A DNA stretch of 56,409 nucleotides from the IMG/VR virus record IMGVR_UViG_2617270940_000006. One strand, written 5' to 3'. The translations under genes and the position numbers were made by a program. The notes beneath the pieces are model-generated. The model worked only from the letters and a program-made list of their open reading frames with translations. It was not told the origin of the DNA and did no database searches. Shown here one piece after another: positions 1 to 56,409 of this stretch (position 1 is the first letter of the stretch; each line of letters starts with the position of its first letter). Source of the DNA: a virus (Duplodnaviria > Heunggongvirae > Uroviricota > Caudoviricetes).

Positions 1-906
1 CTATATTTCCAGACACCTGTTATCACTTAACCCATTACTGGCCTGCTGCCGCAGATATTCCCGTGGCGAGCGATAACCCAGTGCACTATGCGGATGCCAT
101 TCGTTATAATGCTCGAACGCCTCTGCAAGGTTCTTTGCTGCCGTTAACCCGTCTGGTTTAGGCATGATACTGATGTAGTCACGCTTTATCGTTTTCACGA
201 AGCTCTCTGCTATGCCGTTACTCTCCGGACTCCGCACCGCCGTGTTCTTCGGTTCAAGCCCCAACATCCGGGCAAACTGCCGTGTTTCATTAGCCCGGTA
301 GCATGAACCATTATCCGTCAGCCACTCTACTGGAGACGCCGGAAGCTCGTTGCCGAAGCGGCGTTCCACCGCTCCCAGCATTACGTCCTGTACTGTTTCA
401 CTGTCGAAGCCGCCCGTAGTGACTGCCCAGTGCAGTGCCTCACGGTCACAGCAGTCCAGCGCGAACGTGACTCGCAGTTTTTCTCCGTTATCACAGCGGA
501 ACTCGAACCCGTCAGAGCACCATCGTTGATTGCTTTCTTTCACGGCCACTTTGCCAGTATGTGCCCGTTTCGATGGCGGTACAGCGGGTTTTCGCTCAAG
601 CAACAGCGCATTCTGGCGCATGATCCGGTAAACACGTTTGGCATTGATCGCAGGCATACCATCAAGTTCGGCCTGTCTGCGAAGCAGCGCCCATACCCGA
701 CGATAACCATACGTGGGCAGCTCTCCGATAACATGGTGTATACGGAGAAGCACATCCGTATCATCTGAGTGACGGCTGCGGCGACCATCTTTCCAGTCAT
801 CGGTTCGTCTGAGAATTACGTGCAACTGCGCACGCGACACCCGGAGACAACGGCTGACTAAGCTTACTCCCCATCCCCGGGCAATAAGGGCGCGTGCGCT
901 ATCCAC
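1..906 (-). CDS. insD: IS2 transposase OrfB (InsD)
   Basis: 301-aa ORF; transposase catalytic core with DDE-type residues; matches recalled IS2 InsD. Confidence 0.9.
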
Positions 907-1229
907 TTTTTTGCACGCCCGTATTCAACGGCTTCTTTAAGGAGTTCATTTTCCATCGTTTTTTTGCCGAGCAGGCGCTGGAGTTCTTTAATCTGCTTCA
1001 TGGCAGCAGCAAGTTCAGAGGCAGGAACGACCTGCTCTCCTGCGGCCACAGCAGTAAGACTTCCCTCCTGGTATTGCTTGCGCCAGAGAAATAACTGGCT
1101 GGCTGCCACACCGTGTTGCCGGGCAACAAGGGAGACCGTCATTCCCGGTTCAAAACTCTGCTGAACAATAGCGATCTTTTCCTGTGTAGTACGCCGTCTG
1201 CGTTTCTCCGGTCCTAAGACATCAATCAT
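864..1229 (-). CDS. insC: IS2 OrfA (InsC)
   Basis: ORF beginning [13 protein letters not shown], overlapping insD as in IS3-family frameshift arrangements; the ORF-track start at 1274 is an upstream extension. Confidence 0.8.
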
Positions 1230-1320
1230 CTGCTCTCCAATGACTAGTCTAAAAACTAGTATTAAGACTATCACTTATTTAAGTGATATTGGTTGTCTGG
1301 AGATTCAGGGGGCCAGTCTA

Positions 1321-1589
1321 GTCTGCGACGTGCCGGCATTGTCAAACCGGTAAAGGCTGTAAAAGCCGTTCCAGTAACAAAAGAAACCACAGGTGCTACA
1401 GTCACTGCAGGTATTGGCCTTGCACAAATTGCTGACGTTATGCCTCAAGTTTCTGCCGCAATGGATAAAGCGCAAGGCAATATCTCCAGTGGAGATACGG
1501 TACGCATCATCTTTGGCGTAGCTACCATTCTTGTGGCAGCATTCATTGCCTGGTCCCAGGTTCGCAAGCACCAGAAAGGATTAGTGTAA
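1321..1589 (+). pseudogene. 3' remnant of a gene interrupted by IS2; C-terminal hydrophobic segment
   Basis: The reading frame runs from inside the IS2 end into flanking DNA and has no plausible own start outside IS2. Predicted C-terminal TM helix (GVATILVAAFIAW). Confidence 0.3.
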
Positions 1590-1591
1590 GT

Positions 1592-1843
1592 ATGTTCGAC
1601 GGCCTGTTGTTCAAAATGAAATCCGCTTTGTTCACTCTGGCCGCCGTCATTCTAGTCCTTGTCGGCGCATACTCCTATGGCGGGTATATGGCCAGACGCA
1701 GTATGGAAGAGAAAGAACGGCGGGAAGATAACAAGCGTCTTCAAAGCACAGTGGAAGTGGTGAATGAGACGAACAGTGAAATACGTCAGAAAGATGCTTC
1801 TGCCATTCATCGTGAGCTGCATGATAAGTGGGTGCGTAATTAA
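1592..1843 (+). CDS. Rz-like i-spanin candidate
   Basis: 83 aa with an N-terminal TM segment followed by a charged coiled-coil-like region; a lipoprotein ORF overlaps its 3' end in another frame. Confidence 0.4.
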   Translation: MFDGLLFKMKSALFTLAAVILVLVGAYSYGGYMARRSMEEKERREDNKRLQSTVEVVNETNSEIRQKDASAIHRELHDKWVRN

Positions 1844-1979
1844 GCCACAGACCACCAGCGTGTTGTTCTGCGATGGCGCTGAACCTATTTATATCAGCAA
1901 TGACGATGTAATGACCGAAGAAACCGAACGCCAAATCCTTTTTCACAATACGATGGGAGAGAGAGTTTGCGGTTGGTGA
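1794..1979 (+). CDS. Rz1-like o-spanin lipoprotein candidate
   Basis: Starts within the preceding gene in a different frame; signal peptide with lipobox (MLLPFIVSCMISGC); short mature peptide. Confidence 0.4.
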   Translation: MLLPFIVSCMISGCVIKPQTTSVLFCDGAEPIYISNDDVMTEETERQILFHNTMGERVCGW

Positions 1980-2011
1980 TGTCGAAGTTCCCCTCAAATG
2001 AGGGGGACACA

Positions 2012-2533
2012 TTATTCTTCGAACAATTTTTCGATAGATTTTGTTGGATAGAACAAAGAACGATCGTTGTTACCAACCAGCTGGATAAAGCCCAAACTTT
2101 TATAAAACGCCCTAGCTTTATCGTTCAACGCCTCAACGAAAAGCCCATGAATGCCTACCGCAAGAGATGCATTGTACACAACACGCATTGCGTGAGTTAC
2201 AAGCATTGAGCCAAGCCCCTGACCTTGAAGAGATTTGTCCAAAGCCAGTCTGCCTAAAGTGATACTTGGGACATTCCGATAAGGCACTTTCTTTTGCTGA
2301 CTCTTTGAAGGTAAGGTTTCTTTCTCAAAGCAGCTGCCTGACAAAGTGTAATAACCTAATACCTTTGGTATTTCTTCTTTAGTGCAAAGCACATAAGCGC
2401 GAAGAATTTTTCCTTCATGCTGTCTTTTTAAGTGGTTGGTCAAAAATGCGTTTAGTGACTCTTCGCCGCAATCAAAACCGTTTAGATCATAATCGTTCTC
2501 TCCAGAGAAAATCTCGATCGTCGTATTGCTCAC
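2012..2533 (-). CDS. GNAT-family acetyltransferase toxin (TacT/AtaT-like)
   Basis: 173 aa with GNAT core motifs (QGQGLGS); directly downstream of a small DUF1778-type partner gene. Confidence 0.8.
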   Translation of the reverse strand: MSNTTIEIFSGENDYDLNGFDCGEESLNAFLTNHLKRQHEGKILRAYVLCTKEEIPKVLGYYTLSGSCFEKETLPSKSQQKKVPYRNVPSITLGRLALDKSLQGQGLGSMLVTHAMRVVYNASLAVGIHGLFVEALNDKARAFYKSLGFIQLVGNNDRSLFYPTKSIEKLFEE

Positions 2534-2540
2534 GAGTAAA

Positions 2541-2810
2541 TTACTCCATGCTTTTCAGACGATTGGCAGCTCGTTTCAGCTTGTCGTTCGGTGCCGGAGG
2601 ATTGCTTATAGCATCCATAACCAGATTCCAGGACTCTTCACTTAGAACCAGTCTACGGTGTTGCTCTATCACCTTCACGGCACGTTCGGATGCACTGCTA
2701 ACCATGAACTGGGTAATGCTCTGGTTAGACATTGCGGCAGCTTCCTCGATGATGCTTTTATCGTCATCGGTTAATCTCAAATCGATGCGCTGCTTTTTCA
2801 GTGCGGACAT
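2541..2810 (-). CDS. DUF1778/RHH-type antitoxin (TacA-like)
   Basis: 89-aa ORF 8 bp upstream of the GNAT toxin gene; typical antitoxin-first operon order. Confidence 0.75.
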   Translation of the reverse strand: MSALKKQRIDLRLTDDDKSIIEEAAAMSNQSITQFMVSSASERAVKVIEQHRRLVLSEESWNLVMDAISNPPAPNDKLKRAANRLKSME

Positions 2811-3129
2811 GTGTACCCCCTGATGGCCGGTGATGTAGGAAGGCCATCATTGCTCTCTATTTAAACTGAGTTTTCGACTCAAAGGTTATTTAACTGGGCT
2901 ATAGCCCATTGCGTATGTGTCATCAAATTGTGTACGGCAATTTACCGTACACGTAATATAGAGATGATTGTCACTTTTTTCAACAGACAAATGATAACAA
3001 TTACTAGCAATAGGCAATAACAACCTACTAAATAACCTTTACACCGCAGCCGTAGGCATTTAGGCTATATCGCATATAAGAAAACAAGTTGTTTCATACG
3101 ACAATAATTCACGCAAAGGAAACTCACCA

Positions 3130-3795
3130 ATGACCAAGATCATTGTGGTTGGCGGCACAAAAGGCGGCCCAGGCAAATCTACCGTTGCCCAGCAAATTGC
3201 GGTATGTCTCAAAGTTAAAAAGAAAAAGAAGGTTCACGTCACCGATATCGATATCCAGCGCACCACGACCAGCTGGTGTGAAGACCGTCGCCAGAACGAA
3301 GATCTTGAACTGATCCCGTTCGCTTATGTGCAGGACGACATCGTCAAACATCTTAAATCGCTTCAGGGGCGAACTGATTATGTAGTGGTAGATGCTGGTG
3401 GCTTTGACTCCGAAATTCAGCGTCTGGCGATGCTTATGGCTGATGTAATCATCATCCCGCTGCGCCCTAAACGTCGTGATTTGAAATCTCTGCGTGATAT
3501 CGACCCGATTATCGACAACGTTCGCAATGTGAACGAGAAAGTTAAGATCCGCGCGGTAATAAACCAGTGTCCGTCATTGCCTTCCCAGGTATCACGTATT
3601 CTAGCCGCGAAGGAAATTGTCGAAACTTTCGGCATCGAGGCTGCGCCGGTCAATCTGTACAACCGTAACGTTTATGACGATGCGGAAGAGGCAGGTCGTT
3701 CTATCTTTGAAATGACTGGCGCTGAACGCGATAAGAAGGCAGAAGCCGAGTTCGAAGAGTTTGTAGATTACATCTTGAGTCTGGAGGAAGAATAA
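3130..3795 (+). CDS. parA: ParA-family partition ATPase (small type)
   Basis: Deviant Walker A (GGTKGGPGKST); 221 aa; followed by a small overlapping partner gene. Confidence 0.85.
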   Translation: MTKIIVVGGTKGGPGKSTVAQQIAVCLKVKKKKKVHVTDIDIQRTTTSWCEDRRQNEDLELIPFAYVQDDIVKHLKSLQGRTDYVVVDAGGFDSEIQRLAMLMADVIIIPLRPKRRDLKSLRDIDPIIDNVRNVNEKVKIRAVINQCPSLPSQVSRILAAKEIVETFGIEAAPVNLYNRNVYDDAEEAGRSIFEMTGAERDKKAEAEFEEFVDYILSLEEE

Positions 3796-4154
3796 TGTCC
3801 ATGAGAATGGGAGACCTTGCAAAGCGCAATGAGCCTAAAGAACCGGCCAAAAGCAGCACTCCACTGCGCCAGCCAGTCAGACCGCAGGGGCGTCCGACTC
3901 GTGGCAAAGAGAAAATTAAAAGTCGCACAATGTCACTGGAGGACGAATACTTCGAACTGCTGGAAATGATGAAGTTCATCCCTCGTTTCGAGAAGTTCAC
4001 CCGTTCTGACGTGATTCGCGCCGCCATTTTCCATCTGGCAGAGAAGTCACCGCAGGAAATCGAGGACATCGTGAAACTTAACGAGGCGATCACAGCTGCC
4101 GATGTCACGATGCGTACCGATGAAATCAAACGAGAGTTGATGAAGAAAGGTTAA
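3795..4154 (+). CDS. Partition DNA-binding partner candidate (ParG/ParB-like)
   Basis: 119 aa; start overlaps the parA stop (TAATG); basic N-terminal tail and a short folded C-terminal domain. Confidence 0.45.
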   Translation: MSMRMGDLAKRNEPKEPAKSSTPLRQPVRPQGRPTRGKEKIKSRTMSLEDEYFELLEMMKFIPRFEKFTRSDVIRAAIFHLAEKSPQEIEDIVKLNEAITAADVTMRTDEIKRELMKKG

Positions 4155-4157
4155 AAA

Positions 4158-4192
4158 TTATGCATTGGCGCAATGTACGCGCCAATGCATAA
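4158..4192. terminator. Bidirectional hairpin between convergent genes
   Basis: 14-bp perfect stem (TTATGCATTGGCGC/GCGCCAATGCATAA) with a 7-nt loop, flanked by an A-run and a T-containing tail. Confidence 0.5.
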
Positions 4193-4206
4193 GTACAGTG
4201 TCAGCT

Positions 4207-4974
4207 TTATGCCGCGCTAACACTATGTTCATTCCTAACCACCCCAACCTTCACAAAAGGGCTGCCGTAGCTTGGTGGCTTCTTGATTAATTTGCCTACA
4301 TACAGTTTTCTAATATGCTCATCGGCTATTCTGCCAACAAATTCATAACGTTTTGTGTCGGGGCCAAGAGCTATATCCCTTGTAAAGTACTGCTGAGAAC
4401 CGGCTTTGACCCAGCATTCAATCTGATAAACTTCCATTATCAGGCCCCCATATGTAGCGTAGGCATATTTGAGATTCTCGTCTCTTGGAACCTTTGCCCA
4501 TACGCCACGCGTAGCTTCATATAATGCCAGAGCGGACATTCCTGACTTGTAGGTGCTGTTTAGCAGGAAGGCAAGACCGGCGTGCTCAGGAGCAATTTCA
4601 GTTTCCTCTTGCAGCACTAAGTGATGGTAGGCGTCCAGTGATATTCTGCCCATCATGGAACCACTTCCTCGTACCTTATTCGTAAGCTCTCCGACACCCA
4701 TAAGGTCGATGCATGTCGCCTCAACAAGTTTGGCTGTGGTTTCATCCATACCATGACGAAGAATATCTATGCCTAATTTTTTATTAGCCAAAAGTTCTTT
4801 GATCCGCATGGATTTGGGAGAGTCATCGGGATACTTGATGTGATCGAGACAACGAGTCGATTTGCCTTTTCCTATGTAAAACGGTCTTTTCATCTTGTCT
4901 TCTGTATCATAGAGACAGTAAACATAGTATTTAGCCTTATCCAATGATCTCGCGTATACCGATAAATCGTCCAT
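4207..4974 (-). CDS. GIY-YIG nuclease-domain protein (free-standing)
   Basis: N-terminal YVYCLYD...PFYIGKGKSTR matches the GIY-YIG motif; about 150-aa C-terminal region of unknown fold. Confidence 0.6.
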   Translation of the reverse strand: MDDLSVYARSLDKAKYYVYCLYDTEDKMKRPFYIGKGKSTRCLDHIKYPDDSPKSMRIKELLANKKLGIDILRHGMDETTAKLVEATCIDLMGVGELTNKVRGSGSMMGRISLDAYHHLVLQEETEIAPEHAGLAFLLNSTYKSGMSALALYEATRGVWAKVPRDENLKYAYATYGGLIMEVYQIECWVKAGSQQYFTRDIALGPDTKRYEFVGRIADEHIRKLYVGKLIKKPPSYGSPFVKVGVVRNEHSVSAA

Positions 4975-5256
4975 TATTGCATCTCTTAGCTACTGACTAA
5001 TGCGTTCTATTTTACACATAAGTTTTTAATCAATTTTACAGGCTCAAAGTGTAGAGCTTCTGGGTGTCTAAGACGACAAGTTATGCCTGTTTCTGTATAT
5101 AAATAATAAGTAACTTATTAAATATATACGGAAGCAGGTCTTTTAAAAGACACCCACCAGAACAACTCCCTTCCGTTTCCACTTCCCAAAAATATCTCCA
5201 GTCGCTATGATTCGCTCACTTAGATAAGTAAGTACATACCTATTAAAGGGAATCAT

Positions 5257-5982
5257 GTGAGCCAGATCTTCTTCAACACTATCGACAATGACCAGTACGA
5301 TTTCATGACAGAGTGGAATACCGCTGTTATGGACAAGTGGGTCGCTGAAAACATTGGTTTGTCGCGCTGTAAAGACGAGGCTGAACTCTTCGAGACGAAG
5401 TGGTTTGATTACCGCGACATGCACCCACTTATGGCCACATGCCTTTTCACTGAGGCATACAAGCGCCAGTACTCATACATCATGCTGTCGCATGGTCGTG
5501 AACACTATGAGACGGCTCCATTCACAACCGGTCTGAAGCGTGTGCCATATCAGGAGTTGTCGACGGTCAACAAAACGTCGCTCTGGAAAGCACGCCAGTT
5601 TGCTGACCGCTATTGCTGCTCATACGACTACTTTATCTCCACCGTTCTTTCCGCAGCTGCACGACGGCTGTGGGACAAATTACCGCGCCCCCAGCATCTC
5701 TGGCAGCCCGAGTTGATCGAGATATTCGAAGAGAAGTTAGCCAAACGCGCTGTAACCCGTCTGGATGACTCTCTGGTGAGTTTTAAGCATCTTGGAGACA
5801 TGCAGCGTGACCCGATTCAGGAACGCTATTTTGAGTGGATTCTGGAGCGTCTGCGTGGCATTACCCGAGATAAACGCATCCGTATCATCTTCTCCGCTGT
5901 CTGGTTGATGGAAATCGTGCCTGAGCGTGTGATTTACGCGCACTTCCCGGAAGAACTGGAAGAAGCACGGCGATTCTGTTGA
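5257..5982 (+). CDS. Hypothetical protein
   Basis: 241-aa ORF preceded by a class A palindromic motif; no recognisable domain. Confidence 0.5.
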   Translation: MSQIFFNTIDNDQYDFMTEWNTAVMDKWVAENIGLSRCKDEAELFETKWFDYRDMHPLMATCLFTEAYKRQYSYIMLSHGREHYETAPFTTGLKRVPYQELSTVNKTSLWKARQFADRYCCSYDYFISTVLSAAARRLWDKLPRPQHLWQPELIEIFEEKLAKRAVTRLDDSLVSFKHLGDMQRDPIQERYFEWILERLRGITRDKRIRIIFSAVWLMEIVPERVIYAHFPEELEEARRFC

Positions 5983-6042
5983 TCCCCTATCTGGCTTTTT
6001 TAGTATTAGAAAACAAATTGTTTAAGCACCAAAGGAAAGCAC

Positions 6043-7383
6043 ATGACCGAACTTTGCCACACAGGACGAGGGTTGTCTGAAGAGTTCGACGACGACTTCC
6101 AGAATCGACTCGCAGCCTACTTCTGTCGCGACCATGAATTTCTGACTCGCGCCGGTGATCTGGTTGCGCCAAACCAGTTCTCCAATGCGGCCAACGCCAT
6201 TCTGGTGAACATGGTGTCGGGCTACTACAGAATGTATAAGAGCGCACCATCATCATCAGCCATCCTCGACATGCTCAAACGCGCCAAACGCGATAAGACG
6301 ATCCGCGAAGAGCTGTTCCCTGACGTTGTTGAGGCGTTTAAGCGCATTCTCGCTGAGAAGCTGTCAGATACGGCGTACATGGTCGACCAGGTCGCGACAT
6401 TTGCTAAAAGCGTAGCGTTCGACGATGCGCTAATTAAAGCGGCTGAGATGAAAGAGAAGGGTGATTTCCAGGGCGCGATGGCAATCATGGCTAAGGTCCA
6501 GCAAATTGGCTCTAACGAAGCGACCGGCATTTACGATTACTTCGCAGAATCAGCGGAGCGTTACAAGGCCCGTGAGTACGAAGCGTCCGACGATTACGTG
6601 CCAAACAGCATCACTACCGGCCTCCCGCTGCTCGACAAGCTGCTTTACCAGAAAGGCTGGGCAAAGCGTGAAATGGTGCTGTTTATGGGCTTCGCTAAGT
6701 CTGGTAAATCGACGGCGATGGGGGAGTTTTCCATCAACGCCACGCTTGCCGGTTACAACGTCCTGTATCTGTCGCTGGAAGTTCACACCTCCATTCTGTC
6801 AGATCGCTTTGACGCCCGTCTGTCTGAGACCGAAATGTCCAGGCTGGTGGAACGTCGCGATGACGTCCATCGCAAACTGGCGGAGCTGGGTGCGACGAAA
6901 GGCGTGGGAAGTTTGTGGATTGTTGAACGACCGTCCGGAAGCATGTCGCCCGCAGATCTGGACCGTATGTTGGGCAGCATGAAAGCCAACGGTATGGTCC
7001 TCGATATGGTTGTGGTCGACTACGCTGACCTGATGCGTGCCAGCTACGACCTCCGCGACGACCGCGCTAACATTCGCAGCATCTACACTGACCTGCGTGC
7101 GCTGTACGACAAACACAACGTTGCCGGCATCACGGCATCGCAGACTAACAGAGAAGGTGGCGCTTCTGAGGTGGCTACAATGATGCACGCAGCGGACAAC
7201 ATCGAGAAGGTGCGTATCGCTGACCTCGTTATCACTATCAACAAAACGGAAGAAGAAGAAGCGAAAGGCGAAGCGCGTCTTTACTTCGCTGGTTCACGTA
7301 ACCAGAAAGGCGGCGTAAGCATCCGCGTTAAGCAGAACCTCGAACAAATGCGATTCATCGAACGCATTATGGACGTCCTCTAA
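6043..7383 (+). CDS. DnaB-like replicative helicase
   Basis: RecA-fold C-terminal domain with Walker A (GFAKSGKST) and Walker B (VVVDYADLM); conserved AAAGGAAAGCACATG start context. Confidence 0.8.
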   Translation: MTELCHTGRGLSEEFDDDFQNRLAAYFCRDHEFLTRAGDLVAPNQFSNAANAILVNMVSGYYRMYKSAPSSSAILDMLKRAKRDKTIREELFPDVVEAFKRILAEKLSDTAYMVDQVATFAKSVAFDDALIKAAEMKEKGDFQGAMAIMAKVQQIGSNEATGIYDYFAESAERYKAREYEASDDYVPNSITTGLPLLDKLLYQKGWAKREMVLFMGFAKSGKSTAMGEFSINATLAGYNVLYLSLEVHTSILSDRFDARLSETEMSRLVERRDDVHRKLAELGATKGVGSLWIVERPSGSMSPADLDRMLGSMKANGMVLDMVVVDYADLMRASYDLRDDRANIRSIYTDLRALYDKHNVAGITASQTNREGGASEVATMMHAADNIEKVRIADLVITINKTEEEEAKGEARLYFAGSRNQKGGVSIRVKQNLEQMRFIERIMDVL

Positions 7384-7470
7384 AAAAGAAGGCGTGGGGA
7401 AACACTCTCCACGCCTGTCTCCAGAAGAGAACAAATTTCTCTTTTGCCAAAACCACAAAAGAAAAAACAC

Positions 7471-8655
7471 ATGAGCCTTTATGGTATTCAAATACCGAGG
7501 CTTATCAAGATATTACCTGCAAAAAACAGGGGTAAGAACGTGAGCGACTTGAAAGAATTACTGACCGAGCTGGATTTTGAGCAATGGCTCGATATGGAAG
7601 GGATCATCTACCGTCATGGTGGAGTCAGTACTCGCGGACGAGAGGTCAACATTAAAGAGTGTCCGGTATGCGGCAGCTCAAACTGGAAGGTTTATTTCAA
7701 CCTGACCAGTGGTGTCGGCAAATGCTTTGCAGGTGATCATCCCGAAGAGATTCAGTTCAATAAGCTGGTCTTCCTAAAGCATTACAGCGGCAAATCCCGT
7801 CGCGATTTTGAAGAGTACGTCCAGAACGCGCTGATCTCACAAGGTTGGGCGCCGAAGAAGGAAGAGATCGTGCTGGCCAGCAAGGTTGAACTGGAAGGAC
7901 CGGTAGCTCTCCCGCGCCATTACGAACTCCCCATTGACGGTCGTCTTCCTGATTATCTGGTGGAGCGCCAGATTTCCCCGGAGCTGGCCAAATACTTTGA
8001 TCTGCGTTACTGCGTCGAAGGCAAGCACGCATACGTCGATCCGTACACAGACCAGGTCAAAGGACAGGTATTCGATATGCGAATACTGATACCGGTTTAC
8101 GATCTGGATGGCGTGATGAAGACCTTCCAGGGTCGTGACATTACCGGTGCAGCAGAACGCCGGTATCTGTTCCCCATGCAGCTGCCAGCATCGGGTAAAT
8201 TTCTCTACAACGGCCACAATGCAGTCGGCAAACAGACTGTAGTTGTCTGTGAGGGGGCGTTCGATGTTATGGGGGTTAAACGAGCTATTTTTGATGAAGA
8301 AACATTACGCGATTACGTGGAACCGATAGGAACGTTCGGGATGCATCTATCTGGTAACACCACTCAGGATGCAGAAGATCAGTTGGGCGCGTTCCTGACG
8401 CTCAAGGCGCGTGGATTACGTAATGTGATTATGATGTGGGATAGTGAAAAGCAAGCTATACGCAACACGATGGCCGCAGCCAGGCGACTGACCAGTATCG
8501 GTCTTAATGTCAAAGTAGCGTGTTTGGGCGAGGAAGGACTCGATCCCGGCGATGCGACACCGGGGCAGATTATCAAAGCCTACTATTGCGCAAAACCTTA
8601 TTCACGACAGCTTGAACTTTTAAGCAAGGTAAAAGGCATAGCTGCATTAGTTTGA
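7471..8655 (+). CDS. DnaG-like primase (zinc finger + TOPRIM)
   Basis: CPVCGSS...C zinc motif and a TOPRIM-like VVVCEGAFD segment; start chosen at the ATG with the conserved context, not the upstream track start. Confidence 0.8.
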   Translation: MSLYGIQIPRLIKILPAKNRGKNVSDLKELLTELDFEQWLDMEGIIYRHGGVSTRGREVNIKECPVCGSSNWKVYFNLTSGVGKCFAGDHPEEIQFNKLVFLKHYSGKSRRDFEEYVQNALISQGWAPKKEEIVLASKVELEGPVALPRHYELPIDGRLPDYLVERQISPELAKYFDLRYCVEGKHAYVDPYTDQVKGQVFDMRILIPVYDLDGVMKTFQGRDITGAAERRYLFPMQLPASGKFLYNGHNAVGKQTVVVCEGAFDVMGVKRAIFDEETLRDYVEPIGTFGMHLSGNTTQDAEDQLGAFLTLKARGLRNVIMMWDSEKQAIRNTMAAARRLTSIGLNVKVACLGEEGLDPGDATPGQIIKAYYCAKPYSRQLELLSKVKGIAALV

Positions 8656-8788
8656 ACCAGTATTATCAACGGCTCGGAAGTGTCTAAATTATCCGTGGCG
8701 ATTCATAACCTTGCGGCTGCTCACCCCATCAAGAAGCATCTTTAACGCGTCACGGGACAATTTGTTGTATTTGCGTACCATTAATTTA

Positions 8789-9166
8789 CTACGCCGTACC
8801 ATACAATCTACGTAACGTGGCAACGACAGTAGATACGGATACCTCTCCGGTCGCAGCCCCCACAGTAAGCTCTGCCAGTTCTGGTGAATCATATACCTGC
8901 ACACCGTTACGGCGCAGAAATAACAACGCACTGTTTAGCGCGGTACGCTTATTGGCATCATTGAATATATGCCCTCTCGCAGTAGCCACCAGGTAAGTTG
9001 CGGAGACTTCGAAAAGGTCGGTAATCTCTTCATATGCAACTCTGGCCTGGACTCTCCCGATAATAGCCTCAGCTCTTCCCGAATCTGACATGCCTGGCAG
9101 GCCGCCGTAGCGGCTTATATTCGCATCATGAATTGCAGTAAGCTCTTCCGGTGATATATGCCTCAT
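8789..9166 (-). CDS. doc: Doc toxin (Fic/Doc family)
   Basis: 125 aa with [12 protein letters not shown]; near-identical to my recollection of P1 Doc. Confidence 0.95.
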
Positions 9167-9387
9167 TATCGGTTAACCAGTTTCTTATTGGTGGTGTCCA
9201 GAGTGTCAAACAGGGATGCGAATTCAGCATCCAGCGCCGCTTTTTTGTAGGCTTCGAAAGTGGCCTTGCTGACAATTACAGCTGGCTCACGGCCTCTACG
9301 GGTGATTTCAACCTCTTCTCCGGCTTCAACATTGTTGAGCACTTCGGTAAGATTGCTGCGTGCGGTACGGAAGTTAATAGATTGCAT
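9166..9387 (-). CDS. phd: Phd antitoxin
   Basis: [10 protein letters not shown]... matches recalled P1 Phd; stop overlaps the doc start. Confidence 0.95.
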
Positions 9388-9571
9388 AAACACCTCGTGT
9401 ACTCAATATGTGTACGCAATTATAGAGCTTAATTGCCCACTACTCCATCATTTTATCCAGTGCGCCTTATACCTCCACTCTGAAGGACGGGGTTTTAGGG
9501 CGCTCTGGATAAAAACACACGTACTTTCTCTCCGAAAGTACGTGAAAAGTAGCGACTAACCACCATGCTCA

Positions 9572-10582
9572 TTAGTCGTAGGATACGGCAAATATCGCCT
9601 GGCCTTGAACTTCCCCAGGCTGTAAAGCTTCCTCTTTCACGCGAACGTATTTTGCGGTAATCGGGAAGATGTACTGTTCCTGAATAGCCGCCATTTTAGG
9701 TAATCTGTTCATCAGGGTATCGCCCAGCTTTAACGGTGTCGTTGCATTACCATTGTAAATCTGGAACCCTACACCCTTAGCACCATCGGACAATGTATTT
9801 TTCAATATTGTTCCACTATCATCCCACACACCACGCTCAACTTTAAAAGTCACTGGATTAGTCGTGACGTTATAGACACTATCGCAATTTAGGACCAGAT
9901 CTACAGAACCTGATTTTGAGTTATTGGCAGATAGCATCTCACTTATCGTTGTTTCTGGTATTCTTATTTCGTAAGTCGGTTGCGAGAAACGACAGGTTGT
10001 GGGTTTGTGTTTAACAGTAATGGTTAGTTTTTGTTCGTAAGCATCGCCTTTATTTAACAACCCCAATAAATTGCACAATATCCATGAAAAAATATTTGAA
10101 CTGCATTGATTATCAGATAAAAAGTTACCCGCTGGCTTTTTTAATTCGAATGAATCCCCCTCTACCGCTTCACCATGATCACTTCTATATGTAGTTGGTG
10201 GTATATATGAGGCCGTTAACTTCAGTTGTTTATTATTAATGGTATCAGCAACAGAATAGGTTTTAGGCGACAGAAGCGAACCACTCGTTTCTACAGGAAA
10301 TCCATCAGCCTCAAGCTTTAATTTAATAAAAATAGACTTATTGCTGGAGCCATCTTTCATTTCAACAATATAGTCATCTAACGTTGTTGCAAAATACATC
10401 TTATCCCCCCTCGAGTTACATTCATAAGATCCTTGCAGGTTGGGATTAAAACTTACTATTGTTGAATCCCTTGTTAAGTCCAGTGTAATTGGTTGAGTTG
10501 CTGTCCAAGTTCCCTTAGGGGTACATTTCGCCTGCCCAAAAAATGGAATAATCAACAAAAACAAAAACCAATATTTCTTCAT
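9572..10582 (-). CDS. Fimbrial minor subunit / tip adhesin candidate
   Basis: Signal peptide (MKKYWFLFLLIIPFFGQA); distal gene of the chaperone-usher operon; start set 11 bp after the usher stop. Confidence 0.55.
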   Translation of the reverse strand: MKKYWFLFLLIIPFFGQAKCTPKGTWTATQPITLDLTRDSTIVSFNPNLQGSYECNSRGDKMYFATTLDDYIVEMKDGSSNKSIFIKLKLEADGFPVETSGSLLSPKTYSVADTINNKQLKLTASYIPPTTYRSDHGEAVEGDSFELKKPAGNFLSDNQCSSNIFSWILCNLLGLLNKGDAYEQKLTITVKHKPTTCRFSQPTYEIRIPETTISEMLSANNSKSGSVDLVLNCDSVYNVTTNPVTFKVERGVWDDSGTILKNTLSDGAKGVGFQIYNGNATTPLKLGDTLMNRLPKMAAIQEQYIFPITAKYVRVKEEALQPGEVQGQAIFAVSYD

Positions 10583-10592
10583 AAAAAATCCT

Positions 10593-13085
10593 TTAACGAC
10601 AAATATAAACTTTATTCTCTTCGATAACTTTATCAAAGGTAATAGTACAGAATTGTTCCTGCTGTTTATTAACCGAGACGCGAATCGATGCGGGAACATC
10701 ATCAGTGCGAATAAATATCCGACTTCCCTGTCCTACCAAGCCCACATTCTTACCGCTTTCATCTTCAACTTCATAACCGAACGATAATGGAGAACCATCC
10801 GGGCGCTGAGCAAGGAAATACCAGGGTTTACGTTTGTCAGTATCAAACTGCGTCATCACAACGGCCCCACGATAAGGAGCGGTGCTTTTACGGTTGCCCA
10901 GTAGTGCCACATCGCTTTGACTGTCAGAAGTATCCAGCATCAACGTGTTTTTACGATACGGCGTCAGGCTGTCATAAATAGCGTAACCTCGGCTATCCGT
11001 GCTCAGGTAACGATACCCCTGTACCGCAGCCCCATCCAGCCCCGGAGCATGGACGATGGTAAATGTATCTGAAAGTCTGGGAGCCAGTGCTATCCCGTCT
11101 GACCACGCGACTAAACCACCTTGAATATTACCACTTATCTGTTGATATTTTTTCGACTGGCTATAGCTGCCACCAATGGTAGCCACTGGCGCACGCCAAA
11201 TCAGATTTCCACCTGCTGTTGCTTCGCTGTCCTGTTGTTGATGGCTAAAGTTAGCCCCGTAGCTGAACTGATCACGGTTCCCAGCTACACCACTGAGGCT
11301 GGTAGTATTTGACTGGTAGCCGTCTTTATCAAATGTGGTCGAGTTAGAGATAAATAAATCTCGTCGTTTTTCGGTGATATTATCACGCCACGAGAAGGGG
11401 ATTGAGAAAAATAAGTTAATGCGTCTGTCTTCGCTGTTATCCTCATCGTATGTCTGGCTAACCGACAAGGTATAACTTAGACGTTCCCATGAGTTCGTAT
11501 AGCTTAGTTGGTAATTTTTCCCTGTCCCGCTACGTTCCCAGTAATCTCGCCATTGACCGCTGATCGCCAGATACCCCCAATTTTCCGGTAATGACTGGTT
11601 GATATTTAAAGAAAAGCTATTCTTGCGACCAAAATCATACTGGTAGTAGTTGGCAATGTCATAGCCTGAGTTGTCTTCTCGATTGTATCTATTTTTGTTA
11701 TTTGCCCATACATGATCGTTAAAAGTACGATAACCCCGAGAGGAATAACGCCAGGCCGCCAGAGAAAATTGTGTTCCGCTCTGAGAGAGATATTTATTCC
11801 AGGCAATCTGATAACTTTGACCGTTAAACACATCACCGTTGTCTTGCTTGCTGTATGAATGGGTAAAATCAACCGATATAGCACCAATCGGTGTATTCCA
11901 TCCTGTTCCAAGAACAAACGATGAGTAATTATCAGATAACAGCGTGCCGCCATAACCTGTCAGCAAATTGTTGAAACCATGCTTATAGCTTCCCTGGATA
12001 AAATCAGATTGATTGCTGGCTCCTTCAATATGACTACGTCCGGCTGAAAATTCATATTTAGAAACGCCAGGTTGCAACATATTTGGCACCGATGAATAAG
12101 GCACCCGATAGTACGACGTTGAACCATCAGCTTCTTTGACGATAACTTCCAAATCTGCCCCACCATTAGAAAGTTGCAAATCATCAATGGCGAATGGGCC
12201 TGGCGGTACTTCTTTCTGGTAAACCACAAAACCATTTTGTTCTATGGTGACGAGTGCGTTACTCTGGGCAACGCCGCGTACCACAGGAGTAAAATTCTGT
12301 TTAGAGTTCGGTAACATCTGCATATCGCGCCAAAGGCGCACGCCGCGAAAACGCACGGAGTCAAAAACATCAGAACCAGTATACATTTCACCTGCGCGAA
12401 ACGTGCCGAGAATTTGTGGAATTCCACGTTCCAGATATAGCGTGTTACTCTTCCATTTACCGCTGTTTTCGTCGCTTTTCGTATAATTGGCATTTGAATG
12501 CAGCTGCCAGCCCAGGAGATTTAACCCACTGTTCAGATTTAGATAGCTACTTTTATCATCTCCGCCGTTTTTATAATCACTGTAATACTGACTGGCATAA
12601 TAAGATGTATATAATGCGTTAATCCCGCGATCCCATGCTTCAGGCGGAACATAGCCATGTTCATATTCCAGAACATAGGCTTGGGGCACGCTTAATTTTA
12701 GGTTAAAATGCCCAATATCATAGTCGACGCTGCCTCCCTGGACAGCATCCCGAAGTGGTACACATTCTACGCCTTTATCGATACTAATTCCTTCAGTGAG
12801 GATCCCAATTTGCTTTAATTGCTCCATGGATAAACATGTTGCATTAGGGTCATCTTTAATATCAATATCATAGTGGCCACGCCATTGATTATTCAGATAA
12901 ACATCCATAGCGTAGATACCCGGCATCGGCTTATCACTATCAATATGGTAGTTAGAAATTTTCTCCCCATTTAAACCACCAATCATAAAATTGGTATTAA
13001 ACGTTTCACCCTTAGCCCATGTATGCGAAGTCGCTAATACTGACAGAATAGCCAGTGTAATAGAATTAAACTTTGACATAACCAA
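10593..13085 (-). CDS. Fimbrial outer-membrane usher
   Basis: 830 aa with signal peptide; size and position between chaperone and adhesin are typical of usher proteins. Confidence 0.9.
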   Translation of the reverse strand: MVMSKFNSITLAILSVLATSHTWAKGETFNTNFMIGGLNGEKISNYHIDSDKPMPGIYAMDVYLNNQWRGHYDIDIKDDPNATCLSMEQLKQIGILTEGISIDKGVECVPLRDAVQGGSVDYDIGHFNLKLSVPQAYVLEYEHGYVPPEAWDRGINALYTSYYASQYYSDYKNGGDDKSSYLNLNSGLNLLGWQLHSNANYTKSDENSGKWKSNTLYLERGIPQILGTFRAGEMYTGSDVFDSVRFRGVRLWRDMQMLPNSKQNFTPVVRGVAQSNALVTIEQNGFVVYQKEVPPGPFAIDDLQLSNGGADLEVIVKEADGSTSYYRVPYSSVPNMLQPGVSKYEFSAGRSHIEGASNQSDFIQGSYKHGFNNLLTGYGGTLLSDNYSSFVLGTGWNTPIGAISVDFTHSYSKQDNGDVFNGQSYQIAWNKYLSQSGTQFSLAAWRYSSRGYRTFNDHVWANNKNRYNREDNSGYDIANYYQYDFGRKNSFSLNINQSLPENWGYLAISGQWRDYWERSGTGKNYQLSYTNSWERLSYTLSVSQTYDEDNSEDRRINLFFSIPFSWRDNITEKRRDLFISNSTTFDKDGYQSNTTSLSGVAGNRDQFSYGANFSHQQQDSEATAGGNLIWRAPVATIGGSYSQSKKYQQISGNIQGGLVAWSDGIALAPRLSDTFTIVHAPGLDGAAVQGYRYLSTDSRGYAIYDSLTPYRKNTLMLDTSDSQSDVALLGNRKSTAPYRGAVVMTQFDTDKRKPWYFLAQRPDGSPLSFGYEVEDESGKNVGLVGQGSRIFIRTDDVPASIRVSVNKQQEQFCTITFDKVIEENKVYICR

Positions 13086-13096
13086 TCCCTGATAAT

Positions 13097-13777
13097 CTAT
13101 TTGGCAGTTTTTATTTTTTCACTCAAATAGTTTCCATGATCATCAATCAGAGTAACATTGTAATAGTTAACAACGGATGTCGTTTTGACAGTCTGATCTG
13201 ACCAGGGTGCCAGCAGTAGTGTCTCCTTATTAATTTTCGCATTCCCGGTTAATTCAGGAATGGTTATCCAGTTCGCTGAATTATTTTTTATGTTAATGCC
13301 TCTATCAACGGGTCTGATATTAATCCGGGAAAAACTCTCTTTATCGACTCTTGTTATACCCTTTGGGCGATAAATAAATTTGATACGATTTTGCATCGCG
13401 AATTTAATCAGATTCTTGCCTTCGTATTTCTCACTATTAGGTGGAATATCCAGTACATTAAGGAAGAACAGACTTTCGCGATCTTTAGGTAGAGTGTTCG
13501 CCAGTTGTTTAATTTTCAGTTGCTGTCCTTCACCCTTACTAACATGAACTACCGGTGGAGTCAGCACAAAAGGTACACTAATCTTTTCCGGAGGAAGGCT
13601 GGCATCGCCATCATCAATCCACGACTGAACAAGAGCACTACGCTCACCTTCATTCATTAACTGAACTGCAATCTCTTTTTTCTGTTCCGGATAAATAACG
13701 CGAGTGCCGTAAATATAGACACCGCCCCACGCAGATGGGACCGTTACGGTTAGTAAGAAGGCTATTAATTTTTTCAT
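13097..13777 (-). CDS. Fimbrial periplasmic chaperone (PapD-like)
   Basis: Signal peptide plus characteristic chaperone length and operon position; start placed at MKKLIAFLL. Confidence 0.85.
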   Translation of the reverse strand: MKKLIAFLLTVTVPSAWGGVYIYGTRVIYPEQKKEIAVQLMNEGERSALVQSWIDDGDASLPPEKISVPFVLTPPVVHVSKGEGQQLKIKQLANTLPKDRESLFFLNVLDIPPNSEKYEGKNLIKFAMQNRIKFIYRPKGITRVDKESFSRINIRPVDRGINIKNNSANWITIPELTGNAKINKETLLLAPWSDQTVKTTSVVNYYNVTLIDDHGNYLSEKIKTAK

Positions 13778-13832
13778 GATAACAATCCTTGCGATTGAAA
13801 ATCGGCGACCGAAGCCGCCGATAAACATCATG

Positions 13833-14381
13833 TTAATCTGTTACAACGGTCATTGTTATCGCAGAACTAACTTCGCCAGTACCCACATCATCAGCTGCTT
13901 TTGCGTATTGCGCCGTAAAATGCAACTCATATTCACCATTAGTAGCTGGTGGTAACTTAATAGGACTATTACCAGAAATCCGGTTGCTAGAATCAGTACC
14001 TTTCCCCAAAAAAACAGCGAAACCGACACCGCTAGCATCACCAGTATTGCGAGTAACATTTGAACCCGTTCCTTCAAATTGGGTGCTGGAGAAGGTAATT
14101 CTTGGTTCTTTTTCTCCGGGACATTTAACTTTTAGTGGTAAAGATGTTGTATTTGAATAAGTGGTAACGGGGGAGCCAACTTCTACATTTTCAAATTGAT
14201 CACGACCAATTTCGCTCATCGAAATTGTTGTATTCTCACTACCGCTCAGGAACTGACATGTAGTCTCTGTGACTTTACCGTTAATAGTTAACTGACCCTC
14301 TGTACTCCCTTCTGCTGCAAATGATCCTGCGCTCATAAAAAGAGATGCTAATACAGTAGCCGCAATAACTGAACGTTTCAT
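13833..14381 (-). CDS. Major fimbrial subunit
   Basis: 182 aa, signal peptide, Cys pair, first gene of the operon. Confidence 0.8.
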   Translation of the reverse strand: MKRSVIAATVLASLFMSAGSFAAEGSTEGQLTINGKVTETTCQFLSGSENTTISMSEIGRDQFENVEVGSPVTTYSNTTSLPLKVKCPGEKEPRITFSSTQFEGTGSNVTRNTGDASGVGFAVFLGKGTDSSNRISGNSPIKLPPATNGEYELHFTAQYAKAADDVGTGEVSSAITMTVVTD

Positions 14382-14511
14382 AGACTAATCCTTAACTAAT
14401 TTGCTTTAACTAAAAAAGAGATCGCAATCTCTTGCTAATAAATTACTAAAAATAAAAATGATAGAGCAATATAAAAGAATATTTTTTATTTTAATCAAAA
14501 ACATTTCCATG

Positions 14512-15537
14512 TGGATTGGCCCCTATATTTCCAGACACTTTTTATCGCTTAACCCATTACTGGTTCGCCGCCGCAGATATTCCCGTGGAGAACGATATCC
14601 CAGTGCACTGTGCGGATGCCATTCGTTGTAATGTTCGAAGGCCTCCGCAAGGTTCTTTGCCGCTGTTAACCCGTCAGGTTTTGGCATGATACTGATGTAG
14701 TCGCGCTTCATCGTTTTCACGAAGCTCTCCGCCATTCCGTTGCTTTCTGGACTACGTACCGCCGTATGTTTTGGCTCCAGTCCTATCATTCTGGCGAACT
14801 GACGCGTCTGATGAGAACGGTAGGCTGAACCGTTGTCTGTCAGCCACTCAACGGGGGATGTCGGCAGCCTGTTACCGAAGCGACGCTCTACTGCACCCAG
14901 CATGACGTCCTGCACGGTTTCACTGTCATATCCACCGGTACTTGCTGCCCAGTGAAGTGCCTCGCGCTCGCAACAGTCCAGCGCGAACGTGATCCGCAGT
15001 TTTTCACCGTTATCACAGCTGAACCCGAAGCCGTCGGAGCACCACCGCTGGTTACTTTCTCCAACGGCCACTTTCCCTCTATGCGCCCGCTTCGAGGGCG
15101 GTATTGCCGGTTTACGCTCAAGCAGCAGCGCATTCTGACGCATGATGCGGTATACGCGTTTGGCATTGATCACCGCCATGTCGTCAGTTTCTGATTGTCT
15201 GCGCAGCAGTACCCATACACGACGATAACCATAGGTGGGCAGATCGTCGATAACGGTATGGATACGAGCCAGCGCTTCAGTATCATCAGGCTTGCGCTTG
15301 CACCGACGATCCTGCCAGCCCTTCGACCGACGGGCCATGGCATGCAGTTGCGCACGTGAGACCCGGAGGCAACGACTGACAAGGCTTATTCACCATCCTC
15401 CGGCAACAAGGGCACGTGCGCTATCCACTTTTTTTGTCGGCCATATTCAACGGCTTCTTTCAGCAGCTCGTTTTCCATGGTTTTTTTGCCCAGCAGGCGC
15501 TGTAACCAACTGTCTGGAGATTCATGGGGCTAGTCTA
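14512..15537 (-). mobile_element. IS2-like element with internal deletion of the OrfA region
   Basis: Ends TGGATTGGCCCCTATATTTCC and GTCTGGAGATTCATGGGGCTAGTCTA resemble IS2 ends. About 1026 bp versus about 1.3 kb for IS2. Flanked by a 5-bp direct repeat, CCATG, at 14507-14511 and 15538-15542. Confidence 0.85.
14523..15338 (-). CDS. IS2-group transposase OrfB (InsD-like, diverged)
   Basis: 271 aa, collinear with the IS2 InsD at 1-906 but clearly diverged; upstream OrfA is largely deleted. Confidence 0.85.
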
Positions 15538-15608
15538 CCATGTTTATGGAAACATAACATTAAAATTATTTCGTAGTTTATTTTTTAGTTTAAATTGTCA
15601 AATTCATC

Positions 15609-15640
15609 GGTAATGCTACCAACTTATTGATTTAGTGTAT
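15609..15640 (+). mobile_element. IS1 terminal inverted-repeat remnant
   Basis: GGTAATGCTACCAACTTATTGATTTAGTGTAT resembles the recalled IS1 end (GGTGATGCTGCCAACTTACTGATTTAGTGTATG) and abuts the IS3-family end. Confidence 0.55.
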
Positions 15641-16058
15641 TGAATCGCCACAGGTTTAATAGACACCTCAGAGTCATTTAAGATGACTTAAAGAGAGGTG
15701 CCCATGAGCGGTAAGCGTTATCCCGAAGAGTTTAAAATTGAAGCAGTCAAACAGGTTGTTGATCGCGGTTATTCTGTTGCCAGCGTTGCAACACGTCTCG
15801 ATATCACCACCCACAGCCTTTACTCCTGGATAAAGAAGTACGGTCCGGATTCTTCCACTAATAAAGAACAGTCAGATGCTCAGCGTCTCCAGAAAGAGCT
15901 GAAGCGGGTTACCGACGAACGGGACATATTAAAAAAAGCGCGGCGTACTTCGCAAAGCTGTCCGACTGAGGTACGCCTTTATCCGTGACAACACCCATTG
16001 CTGGCCTGTCCGACTGCTTTGTCGGGTGCTGGATGTGCATCCGAGTGGTTTTTACGCC
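15641..16058 (+). mobile_element. IS3-family element, left-end fragment
   Basis: Terminal repeat TGAATCGCCACAGGTTTAATAGACACC, OrfA, an A6G slippery site near 15930 and about 30 codons of OrfB in the -1 frame, then backbone sequence. Confidence 0.75.
15698..15988 (+). CDS. IS3-family transposase OrfA
   Basis: HTH-containing OrfA (YPEEFKIEAVKQV...LKKA) ending at a frameshift window. Confidence 0.8.
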   Translation: MPMSGKRYPEEFKIEAVKQVVDRGYSVASVATRLDITTHSLYSWIKKYGPDSSTNKEQSDAQRLQKELKRVTDERDILKKARRTSQSCPTEVRLYP

Positions 16059-16156
16059 TGGCTTCTTCGTATAGCAGACTATTGCGCTCGATATAATAAG
16101 TAGATACTTACTTATTTTTCTGAAAGAATACTTTCATCTGTTAGTCAGGAGTTGCT

Positions 16157-16969
16157 ATGAAAGAAGAATTTCAGAAGTTAGTCTGCGACATCATCGACAA
16201 ATCCGGCGTAGAAATTGATACAGAAGAGCGCCAGAAGATTATCGACGAGGCGATCCAAACTGCGCTGGAGCATATCGCCACGTCCGTGAGCGCCGCACCT
16301 CTTTCGGAAGGCTCGAAATACATGCAGGTCTGGGTTCGTTTTGGAGAGTCCCCGGAGTTGCCAGGTGTTAAGCAGAAACGCGCGGCACTTGTGGCGTTCT
16401 CTCGCGAGATGAAAGACGCAACGGTCGAAGTGAGTACCGGTGCATGGTACGACGGTCGCATTGTCTACACTAATCAGACTGTCTACACCAATCAGACTGT
16501 GTGCGATGAAGGTGAACGGTTTGAGGATATTGTCGACGCAACTCTTCGCACGCTCAAAGTCAGAGCTGGTGTGGCGGATGACCCGTCCATCGCGGCGTTC
16601 CTGAGTATTGTCGAACAGTCTGAAGTTACCGAGCGCGTAACAGATCTGACAACTCCACCTGGTTTGCTGGAATTGGTGGTCAGTGGCGATATCAAAAAAG
16701 CCGTTGAGCGCATTCGTGAGGTGGAATACGGCATTATCTGCGATATGTGCCGCAGCGACTTAGACCTGGTGCGCATCATTGTCGACGCGGGTCAGGCATG
16801 TGACGGAGTACTCGCCAGTTTTGCAGGGCAAGTGGCTCGTCTGGCCAACGAATTACCCATGATTAAACAAGAAGCCAAATCCTACGCCGTCCACCATGCC
16901 AACGATTTACTGGACCCATACCGGTTCGAAGCTGCTCAGGACAAAATGACTGGCTGGGCGACCTGGTAA
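16157..16969 (+). CDS. Hypothetical protein
   Basis: 270-aa ORF preceded by a class A motif and followed by a GC hairpin plus T-run at 16988-17008; contains an 18-bp tandem duplication. Confidence 0.5.
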   Translation: MKEEFQKLVCDIIDKSGVEIDTEERQKIIDEAIQTALEHIATSVSAAPLSEGSKYMQVWVRFGESPELPGVKQKRAALVAFSREMKDATVEVSTGAWYDGRIVYTNQTVYTNQTVCDEGERFEDIVDATLRTLKVRAGVADDPSIAAFLSIVEQSEVTERVTDLTTPPGLLELVVSGDIKKAVERIREVEYGIICDMCRSDLDLVRIIVDAGQACDGVLASFAGQVARLANELPMIKQEAKSYAVHHANDLLDPYRFEAAQDKMTGWATW

Positions 16970-17049
16970 GCCTCGATAAAACATTTAGCCCCTCGTGGGG
17001 CTTCTTTAAACTGCGATTAATAAGTAAGTACAAGATTACGGTTAGAAGC

Positions 17050-17526
17050 ATGTCCACAAGACCAGATTTGTCGAAAATCCCGTCTATCTCCGGAAACAAC
17101 GGTTATTCGCTGCGCTGCCCGGAAGTGAAGCTCAACGGCCATGAGGCTCATTGCAGCTATACAGTCTGCCAACACACGATCCTCGCCTATAAAGAAAAAC
17201 GTCTCCCGGCTACATCGTTCCAGTCCTGTGCTGCGGCTATTGCTGCTGGTAAATGTCAGGCACTGAAAATGATGGTCGAAGAGATCCGCAAAGGCGAACA
17301 GCTCTACTTCATCGATATGTCTTCACTTATCAAAGAAGTGGAAGAGCAAAACGACCATGCCAGAACGCCCCCCCGGAAGCGAAACTCCGCGACAATTGAC
17401 AGTCTTATTCATCGCACGAAGAAAACAGAACCTGCTAAATCCGAAACCAAGCCCACCGATTCACTGGCGCCGATCACTGACGTGTACGCGGCACTCATTG
17501 AAGAAGCAACCAAAGAAAACACATGA
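17050..17526 (+). CDS. Hypothetical Cys/His-containing protein
   Basis: 158-aa ORF with a CPEV...HEAHCSYTVCQH cluster; preceded by a class A motif. Confidence 0.45.
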   Translation: MSTRPDLSKIPSISGNNGYSLRCPEVKLNGHEAHCSYTVCQHTILAYKEKRLPATSFQSCAAAIAAGKCQALKMMVEEIRKGEQLYFIDMSSLIKEVEEQNDHARTPPRKRNSATIDSLIHRTKKTEPAKSETKPTDSLAPITDVYAALIEEATKENT

Positions 17527-17560
17527 AAACTCCCGAGCGACCGATGGAGGTTAAACACTA

Positions 17561-18883
17561 ATGGAAAAACTGATCGCCCTAAAGCACAAGCTGGATGCTA
17601 TTAAAACGATGGGAACCAACGCCAAGAAAGAGGCGCTGGCCAATCTGGATGAATTTGAACAGAGCATGGTCTCGCTAATGCTCAATCCATTCATTCGATT
17701 CGGTGTGAAGAAGTACAAAGTGGCCGAGCCACTCGATACTTCCGTACCCAGCGACCAGAAGGTAGTAGATCTGCTGGAGAAGCTGGCAGCGCGCGAACTG
17801 ACCGGGAACATCGCTATTGCTGCTGTCGAATCACTCGTTGCCTCGATGTGCGCTGACGGGCAGGACGTGTTTCGTCGCTTCCTGCTGAAAGATCCGAAAG
17901 CCGGTGTCGGCATCAGCCTGTGCAACAAGGTGTTCAAAAACCCAATTCCGAAGTTTGAGGTACAGCTGGCGTCTCCGTACAAGGAGAAAGGCGACAAATA
18001 CCCATTTAAACCAAATCCAAAGGCCAAGTGGCCAATGATCGGCAGTCTCAAACTCGATGGTCTCCGGGTTATCTGCGAAGTCATCGTGGACGAGGGTGAG
18101 GTCAATTTCCTGACGCGCACCGGCAATCCGATTACGTCACTCGATCACCTTAAACCAGCCATGCTGGAGCGGGGCAGAGTCTCCGGCTTCAATCACATCT
18201 TCTTCGATGGAGAGGGCACTGCAGGTACATTCAACCAGTCAGTGTCGGCGCTTCGTAAGAAGAACGTGAAAGCCATTGGTGCCGTTTACCACATTTTCGA
18301 TTTCTTCTTACCGGAGTGGCGTGCTCAAGCAAAAAGCAAAGAGTACCTGAAGACCGGTATGAAGCTGAAAGAGCGCCTGGCTATGCTGGTGGCGTTGTTC
18401 CGCAACACTTGCGTGGAAGATTATGCGCAAGATATCCACCTTCATCCGTTCTACATCATCCATAGCCACGAAGATTTCATCGAACGTTTCATGAAGCGAC
18501 TGGACGAGAATGAAGAGGGAGAGATGGGCAAAGATCCGGATTCAGTTTACGAGTTCAAACGTACCCGCAGCTGGTGGAAGCTGAAAGACGAGGATTCAGA
18601 AGACGGTGAAATCATCGACTTCGAGCCTGGCGATCCGGATTCTGGATTTGCGCATACGCTAGGCAAGATAGTGATTCGTCTGGAGAACGGCGTCATCGTT
18701 CGTGCCAGCGGTATCAAGCATAAATACCTGGATGAAATCTGGAACAATCAGGAGAAGTATCGTGGGCGCATCGTTGAGGTTCACTGCCATGAGAAAACGC
18801 CAGACGGTAGCTTACGCCACCCACGTCTGAAGTGGCCGAAATGTCTGCGAGATACCGAAGACCGTATTGGAGATAAAGACTGA
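17561..18883 (+). CDS. ATP-dependent DNA ligase
   Basis: Adenylation motif with the KxDG lysine (IGSLKLDGLRV); 440 aa. Confidence 0.85.
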   Translation: MEKLIALKHKLDAIKTMGTNAKKEALANLDEFEQSMVSLMLNPFIRFGVKKYKVAEPLDTSVPSDQKVVDLLEKLAARELTGNIAIAAVESLVASMCADGQDVFRRFLLKDPKAGVGISLCNKVFKNPIPKFEVQLASPYKEKGDKYPFKPNPKAKWPMIGSLKLDGLRVICEVIVDEGEVNFLTRTGNPITSLDHLKPAMLERGRVSGFNHIFFDGEGTAGTFNQSVSALRKKNVKAIGAVYHIFDFFLPEWRAQAKSKEYLKTGMKLKERLAMLVALFRNTCVEDYAQDIHLHPFYIIHSHEDFIERFMKRLDENEEGEMGKDPDSVYEFKRTRSWWKLKDEDSEDGEIIDFEPGDPDSGFAHTLGKIVIRLENGVIVRASGIKHKYLDEIWNNQEKYRGRIVEVHCHEKTPDGSLRHPRLKWPKCLRDTEDRIGDKD

Positions 18884-19042
18884 TGCTTGGCTGGATGTTT
18901 GTATTTTTAGTCGTCGGCATTGTTATCGGAAGTCTGGTTATGTCCAGCTGTATCCACGATTACGTAAAAGCCGGTGTCATGCAAAGGCGAGGTCGTATTT
19001 ATCGCATAGTAGATATCACGGACACACTGAAGGAGATTAAGG

Positions 19043-19255
19043 ATGATCATGTTAAGTAAACGAGAGAAGGAAACCCTGCGTGAAATCAGCAAGTGGAAGG
19101 AATTCTACGCCAACTGGAAGCCGAAGACCAGAGCCAAACTGGAGCGCATGAATCTTGTCGCTAACGTTTCGCCAAAGGGATGTGTGGAGAACTATCAACT
19201 CACTGAAAAAGGTTATTTGTTGTTGCAGCAATTGACTGAGGCGGGGGCATACTGA
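19043..19255 (+). CDS. Small hypothetical protein
   Basis: 70-aa ORF within a run of short coupled ORFs (18884-19709). Confidence 0.35.
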   Translation: MIMLSKREKETLREISKWKEFYANWKPKTRAKLERMNLVANVSPKGCVENYQLTEKGYLLLQQLTEAGAY

Positions 19256-19403
19256 TGATTCCATACATCATTTTATCATTCACTGGTGGCGTGGGCCTCG
19301 GCCTCGCAATCTGCCGCGCCCTGGTCCAGCAGGAACTGAAAACCAAAACACTTCGTGTTGGTAAGCGTGTGTATCGGGTTGTTCACGAGACGGGAGTGCG
19401 AAA

Positions 19404-19709
19404 ATGAGCAATTTGACTTCCTTCGACTGGTGGCTGGCAACCTACCTTGTTGCGGCCGGCTTCGGATTTGCCTTTTACGTTGGTCAGTTAATCGTAAAGC
19501 TACTGCTGATAAGATTCGCCAGCCATAAACGCATAGACGACGGTCTGTGGCGTCTGGGGTCCCTGTTAGAGACGCATTACGGCGAACTCAAGGAAAACGA
19601 AACTATCACTATTCAAGCGAAGCGTTTTACCGCCATCATCACGAGAACTCCGGAACAAAAGGGGAGCCTGATCAAAAAGATAGCAACTAAACGCATTACA
19701 GATAGATAA
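19404..19709 (+). CDS. Small membrane protein
   Basis: 101-aa ORF with an N-terminal TM helix; overlaps the preceding small ORF by ATGA. Confidence 0.4.
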   Translation: MSNLTSFDWWLATYLVAAGFGFAFYVGQLIVKLLLIRFASHKRIDDGLWRLGSLLETHYGELKENETITIQAKRFTAIITRTPEQKGSLIKKIATKRITDR

Positions 19710-20452
19710 GTATTTACTTACTTATCTAATATGTATAAGATCACTTTGTTTTCGTTGAGATGCGACTGTTTGAACGTTAAATATAACTGCAAACGAAGAT
19801 GCATACCTGGCAGTAGCCTAAGAAGCCAAACACCAGCGAGGTCAGTTTCCAGCCTCGTCACCAAAATGGGACACACTGAGCGAGTGTGATTGCAGAACGC
19901 AGAATAGGGCATATTGCACCATCCATGCCCTATTCAATGAAGTAACAGAATGGGCGGTTGGTTTCATCATTCCATTCACCCATCCCGGTTTCAGCTGACC
20001 GTCCATTCTGTTACGTCATTTCCATTACTTATGTCGTTTATACTTGGGTTAAAAGCGGCGACGTAACCCGGCTGACTTGGTTAGTCAGCACATAACGTTG
20101 AGATCACTGATTTTTCTTAAAATCATACAGGCGATTCCACATAGCTGTAGCGACTGATCAATATGTTGGGTTGAACATTAATCGGTTCAGTGATCTCAAC
20201 GTTGTGAAAGCAGGATTAATTAACCCTCTAGTGAAAACATTGTTGCCTTTATTGCCCCTGGCTTCACAACATGTATGATTCCATACATCCAATAAGATTG
20301 AAGAATCTAACGGCAATCAACCACCGAGAAAGATTCCAGATCTTCGCTCATATGAGCGAGCCACATACCTCGTCTGGCACTAACGTAAAGTGCAAGTTGC
20401 GGGAAAGTTTCTGGCTGCCTGGTTGTCCATAAGCTAGTACCGCCGCGAAAAT

Positions 20453-20524
20453 GATGGTGTAGCTCAGTGGTAGAGCGGTTGACTGTTAATCAACTGGTCG
20501 GTGGTTCGAGTCCACCCACCATCG
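20453..20524 (+). tRNA. tRNA-Asn (anticodon GTT)
   Basis: Hand-folded cloverleaf: 7-bp acceptor stem (GATGGTG/CACCATC), D-stem GCTC/GAGC, anticodon stem GTTGA/TCAAC with loop CTGTTAA, T-arm GGTGG-TTCGAGT-CCACC. Confidence 0.85.
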
Positions 20525-20681
20525 CCGACATAGCGCTGAACGGTTTGGATTCGCCACCACCGTCCGAACGAAAGACTCCGCAAATGTCGCCAGACCGTTC
20601 AGCGCTGTGATAGACACGGCAGACGTTTTTTTAACCATTGCTTCTAAGCATCGTAGCAACACTTTTTTCAGCGCAAAATCC

Positions 20682-20704
20682 AAAGGGGCTTCGGCCCCTT
20701 TTTG
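20682..20704 (+). terminator. Rho-independent terminator
   Basis: AAGGGGC-TTCG-GCCCCTT stem-loop followed by a T-run. Confidence 0.7.
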
Positions 20705-20781
20705 CTATCAAGTCGCATATGCAACCAACTTTTTTAGCTTATAGTTAAGTTCAGTAGTAGAATGCTACGCTTCGTCGAGAA

Positions 20782-21297
20782 ATGACGATTATGGAGTCTA
20801 TCGTGAAATTTAAAATCCAGCATTTGCAGGCAGCAGTGGCACTGGTTCTTGCCAGTATCCAGCCGCAACCCAAAGCGGTTGCGTGTCAGCCTACGATTGT
20901 AGAACGGGTTTATGAGATGGGCGCTAGAGTCAACAAAACCGACATCAGTGATCTTACAGCTGCTCTCAATGAATTGGCTAAAGAACTGCGTTCAAGCCGC
21001 GCTGAACTTGCTCGTTATGCTGACACTGACTTCTTTGCTGCTATCAAAGTAGCGGAAGAAATTAAGAATCAAACTATTCATGTAGCCGGTATCGCAGAAT
21101 CTTTTGTTTTGATGTTACCTGAAAAAGACGTCATCATGTCTTACGACAAAAACACTGTTGAGTTTGCGTTTTTTAAGGCTATTAAAATGGTCAGTATTGC
21201 GACCAAAAACTATCTCAATCTGATTGATCAGATTACACACACTTCTGTAGTGCGTGACTCTGGCGTCAACCTTTTAGCCATGAACCATTCTAGCTGA
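20782..21297 (+). CDS. Hypothetical protein
   Basis: 171-aa ORF; no recognisable motif. Confidence 0.45.
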   Translation: MTIMESIVKFKIQHLQAAVALVLASIQPQPKAVACQPTIVERVYEMGARVNKTDISDLTAALNELAKELRSSRAELARYADTDFFAAIKVAEEIKNQTIHVAGIAESFVLMLPEKDVIMSYDKNTVEFAFFKAIKMVSIATKNYLNLIDQITHTSVVRDSGVNLLAMNHSS

Positions 21298-21464
21298 ACT
21301 TTAGCGATCGTCATCTTCTTCATCATTCTTTTTCTTCTAACAAATCATTCTCATCAATCTGGCTCAGATGGCATTCCAAAGTTGGCGTTATTAGGCGCTT
21401 TTTACTATTTAGCGTTTAAGATGGTTTGTCTACATAATTTATTCAGAATTTACGTAAGCTATAT

Positions 21465-21499
21465 AAATGATTCCATACTTGTAAGGTATGGAATCATTT
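21465..21499. promoter_or_regulatory. Perfect 35-bp palindrome (14-7-14), candidate recombinase core site or operator
   Basis: AAATGATTCCATAC-TTGTAAG-GTATGGAATCATTT, about 100 bp upstream of the tyrosine recombinase gene. Confidence 0.45.
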
Positions 21500-21597
21500 T
21501 CAAAAACAGTCTATTTTACTGTTGATCATACAAAAACTGAGGCCTAACACACTGTTTATAAATACAGTAAAAACAGGCTTCACTCAGTGAGTGGACT

Positions 21598-22701
21598 ATG
21601 AAAAACACTTTTGATAAAGCACGCGCAGCAGAAAACACCTCTAGAGAAGCCATCGAGTATCTCGAACGCGCTTCCGGTTTGTCAGCAGTGTCGACCACCA
21701 ATTTCGACGGTGACATGTCGTTTTCTTCCGCATTCATGTTATTCACTCGCTTATCTTTGCTGATAACGAGACGTCGACCTGAAATAGCTGTTCATTGTAT
21801 TTTGATACATGTAATGCCGCATATCTGTGAAGTAAAAGTAAGTGACATTAGTAGGGTTTTAGTCAACCAGCTGGTGAACCCATTAATACTTGAGGGCAAG
21901 ATCGTCCAGGGCAGACGTGTGTTCTCGCTGATGAAGCAGTTTCTCAGTTGGTGTGCATTTCAGGGCTTAATTGATACATCCCCATTGAACGATATGTCGC
22001 TTAACAGAGTAGCCGGTGGCGCGAAGCCCACGCCGCGCGAGCGCAAACTGACCGACGCAGAGGTCTGGGTCTTTTGGAATGTATGGGACTACTTCAACGT
22101 ATGTGAGGGTACAAAGTGGGCGGCCAGATTATGCCTTGTAGCGGCCAGACGACCAGATGAAGTGCTCCGAGCTAAAAGATCAGAATTCAACCTCGAATAT
22201 AATTTATGGAATCAAGGAACGAGGAATAAATCGGCTCGCCAGCACTCGTTACCATTAAGCCCGCTAATGCGCAAATGTGTTGAGGAGCTGATCAAATACG
22301 GAAAAGGCAGCCAGTGGCTTGTTCCTTCAAACAAGAAACAGGGTGAGGATGTGCCAATGTCTAAGGTGGCCATATCACAGGCGTTGAGAAGGATTTTAGA
22401 ACGTCCAGAGTTGATGGAGCTTGAGCCATTTACCCCCCGAGATTTGCGTCGTACTGCGCGTAGTTACTTCCCCGCGTTAGGCATAAGTCAGGAGGTATCC
22501 CGCAAAATTATGAACCACAGTCTTGAGGGGATAGATCGAGTATACGATCGACACGATTATATAGACGAGATGCGAGACGCCTTAAACAGTTTTTCGGCGT
22601 ACATCGCATCAATCGTAGAGAAACAGGATTTAGAGGAGATAGATCATAAGTTCAAGGGAGATCGACTCGCTACTGAGCTAATCCGTGTAAATTTCTCATA
22701 G
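21598..22701 (+). CDS. Tyrosine site-specific recombinase
   Basis: C-terminal catalytic region with RD...LRRTARSYF and HSLEGIDRVYDRHDY, consistent with the R-H-R-Y signature. Confidence 0.8.
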   Translation: MKNTFDKARAAENTSREAIEYLERASGLSAVSTTNFDGDMSFSSAFMLFTRLSLLITRRRPEIAVHCILIHVMPHICEVKVSDISRVLVNQLVNPLILEGKIVQGRRVFSLMKQFLSWCAFQGLIDTSPLNDMSLNRVAGGAKPTPRERKLTDAEVWVFWNVWDYFNVCEGTKWAARLCLVAARRPDEVLRAKRSEFNLEYNLWNQGTRNKSARQHSLPLSPLMRKCVEELIKYGKGSQWLVPSNKKQGEDVPMSKVAISQALRRILERPELMELEPFTPRDLRRTARSYFPALGISQEVSRKIMNHSLEGIDRVYDRHDYIDEMRDALNSFSAYIASIVEKQDLEEIDHKFKGDRLATELIRVNFS

Positions 22702-23094
22702 CGACTTGATTGCCTCAACAACCCGCTCCGACGCACCACGTTGGTCACCGAAACGTCGACGGAAGGCTTCCAGAACTAGTTTTTCATCTTTAGTCAGAGG
22801 GGCTGTGCCTTCGTCGCGAAAAAACGCTAACAGCTCTGGATGACGCTCTTCCAGCACCATTAGCATCAATCGGACCGAATCGGCATCCAATGCTTTAGCC
22901 AACGCTCTGACCTTGTCGATCGGAAGCGGGATTTTGCCGCTCTTGATAAGTGAAAGATTGTTAGGGTTTTTATAGCCTGCTTCTTTCGCGATGGTCGCCT
23001 GGCTTTTCGGAGAAATCGCGATTAAAGCGTCAATGTAAGCAGCGTAGCGACCTACTTTAGCTTCTGTTGTTTCGTTGGTAGCCATAATTATCAA
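22696..23094 (-). CDS. HTH (XRE/Cro-CI-like) transcriptional regulator
   Basis: 132 aa; helix-turn-helix segment TIAKEAGYKNPNNLSLIKSG; convergent with the recombinase gene. Confidence 0.6.
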   Translation of the reverse strand: MIIMATNETTEAKVGRYAAYIDALIAISPKSQATIAKEAGYKNPNNLSLIKSGKIPLPIDKVRALAKALDADSVRLMLMVLEERHPELLAFFRDEGTAPLTKDEKLVLEAFRRRFGDQRGASERVVEAIKSL

Positions 23095-23665
23095 CCTGCG
23101 TGTTTTGATTTTATTTGGTAAGTGCTTACTGATATTACATCAAAGGTTAGTGTTGTAAAGACTTATCTATTTTTTTACGTAGGTTTACTGACCGCAAAAG
23201 GCTTCATTAATAGACAACTATCTAAAAAATAACTCATTTAAGAACTTAAAACTAAGTTGTGTTTGATATATAAGTATTCCGTATTGATACAATAGGTAGT
23301 AGTATTGCAAGGCATTTACGTGTTCAGTTGGATGATATGAAATGAAAAAAATAACTTCTAATTTGATCGCCCTTGAGGTCGGACATACGGTTTCAATTGA
23401 CGATGATGGGGCAGCAGCCATACTCACTGAACTGCCAACAAAGTCTTTGTTACTTGACATGAAAGACGCAACCGCATACATCTTTGAGCTAAAGGGCAAG
23501 TGCTTCACTCTCATCAATACCGGCTGCGGTTCAGTAGCCGTCCGCACAATTTAACCCCCCCTCCCATCCTCTCTAGCGCCTGTACGAACAGATTAGATGC
23601 CTGTTCGTACAGTGATAAATTACGCACATCAGAAAACAAATTGTTTTAACAACAAGGGAATTCTA

Positions 23666-25897
23666 ATGTCCAAAAAAACCACCAAAGCTGTACTGAAAGA
23701 GGTGCAGGATTTTCGCGACTGTGTAAAACGAGTTGTAGCGATGCTTTCAGGTAAACAGATACCTGTTGCAGAACGAGGCAATGAAGCATATGTCCGCTAT
23801 AACCGGCGCGGCGAACCAGTGCTGGTAAACATCCCATCTATACCGGACGACGCGTCGCCAACCCTCATGAACGCAGTGCGTGGTTTTCTCGACCATGAGG
23901 TGGCCCATATTCTCTTTACTGAACCGAAAGTCGCAATGCAGATGCACGAAAGAGGAAAGGCTCCGTCTACGGGGCTTTGGAATGCGCTGGAAGACGTTTT
24001 TATTGAACGCAGAATGGGGCAGGTCTTTAACGGAACCCGGCGTAATTTACTTGCAACACAGAGTCTGGTTATCGACAAATACTTCAGGAATAAAGTACCA
24101 GAAGCGGTTTTAGCCTGTCACGGAGACCAGCGTGAATTGTTTTTGAAATTCTTCCTTTGCCCGGTCGTCCGCGCCTGGGATGGACAAAGCCCCTTCATCG
24201 ATTTTATGGAAGAACACTGGCGCCTTATCGAGAGGCCGGTAGCCTTACTAAAGGAGCATGGTATAGACGTGGCCGTTCGCAATATGTCGAACACTGAGGA
24301 TTGCGTGAAGGTCGCTGCTGCTATAGCCCAAATCATGCAGGATATGAAAGACAAGCCAGAGGGCAAATTACCAGAACTTAAATCATCTGCCAGAAAGCCG
24401 TCGGAGAGCAAAGACGAGTCCGAGGAAACGCCAGAATCAGGTGACGAGCCGTCTCATGGTGACTCTGCATCTAAGCCTGCCAAAGGCGAAGGCGATGACA
24501 AGGAAGAACGAGAAGATGATGCATCAGAAGAGGAAGATTCTGGGGATTCCGATTTGCCTGATTCATTAGATAAGGACTTACCTACACACGTTAAAGATAT
24601 TAGTGATACAGAAAGTAAATATACAGAAGCAGGCCACGAAGAGTCAGGAGACACCCCAGAATCCGATGCTATCGGCATGAAATCAAGTGACTCTGACACC
24701 GATGATGATGGCGGTGAGGACTCCGATACTGATCGTGGGGAAACTGAAGAAGAAGACGTCGAAGGCAAAAAAAATAAAGATGGTGCGGAAGTGCCCAAAG
24801 ACAGTGAGTCTGGCTTTGTTCCTGCGCCGGATGAAATGACTCTGGAGGAGGCGCTAAAGGCGCTCGACGAGATGGAAGACGGAATCGGTGAAATGACCGA
24901 AGACGCACTGTCGGCCACCATCAGCAAAGAGCTTATGAGCGTCTCACCTTCTGATTATCGGCCATACGATCGATCATACGACTTTATCGGGTTGATTGAT
25001 GGAGCCGAAGAGCATGTGAAGCGCACCAGAAAGACGTTCGGTGCAATACCAATGCACTCACCAGTCGACCGCTACCGTATGGTGCCAGAAGGCAGAAAAC
25101 TCTTTGAACTGAAAATCGAAAAACATCTGTCTGCAGGCGTTTCTTCGACGCTGGCCAAAGACCTGGAGCGGGCCATCGCCAGCCGCAACCGAGTTCAGTT
25201 TATACCTGGTCAGAGGCGTGGGCGGATACATGGCGCAAGCCTGTATCGTCTGGCAATGAACGACGACCGAGTGTTCCGCAAGAAGGAAGACCATAGAGCG
25301 GTGAACGCGTGTGTCCAGCAGGTCATCGACTTGTCCGGCTCAATGGATGGCGTGAAGATTCAACTGGCCCTAGCCAGTGCCTATACCATTGCGGATGCTT
25401 TAGATCGTATCAATGTCCCCAACATCATCACCGGCTTTACCACGTTCGGTAGCCCAGATTATGAAACCAGGTCGAAGCGCGGGTTTACACGCTTCGAGGC
25501 GCTCATGCTGCCCATTATCAAAAACTGGAATGAGAAAGCAAACTCTCCAGAGATCCGTGCTCGCATGGGATGCGTATGTGAGACGTTCCCCCTGCTCAAT
25601 AACGTCGATGGTGAGAGTGTCGCGCAACTGGCTACCCTGTTTGCAGGGCGAATGGAGGACAAAAAGATCATGCTGGTTATGAGTGATGGGGAGCCATGTG
25701 CTACAGGTAGTGGATTCCATCAGCATTTACGAACCGTCACCAAAGAAATTGAGACCTTGAGCGACATCGAACTGATGGCTATCGGCATTCTGACCGACGA
25801 ACCACGGCGTTACTACAAAAATTACGCACTGGTTAACAGTGTTGAAGAGTTAGGGCCGTCAGTCGTCACTGAGTTATCTCGTATCATTCTTGGGTAA
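23666..25897 (+). CDS. VWA-domain protein (CobT-like) with long acidic linker
   Basis: MIDAS-type DxSxS motif (DLSGSMDG) in the C-terminal domain; about 180-aa D/E/S-rich low-complexity stretch; start placed at the ATG with the conserved context. Confidence 0.65.
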   Translation: MSKKTTKAVLKEVQDFRDCVKRVVAMLSGKQIPVAERGNEAYVRYNRRGEPVLVNIPSIPDDASPTLMNAVRGFLDHEVAHILFTEPKVAMQMHERGKAPSTGLWNALEDVFIERRMGQVFNGTRRNLLATQSLVIDKYFRNKVPEAVLACHGDQRELFLKFFLCPVVRAWDGQSPFIDFMEEHWRLIERPVALLKEHGIDVAVRNMSNTEDCVKVAAAIAQIMQDMKDKPEGKLPELKSSARKPSESKDESEETPESGDEPSHGDSASKPAKGEGDDKEEREDDASEEEDSGDSDLPDSLDKDLPTHVKDISDTESKYTEAGHEESGDTPESDAIGMKSSDSDTDDDGGEDSDTDRGETEEEDVEGKKNKDGAEVPKDSESGFVPAPDEMTLEEALKALDEMEDGIGEMTEDALSATISKELMSVSPSDYRPYDRSYDFIGLIDGAEEHVKRTRKTFGAIPMHSPVDRYRMVPEGRKLFELKIEKHLSAGVSSTLAKDLERAIASRNRVQFIPGQRRGRIHGASLYRLAMNDDRVFRKKEDHRAVNACVQQVIDLSGSMDGVKIQLALASAYTIADALDRINVPNIITGFTTFGSPDYETRSKRGFTRFEALMLPIIKNWNEKANSPEIRARMGCVCETFPLLNNVDGESVAQLATLFAGRMEDKKIMLVMSDGEPCATGSGFHQHLRTVTKEIETLSDIELMAIGILTDEPRRYYKNYALVNSVEELGPSVVTELSRIILG

Positions 25898-25992
25898 TAG
25901 TTTTACCCTTAAAAATAAGTAACTACTTACTATACAGCCTAATATATTTCTATAAGATATACCCCACAAACGACAAACAGTAAGGAAAAAAC

Positions 25993-27228
25993 ATGACCGC
26001 TACTGCACTACAGCAAGAAGAACATTTGCCGGAAGCCATCGTCTGCAAGTGGTGTGGCAAATCCTTTCATTACCTGAAATCCCATATCTCTATGGGCCGT
26101 TGCGAGAATATTCCTGAGTCTGCGAAGGGTCTGGACGTGGACGAAGTGGTGAAGATGTACACCTCTGCGTTTCCAGATGAACCAACGATCTCTCGCACGG
26201 CACTGGCCAAACTCAATGAGAAGCGTGCCGAAAAGCATTCAGGCGAAGGAAAAGTAGCGGAGATTAGCGCACATCCGGGCTACGCAGGAACGGTCGAATA
26301 CAAGACCGAACTGGTGGCCGCGCACGAGCTGCTTGGCGTAACGATCAAAGAGCTGGGAACGCCACGCGGAAAGCCACTACAGGTGACAGTCAACGTCAAC
26401 ACGCCATATCCGGAGTTCGTACCGGAAGCGAAGAAGAACTATGTGTATGGCGACTTCGACCTGATTAAAGACATCTTCATGATGCTGGAAATCGGAATCC
26501 CGGGTTATCTCTGGGGCCATGCAGGAACCGGTAAATCTTCTCTTCCTACGCAGCTATGTGCCCTGCTAAATCGACCACTGATCCGCGCCCAGCATACGGC
26601 GTCTATGGAGGAAGCGCACGTTACAGGCCAGATCCTCGCTCGCGATGGTTCCACCTATTTCGAACCGGGTTTACTAGCGCTGGCGATGAAAAATGGTTGG
26701 GTTTACCTCGCTGATGAATATGACTTCGCGTTCCCGCAGATTCTGGGTGTGTATCAGCCAGTTCTTGAAGGAGAGCCGCTGATCATCAAAGAGGCAACTG
26801 CGGACTGGCGCCGCATCACCCCGCATAAACGCTTTGCCTTCATTGGCACTGGCAACACTAACGGCTCTGGCGACGAAACAGGTCTCTATCAAGGCACAAA
26901 CATCCAGAACGCAGCGAACTTCTCGCGTTTTGGCATTGTTTCAAACGTGAAGTACATGAGTACGAAGGCAGAAGTCAACATGCTGGCTGAAGCAGGCGTC
27001 ATCCGCGAATACGCCGAGAAGATGGTGAAGTTCGCGAATCTTATCCGTGAAGGTTATGAAAAGCATCAGATTAGCCAGCCAATCGGGCCTCGTGAGCTGC
27101 TGCTGTCCGCCAAAATCGGAATGATGCGCGGTGATTTCTCTGCCGGCATCGAAAAGTCGTTTATCAATAAACTTCCATCCACGTCTGCACAGGCAGCGCG
27201 TGAAGTGGTTCAGAAGATCTTTGGTTAA
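25993..27228 (+). CDS. AAA+ ATPase (CobS/MoxR-like)
   Basis: Walker A GHAGTGKSS, Walker B VYLADEYDF; N-terminal Cys/His cluster. Confidence 0.7.
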   Translation: MTATALQQEEHLPEAIVCKWCGKSFHYLKSHISMGRCENIPESAKGLDVDEVVKMYTSAFPDEPTISRTALAKLNEKRAEKHSGEGKVAEISAHPGYAGTVEYKTELVAAHELLGVTIKELGTPRGKPLQVTVNVNTPYPEFVPEAKKNYVYGDFDLIKDIFMMLEIGIPGYLWGHAGTGKSSLPTQLCALLNRPLIRAQHTASMEEAHVTGQILARDGSTYFEPGLLALAMKNGWVYLADEYDFAFPQILGVYQPVLEGEPLIIKEATADWRRITPHKRFAFIGTGNTNGSGDETGLYQGTNIQNAANFSRFGIVSNVKYMSTKAEVNMLAEAGVIREYAEKMVKFANLIREGYEKHQISQPIGPRELLLSAKIGMMRGDFSAGIEKSFINKLPSTSAQAAREVVQKIFG

Positions 27229-27408
27229 TCGTGCGTAAAGGATGTTTCGGCTCTCTTATCGCAGCGTCTGAAACTGGCAGTGCTTGTTTGGCATGTCCGG
27301 ATAGACCCGAGTGCCACCAGTCAGCCAAAGAGGTTGCGATTTCGATGTATGGGAAGTTCGTTGGCTTCCCCAATGACAAAATCAAGAAAACCAGAAAGGT
27401 AAAAGCAC

Positions 27409-30400
27409 ATGAAGGCTCTGATGGTCAGAACTGACTTCTCCCTGGGAGAGTCAGCTCTAAAAGCAGAAAACGCGGTAAAAATCGCAAGAGACGCTGGCTA
27501 CACGGCTGTCATTTCCGCCGACAGCATGAATATTGCCAGTGTAATCCCTCTGCAACGTGCCGCTGGCGACGACATGTCGGTAATTTGTGGCGTTAAGCTG
27601 AATGTTGTCGACGATCCGACATACGAGCACCGCGCTCGCTTGGCGAAAGAGTCAGGAAGATGTATGGAATCATTAGTTCGTGATCGCAGCTACTGCTTCA
27701 CGGCACTGATAAAGAATGAACAAGGTTATCGCGACGTGTGCGAACTGATGACCTTAGCGAACAAGCGCGAGCAATTCTACTTTGTCCCGCGTCTGGCGCT
27801 TGAGCAGCTGACAGCCGCATATGCCAAAGGCAACATCATCCTGCTGACGTCCGACATTGGCAGTGTATTCCAGCGCCGGGACTTCGCAAAAATTATCGGG
27901 ACGCTGGTCACAGCTGGCGGTCGCGATAACTTCTACAGCGTGGTTTATCCGCACCCTACCCCATTCTACGACCAGATTAACGTCCGGGCGATGAAAGTGG
28001 CGAGCGCACTGAAAATAGAGCCAGTGGCGTTCTATCCCGCTTATTACGAAGCGATCGACGACGCTGACATTAAAGACATTGCGCACATGGTTACGAACAA
28101 CATCAAAATCGACCAGCCGCATCGTCTGCGCATCCCCCACCAGCGAGATAACGCTGTTAATGGTCGTCGCCATCTCCTTGAAGCGCTGAAAGCCTTCTCC
28201 GTTCGCATGGGCGTACCGGTAACAGCTGCAATGGCCTCAACAACGCAGGACACCATTATTGAAGCCTGCACATGGCGCTGGCATGAACTGCCACCAGCAC
28301 TGCCCAAGATGGCAGACGACGAGCCTGCAACGCTGATGAAGCTGGCTGTCGCGGGGCTACGCAAGCGTCTAACTACTAAAGAGTTTGGCTACACACCACC
28401 GGCTTCTGAGCACCGAGTGTATGTTGAGCGACTGAAGTACGAAATGGACACGCTGACCCGCCTGGGCTTCTGTGGCTACTTCCTGATGGTGCGCGACCTG
28501 ATGAATCACAGCCGTGAAACTGGCATTCCTGTCGGGCCAGGTCGTGGTTCCTCTGCCGGTTCTCTGGTGGCGTGGTGCATAGGCATAACCAACGTCGATC
28601 CTATCCGTCACGGTCTTCTGTTTGAGCGTTTCATCAACCCTGAACGTCTTGACTTACCGGATGCGGATCTGGACTTCAGCCAGGCACGTCGTCATGAGGT
28701 GATCGAGTATCTGAATGAACGCTATGGCGAAGATTACGTTGCCGGTATTCCAAACTTCACCTATCTGGGCGCCGCTTCTGCGCTGCGAGACACTGCGCGT
28801 ATTTACGGTGTCGACGCTGCGGATATGGCGGTATCCAAAGAGTTCAAGAATCTGGAAGACGATAGCCTATCTCTGGAAGAGCTGCGCGAACAACTGGCCA
28901 GCCTGGACAAATACACCACGAAAAACCCGGAAGCGTTCAAAGCGGCGTGTAAGCTACAAAGCCTGATGCGTGGTTTTGGCCGTCATGCAGCGGGGATGAT
29001 CGTCGCTGGCGTTCCACTGGTAGAGCGCACGCCCGTCGAGCTGCGTGGCAACGCTCGCTGTATTGCATTCGATAAACGTTACTGCGAGGCAATGGGGCTG
29101 ATTAAGCTGGACGTTCTCGGTCTGGCAACGCTCGATCTGCTGGATAGCGCGAAACGCTACATCAAAGAGAGTACCGGGGAAGACATCAATCTCGATGCTA
29201 TCCCACTGGACGATCGCAAAGTTCTGGATGGGTTCGCTGCAGGGTACACTCAGGGCGTATTCCAGCTGGAGTCCGGCCCCATGCGCAAGCTGCTTAAAGA
29301 TCTGGGCGGTGGCATTGAGCCAATGAGCTTCAAAACCGTTGTCGCCACGACCGCACTCTTCCGACCTGGCCCGATTCAATCAGGCATGTTGGACGACTAT
29401 GTCTCCGTGGCCAAAGGCTTCATGGCTCCACATTCAATTCATCCGCGTCTTGAGGAAGTCACCCGGGAGACTAATGGTGTTTTGCTCTATCAGGAACAAA
29501 TCATGCAAAGTTCCCGAGTACTTGCCGGGTTCTCTATGGCCGAAGCAGACGCTCTGCGTTCCGCTATCGGTAAAAAGAACATGGATAAGATGAAAGCGAT
29601 CGGCAGCGATTTTGTAGAACGAGCACAAGCAGGCTGGGTGACACTGTCACTCAAAAATGGAGGTACTGTAGAGGTTCACAAACACGCAAAACTGGATTGC
29701 TCAGACGGTAAGCGTAGAAGCTACAGCGAGGCTATTAGTGACGGCATAGACTACGTGGAGATCGTCTCTGAACAAGAAGGTCTCAGTAAGGAAAAAGCCC
29801 AAGAAATATGGGACGCCTTTGAGAAGTTCGGTGGATATGCCTTCAACAAATCACACAGCGTTGCTTATTCTTTAATCAGCTATCAGTCTATGTGGTTAAA
29901 GACACATTACCCTGCTGAGTTCTTCGCTGCTGCGCTCACCATTCTGGGCGAGGATAAGCACCAGGGCTTAGTTAAAGATGCGCTGACCTATGGCATTCGC
30001 GTATTGCCACCAGACGTTAACGTGTCATCTAACCGAATTGAGATCCGCACGCTGGAAGACGGCAGTCAGGTTCTGTATGCACCATTCTCTGCTGTGAAGG
30101 GCTGCTCTGAGAATGGTTGCCAGGCCATCATGAGAGCGCGTGAGAAAGTTGGCGGCAAATTCGAGTCACTTGAGCAATTTGAGGAAGCGGTCGAGAAGCG
30201 TGCATGTAACAGCCGGGTACGCGAATCACTGCAAAAAGTCGGTGCGTTCGCATCGATTGAGTCTGGCAGTCTGCCAGCGACAGATCCGGAACGGCTGCGC
30301 GACCAGGCAGAGTTGATGGGTAATCTGGTGATCGACGCTGTAAAAGCCTCTCGACCGTTCGAGATGACCCCTAAGCGCTCTGCTGAAGTAAATGTACTGA

Positions 30401-30915
30401 TGACGCGCATGGCGGCCGAAATGGGGCTGGGAGACGATCTAATCCGTCCAAGCATTGGTATTAAGCCAAAAATCATGGTTATTCTGGACAACGCGAACGG
30501 CAATGATGGGCGTACCGGCTACTTCATGGAGAACGGTTACGACGACTTTAAGGCGAAGTTGCTTACTGCCGGCGATCTGCGTATGGGCGATCTCTACGTC
30601 ACCGGCGTGTGTAAAAAGGTGAAGGACAAAGAGAAGGACTACACCAAAGACGAGATCGGTCAGTTCACCGACTTTATGCGTGAAGAGATCAATCTGGTGC
30701 GTCCGACCTATGTACTGACGTGTGGCAGCCGGGCGACGTCGCTCTTCAACAACAAGAGCAAACCATCCGACCTGGTTGGACGCAAAGAGTATCTGCCGGA
30801 GCTGGATGCGACCGTTTTCTACGGATTTAACCCGAATATCCTTTACTTCCGACCGGAAGAAGGAGAGCGACTGGAGGCCATTCTGACTGATATTGCGGAG
30901 ACGATAAATAAGTAA
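27409..30915 (+). CDS. DNA polymerase III alpha-like replicative polymerase
   Basis: 1168 aa; N-terminal PHP-like region and polymerase core (GPGRGSSAGSLVAW) typical of DnaE-family enzymes. Confidence 0.9.
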   Translation: MKALMVRTDFSLGESALKAENAVKIARDAGYTAVISADSMNIASVIPLQRAAGDDMSVICGVKLNVVDDPTYEHRARLAKESGRCMESLVRDRSYCFTALIKNEQGYRDVCELMTLANKREQFYFVPRLALEQLTAAYAKGNIILLTSDIGSVFQRRDFAKIIGTLVTAGGRDNFYSVVYPHPTPFYDQINVRAMKVASALKIEPVAFYPAYYEAIDDADIKDIAHMVTNNIKIDQPHRLRIPHQRDNAVNGRRHLLEALKAFSVRMGVPVTAAMASTTQDTIIEACTWRWHELPPALPKMADDEPATLMKLAVAGLRKRLTTKEFGYTPPASEHRVYVERLKYEMDTLTRLGFCGYFLMVRDLMNHSRETGIPVGPGRGSSAGSLVAWCIGITNVDPIRHGLLFERFINPERLDLPDADLDFSQARRHEVIEYLNERYGEDYVAGIPNFTYLGAASALRDTARIYGVDAADMAVSKEFKNLEDDSLSLEELREQLASLDKYTTKNPEAFKAACKLQSLMRGFGRHAAGMIVAGVPLVERTPVELRGNARCIAFDKRYCEAMGLIKLDVLGLATLDLLDSAKRYIKESTGEDINLDAIPLDDRKVLDGFAAGYTQGVFQLESGPMRKLLKDLGGGIEPMSFKTVVATTALFRPGPIQSGMLDDYVSVAKGFMAPHSIHPRLEEVTRETNGVLLYQEQIMQSSRVLAGFSMAEADALRSAIGKKNMDKMKAIGSDFVERAQAGWVTLSLKNGGTVEVHKHAKLDCSDGKRRSYSEAISDGIDYVEIVSEQEGLSKEKAQEIWDAFEKFGGYAFNKSHSVAYSLISYQSMWLKTHYPAEFFAAALTILGEDKHQGLVKDALTYGIRVLPPDVNVSSNRIEIRTLEDGSQVLYAPFSAVKGCSENGCQAIMRAREKVGGKFESLEQFEEAVEKRACNSRVRESLQKVGAFASIESGSLPATDPERLRDQAELMGNLVIDAVKASRPFEMTPKRSAEVNVLMTRMAAEMGLGDDLIRPSIGIKPKIMVILDNANGNDGRTGYFMENGYDDFKAKLLTAGDLRMGDLYVTGVCKKVKDKEKDYTKDEIGQFTDFMREEINLVRPTYVLTCGSRATSLFNNKSKPSDLVGRKEYLPELDATVFYGFNPNILYFRPEEGERLEAILTDIAETINK

Positions 30916-30920
30916 TAAAG

Positions 30921-30947
30921 AAAAACCCGCCATTTGGCGGGTTTTAT
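30921..30947. terminator. Bidirectional rho-independent terminator
   Basis: AAAAACCCGCC-ATTT-GGCGGGTTTT between convergent genes. Confidence 0.7.
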
Positions 30948-31504
30948 GCGCAAATTTTTTCGCAGTCTTGCGAGTGACTGAGTGAGCGAGTAACTCTCTC
31001 CACCTCATGGATGTCGCCCAACGATCTTATACGCAGGGCAAGATTCCACGTACTCAATGTGCGCGCGTTACGCACCAGTTCTTCCCGTGCTTTTTCGTCT
31101 TTGCTGTCAAGACGACCGCAGTCGTTCAACCATTTAGCGACTTCCGCCCAGTCCCAGAGTGGAGACTGACCGCTGATACGCTGAACAGGGCAAGGAAAAT
31201 CACCTTTGCCACGTAATCCGTCTTTAAGCAGAGTAATAGCCTGGCGCGTTAAGCCAGAGAGTTGAGCAATATCGCTCAAGCCTACCAGTGCTGAATCTAC
31301 CGATTCCACCACTGCGCCAATGCCTGCTGTTTCAATATCAAGGATTGCCGATTCGATTGCTTCATCTAAAGATTTAGCTTCTCGGTCAAATTCTACATAC
31401 ACTGAGTTTCCGTAGTAGCAAATGAGCGCATCATCGCAACCGTGGCTATACAGAGCATCTGCGACTACGCAGTACTGACTACAGGTTATCAGAATTATCC
31501 CCAT
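30944..31504 (-). CDS. Hypothetical DNA-binding protein (possible antitoxin-like fold)
   Basis: 186-aa minus-strand ORF inside a plus-strand module; N-terminal segment loosely HicB-like, central HTH-like segment. Weak assignment. Confidence 0.4.
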   Translation of the reverse strand: MGIILITCSQYCVVADALYSHGCDDALICYYGNSVYVEFDREAKSLDEAIESAILDIETAGIGAVVESVDSALVGLSDIAQLSGLTRQAITLLKDGLRGKGDFPCPVQRISGQSPLWDWAEVAKWLNDCGRLDSKDEKAREELVRNARTLSTWNLALRIRSLGDIHEVERVTRSLSHSQDCEKICA

Positions 31505-31613
31505 TTACATCAGCTTATCTACGTCAGCCCTCAAGTTCTTCAGCAAGCCAGCTCCACCGCCTGATTCCAACATGATAAAATTGATATACGAAAATAAGTA
31601 TATAGATAACATT

Positions 31614-32066
31614 ATGAGCACCGATATCTACGAAAAAATCATGTCCGATCTGGAGTTCGACCGCGACAATCTGGAGGAAGTCTGGCGTCAGCAACCGCGT
31701 CTGTTGATGGAGTATGGCTCTAAGCTGGCACGGGCAGAACGTGAGGTTGCAGATGCAAAACTCTCTCTCGACGCGATCGAGGCAAAAATCTATAACAACG
31801 AGCGTAAGAGCTTGAGTATGAATGGAATTAAGTTTAATGAATCCGTACTGGAAGCGAAGGTTAGAACCAACCCGCAATACCTCGCAAAGCGCCAGAAACT
31901 CGACGATGCTCGACACATTGCAGACCTGTACAAGCACGCTGTAGCCGCCTTCTCCCACCGCCGCGATATGATTGTCCAGGCGTCGAAGATGGCTATCGTA
32001 GAGATAGAGCGTCTGGGGGCCGAACGATTCCATTTACCCCGTCAATTTATGCTAGATAGTAAGTAA
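31614..32066 (+). CDS. Hypothetical coiled-coil protein
   Basis: About 150 aa, charged and helical; immediately upstream of the SSB gene. Confidence 0.4.
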   Translation: MSTDIYEKIMSDLEFDRDNLEEVWRQQPRLLMEYGSKLARAEREVADAKLSLDAIEAKIYNNERKSLSMNGIKFNESVLEAKVRTNPQYLAKRQKLDDARHIADLYKHAVAAFSHRRDMIVQASKMAIVEIERLGAERFHLPRQFMLDSK

Positions 32067-32164
32067 GTACTGATCTATCATTCTTCTCGCTCGAAAGAGC
32101 CACGAACAAACGAACGCCCAATGCGCATAGCGCCAATGGCCACAATCACAACAAGGAGAAATAC

Positions 32165-33181
32165 ATGTCTAAGTCATTACTTGATCTGCTTAACAAGACC
32201 CGTGGCGATATTGCTTCCAAACGTGGCAATAACATTGATTTGACCCGTCTGAAAGATGGCAATAACTATCTGCGCATTTTTCCGAACAAGGACGATCCGA
32301 ATGGCGTGTTCTTCCAGACTTTCGGTATGCACTACGTTAAGCATCAGAATGAGGAAGGCAAAGATGTAACCACCGCCTATATCTGCGAACAACACACCCA
32401 CGGCCACGCTTGCCAGCTGTGTGAGATGGTTATGGAAGGTCGCGCTCGCTTTAAGGGCAACAAAGCGATGGAAGAGCGCATTAATAGTATGCGTGCTACG
32501 CCGCGTTATCTGGTCAACGGTGTTCTGTCTGCGCGTGAAGACTTTGCGGACGCAGAGAAATGCCAGCTGATTGAGCTGCCGTCTACGGTCTTCGACGATA
32601 TCTGCAAAGTGATGTCCGAAGATATTGCGGACGATATTGGCAACCCACTGAGCAAAGAAGAAGGCTATGCGTTCCTGATTAAACGCACCGGTTCCGGTCG
32701 TGACACCAAGTACGACGTATCCCCGAAACGTAAAGTCTACAAAGGCGACATTCCTGAGAAGCTCTGGACTACCCAACACGATCTGATCGCATATGCGAAC
32801 CAGGCTGACGAAACTCGTTTGCTGTCCACGGCTCGCACTATGGGTCGTCTGATTGGTATTGCGGCTCCGGCAGCAACTATGTCCTCACCAGCCATTTCTT
32901 CCGCTGCAAAATCAGCCGCAGCTGGACTGCCAGGCTTTGGCTCTATCACTGGACATACGGAAGGCGCAGCAGCTGTCGCTACAGCACATACTCCGGCGCC
33001 AGAGTCCACCAGCCTGGTTGATGAAGAGATCCTGCGTGCAGCTGAAGCTGAGTTCAAACCGGAAGAAGCGAAAGCTCCGGAAGCCACCGAAGCCGCAAGT
33101 GCTTCAGCATCTGCTGCCGCTGCATCTGTACCAGCTGATGAAGGTCTCGATAACCTGCTGGCTGAACTGGACGCTCTGTAA
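32165..33181 (+). CDS. gp32-like single-stranded DNA-binding protein
   Basis: N-terminal basic region, His/Cys zinc cluster (HTHGHACQLC), acidic Ala-rich C-terminal tail; resembles T4 gp32 organisation from memory. Confidence 0.65.
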   Translation: MSKSLLDLLNKTRGDIASKRGNNIDLTRLKDGNNYLRIFPNKDDPNGVFFQTFGMHYVKHQNEEGKDVTTAYICEQHTHGHACQLCEMVMEGRARFKGNKAMEERINSMRATPRYLVNGVLSAREDFADAEKCQLIELPSTVFDDICKVMSEDIADDIGNPLSKEEGYAFLIKRTGSGRDTKYDVSPKRKVYKGDIPEKLWTTQHDLIAYANQADETRLLSTARTMGRLIGIAAPAATMSSPAISSAAKSAAAGLPGFGSITGHTEGAAAVATAHTPAPESTSLVDEEILRAAEAEFKPEEAKAPEATEAASASASAAAASVPADEGLDNLLAELDAL

Positions 33182-33198
33182 TCCCATAACGTGACCAG

Positions 33199-33227
33199 TA
33201 AGGCGTCTGCGGACGCCTTACTTTTTG
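33199..33227 (+). terminator. Rho-independent terminator
   Basis: TAAGGCGTC-TGCG-GACGCCTTA followed by CTTTTT. Confidence 0.65.
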
Positions 33228-33241
33228 GAAGGAGTGTACCG

Positions 33242-34186
33242 GTGAATTATCTCTTTGTGGACGGTAACAGCCTGGGCTATTACCACCAGCAATCCGACAA
33301 ATTACACAACGGCGAGATGGAAGTTCAGGCGGCTTTTGGCTTCGTGAAGAACGTTCGTCGTTACGCCTCAATTCTCCATGCCCGGCCAATGATCTTGTGG
33401 GATGGATTCAGCGACAAACGTCGCGACTTCTACCCGGAGTACAAAGCGAACCGCGACGACGACCCGGACATGAAGAAGATGAAAGAAGGCTTTGCCATCC
33501 AGAAGCCGTACATCTTGAAAATGATGACCGCGCTGGGCGTTAACCAACTCATTGCAAAGGACGCAGAAGCGGATGACCTGGCTGGAATGCTGGTCTCTCG
33601 TCTGGCTCCGCAGCCGACTGTTGACCATATCTATCTGCTAACGGGCGATGGCGACTGGCTCCAGCTTGTTCGTGAGAACGTGAGCTGGATAAGCCTGCGT
33701 GAAGACGCCAAGCACAAGCAGGTGAACTTCGAACAGTTCGCAGAGCTGACCGGTCTGCCGACCCCACGCGCGTTTCTGGAAGCGAAAGCGTTGCAGGGCG
33801 ATAACTCGGACAACATCAAAGGCGTAGGTGGCATTGGTGATGGTGGCGCGAAAGAGCTGCTTCATGAATGGGGAAGCGTGGCCGCAATGGTACGCGGCAT
33901 TAACGACGGTTCCATTGTCATCAACAAAGGTCGCTATAAGACGGCATTCAACAAGCTGGCAAAGAACGCCTTCAACGAGAAGACGGGCTGCCGGATGCTC
34001 GAAGCCTTTAAGCGCAACATGATGCTGATGAACCTTATCGACACAAAATTCCCACCCAGCGAAATCGAGTCGATTAAAGGCGCACGCGATATGAGCGCCT
34101 TTGAACAGATGTGTTACGAGCTGAATTTCCGTTCGTTTCTGGAAGATCTGGAAGTGTTTGTTCTGCCGTTTGAGAGGTATTGCTGA
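33242..34186 (+). CDS. 5'-3' exonuclease / flap endonuclease (RNase H-like)
   Basis: N-terminal VDGNSLGYY and acidic clusters typical of the 5' nuclease family; GTG start after an RBS downstream of the terminator. Confidence 0.8.
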   Translation: MNYLFVDGNSLGYYHQQSDKLHNGEMEVQAAFGFVKNVRRYASILHARPMILWDGFSDKRRDFYPEYKANRDDDPDMKKMKEGFAIQKPYILKMMTALGVNQLIAKDAEADDLAGMLVSRLAPQPTVDHIYLLTGDGDWLQLVRENVSWISLREDAKHKQVNFEQFAELTGLPTPRAFLEAKALQGDNSDNIKGVGGIGDGGAKELLHEWGSVAAMVRGINDGSIVINKGRYKTAFNKLAKNAFNEKTGCRMLEAFKRNMMLMNLIDTKFPPSEIESIKGARDMSAFEQMCYELNFRSFLEDLEVFVLPFERYC

Positions 34187-34452
34187 TGCTGAAATCCATC
34201 ATTAATGGCGGGGCAACTACGCCAACCATGCTGGCAAAGGAGATTGTTTTCTGCCACGGCGAGCACGCTGTGGTAGCGCTGCCGAACATTCTGGGCGCTG
34301 CTGGCATCTCTGCTACTGAGCGTGAGTTCGCGCTGGTCAGTGAGCAGGTCGTGAAGATCATCGCTCGCGTCGCCAAACACCTGAACCACGACGCAATCAA
34401 GTTTGACGAAGCCGCTGCTTCGAAGCGAATCAACGAATCAAAAGGAGCCTAA
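34180..34452 (+). CDS. Hypothetical small protein
   Basis: 90-aa ORF between the exonuclease and recombinase genes. Confidence 0.4.
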   Translation: MLMLKSIINGGATTPTMLAKEIVFCHGEHAVVALPNILGAAGISATEREFALVSEQVVKIIARVAKHLNHDAIKFDEAAASKRINESKGA

Positions 34453-34454
34453 TC

Positions 34455-36797
34455 ATGGCAAAAGGCAAATCCGCACTGGCACTGGCGCTGAAAAAGAAAA
34501 TCGGCAGCAATGACGAGATTCAGAAGGTCTCCCACTGGATTGACTCCGGTTTCCCTCCACTGAACAAAGCCATTTCCGGACGTTACGACGGTGGTTTTCC
34601 GTGTGGGCGTATCGTTGAAGTCTTCGGGCCACCAAGCGCGGGGAAATGTGTTACCGCAGACACCATGCTGCTGACGGAGCGTGGAATGGTAACAGTGAAA
34701 GAACTGTTTGAGATTGAGGGGCACAAAGCAACATGCACTACTCGCGATGTAGAGCATAACGTTGGACTCATCAATGAAAATGGCGTGATAGAGAAGACCT
34801 CACACCTGACATGGAACAACCGTCGCAAATTCAAGCGCATTAAGCTGGCATCAGGGGGTTACATCGAGGCTACGTTCCGTCACCCAATTCGTGTGGTTGA
34901 CGACTTAGGCAATATCGTCTGGCGGCATGCTGAAAAAATCAGTGTAGGCGACACGATTCCTTCAATGGTTGGCACACATCAATTCGGCGATCAGCACTTG
35001 GATGCCAATATCGCAAAACTGATGGGCTATTTAATTGCTGACGGATACGTGGCCTCTGAAAATTCTGTGCATTTTTCTAACACAGATCCATTCATCAAGG
35101 ATGAGTACTACCGCCTCATTTCGCTGGTATCAGACAAGATGCCAGTTACGAGAAAACATAACGGCTCGGAAGACCATGTGCTGTTTAGCAAAGAGGTGCG
35201 TTCGCTGCTTTTTAAAGAATATGGTCTGGAGTATGAGAAAGCTGCTGGCAAGCAGGTTCCGTTGAGTGTGCGTCGCGCCAATAGCGAGGCTCAAATTGCA
35301 TTCCTTCGCGGCTACTTTGAGCTGGAATGCCACGTCAATGATGGTCGCTGCATTGAGGTTGTGAGCGCGAGTGGGCTGCTGCTACAGCAAATTCGCCTCA
35401 TGCTCCTGAATCTGGGGATTGCGTCAACTATCTCTGAAAAACACGTCGCAGGTTATAAAAACATATATTACCGGCTGTCATTCAGTGGCTCTAACTACGA
35501 CCTTTTCCTGTCAACGATTGGGTTCGAGTCTCCGGCTCGTTTAGCAGTGGCAACCAAACGGGACATTAGTTTTGACCGCACTTATTTAGGCTACGTTCCG
35601 CACATCAGCGGCTTAGTGAAATCACTCTACGAGTCACTCACCAAGACCTCTCGTAAAGACTACGTTCTGGTAGATCACGTTATTGGCCGCGGCGATCGTG
35701 TCGGAATAGACAAACTGCGAGAAATCTATGTCTCCTTCATTGGCAGAAAGAATCGTTTTAACGAGCATCTGTTTGCACAACTGGCAGCGGTAATTGACTC
35801 TAACTTGTTCTACGACGAAGTCGTGGCTATTGAGGAAGGTGAAGCACCAACGTTCGACGTAGCGATGCCGGAAACACACTCTTTCTGGTCTAACGGGATT
35901 ATCAGCCACAACACATTCCTCGCGACGGCTGCGATGGTGTCAGCACAAAAACAGGATGGTCTGGCCGTATTCCTTGACCACGAAAACAGTTTCGACGTTG
36001 GTCTGGCGGTAGCGAACGGACTGAACGCCGACGAAGACGACGGTCAGTGGGTCTACAAACAGCCGGATACCTTCGAAGACTCCGTAGAGCTGATCGGCAC
36101 AATCCTCAAGCTGGTGCGCGACGAAGAGCTTATTCCGGAAACAGCCCCTATCTGCATCGTAGCCGACTCTCTGGCGTCGATGGTTCCAAACTCGAAGGCT
36201 GAGAAGTTCGACAAGATGGCAGAAGGCACTGCGAAGGACAAAGATCAGCTGAACATGAACGACAACACGGCGCTGGCGCGCGCGACAAGTGCGAACTTCC
36301 CTACTCTGGCGCTTTGGGCGCGTAAGTACAACGCGTGCATCATCTTCTTGAACCAGGTGCGTACCAAAATTGGTGTGATGTTTGGCGATCCGACTACGTC
36401 TCCGGGTGGCGACTCTCCGAAGTTCTACGCGTCGGTGCGCATCCGTCTGGGTGCATCCGTCATGAAGGATGGCAAAGAGAAGATCGGACAGGACGTTGGC
36501 GCCGAGTGCATTAAAAACAAAGTCGCGCCTCCGTTTGGCAAATGCTCATGGAAATTCTACTTCGACCCGACTCGCGGGCTGGACGTCGTCGAGTCTCTGG
36601 TTGAATACATGCTGGAGGAAGGATACCTGCCCAAGAGCGCCAGCGGGCGTGTGGAAATTGGCGAGAAGAAATACACCAAATCGCAGATCGTCGAGATGTA
36701 CCGCGAGAAGCCACTCCCGGAAATCATCGCAGCACTCCAGGCGATAGACGAACGGCGAGCGAAAGAGTCGTCACCAGCAGAGACAGAAGAAGCGTAA
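34455..36797 (+). CDS. RecA/UvsX-like recombinase interrupted by an intein
   Basis: The Walker A motif is split: GPPSAGK then Cys at codon 65, and it resumes as TFLATAAMV after ...SHN at codon 486. Removing codons 65-486 leaves a 358-aa RecA-size protein with a contiguous GPPSAGKT. Confidence 0.85.
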   Translation: MAKGKSALALALKKKIGSNDEIQKVSHWIDSGFPPLNKAISGRYDGGFPCGRIVEVFGPPSAGKCVTADTMLLTERGMVTVKELFEIEGHKATCTTRDVEHNVGLINENGVIEKTSHLTWNNRRKFKRIKLASGGYIEATFRHPIRVVDDLGNIVWRHAEKISVGDTIPSMVGTHQFGDQHLDANIAKLMGYLIADGYVASENSVHFSNTDPFIKDEYYRLISLVSDKMPVTRKHNGSEDHVLFSKEVRSLLFKEYGLEYEKAAGKQVPLSVRRANSEAQIAFLRGYFELECHVNDGRCIEVVSASGLLLQQIRLMLLNLGIASTISEKHVAGYKNIYYRLSFSGSNYDLFLSTIGFESPARLAVATKRDISFDRTYLGYVPHISGLVKSLYESLTKTSRKDYVLVDHVIGRGDRVGIDKLREIYVSFIGRKNRFNEHLFAQLAAVIDSNLFYDEVVAIEEGEAPTFDVAMPETHSFWSNGIISHNTFLATAAMVSAQKQDGLAVFLDHENSFDVGLAVANGLNADEDDGQWVYKQPDTFEDSVELIGTILKLVRDEELIPETAPICIVADSLASMVPNSKAEKFDKMAEGTAKDKDQLNMNDNTALARATSANFPTLALWARKYNACIIFLNQVRTKIGVMFGDPTTSPGGDSPKFYASVRIRLGASVMKDGKEKIGQDVGAECIKNKVAPPFGKCSWKFYFDPTRGLDVVESLVEYMLEEGYLPKSASGRVEIGEKKYTKSQIVEMYREKPLPEIIAALQAIDERRAKESSPAETEEA
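34647..35912 (+). other. Intein (422 aa) with LAGLIDADG homing-endonuclease domain
   Basis: Begins with Cys, ends with His-Asn, and is followed by Thr. Two LAGLIDADG-like blocks (LMGYLIADGYV, LRGYFELECHV). Confidence 0.8.
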
Positions 36798-36801
36798 TCA
36801 C

Positions 36802-36826
36802 AAGGCGTCCATTGGACGCCTTTTTA
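36802..36826 (+). terminator. Rho-independent terminator
   Basis: AAGGCGTCC-ATTG-GACGCC followed by TTTTT. Confidence 0.65.
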
Positions 36827-36887
36827 TACTTGAAAGTATATAAGTACTTACTTATCATTTCTACACCCAAACGACAAAAGGAAACAC

Positions 36888-37088
36888 ATGATTAAGGGTT
36901 ATCTCATGGCTGTTTCAGCAGTGGTATCAGTCTGCTTTATTTACGGTTTACTGGTTCCATCGCTTATATCAGCTAAAAGCGATCTGGCCTTCTTTATCGG
37001 ACTTGCCATCGCTTTAATCTTCCCGGTTGCCTTGTTAAAAGCTGGCCGCAGGTATATCAACTCACTCAATAAAACTAAGGAGAAGTAA
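36888..37088 (+). CDS. Small membrane protein
   Basis: 66 aa with two hydrophobic helices; conserved AAAGGAAACACATG start context. Confidence 0.4.
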   Translation: MIKGYLMAVSAVVSVCFIYGLLVPSLISAKSDLAFFIGLAIALIFPVALLKAGRRYINSLNKTKEK

Positions 37089-37091
37089 GTA

Positions 37092-37283
37092 ATGAAGAAA
37101 GGTTTACTGGCGGTGGCTTTGGCTGCTATTTGCACAATGGGTCTGACCGGCTGCGATCGCGTGGAACCGGGATACGTTGGCATTAAGGTAAACAAATTGG
37201 GTGAAGACAAAGGTATCGGTGAAGTTGTCGGCGTTGGCCGTCAGTGGACTGGTCTGAATACCGAGCTGTACACCTCTCTTTAA
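37092..37283 (+). pseudogene. Lipoprotein gene truncated at an IS remnant
   Basis: Lipobox LTGC; the sequence after it resembles the start of an SPFH/band-7 domain (EPGYVGIKV). The last codons and stop are supplied by IS-derived sequence. Confidence 0.4.
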
Positions 37284-37357
37284 GTCATCTTAAATGACTC
37301 TGAGGTGTCTGTTAAACCTGTGGCGATTCAGTCTATTAAACCTGTAGCGATTCACTT
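37262..37357 (-). mobile_element. IS3-family left-end remnant (inverted), with an extra 25-bp terminal-repeat copy
   Basis: The reverse complement of 37262-37331 matches 15641-15699; 37332-37357 repeats the terminal 25 bp. Confidence 0.7.
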
Positions 37358-37515
37358 TATGGTGTCATAAACTTAAATCTAGCGCCGGGTAGAACAAGTT
37401 AATCGAACGATGTAGCGGCCATTTAGGCGTTACAGAAAGAACAGAATTTTAAATTTATAGTGAAGCCGTTGCAGCAACTTTGTGGGGTGCAACCAACACT
37501 GAACAGGAAAAGAAA

Positions 37516-39945
37516 ATGGATCATAGTGTACATAACAAGCTCATCTCATTTATTTGGAACATTGCCGACGACTGTTTACGTGATGTGTACGTTCGCGGTA
37601 AGTACCGCGATGTGATTTTACCTATGGTGGTATTACGACGTTTAGATACGTTACTTGAACCCACCAAAGAAGCCGTGCTTGAAGAGGTCAAGTTCCAAAA
37701 AGAAGAGATGCAAGCCACGGAGCTTGATGATGAACCATTGAAGGCGGCTAGTGGTTATGTTTTTTACAATACATCTAAATGGACCCTGAAATCCCTGTTC
37801 AACACCGCAACGAATAACCAACAGATATTACTCGCCAACTTTGAAGAGTACCTGCTTGGCTTTAGCGATAATGTTAAAGAAATCATTGAATGCTTTAACC
37901 TCAAGTTGCAAATTCGTCACATGGCCTCAAAGCAAGTCCTTCTTGATGTCGTCGAAAAGTTTGTTTCCCCTTACATCAACTTAACTCATGAAACGGTCGA
38001 AGACCCAGATGGCAACAAGATGCCAGCCCTTACTAACCTGGGTATGGGGTACGTGTTCGAAGAGTTGATCCGTAAGTTCAACGAGGAGAATAACGAAGAA
38101 GCCGGTGAGCACTTTACACCTAGGGAAGTGATTGAGCTGATGACACACTTGGTTTTTGACCCAGTGAAAGAGCAGCTACCATTGACCATGACCGTTTACG
38201 ACCCTGCGTGTGGTAGCGGTGGTATGCTCACTGAATCTCAAAACTTCATTGAAGAGAAATACCCGAACGACAGCCGAGATATTTACCTTTACGGCAAAGA
38301 GATCAATGACGAGACCTACGCGATTTGTAAATCGGACATGATGATCAAAGGTAACAACCCTGAGAACATCAAGGTAGGCTCAACCTTGTCTACCGACGAG
38401 TTTGCGGCTTCTCGCTTTGACTTTATGTTGTCTAACCCGCCATACGGTAAGAGTTGGGCGTCTGAACAGAAGTACATTAAAGACGGCAGTGATGTGATTG
38501 ACCCGCGTTTTAAGGTTAGCCTGAAAGACTATTGGGGAAATCTCGAAGTGGTGGATGCCACGCCACGTTCGAGTGATGGCCAGCTGCTTTTCTTAATGGA
38601 GATGGTCAACAAGATGAAAGATCCGAGCGTAAGTCCATTAGGCAGCCGGATTGCCTCTGTTCATAACGGCTCATCGCTCTTTACCGGTGATGCGGGCAGT
38701 GGCGAAAGTAATATTCGTCGCTTCATCATTGAAAACGACATGCTAGATGCCATCGTTCAGTTACCTAATAACCTGTTCTATAACACTGGCATTACCACTT
38801 ACATTTGGGTGTTGAACAACAATAAACCTGAGGCGCGTAAAGGTAAGGTGCAATTAATTGATGCCAGCTTGCTCTACCGTAAGTTGCGCAAGAACTTAGG
38901 TAACAAAAACTGCGAATTTGCGCCTGAGCACATCACGGAAATTACCGATACTTACCTCGCGTGTAAGGATGTTGAAAGAGCACTGGATGCAAACAATGAT
39001 CCTGTTGGCATCGCCAGTAAGGTATTCAGCAATGACGATTTTGGCTACTACAAAGTCACTATAGAGCGCCCAGATCGCCGCAAAGCCAAGTTTACTCAAG
39101 ACGCAATAGCCCCACTGCGTTTTGATAAGCAACTTAGTGAAGTGATGGAGTACGTGTACGCAGAGCACGGCGAACGTGTTTACGAAAAAACTGGCTACGG
39201 GTCAGCTCAGAAAAAGAGCTTCTTAAAATCCATCGAGAAAGACATTCTTTCTTGGTGTGAAGATAACGACATCAGTCTCAATGCTAAGGCTAAGGCCAAA
39301 CTGCTTGATGTGAAACACTGGCTGGCGCTAAAAGCATTGCTTGAAACTGCACAAACGCTGATGGCTGACATCGGTAGCATTGAATTTGATGACTTCAATA
39401 GCTTTAAAACCCAAGTTGATAAATCGCTAAAAGCCCATGCTATTAAGCTTTCAGCACCTGAGAAAAATGCCATTCTTCACGCGGTGAGCTGGTATGACGA
39501 AACCGCCAAGAAAGTGGTTAAAAAGGTAGTTAAATTAACGGGTGATAAATTAAACGACCTGCTGGAGCGCTATGAGTGTGAAGTCGCTGACTTGCCAGAT
39601 TTTGGTTATTACCCCGTTCCTTCAGCAGAAGGCGGTAAAAAAGGCGAGTATATCACTTACGAGACCAATTCAGACCTGCGAGATACAGAATCTGTTCCAT
39701 TAAAGCAAAGCATTTACCAGTACTTCCTAGATGAAGTGAAGCCTCATGTCGATGAAGCATGGATAAACCTAGATACGGTAAAAATTGGCTATGAAATCAG
39801 CTTCAATAAGTATTTCTACCGTCATAAACCGCTGCGTAGTTTAGAAGAGGTCGCAACCGACATCATCAACCTAGAACAAAAAGCCGAAGGTCTCATTGCG
39901 CAGATATTGGGTGTTAAAGTGGCGGAAGCTCAGGGAGAAGCGTAA
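37516..39945 (+). CDS. hsdM: Type I restriction-modification methyltransferase subunit (HsdM), unusually long
   Basis: Motif I DPACGSGGML and motif IV NPPYG; about 810 aa from the ATG at 37516. Confidence 0.9.
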   Translation: MDHSVHNKLISFIWNIADDCLRDVYVRGKYRDVILPMVVLRRLDTLLEPTKEAVLEEVKFQKEEMQATELDDEPLKAASGYVFYNTSKWTLKSLFNTATNNQQILLANFEEYLLGFSDNVKEIIECFNLKLQIRHMASKQVLLDVVEKFVSPYINLTHETVEDPDGNKMPALTNLGMGYVFEELIRKFNEENNEEAGEHFTPREVIELMTHLVFDPVKEQLPLTMTVYDPACGSGGMLTESQNFIEEKYPNDSRDIYLYGKEINDETYAICKSDMMIKGNNPENIKVGSTLSTDEFAASRFDFMLSNPPYGKSWASEQKYIKDGSDVIDPRFKVSLKDYWGNLEVVDATPRSSDGQLLFLMEMVNKMKDPSVSPLGSRIASVHNGSSLFTGDAGSGESNIRRFIIENDMLDAIVQLPNNLFYNTGITTYIWVLNNNKPEARKGKVQLIDASLLYRKLRKNLGNKNCEFAPEHITEITDTYLACKDVERALDANNDPVGIASKVFSNDDFGYYKVTIERPDRRKAKFTQDAIAPLRFDKQLSEVMEYVYAEHGERVYEKTGYGSAQKKSFLKSIEKDILSWCEDNDISLNAKAKAKLLDVKHWLALKALLETAQTLMADIGSIEFDDFNSFKTQVDKSLKAHAIKLSAPEKNAILHAVSWYDETAKKVVKKVVKLTGDKLNDLLERYECEVADLPDFGYYPVPSAEGGKKGEYITYETNSDLRDTESVPLKQSIYQYFLDEVKPHVDEAWINLDTVKIGYEISFNKYFYRHKPLRSLEEVATDIINLEQKAEGLIAQILGVKVAEAQGEA

Positions 39946-41267
39946 TGGAGCGTTTAGCATTGATGCCGAAATATGAGGATTATGTAGATTCTGGAGTTGA
40001 ATGGTTAGGGGATTTACCGAGCCATTGGGACGCAGTAAAAATGAAGTTTCTTTTCAAAGATACGTCGATGAAAAACAAGCCTAACGAAACTTTATTATCT
40101 GTTACACAAAGTCAAGGTGTTGTTCCCAGAGAGTGGGTAGAAAACAGAATGGTTATGCCATCTGGCAATCTAGAAAGCTTCAAGTTCATTGCAAAAGGTG
40201 ACTTTGCTATAAGCCTTCGTTCCTTTGAAGGTGGTTTGGAGTATTGTCATCATGATGGAATCATAAGCCCTGCTTATACGGTGTTAAAAACTAAGAAAGA
40301 TTATCTACTTGCAGGATATTACAAATATTTGTTTAAAAGTCAGACTTTTATTTCAGAGTTACAAACATCGATTGTAGGGATTCGTGAAGGAAAAAACATC
40401 AGTTATGAGGAGTTGCAATATTCACTTCTTCCTATTCCGGCTGAAGAAGAACAAACCCGTATCGCCAACTTCCTCGACAAGAAAACCGCTCTAATCGACG
40501 AAGCGATTTCGATCAAAGAGCAGCAAATTAGCCTGCTGAAAGAGCGTAAGCAGATCATCATCCAACAGGCGGTGACCCAAGGGCTTGATCCCAATGTGCC
40601 AATGAAAGACTCCGGTGTGGATTGGATTGGAGATATTCCAGAGCATTGGGAAGTTGTGCCTCTAAAAAGGTTGGCGGTCTTGAGCCCTTCTGTGAAAGTT
40701 TCAAATAGAAAGTCCAAAGAATTAGTTACTTTCTTAGCGATGGAAAAGGTTTCAACAGATGGATTTATTGATCAAGATACATTAATGCCTATATGTGATG
40801 TGAGCCAAGGTTTTACGGTTTTTAACCGGGGGGATGTGATTGTTGCAAAAATTACACCTTGCTTTGAAAATGGGAAATCTGCTTGGCTTAACAATCTTCA
40901 AACTGAGTTTGGATACGGCTCAACCGAGTTTCACGTTTTAAGATGTGGTCAGAGAATTATAGGAAGTTTTCTCTACTTAATCGTTAGTTCGCCCCTTTTT
41001 CTTAATGCCGGTGAGGCTATGATGACTGGTTCAGCTGGTCAGAAGCGCGTGCCTAGTTCATTTATCCAAAACTTTCCTACCGCAATTCCCGGAGTTGCAG
41101 AGCAAGAAAAAATAGTATCAAAGGTAAAAGAGCTGTTTTCACAGATTGATGTTGTTGTGGCTTCTACGGTAAATCAAATCGAAAAGCTCAAAGAATACAA
41201 AACCACCCTGATCAACAGCGCCGTGACAGGAAAAATAAAAATCACCCCGGAAATGGTTGAGCAATAG
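39945..41267 (+). CDS. hsdS: Type I restriction-modification specificity subunit (HsdS)
   Basis: 440 aa with two repeated target-recognition-like halves and conserved central/C-terminal helices; start overlaps the hsdM stop. Confidence 0.8.
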   Translation: MERLALMPKYEDYVDSGVEWLGDLPSHWDAVKMKFLFKDTSMKNKPNETLLSVTQSQGVVPREWVENRMVMPSGNLESFKFIAKGDFAISLRSFEGGLEYCHHDGIISPAYTVLKTKKDYLLAGYYKYLFKSQTFISELQTSIVGIREGKNISYEELQYSLLPIPAEEEQTRIANFLDKKTALIDEAISIKEQQISLLKERKQIIIQQAVTQGLDPNVPMKDSGVDWIGDIPEHWEVVPLKRLAVLSPSVKVSNRKSKELVTFLAMEKVSTDGFIDQDTLMPICDVSQGFTVFNRGDVIVAKITPCFENGKSAWLNNLQTEFGYGSTEFHVLRCGQRIIGSFLYLIVSSPLFLNAGEAMMTGSAGQKRVPSSFIQNFPTAIPGVAEQEKIVSKVKELFSQIDVVVASTVNQIEKLKEYKTTLINSAVTGKIKITPEMVEQ

Positions 41268-41276
41268 GACGCGAAT

Positions 41277-42440
41277 ATGTTCACGGTAAATCATCAGGCC
41301 AATAGGATTAGTCCGGTTAAGACTAAGAGATTCAGTGAGTTGGGCTTTACTGAGCGCAAAAATCTTCAGGAATGGTTGGCACACGAGCCTTCCGCACTGG
41401 GTGAAGAGCTGCTGATTATTCAAAAAGAGTTCGATGGCTTTGATGACACCCGTGAACGCTTAGATTTACTGGCACTGGATAAAGATGGCAACTTGGTCAT
41501 TATTGAAAACAAGCTGGACGACAGTGGCCGCGATGTGGTGTGGCAGGCGCTTAAATATGCCTCTTACTGTGCCAGTTTAACCAAAGCGCAAATCGTTGAA
41601 ATTTACCAGCAGTACTTAGACCGCTATGAGCATGTAACAGGAGAGGTTGACTTGTTTAATACCCCTGCAAGTGCCTCTGCTAGAATATGTGAGTTTTTGG
41701 ATGCGCCCGATCTCGATGAGTTAAAGCTCAACCTGGGTAACAGCCAGCGCATTATGTTAGTTGCGGCAAACTTTCGCAAAGAAGTGACCTGCACCGCGCT
41801 GTGGTTATTGGGTCAAGGCATTAGCATTGCCTGCTTCAAAATCACGCCTTATTCACTGGGTGAACAGCTACTGATTAATATTGACCAGATCATTCCAACG
41901 CCAGAAGCGAAAGAGTTGATGATCGGCATTAATGCCAAGGAAGCGGAAGAAAAAACCACCGAAGTGGTACTAAAAAACCGCCATACCGTGCGTCGCAAGT
42001 ACTGGGAGCGTGCCTTAGAGGCGTTTCAGAAAAGCGCTTGCCAACTCTATAACAACATTAGCCCAAGCAAAGATCATTGGTTATCAGCAGGCTCAGGGCT
42101 AAGTGGATGTCCGTATAACCTGATATTTCTGCAAAAAGAGCTTCGAGTAGAGCTTTGGATCAGCCGTGGGGTTACCGAAGAGAATAAATACCTTTTTGAT
42201 TTGTTGAGTCAGTCCAAACAAGACATTGAGCATACTTTTGGTGCAGAACTTGAGTGGATGAGGCTGGATGAGAAGAAATCTTGCCGTATCCAGTTTTCGA
42301 CCAAAGCTGACGGGTTTAACAAAGAGACTTGGCCCCAAGCGGTTGCGTGGCACTTAGAGCAGATGACAAAGTTAGAAAAAGCCTTGAAAGGACCGCTGCA
42401 AAAAGCGGCTGAAGCAATGAAACAGAAGAATTTTGATTAA
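41277..42440 (+). CDS. PD-(D/E)xK-like protein embedded between hsdS and hsdR
   Basis: 387 aa; N-terminal D...ENK arrangement (DLLALDKDGNLVIIENK) suggests a restriction-endonuclease-like fold; function unknown. Confidence 0.5.
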   Translation: MFTVNHQANRISPVKTKRFSELGFTERKNLQEWLAHEPSALGEELLIIQKEFDGFDDTRERLDLLALDKDGNLVIIENKLDDSGRDVVWQALKYASYCASLTKAQIVEIYQQYLDRYEHVTGEVDLFNTPASASARICEFLDAPDLDELKLNLGNSQRIMLVAANFRKEVTCTALWLLGQGISIACFKITPYSLGEQLLINIDQIIPTPEAKELMIGINAKEAEEKTTEVVLKNRHTVRRKYWERALEAFQKSACQLYNNISPSKDHWLSAGSGLSGCPYNLIFLQKELRVELWISRGVTEENKYLFDLLSQSKQDIEHTFGAELEWMRLDEKKSCRIQFSTKADGFNKETWPQAVAWHLEQMTKLEKALKGPLQKAAEAMKQKNFD

Positions 42441-42454
42441 GGGAATTTACAATT

Positions 42455-46173
<3,719 letters not shown>

Positions 46174-46353
46174 CCACTTCATCTACACTCGCGGCATTGG
46201 AAGCAAAGATATGGTCGTCTGGCACCTGATGCACATTGATAAGGCTATCAACCACACGCTGGAGAAGTTCTTTCCACCAGCCTGAACACAATGATTGTGC
46301 GCCTTATAGCGCCCATTAAGATAGATAAGTACTTACCAACAAGGAGAAAACAC

Positions 46354-46629
46354 ATGAAGACTTTGGTTCGCATTTCATCTAGTACCGACTATGACGTTTA
46401 CCCGTTGTTCATGATCAAGTGCGACGGGCTGAACGATGAAGAAATTCAATCGGCAATTGAACGCAATCTAGTTGAATACACAGGAATGGATGCGGATTCT
46501 ATTTATATCGATGATGACGGTGTTTGTTGGCACAACGGTAGCTGCTGGTACGTCGACGACACAATGCTGGTAAGCGATGAAGACGCGGCCCATCTTGAGC
46601 GCATTTTGGGTATCAGCACTTTTGAGTGA
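46354..46629 (+). CDS. Hypothetical protein
   Basis: 92 aa from the ATG with the conserved start context; first gene of a short coupled operon. Confidence 0.4.
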   Translation: MKTLVRISSSTDYDVYPLFMIKCDGLNDEEIQSAIERNLVEYTGMDADSIYIDDDGVCWHNGSCWYVDDTMLVSDEDAAHLERILGISTFE

Positions 46630-46844
46630 TATTTACAGCAAAAATATATAAGTTAGCATTTACCTATCATGAAAATTTTATTAGATATCACGTTACTTAT
46701 TATCTCGATAGCCTTTGTGCTCGACTGCATCTTCACAGGGGCAATCCGTAAAGCGCTGGCGCCTGTTAATGATGTGATGATCAATGCGCTGGCCGTAGTA
46801 CTGGTCTTCGACTCAGCATTAGGCGTTTTCAAAGGAGTCGTGGC

Positions 46845-47180
46845 ATGAAGAAAACAGCCCTGGTACTGGCGCTGCTCACTCTCCCCGTCTTTGCGGACAC
46901 ACATGTCTATGAGTGCGAAATGTTTGTGGTCGAAGCGAAAAACGGCCTGATCCGCAACGTCGTTAAAGCTAATTACGGCGCGATGGTTGTGGACCGTGGC
47001 GAACAGTTTTATGTGGTACGCGATGATCGCGTCCTGTCTTCCCCGTTTCTCACTAAACGTAACGGCGAACTATCTGGCGTAGGTAAAGATAGGTTCGTTT
47101 ACAACAAATCGGGTGATGTATACGGCGTTCACGCGAAGAACGACAGCTACCTTTTCGATGACTGCAAGGAGATTAGTTGA
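46845..47180 (+). CDS. Secreted hypothetical protein
   Basis: Signal peptide (MKKTALVLALLTLPVFA); coupled by ATGA to an upstream 59-codon membrane ORF at 46669-46848. Confidence 0.45.
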   Translation: MKKTALVLALLTLPVFADTHVYECEMFVVEAKNGLIRNVVKANYGAMVVDRGEQFYVVRDDRVLSSPFLTKRNGELSGVGKDRFVYNKSGDVYGVHAKNDSYLFDDCKEIS

Positions 47181-47392
47181 TGGCGGTTACACTGACAGGT
47201 CTGGAAATCGAAAAAACAAGCGGCTACTGGCGTGCCAAAGGGTTCAAGCAGTCCGGCGTACTGGAACGACTGGAACGTGAAGATGGGTATATTGTCCACC
47301 AGCGACGTGAATGGCACATGTACGATCCGGAAACAGGTAAGCTCGCAACGAAGGCCGGGACACTCTGGGGTCTGCTGAAGAAAATCCACTGA
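47177..47392 (+). CDS. Hypothetical small protein
   Basis: 71-aa ORF coupled to the preceding gene. Confidence 0.35.
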   Translation: MMAVTLTGLEIEKTSGYWRAKGFKQSGVLERLEREDGYIVHQRREWHMYDPETGKLATKAGTLWGLLKKIH

Positions 47393-47398
47393 TAACAC

Positions 47399-47998
47399 TA
47401 TCCACTGCGGTGAGTAGCCAGTTCACCGCGTGTGAATCCGGCTCATAACCACTGTAGCGAGTAGAACACCCTTCAGGTATGCCCCCCAACCACTGTAGTG
47501 AGCAAACCCTCTGCCACGATATCAACTATCCACTGTAGTGAGTAAATTGGTGATTATCGGGGTCGCTATACACTGTAGTGAGTAAACAGGCGTTCACTGA
47601 CTACAAACAACCACTATAGAGAGTGATGGAATGCCCCCTCCAGCGGATATCCACTATGGAGAGTAAATCTTCGCTGTTTTAAACGGATATCCACTCACTA
47701 CAGTGGATAGAGGTCAAGTCAGCCAATTCTGCTCTTCACAGTGGATAGTCAACAATGAGGAGAGCGACGATAACCGCTGTAGAGAGTAGACTTAACAGAG
47801 ATACCCAGTGACCGCTAACCTCTCAGCCCTTGTTTTATCTATGTTTGCAACCACTAACATTTACTTCGCGATTTGTGCGCACTGCCTACAGTGGTTATTC
47901 TTCGGTTTCTTTTACTCACTACAGTGGATATTGCATTTCCGATAAACAAAAAGGCTCACTACAGTGGATAGTGAGCCTTTTTACTCTCTACAGTGGTT
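47399..47998. repeat. Iteron array downstream of repA (incA-like copy-control locus)
   Basis: About 14 copies of a 19-bp-class repeat with core CCACTGTAGTGAGTA, in both orientations. Confidence 0.8.
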
Positions 47999-48001
47999 GG
48001 G

Positions 48002-49057
48002 CTATTTGCGAGCCTTTGCCTTGCGCAGCTCTTCGAGAATCGCCAGTTCTTCCTTGCTCAACATGACCATTTCCCCGTCTTTTTCTTCAGGGGCAACATC
48101 GATAATGTCCTCCGGATCATCACCTGGCAAGATATCTTCTGGCTCTTCAGGCGTGGCCATAGATGGCGGCAGTGCCGAACGTAACTTCGGCCGTCTATAG
48201 TGGATGACGAAGTAGACCGAGCTGCCGCGTTTCACTTCAGTGTAATCGAGATAGCCGATCTCTCGCAGCTGCTCCATCGCCTTCCTGACTGTCGCATTCT
48301 GGGTAATGGTGCGGCTGGTTAAGTTAAGTCTGGCGCGTAAGCGAGCCAATGAGATTGGCGCCGGGTCTGGTGGCAAACTTTCAATGAAGGTGTAGAGCGC
48401 CTGCGCGGATTCTTTTCTGGAGAGTTCGTTGATGGCCCGAAGTTGCAAAAGCACCTTTTTGTCGAACTGGTAAAGTTCGAAAATCTTAGGATCGGCCTTC
48501 AGTTCGACCGTGTCATTCTTGGTACTGTACTTTGCCGTCTGCACAAGGTGCGTAACGTAATACTCTTCAGAGCCTTTGCTGCGGAATGAGATGGTGTTTG
48601 TGGCGATACGACTTAGAGAGCTGTCCAGGCGCTTACGTAACTTCGCGGACGATCTGGCTGTTGGTATGCCACAAAGTCTGACGAACTCGACGAACGGCAA
48701 CGTGACGGTGTCACCAACAACCTTGTGCTTGGCGAACGCGTGGATGATGCCCACCCATGTTTTGAAATCGTTATCCATATCAAGACGAAGACCAGCAATC
48801 CTTATATCCTCGTACCCTTCGGCTTTGGCCAGAGACAGCTGTTTGAGTTCAGCGGAGGCGTCCATAGAGACCATTTGCCCCTTTCTACCCCTGGATGTCG
48901 ATTTCAGCGTCGGAACGAAGAGACCAAGACGCATCAGAGCAACAGGCTGAACTGTGTTGTTGGTGTTAGGAACTAACGTAACAACTTCGCCGGTCTTTTT
49001 GTCTGTTTCGGAAAATGCTTCGCTTATCGCAATGTTTTTATTGTCGTTTACGCTCAT
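48002..49057 (-). CDS. repA: RepA replication initiator (P1 RepA-like)
   Basis: [19 protein letters not shown] and later blocks match recalled P1 RepA; flanked by iterons on both sides; about 65-aa acidic C-terminal extension. Confidence 0.9.
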
Positions 49058-49100
49058 TCCAAATGTCTCTTTTTATTCGACGGCTTGGGTGCCTTTACTG

Positions 49101-49339
49101 ATTACAGTGGATAGTAGCACCCATCACAGTGGTTATCCTACCGCCTACAGCGGTTTTTCTACTCTCCATAGTGGTTGATTTACTCTCTATAGTGGTTGTT
49201 CTTCTCACTATAGTGGATATCGATAACCTCTAAAGCCATGTGGCACAACGGTTTGCAGGGGCCGGGGATCTCTTTGGGTCTTTGTGGTTCTCTTTGGTTC
49301 TAACAGGGATCTGAATTACTGGATCGGGCCTGTGTATAA
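49101..49339. promoter_or_regulatory. Origin-like module: 6 iterons, GATC cluster, DnaA-box-like site
   Basis: Iterons (core CTACAGTGGTTAT) at about 21-bp spacing over 49101-49225; GATC at 49267, 49308 and 49322; TTATACACA on the complementary strand at 49331-49339. Confidence 0.75.
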
Positions 49340-49500
49340 AAATCAGATAATTACAAAATCAGGCATCACTCCCCTTCTGGGGATAATGTGTGATCGAAAT
49401 AAACACGCCGCAACGCAAAATTTACAATATTTCCAAGAATATCAGTCATCTGCCGCAGAAAAACAGGCTCGGAGTTATCCAGTTAAAACATTGTCTCCTA

Positions 49501-49714
49501 CTCACTACAGTGGATACCGACTACTCTCCAGAGAGGTTGTTTTGCTCTTCATAGCGGTTATTATGCTCTCTACAGTGGTTATTTTGCTCCCTATAGTGGA
49601 TAGTAACCCCTTCTCAAGCCAGTAACCGCAAGCGCTGGAGACGATCGGGGATCTCTTTTGATCTTCTGTAGGATCTCTCTGGGGATCTAAATATTGGATC
49701 GGGCCTGTGAATAA
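49501..49714. repeat. Second iteron / GATC / DnaA-box module
   Basis: About 5 iterons over 49501-49608; six GATC sites over 49643-49700; TTATTCACA on the complementary strand at 49706-49714. Confidence 0.65.
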
Positions 49715-49799
49715 AGTGAATAAGTAAACAGGCATTTGCAAACTCCGGTGCGCCTTATCCGTTATCGTTGCCCCGGACAAAATTATTTGAACAAGAATT

Positions 49800-50444
49800 A
49801 TGGATCTTAAACGCACGCGCTGGGTTCGCCGTCTTGAAGATGGCTCCTACACCATTGAATCAAACACTAGTCTGAACAAACAGAAGTTGCTCTGCGACCT
49901 TTGCGGCATTGCTTCGAAATGCCCGATTAACGAAACCCGGCTTAAACTCCACGACGCCGGTGCGCATTTCCACCTAAACAGCTGCATACGTTACGTGCCA
50001 CTACTAGCATTTCGTAAACCGATCATCGGATTGGATGCTCCCTACTTCAACACACTGCGCTCTGGTGTCACTTGGCGAGATCGTGTCGAACCTGGCAAAC
50101 TCGTTTGTCTGGTTGAAGCTGATACCGGAAATGTCATCCGGTTCGGGAGAGTTGATAAGGTCTACTCAGGCCCAGTGGATGAAATGCTGCGGAAACACAG
50201 CCGATTTAACCATCTCTGCATGGGCGGAGAGAAGATTGAGAAGGTTGGCGAAGTAATTCGCAAATCTTACGGACACTTTCTGAATGATAACAGCCTTCTG
50301 ACAGCCATTTACATTCGCCATGTCGATCGGGAGTTCGACACGGAGTATCACAGTGCTGAAGAGTTGAATCTTGTAGACCCTCGTCCAAAAGCTGGGGTAA
50401 TAGACATCAGCAGAGCGCGTCAGAAGCCCTCAGAGACGTTTTAA
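49800..50444 (+). CDS. Hypothetical protein
   Basis: 214-aa ORF; no recognisable motif. Confidence 0.45.
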   Translation: MDLKRTRWVRRLEDGSYTIESNTSLNKQKLLCDLCGIASKCPINETRLKLHDAGAHFHLNSCIRYVPLLAFRKPIIGLDAPYFNTLRSGVTWRDRVEPGKLVCLVEADTGNVIRFGRVDKVYSGPVDEMLRKHSRFNHLCMGGEKIEKVGEVIRKSYGHFLNDNSLLTAIYIRHVDREFDTEYHSAEELNLVDPRPKAGVIDISRARQKPSETF

Positions 50445-50840
50445 AGGCAAACTCATGCTTTTTACCGGGCATAAAATATGGTGTCTTAGAAAGACACTGA
50501 GAGCTTTAGGGATTAATGCATGAGTGAATTTTATTCAAGAGCAGAAACTGTGGCCGACGGATGCGTTTGAAGACGACGCACGCAAACGCCGTAGATGTCA
50601 TCTCACAACTTCACCGTCCGTTCTCCTTTTTCATTTCTTGTCATCAGTAAATGACTGCTCTCATAAAATTGCTTGTGACGTTTAGAAATCGTTGCTGCCC
50701 TATCTGATAGGTATTTACTTACTTATTTTTTTGTCATTATCATGTGCCTTTATATTCTTTTGTATGCCGTGTTGTCTGGGTTGTACGCCTCTTATGCACG
50801 CTTAGAATTTGTATCAAAATAACCACAAAGGAAAAGACAC

Positions 50841-51926
50841 ATGACATTGCCATACGGGGTAATATCAGATCCCCATTATCATCGTTGGGATGCTTTTGCG
50901 ACAACAAACGCTGACGGGCTTAACTCTCGGCTGGAGATCCAACTGGACGCTACGAAGGAGGCGGCCAAAGCGATGAAAGCTGCTGGCTGTAAGCACATGC
51001 TGGTAGCTGGTGATACCTTCCATGTTCGCGGTGCTATATCACCTTCCGTTCTGCATTTCGTGACCGAAACTTACGAGTGGATCATCAAAGAGTTGGGTCT
51101 CAAGGTGGTAATGCTGGCTGGCAACCACGACCTCGAAACCAACGATTCCGTATACAGCGCCAATGCAGCAGCCTCTCTGCGCTCAATCGGTGTGGAAATC
51201 GTCTGCGGCAAACGTCCTCATTCCATCAAAATGGGCGACGTAACCGTCCATCTGATTAGCTGGCGTAATAACCACGCAGAACTTATCAGCGATCTCAAAA
51301 CGCTGCGTTCCGGGCTGGATGGTGACAACCATGATGTTGTTGTACATACCTCAATCAACAAAGCGATCCCCACCATGCCCGATGTCGGCATCGACGCACA
51401 GGAACTGAAAGATATCGGCTTCCGTTTATTGTTGTCCGGGCACTACCACAACCACAAAGAAGTGCTGCCTGGAGTGGTAAGTATCGGGGCGCTGACACAC
51501 CAGAATTGGGGGGATGTTGGTTCACTGGCCGGCTTCATGATCGTCAAACCGGACGGCTCATTCACTCACCACGAAACCTCGGCACCTAAATTCGTGAACC
51601 TTGAGGACGATGTAGATGACGATCAGATTCGCGGCAACTACGTGCGCTTCCGTGCCGTTGTTGAGAGCGATGAAGAAGGCATCAAACTTCAGAACGTCCT
51701 GAAAACAATGGGCGCGAAGGGTGTCGTCTGCAACTTCATTCGCAAGGCATCGATGATGGAAGGCGCTGCCAGTACTGCGGAAACCAGCAAAATTGACAGC
51801 CTGGGAGAGTCCGTTGCGGCGTACTGCAAGATCGTTCACGACACTGACGGTGGCTTCGACCTGAGCAAACTGGACATACTGTGTCAGGAGATCTTGACCG
51901 AAGCAGAGAGTGCGGAGGCTGTGTGA
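50841..51926 (+). CDS. SbcD/Mre11-like nuclease
   Basis: Calcineurin-like phosphoesterase motifs DPHYH, GDTFH, GNHD; conserved start context. Confidence 0.8.
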   Translation: MTLPYGVISDPHYHRWDAFATTNADGLNSRLEIQLDATKEAAKAMKAAGCKHMLVAGDTFHVRGAISPSVLHFVTETYEWIIKELGLKVVMLAGNHDLETNDSVYSANAAASLRSIGVEIVCGKRPHSIKMGDVTVHLISWRNNHAELISDLKTLRSGLDGDNHDVVVHTSINKAIPTMPDVGIDAQELKDIGFRLLLSGHYHNHKEVLPGVVSIGALTHQNWGDVGSLAGFMIVKPDGSFTHHETSAPKFVNLEDDVDDDQIRGNYVRFRAVVESDEEGIKLQNVLKTMGAKGVVCNFIRKASMMEGAASTAETSKIDSLGESVAAYCKIVHDTDGGFDLSKLDILCQEILTEAESAEAV

Positions 51927-52155
51927 GGCAACGTTATTATGGGAGCTTTCGAGATTTTGCCATCGTGATGAAAAAACTTCAAAAAGGCCAGACGGTTATG
52001 TTTCACAAGCCATACCCTTCAGGAGGAAATCCCGTAGCGTTTTATCTTGGAAGGCTAACCAGAAAAGGCTTATTGAATCGCAGATCCTTCCCCGCGCATA
52101 CGGAGTTCAGATTGAAAGATGGTCAAAAGTTAACACACGATATCAGAGGTGTTAT

Positions 52156-54072
52156 ATGAAGTTTTTAAAGCTCCAGGTTGAAAATTTTATGGCAATCGCC
52201 AGCGCAGAAGTCGAGTTAGACCAGCGTGGACTGGTGCTGATCCAGGGTGTGAACAGTGGCGATACGTCTGCTGCCAGCAATGGCGCCGGGAAATCCACTC
52301 TGATGAATAGCTTAATGTGGTGTCTGTATGGTGAGACTGCACATGGCGTCAAAGGCGATGACGTGCTGTCGACGGGCCATGAGAAGAACTGCCGTGTGAT
52401 GGTTACAGTTGAAGACGAAGGTAAGAAATACGCGATCATTCGCCATCGTAAACACAAAGAGTTCAAGAACCGACTAATCGTCCGTGGTGAAGACGGTGAT
52501 ATGACCAAAGGCAAGGACACGCTGACACAGACGTTCGTAGAACGTCTGATTGGGGCATCGAAAGAGGTGTTCATGGCGTCCATCTACGCCAGTCAGGAAG
52601 CGATGCCAGATCTGCCCGGTATGTCCGACAAGAGCCTCAAAACCATCGTTGAAGAAGCTGCTGGCGTCGACCGATTGACGCGAGCCTATGCCATTGCCCG
52701 CGAGCGTGCTAATGCAGCTGCCGCACGTATGGACGTTACCAAATCCAAAATGGACGCCTGTCTCACGCTTATCGAGACTGCACAGTCAGAGATTGAGGCG
52801 GCCAAAGCGTCCTCTGAAAGCTGGGAGCGCGATCGCGGCGAGCGTCTGGACAAGGCCCGAGCCGATTTGGCTGGCGCGGAGGTAACACTGTCTGAAGTCG
52901 AGATGGAAATTCGCTCGCTGCCGGAACAGATCCGTGATACGGAAAACGCGATTGCTGGCGAACGCAGCAAGCTGGCCTCCAAAGAAGAGCATGACGCCAA
53001 ACTGCTGAAGGTGCGCAGTGCTATTACTGAGATCCGCTCAAGCATCCGTACTTCAGAAGCGGCACAGAACGAGTCGATAAACCGTGCTCGCTCGTTTAAA
53101 ACCAAAGCTGAAGAGGTCAGCACAAAGATCGGGGCACCCTGCATTACGTGCGGAAAGCCCTACTGCGAAGAAGATTTATCCACGGTGAAGGAGAGCTTCA
53201 TTGAACAAGCGCGCAATGAGATCGGCCTTGCGCAGACATCAGCAGCGGCAGTGGCTCAACACAAGGCTCGTCTTGAGAAAGCGCTCGGTATCGAGTCTGC
53301 ACTGGTCGCAGCCACACCCGACGTCTCAGAAATCATCTCCACAATAGAACGCCTGACCAATGAGCTAAGTGCGCTGCGTCATCGCGAACGTGAAGTTGTG
53401 GCCGTCGAAGCGATGGTTGCGCGGGCGCGTACTGAAGTGAATCGCATCATGGCGGAAGCAAACCCATTTCTGGCCGTTATTAAGCGCCATGAAGACAACC
53501 TGGCTGCCAATAAATCTAATCATGCAGTACTTAAAAATGAGTTAAAGAGCATTCAGGAACAGGCTCTGTTGCTGGAGAAGGCCCGCCAGGTTTACTCCCC
53601 AGCAGGCGTGCGTTCACACATCCTGACCTCCGTTACGCCTTTCCTGAACATCAGGACTGCGGAGTATCTCAACACGCTGTCGGACGGCAATATCGTTGCC
53701 GAATGGTCGACAATGGAGACAACGAAGAAAGGTGAGTATCGCGACAAATTCAATATCAGCGTAATCAAAACAGGCTCCAGCAAATCCTTCCAGACTTTGT
53801 CTGGTGGTGAGAAGCGTAAGGTACGTATTGCGTGCTCTCTGGCTTTGCAGGATCTGGTTGCCAGTCGCGCCAGTAAGAATATCGAGCTATTTATCGGTGA
53901 TGAAATTGACGACGCGCTCGACACAGCCGGTCTGGAGCGTCTCATGGGGATTCTGGAAGCCAAAGCGCGTGAACGTGGCACAGTGATGATCATCTCCCAC
54001 AAAGAGATGAAATCGTGGTTCCGGGAAATTATCACTGTCGAAGTTAAAGAGGGGCGCAGCTATGTCGTTTAA
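52156..54072 (+). CDS. SbcC/Rad50-like ATPase
   Basis: Walker A (GAGKST), central coiled coil with CxxC zinc hook (CITCGKPYC), signature LSGGEKRK, Walker B (LFIGDEIDDALD). Start set at MKFLKLQ with an RBS. Confidence 0.85.
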   Translation: MKFLKLQVENFMAIASAEVELDQRGLVLIQGVNSGDTSAASNGAGKSTLMNSLMWCLYGETAHGVKGDDVLSTGHEKNCRVMVTVEDEGKKYAIIRHRKHKEFKNRLIVRGEDGDMTKGKDTLTQTFVERLIGASKEVFMASIYASQEAMPDLPGMSDKSLKTIVEEAAGVDRLTRAYAIARERANAAAARMDVTKSKMDACLTLIETAQSEIEAAKASSESWERDRGERLDKARADLAGAEVTLSEVEMEIRSLPEQIRDTENAIAGERSKLASKEEHDAKLLKVRSAITEIRSSIRTSEAAQNESINRARSFKTKAEEVSTKIGAPCITCGKPYCEEDLSTVKESFIEQARNEIGLAQTSAAAVAQHKARLEKALGIESALVAATPDVSEIISTIERLTNELSALRHREREVVAVEAMVARARTEVNRIMAEANPFLAVIKRHEDNLAANKSNHAVLKNELKSIQEQALLLEKARQVYSPAGVRSHILTSVTPFLNIRTAEYLNTLSDGNIVAEWSTMETTKKGEYRDKFNISVIKTGSSKSFQTLSGGEKRKVRIACSLALQDLVASRASKNIELFIGDEIDDALDTAGLERLMGILEAKARERGTVMIISHKEMKSWFREIITVEVKEGRSYVV

Positions 54073-54808
54073 CTTGAGCCGCACGCAGTTTTTGCAGATG
54101 TTTGCCGTGATGCAGTCTATAAAGCTGATAAACAACCATACAGCAAAAGTAACTCCGCCTGCACTTTTGTGGAAAAACGTAAACATCAGCGATGACCAGT
54201 TCTCGGTATTAACCAATCTATTGTCATCGACTCCTTTGATGCCGAGCTTGGCTAATCTGCCGTCAGGAAGCACTGCGCCGATCCTTATTAATCCATTTAC
54301 GGAAGGTGGATATCTCCCACATTCTGGGCCGGGGTTCGTTGTGATTCCTGAAACCGGAACGCTGAACATCCAAGAAAATGCACTCTTCAATGCAATGGAG
54401 ACGCACATCAGCACCGCATTCACTAATCTGATTCGACACGCTAACGCACGCGCGGATCACGTTGCAATGCCGGGTGCTGCCTTCGCCAGCTTCTCTGTTG
54501 ACTATGACCGGCACGCGCCAATTTCAAAGCGGGCGAAACTCTGCTTTTACGAGGAGGGATGTGAAGTAGCGATTATTGAAGTTCTTCTCCCCCATGTATT
54601 CAGCGCGAATGAAACGGCTGCACACCATCTGATCGACATCATGCGGCATTTCATCGGCCAGAGCATGATCGATGCAGACATTGCTGCAGGCGTTCTAACC
54701 AACGATAGCATTCACGTTGTTAGCGACATTCCGAAGCCGCCAACTCGAGAGCCGGAAAAGACACTTGAACAGAAACTAATGGAATGCCCAACCTGGGCTA
54801 CGTGGTAA
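54062..54808 (+). CDS. Hypothetical protein
   Basis: 248-aa ORF whose start overlaps the sbcC-like stop. Confidence 0.45.
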   Translation: MSFNLSRTQFLQMFAVMQSIKLINNHTAKVTPPALLWKNVNISDDQFSVLTNLLSSTPLMPSLANLPSGSTAPILINPFTEGGYLPHSGPGFVVIPETGTLNIQENALFNAMETHISTAFTNLIRHANARADHVAMPGAAFASFSVDYDRHAPISKRAKLCFYEEGCEVAIIEVLLPHVFSANETAAHHLIDIMRHFIGQSMIDADIAAGVLTNDSIHVVSDIPKPPTREPEKTLEQKLMECPTWATW

Positions 54809-54819
54809 GGAGACCAAAA

Positions 54820-55560
54820 GTGAGAGGAAGAGCGACAAAATTAAGAAAAGATGCGAAACCTATCAATCCCGACGATTTCGACGGAAATTTCATTAGAGAG
54901 TTGGAGCCAATATTTGATTCAAGGGGGCGTAAGCGCCGAATTGTTGAGCTTGAATGCTTTATCTGCGGTCATCGATTCTCTGCAAACCTTGAGAACGCGA
55001 AGCGAGTCAGACAGAAGACCTGCTCAAACAAATGTGCCGGAATATATCGCCAGAACGCAGAATATAAAGTCATGGAAAACCCTCTGTACTGGACTTGGTC
55101 AAGTATGAAGGCGCGTTGTAACAATCCAAATCGGGCAAGATACGAAAAGTATGGTGGACGGGGAATATCTTACGCCACCGAGTTCGAGGATTTTGATAAT
55201 TTTTACAGGTATGTTTCCGTACTTGAGAGCTATCCGTTTTCCGATACGGAGAGAGTTGTAGAGGGGGTTACGCTTGATCGCATCGACTCCAGCAAGGGAT
55301 ATGAACCAGGGAATCTGAGGTGGGCTGACAAGCACGTCCAGAGTGCAAATAAACAAGGGAAAGTGGATGGTAGTACGTCGAAGTTTACTGGCGTTCATTA
55401 CTGCAAAACGAACAAGGTTTGGGTTGCTAGAGTTGTGTGGAAAGGAGAGTGTGTCTTCTTGTATCAATGTCACGATGAATTGGAGGCTTACTTAGCGCGT
55501 AAGCGATTTATCGAAGAGCACAATCTACCGCATTTTGTTGAAATGGAGGTCACAGAGTGA
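54820..55560 (+). CDS. DNA-binding protein with zinc-ribbon and AP2-like domains
   Basis: CxxC...C segment, WSSMKARCNNPN...YGGRGI block and C-terminal AP2-like segment (GVHYCKTNKVWVARV); GTG start after AAGGAG. An upstream ATG at 54784 is an alternative start. Confidence 0.4.
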   Translation: MRGRATKLRKDAKPINPDDFDGNFIRELEPIFDSRGRKRRIVELECFICGHRFSANLENAKRVRQKTCSNKCAGIYRQNAEYKVMENPLYWTWSSMKARCNNPNRARYEKYGGRGISYATEFEDFDNFYRYVSVLESYPFSDTERVVEGVTLDRIDSSKGYEPGNLRWADKHVQSANKQGKVDGSTSKFTGVHYCKTNKVWVARVVWKGECVFLYQCHDELEAYLARKRFIEEHNLPHFVEMEVTE

Positions 55561-55988
55561 AAAAAGTAATCAAAGTTGCAGGTCTCGATCCATCTCTGTC
55601 AAATTTTGGCGTTGCCATCGGAGAAATAGAACTGGATTCAGGTGCATTGCAGGTCAATAAGTTGCATCTCATTGAGACGAAAGCTGGTGATACGAAAAAG
55701 CAAGTTCGCGTTAACAGTGACGATATGCGGCGGTTGAACGAGATTTGGCGTGGTATTAAGCCACTGATTGACCAAGTTCATTTAGTGTTCTGTGAACTGC
55801 CAGTAGGCAGTCAATCTGCTAGAGCGATGGTTTCTTATGGTGGTTGTCTTGGCGTACTGGCGTGTGTGGATAAGCCACTGATACAGGTCACGCCAAACGA
55901 GATTAAGTACTATGTCGGGAATAAGCTGACTACGTCGAAAGAAGAGATCATTCAGTGGGCTACGCAGGTAATGACTCCAACTTATTGA
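55557..55988 (+). pseudogene. RuvC-like Holliday-junction resolvase, 3' end replaced by IS1
   Basis: N-terminal GLDPSLSNFGVAIGE and internal blocks collinear with the RuvC family; the last 7 codons and stop lie inside the IS1 terminal repeat. Confidence 0.6.
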
Positions 55989-56409
55989 TAGTGTTTTATG
56001 TTCAGATAATGCCCGATGACTTTGTCATGCAGCTCCACCGATTTTGAGAACGACAGCGACTTCCGTCCCAGCCGTGCCAGGTGCTGCCTCAGATTCAGGT
56101 TATGCCGCTCAATTCGCTGCGTATATCGCTTGCTGATTACGTGCAGCTTTCCCTTCAGGCGGGATTCATACAGCGGCCAGCCATCCGTCATCCATATCAC
56201 CACGTCAAAGGGTGACAGCAGGCTCATAAGACGCCCCAGCGTCGCCATCGTGCGTTCACCGAATACGTGCGCAACAACCGTCTTCCGGAGCCTGTCATAC
56301 GCGTAAAACAGCCAGCGCTGGCGCGATTTAGCCCCGACGTATCCCCACTGTTCGTCCATTTCCGCGCAGACGATGACGTCACTGCCCGGCTGTATGCGCG
56401 AGGTTACCG
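55967..56409 (-). mobile_element. IS1, partial (continues beyond the window)
   Basis: GGTAATGACTCCAACTTATTGATAGTGTTTTATG matches the recalled IS1 end; InsB reading frame present. Confidence 0.95.
55982..56359 (-). CDS. insB: IS1 transposase InsB reading frame
   Basis: [88 protein letters not shown] matches recalled IS1 InsB. Confidence 0.9.

Follow-up and report, generated by a model that had tools for sequence, protein, structure and literature searches.

The hsdM-hsdS-X-hsdR operon on a stretch of viral DNA of 56,409 nucleotides (IMG/VR record IMGVR_UViG_2617270940_000006; the whole stretch is referred to here as the window) contains an additional gene, X, between hsdS and hsdR. With a probability of roughly 65%, we consider its product to be a DNA endonuclease of the NucS-nuclease plus DUF4268 family that depends on DNA modification (type IV-like) and stands alone, functioning independently of the Hsd proteins. 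Its most likely role would be to cut chemically modified phage DNA that lies beyond the reach of type I restriction. The gene, its fold, the conservation of its active site, its family, the operon layout, its association with hsd genes and its mobility could all be documented and are described first.

Gene X and its operon

X is an intact open reading frame of 387 aa with an ATG start (41277..42440, +), located between hsdS and hsdR as the initial annotation had described, and the short intergenic gaps that it mentioned are indeed present: 9 nt separate the hsdS stop from the start of X, and 14 nt the stop of X from the start of hsdR. The first gene of the operon, hsdM (37516..39945, +), encodes a type I methyltransferase subunit of 809 aa (Pfam N6_Mtase, 5.7e-60, and HsdM_N, 6.7e-23; PADLOC MTase_I, E 2.2e-268), and its stop is overlapped by the start of hsdS (39945..41267, +), which encodes the specificity subunit of 440 aa (Pfam Methylase_S; PADLOC Specificity_I, 1e-109). 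The operon ends with hsdR (42455..45472, +), encoding the restriction/translocase subunit of 1005 aa (Pfam HSDR_N, SWI2_SNF2, ResIII and T1R_D3-like; NCBIfam hsdR, E 2.2e-62). The longest open reading frame for hsdM begins at TTG 37480; the RefSeq and ICE copies use ATG 37516. A consensus scan revealed no promoter-like or terminator-like sites at the operon junctions and, therefore, the operon is most simply read as one transcription unit; co-transcription of X with hsdM, hsdS and hsdR is also suggested by the 9- and 14-nt gaps.

The RefSeq entry for X is WP_032187689.1, a “DUF4268 domain-containing protein.” An exhaustive search of 1.84 billion cluster representatives with HMMER identified homologues in 5466 clusters (50% identity) at E<=1e-3 and in 461 at E<=1e-30, which indicates that X is a real gene. 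The best cluster matches are mostly 345-405 aa long and collinear with X.

Nuclease domain and active site

The N-terminal part of X (aa 1-206; 41277..41894, +) was earlier noted to carry a D...E-x-K arrangement. This is not a chance pattern, since D63, (D68), E77 and K79 are present and conserved. They lie in a catalytic motif block (41463..41558, +; RLDLLALDKDGNLVIIENKLDDSGRDVVWQALKY) that also comprises Q90 and Y94. When X is aligned with 75 diverse relatives (30-59% identity), E26, D63, K79, Q90 and Y94 are invariant, E77 occurs in 75 of the 76 sequences and D68 in at least 90%; in the genomic homologues discussed below D63, E77 and K79 are retained in 79 out of 79. Pfam and NCBIfam gave only sub-threshold PDDEXK_4 and NucS signals for the N-terminus. 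A confident AlphaFold2 model built on the 76-sequence alignment (mean pLDDT 93.4, pTM 0.72) does contain a nuclease fold, and the best Foldseek matches in the PDB are NucS of P. abyssi (2vld) and the EndoMS-DNA complex (5gke), both with a probability of 1.0. The core of the modeled domain consists of a helix (26-41), three strands (46-52, 62-67, 73-78) and a further helix (87-99), followed, after a helical insert, by a strand (158-163), a helix (168-179) and a hairpin (184-206). The family profile aligns residues 62-95 of X with residues 159-192 of P. abyssi NucS, so that D63/E77/K79/Q90/Y94 of X correspond to D160/E174/K176/Q187/Y191 of NucS in this profile-to-PDB alignment; a search of the PDB sequences with X as a single sequence returned nothing, and NucS was reached with the family profile only. 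With a restriction-endonuclease-like fold and D…(D/E)-x-K on its core strands, the N-terminal half of X is, according to the model, a PD-(D/E)xK nuclease domain of the NucS type.

The resemblance to NucS raises the question of whether X could be a housekeeping repair nuclease of the NucS/EndoMS type, or else a decayed passenger devoid of function, both of which would be in line with NucS being the top structural match and with the weak match to the NCBIfam NucS model (NF003270; E 1.7e-5). However, that match reaches 24 bits, far below the cut-off of 216, and covers only positions 117-201 of the 250 in the profile, i.e., its C-terminal half. As X also lacks the N-terminal domain of NucS, we regard it as having a NucS-type nuclease module and not as a NucS orthologue. 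Moreover, X is located on mobile elements and within defence islands, its reading frame has remained intact, with 97-98% conservation in many genera, and all catalytic residues are retained, which makes a repair or passenger role very improbable.

The DUF4268 domain and family membership

The remainder of the protein was initially thought to match nothing recognizable. This has to be revised: residues 238-372 (41988..42392, +) represent the Pfam domain DUF4268 (PF14088; E 2.5e-39), with a score of 134.9 bits against a gathering cut-off of 27. The domain consists of a beta-sheet and a long helix at its C-terminal end; W243, N303, W327 and W352 are conserved. DUF4268 is often appended to the C-terminus of GmrSD type IV enzymes, where it is predicted to bind DNA (PMC4619093, PMC5714182), and in X we predict it to be the module for recognition of DNA or its modification. 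Its fold resembles YbjN/type III-chaperone folds and is unlike the SRA, EVE/PUA and winged helix folds of established modified-base readers and, consequently, its role as a sensor is a conjecture. Three relatives of 536-739 aa (P0174, P0205 and P0237) possess 3-5 tandem DUF4268 domains, an architecture of which we found no mention in the literature examined; such tandem copies fit a binding module better than a catalytic one.

X as a whole matches PDC-S11, a candidate defence family catalogued in PADLOC (PDLC04913, E 5.3e-181), with residues 1-383 aligned to positions 1-373 of the 375 in the profile, and seven other PDC-S11 models in PADLOC match it as well. One protein of this kind has been characterized, i.e., MdgA (modification defence gene A), a single-gene nuclease from a 2025 functional-metagenomics study (Cell Host Microbe; PMC12366544; preprint 10.1101/2025.02.28.640651). 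MdgA works alone and degrades the glucosyl-hydroxymethylcytosine DNA of T4; the purified enzyme is far more active on T4 DNA than on GT7 DNA, it distinguishes T4 from T4-GT7 in vivo as well as in vitro, and its E77A mutant has lost nuclease activity as well as defence (PMC12366544).

The same domains could also belong to a nuclease effector that responds to a trigger other than base modification, such as a structural feature of the DNA, an intermediate of replication or a protein of the phage, and that might involve self-damage akin to abortive infection. NucS itself recognizes mismatches and branched DNA, and the likeness of the DUF4268 fold to protein-binding folds (chaperone/YbjN) instead of known base readers points in the same direction. 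MdgA is the sole family member assayed (PMC12366544) and, with family clusters extending down to about 30% identity, specificity may vary by member. Nevertheless, we consider another trigger unlikely because the one assayed member does discriminate T4 from T4-GT7, because DUF4268 has repeatedly been fused to GmrSD type IV enzymes (PMC4619093, PMC5714182), and because X is devoid of the N-terminal domain with which NucS binds mismatches.

Genomic context of X and its relatives

The context of X was surveyed in 80 loci, one per GTDB species, containing relatives 53-97% identical to X; 79 of these have an intact homologue. The genomic relatives number at least 520, of which these 80 loci contain the closest (>=53% identity); the loci were found with a 21-sequence alignment. 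Neighboring genes were scored by phmmer and by iterated HMMs seeded with HsdM, HsdS and HsdR of the window. The arrangement of the window, M-S-X-R with both gaps <200 bp, was encountered in 16 of the 79 loci. Other genes are present between X and hsdR in 12 loci, and between hsdS and X, with hsdR further on, in 9; M-S-X without a detected hsdR occurs in 5 (three of them near a contig end) and M-S-(other genes)-X in 2. The homologue is thus located downstream of hsdM-hsdS in 44 loci (56%). In 7 loci it is otherwise adjacent to hsd genes or these occur elsewhere in the locus, and in 28 (35%) hsd genes are absent within ±8 kb. With some hsd gene nearby in 65% of the loci, the association of X with hsd is far above what is expected for a random gene, yet a third of the homologues is independent of it.

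The hsd-embedded and the stand-alone homologues both retain all catalytic residues and the conserved tryptophans of DUF4268, and their contexts are phylogenetically interspersed, with the nearest neighbor differing in context for 21 out of 72. For example, the stand-alone homologue of locus L022 is 91% identical to the hsd-embedded one of L016, and those of L004 and L005, which share 92% identity with X, lie beside traI in ICEs with no hsd gene. Furthermore, the type I systems that host X fall into two lineages, one 76-98% identical to HsdM and HsdR of the window and the other, with a shorter HsdM, only 23-30% identical in Hsd, whereas X itself remains 53-64% identical. The 28 hsd-free loci, the two Hsd lineages and the interspersed contexts are not what an obligate Hsd subunit would display.

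This bears directly on whether X is wired to the type I enzyme, e.g., as an accessory subunit, as a PrrC-like guard that the Hsd complex keeps latent until phage anti-restriction proteins disable this complex, or as a nuclease stimulated by its operon partners. The position directly downstream of hsdMS in 56% of the relatives, often with <=15 nt to both neighbors, would agree with such wiring, as would the correlation of the identity of X with that of HsdM and HsdR (Spearman 0.76 and 0.64, respectively) and the 10-100-fold better protection that TgvAB provides within its full type I cluster (PMC11411939). However, the stand-alone occurrence of 35% of the relatives, among which copies with 91-92% identity, the wide divergence of the Hsd partners between the two lineages compared with that of X, the activity of MdgA on its own (PMC12366544) and the lack in X of a PrrC-like ATPase domain render functional dependence on type I quite unlikely. 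The more specific variant in which X is a DNA-nuclease guard, restrained or potentiated by the Hsd complex and unleashed when type I restriction is blocked by a phage, with DUF4268 sensing a protein or DNA state instead of a modified base, we hold to be more doubtful still.

The slot between hsdS and hsdR is known to receive defence cargo, as reported for TgvAB (PMC11411939) and DarTG2 (PMC12255303) and also documented for RloF and PrrC, and embedding in type I operons has been generalized as “guilt by embedding” (10.1101/2024.01.29.577857). In the relatives X shares this slot with GmrSD-like pairs and with AbiD, Fic, PIN, RhuM, NERD, SIR2-like and TOTE components, and stand-alone copies have Zorya, PifA, Dpd, MADS, Qat and Mza genes as neighbors. 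Given the interspersed contexts and two unrelated type I lineages, X is best regarded as a type IV-like module that is autonomous and occupies a known slot for defence cargo. Its distribution suggests that it prefers this slot without needing it. The initial annotation had proposed that X may be an accessory defence component adding a second activity to the type I system; this proposal is supported in part.

Two of these settings deserve separate mention. In L015 (9161-12504), L016 (9273-13224) and L034 (9155-12519) a two-gene GmrSD-like pair resembling TgvAB, composed of GmrSD_N+DUF7834 and GmrSD_N/GmrSD_C proteins (PADLOC HEC-06/Orf5/SspE-like), is located between the X homologue and hsdR, and two different putative modification-dependent modules would then share one type I operon. 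In the Pseudoalteromonas ICE of L004 (1622-7926) the X homologue is preceded by a 1293-aa open reading frame that is weakly DdmD-like (E 9.5e-10) and by an 823-aa open reading frame with no Pfam or PADLOC match, which may together form an uncharacterized defence pair.

Mobility of the cassette

The operon is part of a cassette of 8.2 kb (37355..45565, +), as delimited by blastn against three ICE loci (L082-L084), that has 94-96% nucleotide identity to the hotspot-5 regions of SXT/R391-type ICEs. This homology is broken only in two target-recognition segments of hsdS (~40010-40445 and ~40667-41174) that bear no relation to their ICE counterparts, implying a different recognition sequence for the type I enzyme of the plasmid. 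The window is 100% identical to the E. coli plasmid pYUXYEH3934-1 (NZ_CP110979.1), and the cassette is present in 41 plasmid records. The backbone genes (dnaE, thyA, DHFR, RepA, RecA-like) are those of an SSU5-type phage-plasmid, and since phage SSU5 matches the flanks only, the cassette represents inserted cargo.

Proteins that share 97-98% identity with X are encoded in, among others, Vibrio, Providencia, Proteus, Morganella, Alteromonas and Marinomonas. One such variant, indexed in 1454 blocks of the collection, resides in hotspot 5 of SXT/R391-type ICEs, flanked by rumAB and traI, in the order rumAB...BrxR-hsdM-hsdS-X-hsdR...CBASS-traI. In the ICE loci L082-L087 (at about 5200-19600) a BrxR-type WYL regulator lies upstream of the operon, and a CBASS pair, i.e., a SAVED-HNH effector and a DncV-like cyclase, lies downstream, before traI. 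The copy in the window has neither this regulator nor the CBASS pair, and its regulation may, therefore, differ. Identity with the type I system in hotspot 5 of ICEVchInd6 (10.1101/2020.12.16.423150) was considered and could not be confirmed.

The homology with the ICEs ends at 45565, inside a 5'-truncated IS3-family transposase (45487..46173, +; rve core only) that begins 15 nt past the hsdR stop and that may be a mark of the arrival of the cassette. Elsewhere in the backbone, the gene for the RecA-like recombinase (34455..36797, +) is interrupted by an intein with a LAGLIDADG homing endonuclease (Pfam RecA, Intein_splicing, LAGLIDADG_3) and is named “LAGLIDADG family homing endonuclease” in RefSeq. 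The E. coli host has Dam/Dcm methylation, and the phage-plasmid backbone encodes a phage Dam-like methylase.

Proposed function and significance

Type IV-like enzymes embedded in type I operons are a known theme, and our preferred reading, an autonomous modification-dependent nuclease, would add X to it. X would be produced from the hsd transcript and would act without HsdM, HsdS and HsdR. Its DUF4268 domain would bind hypermodified DNA, for instance that containing the glucosyl-hydroxymethylcytosine of T-even phages, and its NucS-type PD-(D/E)xK domain would cleave this DNA by means of D63/E77/K79, with Q90 and Y94. This substrate is proposed by analogy with MdgA and with the DUF4268-GmrSD fusions. 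The type I enzyme would thus deal with unmodified DNA and X with phages that hypermodify their bases to evade type I restriction; if X is indeed independent and modification-dependent, the operon covers two classes of invaders.

For the “DUF4268 domain-containing proteins” on thousands of contigs, including those of SXT/R391 ICEs of Vibrio, Proteus, Providencia and Alteromonas and of SSU5-like phage-plasmids of E. coli, our analysis provides a specific prediction, i.e., a NucS-type modification-dependent restriction nuclease. It also presents the hsdS-hsdR junction as a cargo slot with an exchangeable content of X, GmrSD-like pairs, Abi genes and toxins. In the context of phage therapy and of phage-host prediction, resistance to unmodified as well as T-even-like hypermodified phages would be expected of strains with this cassette.

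Comparison with known systems

MdgA is like X in combining an N-terminal NucS-type nuclease and DUF4268 in one polypeptide, in having its catalytic E77 in a near-identical motif (VIVENKLDD in MdgA, VIIENKLDD in X) and in belonging to a family that is widespread across phyla. The MdgA motif follows from the mutagenic E77A primer, which translates to VIVANKLDD (supplement, 10.1101/2025.02.28.640651), and every position of the wild-type peptide agrees with the family consensus of the relatives of X. The presumed homology of X and MdgA is read from the architecture, the 9-residue motif and the identical numbering. Metagenome contigs yielded 0 exact matches to the wild-type form of the primer and 0 matches in a degenerate scan for MILNQSI…(198 nt)…VIVENKLDD, and no protein starting with MILNQ was present among the cluster representatives or the locus proteins. 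MdgA differs in that it originates from a human-gut metagenomic insert and was assayed as an isolated gene, whereas X is part of a type I operon in a phage-plasmid/ICE cassette.

With NucS/EndoMS (2vld, 5gke) X shares the fold of the nuclease domain and the D-x13-E-x-K…Q-x3-Y active site. It differs in lacking the N-terminal mismatch/ssDNA-binding dimerization domain and in its C-terminal partner domain and genomic context.

TgvAB (Vibrio cholerae VPI-2 type I operon), BrxU (BREX) and RloF (Campylobacter hsd loci) are GmrSD-family type IV enzymes that, like X, occupy the slot next to hsdS/hsdR and, as proposed for X, place modification-dependent genes within a methylation-based system, providing complementary cover against modified and unmodified phages. 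These enzymes, however, consist of DUF262 (ParB-like NTPase) and DUF1524 (HNH) domains, whereas X is a single polypeptide with a PD-(D/E)xK NucS-type nuclease and no NTPase domain; Pfam detected neither DUF262 (GmrS) nor DUF1524 (GmrD, HNH) in X, and both are present in neighboring genes of some relatives. Two single-gene modification-dependent nucleases, END (PLD nuclease with an inactive EndoIII; PMC12191111) and CMoRE (GIY-YIG; PMC12923530), were considered as well and are analogous but composed of different domains.

PrrC and DarTG2 also bring a second, unrelated defence activity to the position between hsdS and hsdR. PrrC is an anticodon nuclease that the type I enzyme keeps latent and that is almost confined to hsd loci, and DarTG2 is an ADP-ribosylating toxin-antitoxin pair; X, in contrast, is a predicted DNA nuclease that often occurs without hsd, and searches of Pfam, NCBIfam and PADLOC revealed no PrrC-type ABC ATPase and anticodon nuclease domains in it.

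Finally, X resembles the PDC-S11/DUF4268 proteins in its full-length HMM match and in a DUF4268 score above the Pfam gathering threshold. It thus belongs to a family already catalogued in Pfam, PADLOC and RefSeq and is not a new type of system. PDC-S11 is, however, a computational candidate for a single-gene system without an assigned mechanism, to which our analysis adds fold, active site and context statistics; what is new is that the cassette gene is placed in the class of NucS-nuclease plus DUF4268 proteins, with support from its structure and active site and from the contexts in which it occurs.

Follow-up and report, generated by a model that had tools for sequence, protein, structure and literature searches.

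In replicons of the P1 type, the same iterons act as the origin, as the repA operator, and as the handcuffing partner, which makes autoregulation and copy control hard to separate. The locus analyzed here, in a viral DNA of 56,409 nucleotides (IMG/VR record IMGVR_UViG_2617270940_000006, Caudoviricetes; this whole stretch is called the window below), carries two origin-like modules upstream of a single repA gene, and raises the question of which of them is the origin and what the other one does. The 743-bp interval between repA, on the minus strand, and the next gene (49800-50444, plus strand) contains two modules of the same design, a proximal one beside repA (49100-49339) and a distal one (49503-49723). 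A first-pass annotation of the window had placed iterons, a GATC cluster, and a DnaA box beside repA at 49101-49339. All these elements were found at those coordinates, and the ends it gave for the two modules, 49339 and 49714, coincide exactly with the ends of DnaA boxes.

Replicon type and closest relatives

The product of repA is 93% identical to the RepA protein of the Salmonella phage SSU5, 55-63% identical to the IncFIB RepA proteins, and 46% identical to P1 RepA across 76% of RepA (tblastn, E = 2e-71). Its Rep3_N domain is recognized in Pfam with E = 2.4e-11, and Rep3_C falls slightly short of the cut-off. On these similarities, RepA of the window is a true homolog of P1 RepA. At the nucleotide level, the 3.2-kb region matches E. 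coli plasmids at 99.9% identity, SSU5 as well as plasmids from Salmonella, Enterobacter, Citrobacter, and Kluyvera at 90%, and phage Cyrano at 81%; for the intergenic region, the identity to the Yersinia pestis plasmid pMT1 is 89.5%. The closest plasmids are typed as IncFIB by MOB-suite. The gene order around the replicon, that is, small ORFs, repA, a 214-aa ORF, and an SbcD-like metallophosphoesterase gene, is the same as in SSU5 and Cyrano. Because both the identity and the local gene order match these two phages, the window, judged on the replicon region and the adjoining genes, is an SSU5-like phage-plasmid.

In P1, the GATC repeats are the site of origin opening and have to be methylated, and the extra iterons (incA) restrain the copy number through pairing. 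Opening of the P1 origin is started by DnaA and greatly facilitated by RepA (review PMC5043065). The first-pass annotation had likened the order of the elements upstream of repA to that of P1 oriR, in agreement with the curated oriR, incC, repA, and incA annotation of the P1 record AF234172, where a DnaA-binding site is followed by five Dam sites, five incC iterons containing the promoter PrepA, repA, and nine incA iterons. As this annotation places the repA promoter within the iterons of the origin, P1 RepA represses its own gene. At the sequence level, the locus in the window is a P1/RepFIB iteron replicon in every feature that was considered except one: in place of a single origin module with the repA promoter inside, two modules are present. 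For this reason we treat it as a variant and not as a standard member of the group.

Two ORFs in the intergenic interval, 49284-49625 (plus strand) and 49505-49816 (minus strand), were judged to be spurious, as they have no Pfam match and overlap the iterons. An Rfam search of the region 47200-50600 yielded nothing credible, its sole match lying far under the gathering score (E = 0.15).

Anatomy of the two modules

The coordinates of the features are collected in Table 1. The iteron motif YAYAGYGGWTD has 23 matches in the 56-kb window against 0.9 expected, a number reached in none of 100 shuffled sequences, and all 23 are confined to the segment 47446-49602. Three iteron arrays are present. 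The proximal array is situated between repA and everything upstream of it, and we infer that it forms the repA operator. The variant iteron of the distal array is its second repeat, CTCCAGAGAGGTTG (49526-49539), and the same degenerate second repeat was found in every relative whose sequence was inspected. The third array, downstream of repA, takes the position of P1 incA, whose nine iterons directly follow repA; seven of its iterons, at intervals of about 40 bp, belong to the minus strand, and the remainder are in mixed orientation. One iteron of this array (47957-47970) is embedded within the hairpin that follows the repA stop codon. The centroid fold of this hairpin has a free energy of -21.4 kcal/mol (z = -4.1), and it is likely the repA terminator.

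Table 1. Features of the repA locus and of its two upstream modules (positions in the window)
Feature	Position	Strand	Description
incA-like array downstream of repA	47399-47999	both	14 iterons (12 exact, 2 degenerate) in both orientations
Hairpin and U-run directly after the repA stop codon	47948-47982	minus	14-nt arms, 100% complementary
repA	48002-49057	minus	351-aa iteron-type initiator, Rep_3 family, P1 RepA/RepFIB group
Proximal iteron array	49100-49219	plus	six direct repeats (49103-49219), core TAYAGTGGWTA, 21-22 bp apart
Proximal GATC-type repeat region	49263-49327		six units; GATC only at 49267, 49308, and 49322
Proximal DnaA box	49331-49339	minus	TTATACACA (reverse complement), full match to TTATNCACA
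A+T-rich inter-module spacer	49340-49502		38% G+C, poorly conserved
Distal iteron array	49503-49602	plus	five direct repeats, 21-23 bp apart; four exact and one degenerate
Distal GATC cluster	49642-49701		six sites: 49643, 49650, 49660, 49672, 49684, and 49697
Distal tandem DnaA boxes	49706-49723	minus	TTATTCACA (49706-49714), then TTATTCACT (49715-49723)

The two GATC regions are in different states. The distal cluster is the densest in the whole window and has the arrangement of about five GATC sites with a period of about 11 bp; it is the presumptive unwinding region under Dam and SeqA control. The proximal region has this arrangement only in part, with GATC in three of its six units and decayed sequences in units 2-4, namely GGGTCT (49276) and GGTTCT (49286 and 49296). 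G+C content does not tell the two regions apart (48% versus 45%), and the spacers that connect iterons to GATC units contain 53% G+C in the proximal and 57% in the distal module. All three DnaA boxes, TTATACACA, TTATTCACA, and TTATTCACT, are on the repA strand. A weak DnaA-box-like site, TTATCCAGT, lies at 49475-49483 in the inter-module spacer, at a position where many relatives carry a consensus-matching DnaA box flanking the distal iterons.

A promoter consensus scan gave five promoter-like matches against 3.4 expected. The sole match facing repA (-35 at 49234-49229, -10 at 49212-49207) borders the proximal iterons on their outer side, and it is weaker in SSU5 and Cyrano. As the scan is near chance level and the match weakens in these relatives, it was not assigned as the repA promoter.

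The existence of a second, similarly ordered module about 400 bp further upstream, proposed in the first-pass annotation, is borne out. The two modules are collinear with a copy-to-copy offset of 375-397 bp, and align over their whole length at 79% column identity. In the non-iteron parts, 92 of 109 aligned positions (84%) are identical; the score of this alignment is 47, compared with 2.7 +/- 2.7 (maximum 17) in 1000 dinucleotide-preserving shuffles. By this alignment, the distal module is a genuine paralog of the proximal one. The annotation had named as grounds for abandoning the duplication a single module in related plasmids and a similarity not above background; the relatives carry both modules, and the similarity of the copies stands at z = 16.

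Age of the duplication and unequal decay of the copies

The layout with two modules recurs in SSU5, Cyrano, pMT1, the E. coli replicon CP117972, a 230-kb Rahnella plasmid, pCTU1 of Cronobacter turicensis, and a 180-kb plasmid of Pantoea agglomerans. A scan with a RepA profile, limited to one genome per species, yielded 80 loci. Two arrays, with a GATC cluster after each one, occur in nearly all loci that have iterons of the type found in the window, and the layout is seen in nearly all of about 50 genome loci whose RepA proteins are 62-95% identical to that of the window. These loci belong to Kluyvera, Buttiauxella, Yersinia, Franconibacter, Rahnella, Erwinia, Pantoea, Phytobacter, Cedecea, Xenorhabdus, and a metagenome-assembled Tolumonas genome. 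Loci with other iteron types have a single module, and so do P1, RepFIB of pO157, IncFIB(K), and the elements of the SSU5 family that possess a different Rep. The last have iterons of the form ACCGCTGACAGCATAC, and the GATC/DnaA part of their only module is homologous to the distal segment of the window and abuts the same 214-aa ORF. The two-module replicons make up a single clade of the RepA tree, and the outgroups among which it is nested, namely P1, RepFIB of pO157, and other Pantoea and Escherichia replicons, have one module.

In order to compare the copies among lineages, we defined the tail of a module as the 125-bp sequence after the last iteron of each array. On the tail tree, proximal tails group with proximal and distal with distal in most lineages. 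The two copies sit close together in Buttiauxella/Cedecea and in Rahnella, on a tree built from only about 125 bp, and this closeness could reflect gene conversion or re-duplication. The tail tree, the shared degenerate second iteron of the distal array, and the shared non-GATC second unit of the proximal cluster indicate one old, ancestral tandem duplication, not repeated recent ones; a recent duplication is ruled out by the tree together with the defects common to the lineages. Recombination easily creates tandem repeats in iteron regions, so that the second module might be a neutral accident, for instance a relic of slippage or recombination, or an artefact of assembly. We find this highly improbable: at least ten genera, represented by independent assemblies of plasmids as well as phage genomes, show the same layout with the same two defects; the identity between the copies is just 79-84%; each copy is better conserved than the spacer that separates them; and descent from one recent common ancestor is excluded by RepA identities of 62-95%.

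The two copies have fared differently since. The distal cluster retains five to seven GATC sites in every two-module locus, at a nearly invariant spacing of about 10, 21, 32, and 45, and the DnaA box that comes after it usually matches the consensus (with one mismatch in some lineages, for instance, in Rahnella). Another DnaA box is often found in relatives on the repA side of the distal iterons. Among about 40 related replicons, the distal copy was never lost or degraded. The proximal cluster ranges from zero to six GATC sites across the loci. Wherever this cluster exists in the loci examined, its second unit differs from GATC, the variants being GGGTCT, GGTTCT, GGAACT, GGACCT, and GGCCTT. 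One unit has been lost in many Pantoea replicons (four of five kept) and two in Rahnella (three of five kept) and Erwinia; in the SSU5/pMT1 group and the window, three units are lost and one is inserted, leaving GATC in three of six. The cluster is wholly absent from Cronobacter (pCTU1), Franconibacter, Phytobacter, Scandinavium, Pseudescherichia, Entomohabitans, [Erwinia] mediterraneensis, and Tolumonas. These complete losses fall on at least three separate branches of the RepA tree. The proximal iterons are kept in every relative, including those without the adjoining cluster.

The same asymmetry is seen in sequence conservation. Between lineages, the distal tail and the distal iterons have mean identities of 0.72 and 0.71, and the proximal iterons and the proximal tail of 0.69 and 0.66; the inter-module spacer has 0.48, the sequence beyond the distal module 0.60, and shuffled sequence 0.58. 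When the window is compared with other genera, the distal tail gives 0.69-0.79 and the proximal tail 0.54-0.64, near the shuffle level of 0.58. Compared with Cyrano, the proximal tail of the window is 0.84 identical and the spacer 0.63, which argues that the proximal tail is under some constraint and that the proximal module could still fire.

Possible roles of the modules and comparison with known replicons

The sequences establish how the locus is built, that it is homologous to P1, that the duplication is old and conserved, and that its copies have decayed unequally; the functions assigned below are inferred from this. The reading that we favor, at about even confidence, is a main origin in the distal module, with the proximal module serving as operator of repA, as an additional array for RepA binding, and perhaps as a weak second origin. 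The distal module is probably the principal origin because it is complete and never degraded. The proximal one would be mainly an operator and pairing array, since it lies between the origin and repA, its iterons are always kept, and loss of its Dam sites and DnaA box is tolerated. Against a distal origin, the functional origin of P1 is the module adjoining repA, and the proximal copy has not become junk: it still has a DnaA box that matches the consensus and, in the window, three GATC sites (four of five units in many Pantoea replicons).

The first-pass annotation had viewed the roles the other way round, likening the proximal copy to P1 oriR and proposing that the distal copy could be an extra copy-control (handcuffing) locus or a second origin. 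In the control version, the proximal module would be the origin and the distal one would exert negative control by RepA titration and handcuffing. The proximal module does correspond in position to P1 oriR, and titration and pairing of RepA are in principle open to any additional iteron array. The comparative evidence, however, favors the reverse assignment. A control array needs neither GATC sites nor DnaA boxes, yet these are kept in every distal copy and are eroding in the proximal one, and the lineages devoid of the proximal GATC cluster would be left without a complete origin. Moreover, a distal array is not needed for copy control, because an incA-like array of 14 iterons is already present downstream of repA. 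We therefore consider a proximal origin with a distal control locus unlikely.

A rather doubtful alternative is that both modules are working origins driven by one RepA, either redundant or dependent on conditions; for instance, a Dam-rich distal origin could be strongly sequestered, and a Dam-poor proximal one could fire with a different timing or in hosts that differ in Dam and SeqA. Both copies keep the iterons, the G+C-rich spacer, the GG..CT/GATC units, and a DnaA box over about 25-30% divergence of RepA, and in most lineages the proximal tail is better conserved than the flanking spacer. Further, GATC is lost at particular units with the GG..CT skeleton kept, which suggests a changed constraint rather than free decay. 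Set against this, the proximal GATC cluster has gone in several lineages, so that proximal firing must be dispensable at least there, and the proximal tail of the SSU5 lineage is near background similarity to other genera. A division of labor in which one origin serves maintenance and the other lytic growth was rejected, as the Rahnella, Pantoea, and Cronobacter plasmids, which are not phages, share both modules.

If the distal module is the main origin, the history and mechanism of the locus might be as follows. An origin module of the P1/RepFIB type, comprising DnaA boxes, a cluster of Dam sites, a spacer, and five or six RepA iterons, was duplicated in tandem in an ancestor of a large clade of enterobacterial plasmids, and the copies would then have diverged in role. 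RepA bound to the five distal iterons and DnaA at the flanking boxes would open the adjacent GATC-rich region, and methylation of this region and its sequestration by SeqA would time initiation, as in P1 oriR. The proximal copy would act mainly as the RepA operator in the autorepression of repA, and its array might pair with the origin and with the incA-like array at 47399-47999 in copy control. The origin-specific parts of the proximal copy, which are depleted of Dam sites, may still support weak initiation. More tentatively, we suggest that the duplication may have split the two jobs that a single array does in P1 between an origin timed by Dam and SeqA and an operator and auxiliary initiation site depleted of Dam sites, with selection in the proximal copy against methylation sites at fixed positions, and with RepA-mediated looping between the arrays, which are about 380 bp apart.

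We know of no experimental dissection of the cis-structure of the SSU5, pMT1, pCTU1, Rahnella, or Pantoea replicons. The abstract by Lindler et al. from 1998 reportedly speaks just of "a single 2,450-bp region" able to function as a replication origin, and this region is said to include a RepA-like protein that resembles its counterparts in the RepFIB, RepHI1B, P1, and P7 replicons. A literature search, whose scope lay outside the original papers on pMT1 (Lindler 1998; Hu 1998) and RepFIB (Saul 1989), returned no description of a duplicated origin for SSU5, pMT1, pHCM2, pCTU1, or the Pantoea replicons. The replicons LPP-1 and LPP-2 of Pantoea are described only as RepFIB-like, iteron-regulated, and having a copy number of one (2025, PMC12612815). 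The locus is an architectural variant of the P1/RepFIB replicon, apparently undescribed, and not a new kind of system.

In these replicons two paralogous modules are under visibly different constraints, and nature may already have separated the roles that are entangled in P1. Should the proposed split of roles be true, these plasmids would already provide a system in which the autoregulation of iteron plasmids can be told apart from their origin function and handcuffing. The clade's members include the medically relevant pMT1 of Y. pestis, SSU5-like phage-plasmids carrying resistance genes, and pCTU1 of Cronobacter. For annotators and for tools that predict origins, the implication is that the main origin of such replicons may be another module than the one adjacent to repA. 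For plasmid biologists, the locus offers a simple deletion or cloning experiment with a clear either/or outcome.

Among the known systems, P1 is like the window in having tandem DnaA boxes, periodic Dam sites, a G+C-rich spacer, iterons, repA, and downstream control iterons. The correspondence with the distal module extends to details. P1 has five iterons of 19-21 bp at 21-bp spacing, and the distal array also has five; the P1 DnaA boxes TTATCCACA and TTATCCACT are in the same place as TTATTCACA and TTATTCACT; the Dam sites of P1 are spaced at 10, 21, (33, where the sequence is GGTCC), and 44, and the distal GATC sites at 10, 22, 34, and 47. In both, the cluster terminates in a GATCG-type end, CGATCG in the distal module and TGATCG in P1, followed by the G+C-rich spacer. 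The differences are that P1 has one module, which carries the repA promoter, whereas the window has two about 380 bp apart, the complete one not beside repA; that the iteron core is TAYAGTGGWTA in the window and GATGTGTGCTGGAGGGA in P1; that RepA of the window is 65 aa longer; and that 14 iterons lie downstream of repA in the window and nine in P1.

The classic RepFIB replicons (P307/F/pO157 type) and IncFIB(K) resemble the window in having iterons followed by five or six GATC sites, and a repA gene flanked by iteron arrays, and in RepFIB of pO157 a consensus DnaA box follows the GATC sites, as in the window. However, the loci of pO157 and IncFIB(K) that were examined differ in possessing just one GATC/DnaA module upstream of repA, and their iteron sequences are others. 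The SSU5, pMT1, pCTU1, Rahnella, and Pantoea replicons share the RepA clade, the iteron core, and the two-module layout of the window, and differ from it only in the decay of the proximal GATC units.

Several potential initiation sites within one region, used by the same initiator, are found in R6K (alpha, beta, and gamma) and in F (oriV and oriS). In R6K, the iteron array is on gamma only, and alpha and beta depend on gamma in cis; ori1 and ori2 of F are not paralogous copies of each other. In this textbook comparison, the two units of the window differ from those of R6K and F in being paralogous full copies of a complete origin.

Iterons downstream of and within repA

The repA stop codon is directly followed by a 14-bp inverted repeat with fully complementary arms and then by a U-run. 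As one iteron is embedded in the stem and loop of this hairpin, RepA bound there could interfere with termination of the repA transcript or be influenced by it. The incA-like array (RepA iterons downstream of repA, named after P1 incA) is unusual in arrangement: seven minus-strand iterons about 40 bp apart are followed by a group in mixed orientation. It comprises 14 iterons, compared with nine in P1 incA. An additional iteron-like site is found within the repA coding sequence.

Features around the replicon (window coordinates)
Feature	Coordinates	Remark
incA-like array	47399-47999	
Probable terminator hairpin	47948-47982	
Iteron in hairpin	47957-47970	
Iteron-like site in repA	48193-48206	GTCTATAGTGGATG
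214-aa ORF	49800-50444	no Pfam match
SbcD-like metallophosphoesterase, then 720-aa ORF	50841-54072	Pfam Metallophos (first gene)

Phage backbone and possible replicon exchange in the SSU5 family

The 214-aa ORF, labeled "hypothetical" except in phage Cyrano, where its annotation reads "ASCH RNA-binding domain", adjoins the origin in all SSU5-family elements examined, regardless of the Rep type; in non-phage plasmids the origin occurs without it. The SbcD-like metallophosphoesterase gene and the 720-aa ORF, which follow in the same order in SSU5 and Cyrano, belong to the phage backbone rather than to the replicon.

In SSU5-family plasmids of Klebsiella and E. coli (L006, 2851-3160, and L007, 2853-3161), a different Rep occupies the backbone position of the window replicon, with a single origin module and different iterons, ACCGCTGACAGCATAC, while the GATC/DnaA segment and the neighboring 214-aa ORF are approximately 75% identical to those of the window. 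This sequence comparison suggests that the replicon was exchanged, the breakpoint falling after the iterons and before the GATC cluster. The 405-aa Rep of these elements, as annotated, overlaps its own iterons, and thus its start codon was probably called too far upstream.

Coexisting replicons in Pantoea

A two-module replicon and a one-module replicon of RepFIB-like type were found together within single genomes of Pantoea agglomerans NBRC 102470 (loci L043 and L082) and other Pantoea, the former on contigs of ~110-160 kb and the latter on contigs of ~400-570 kb. They probably correspond to LPP-2 and LPP-1, respectively (PMC12612815). Differing iterons and origin architecture may partly explain their coexistence.

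Loss of Dam sites in P1-type origins

In P1 oriR (L094, 851-905, compared with window 49643-49700), the otherwise periodic array of Dam sites contains one non-GATC unit, AGGTCC, whose position differs from that of the unit lost in the window-type proximal modules. Since different units lack GATC in these origins, loss of single Dam sites with retention of the repeat skeleton seems, at the sequence level, to be recurrent in P1-type origins.
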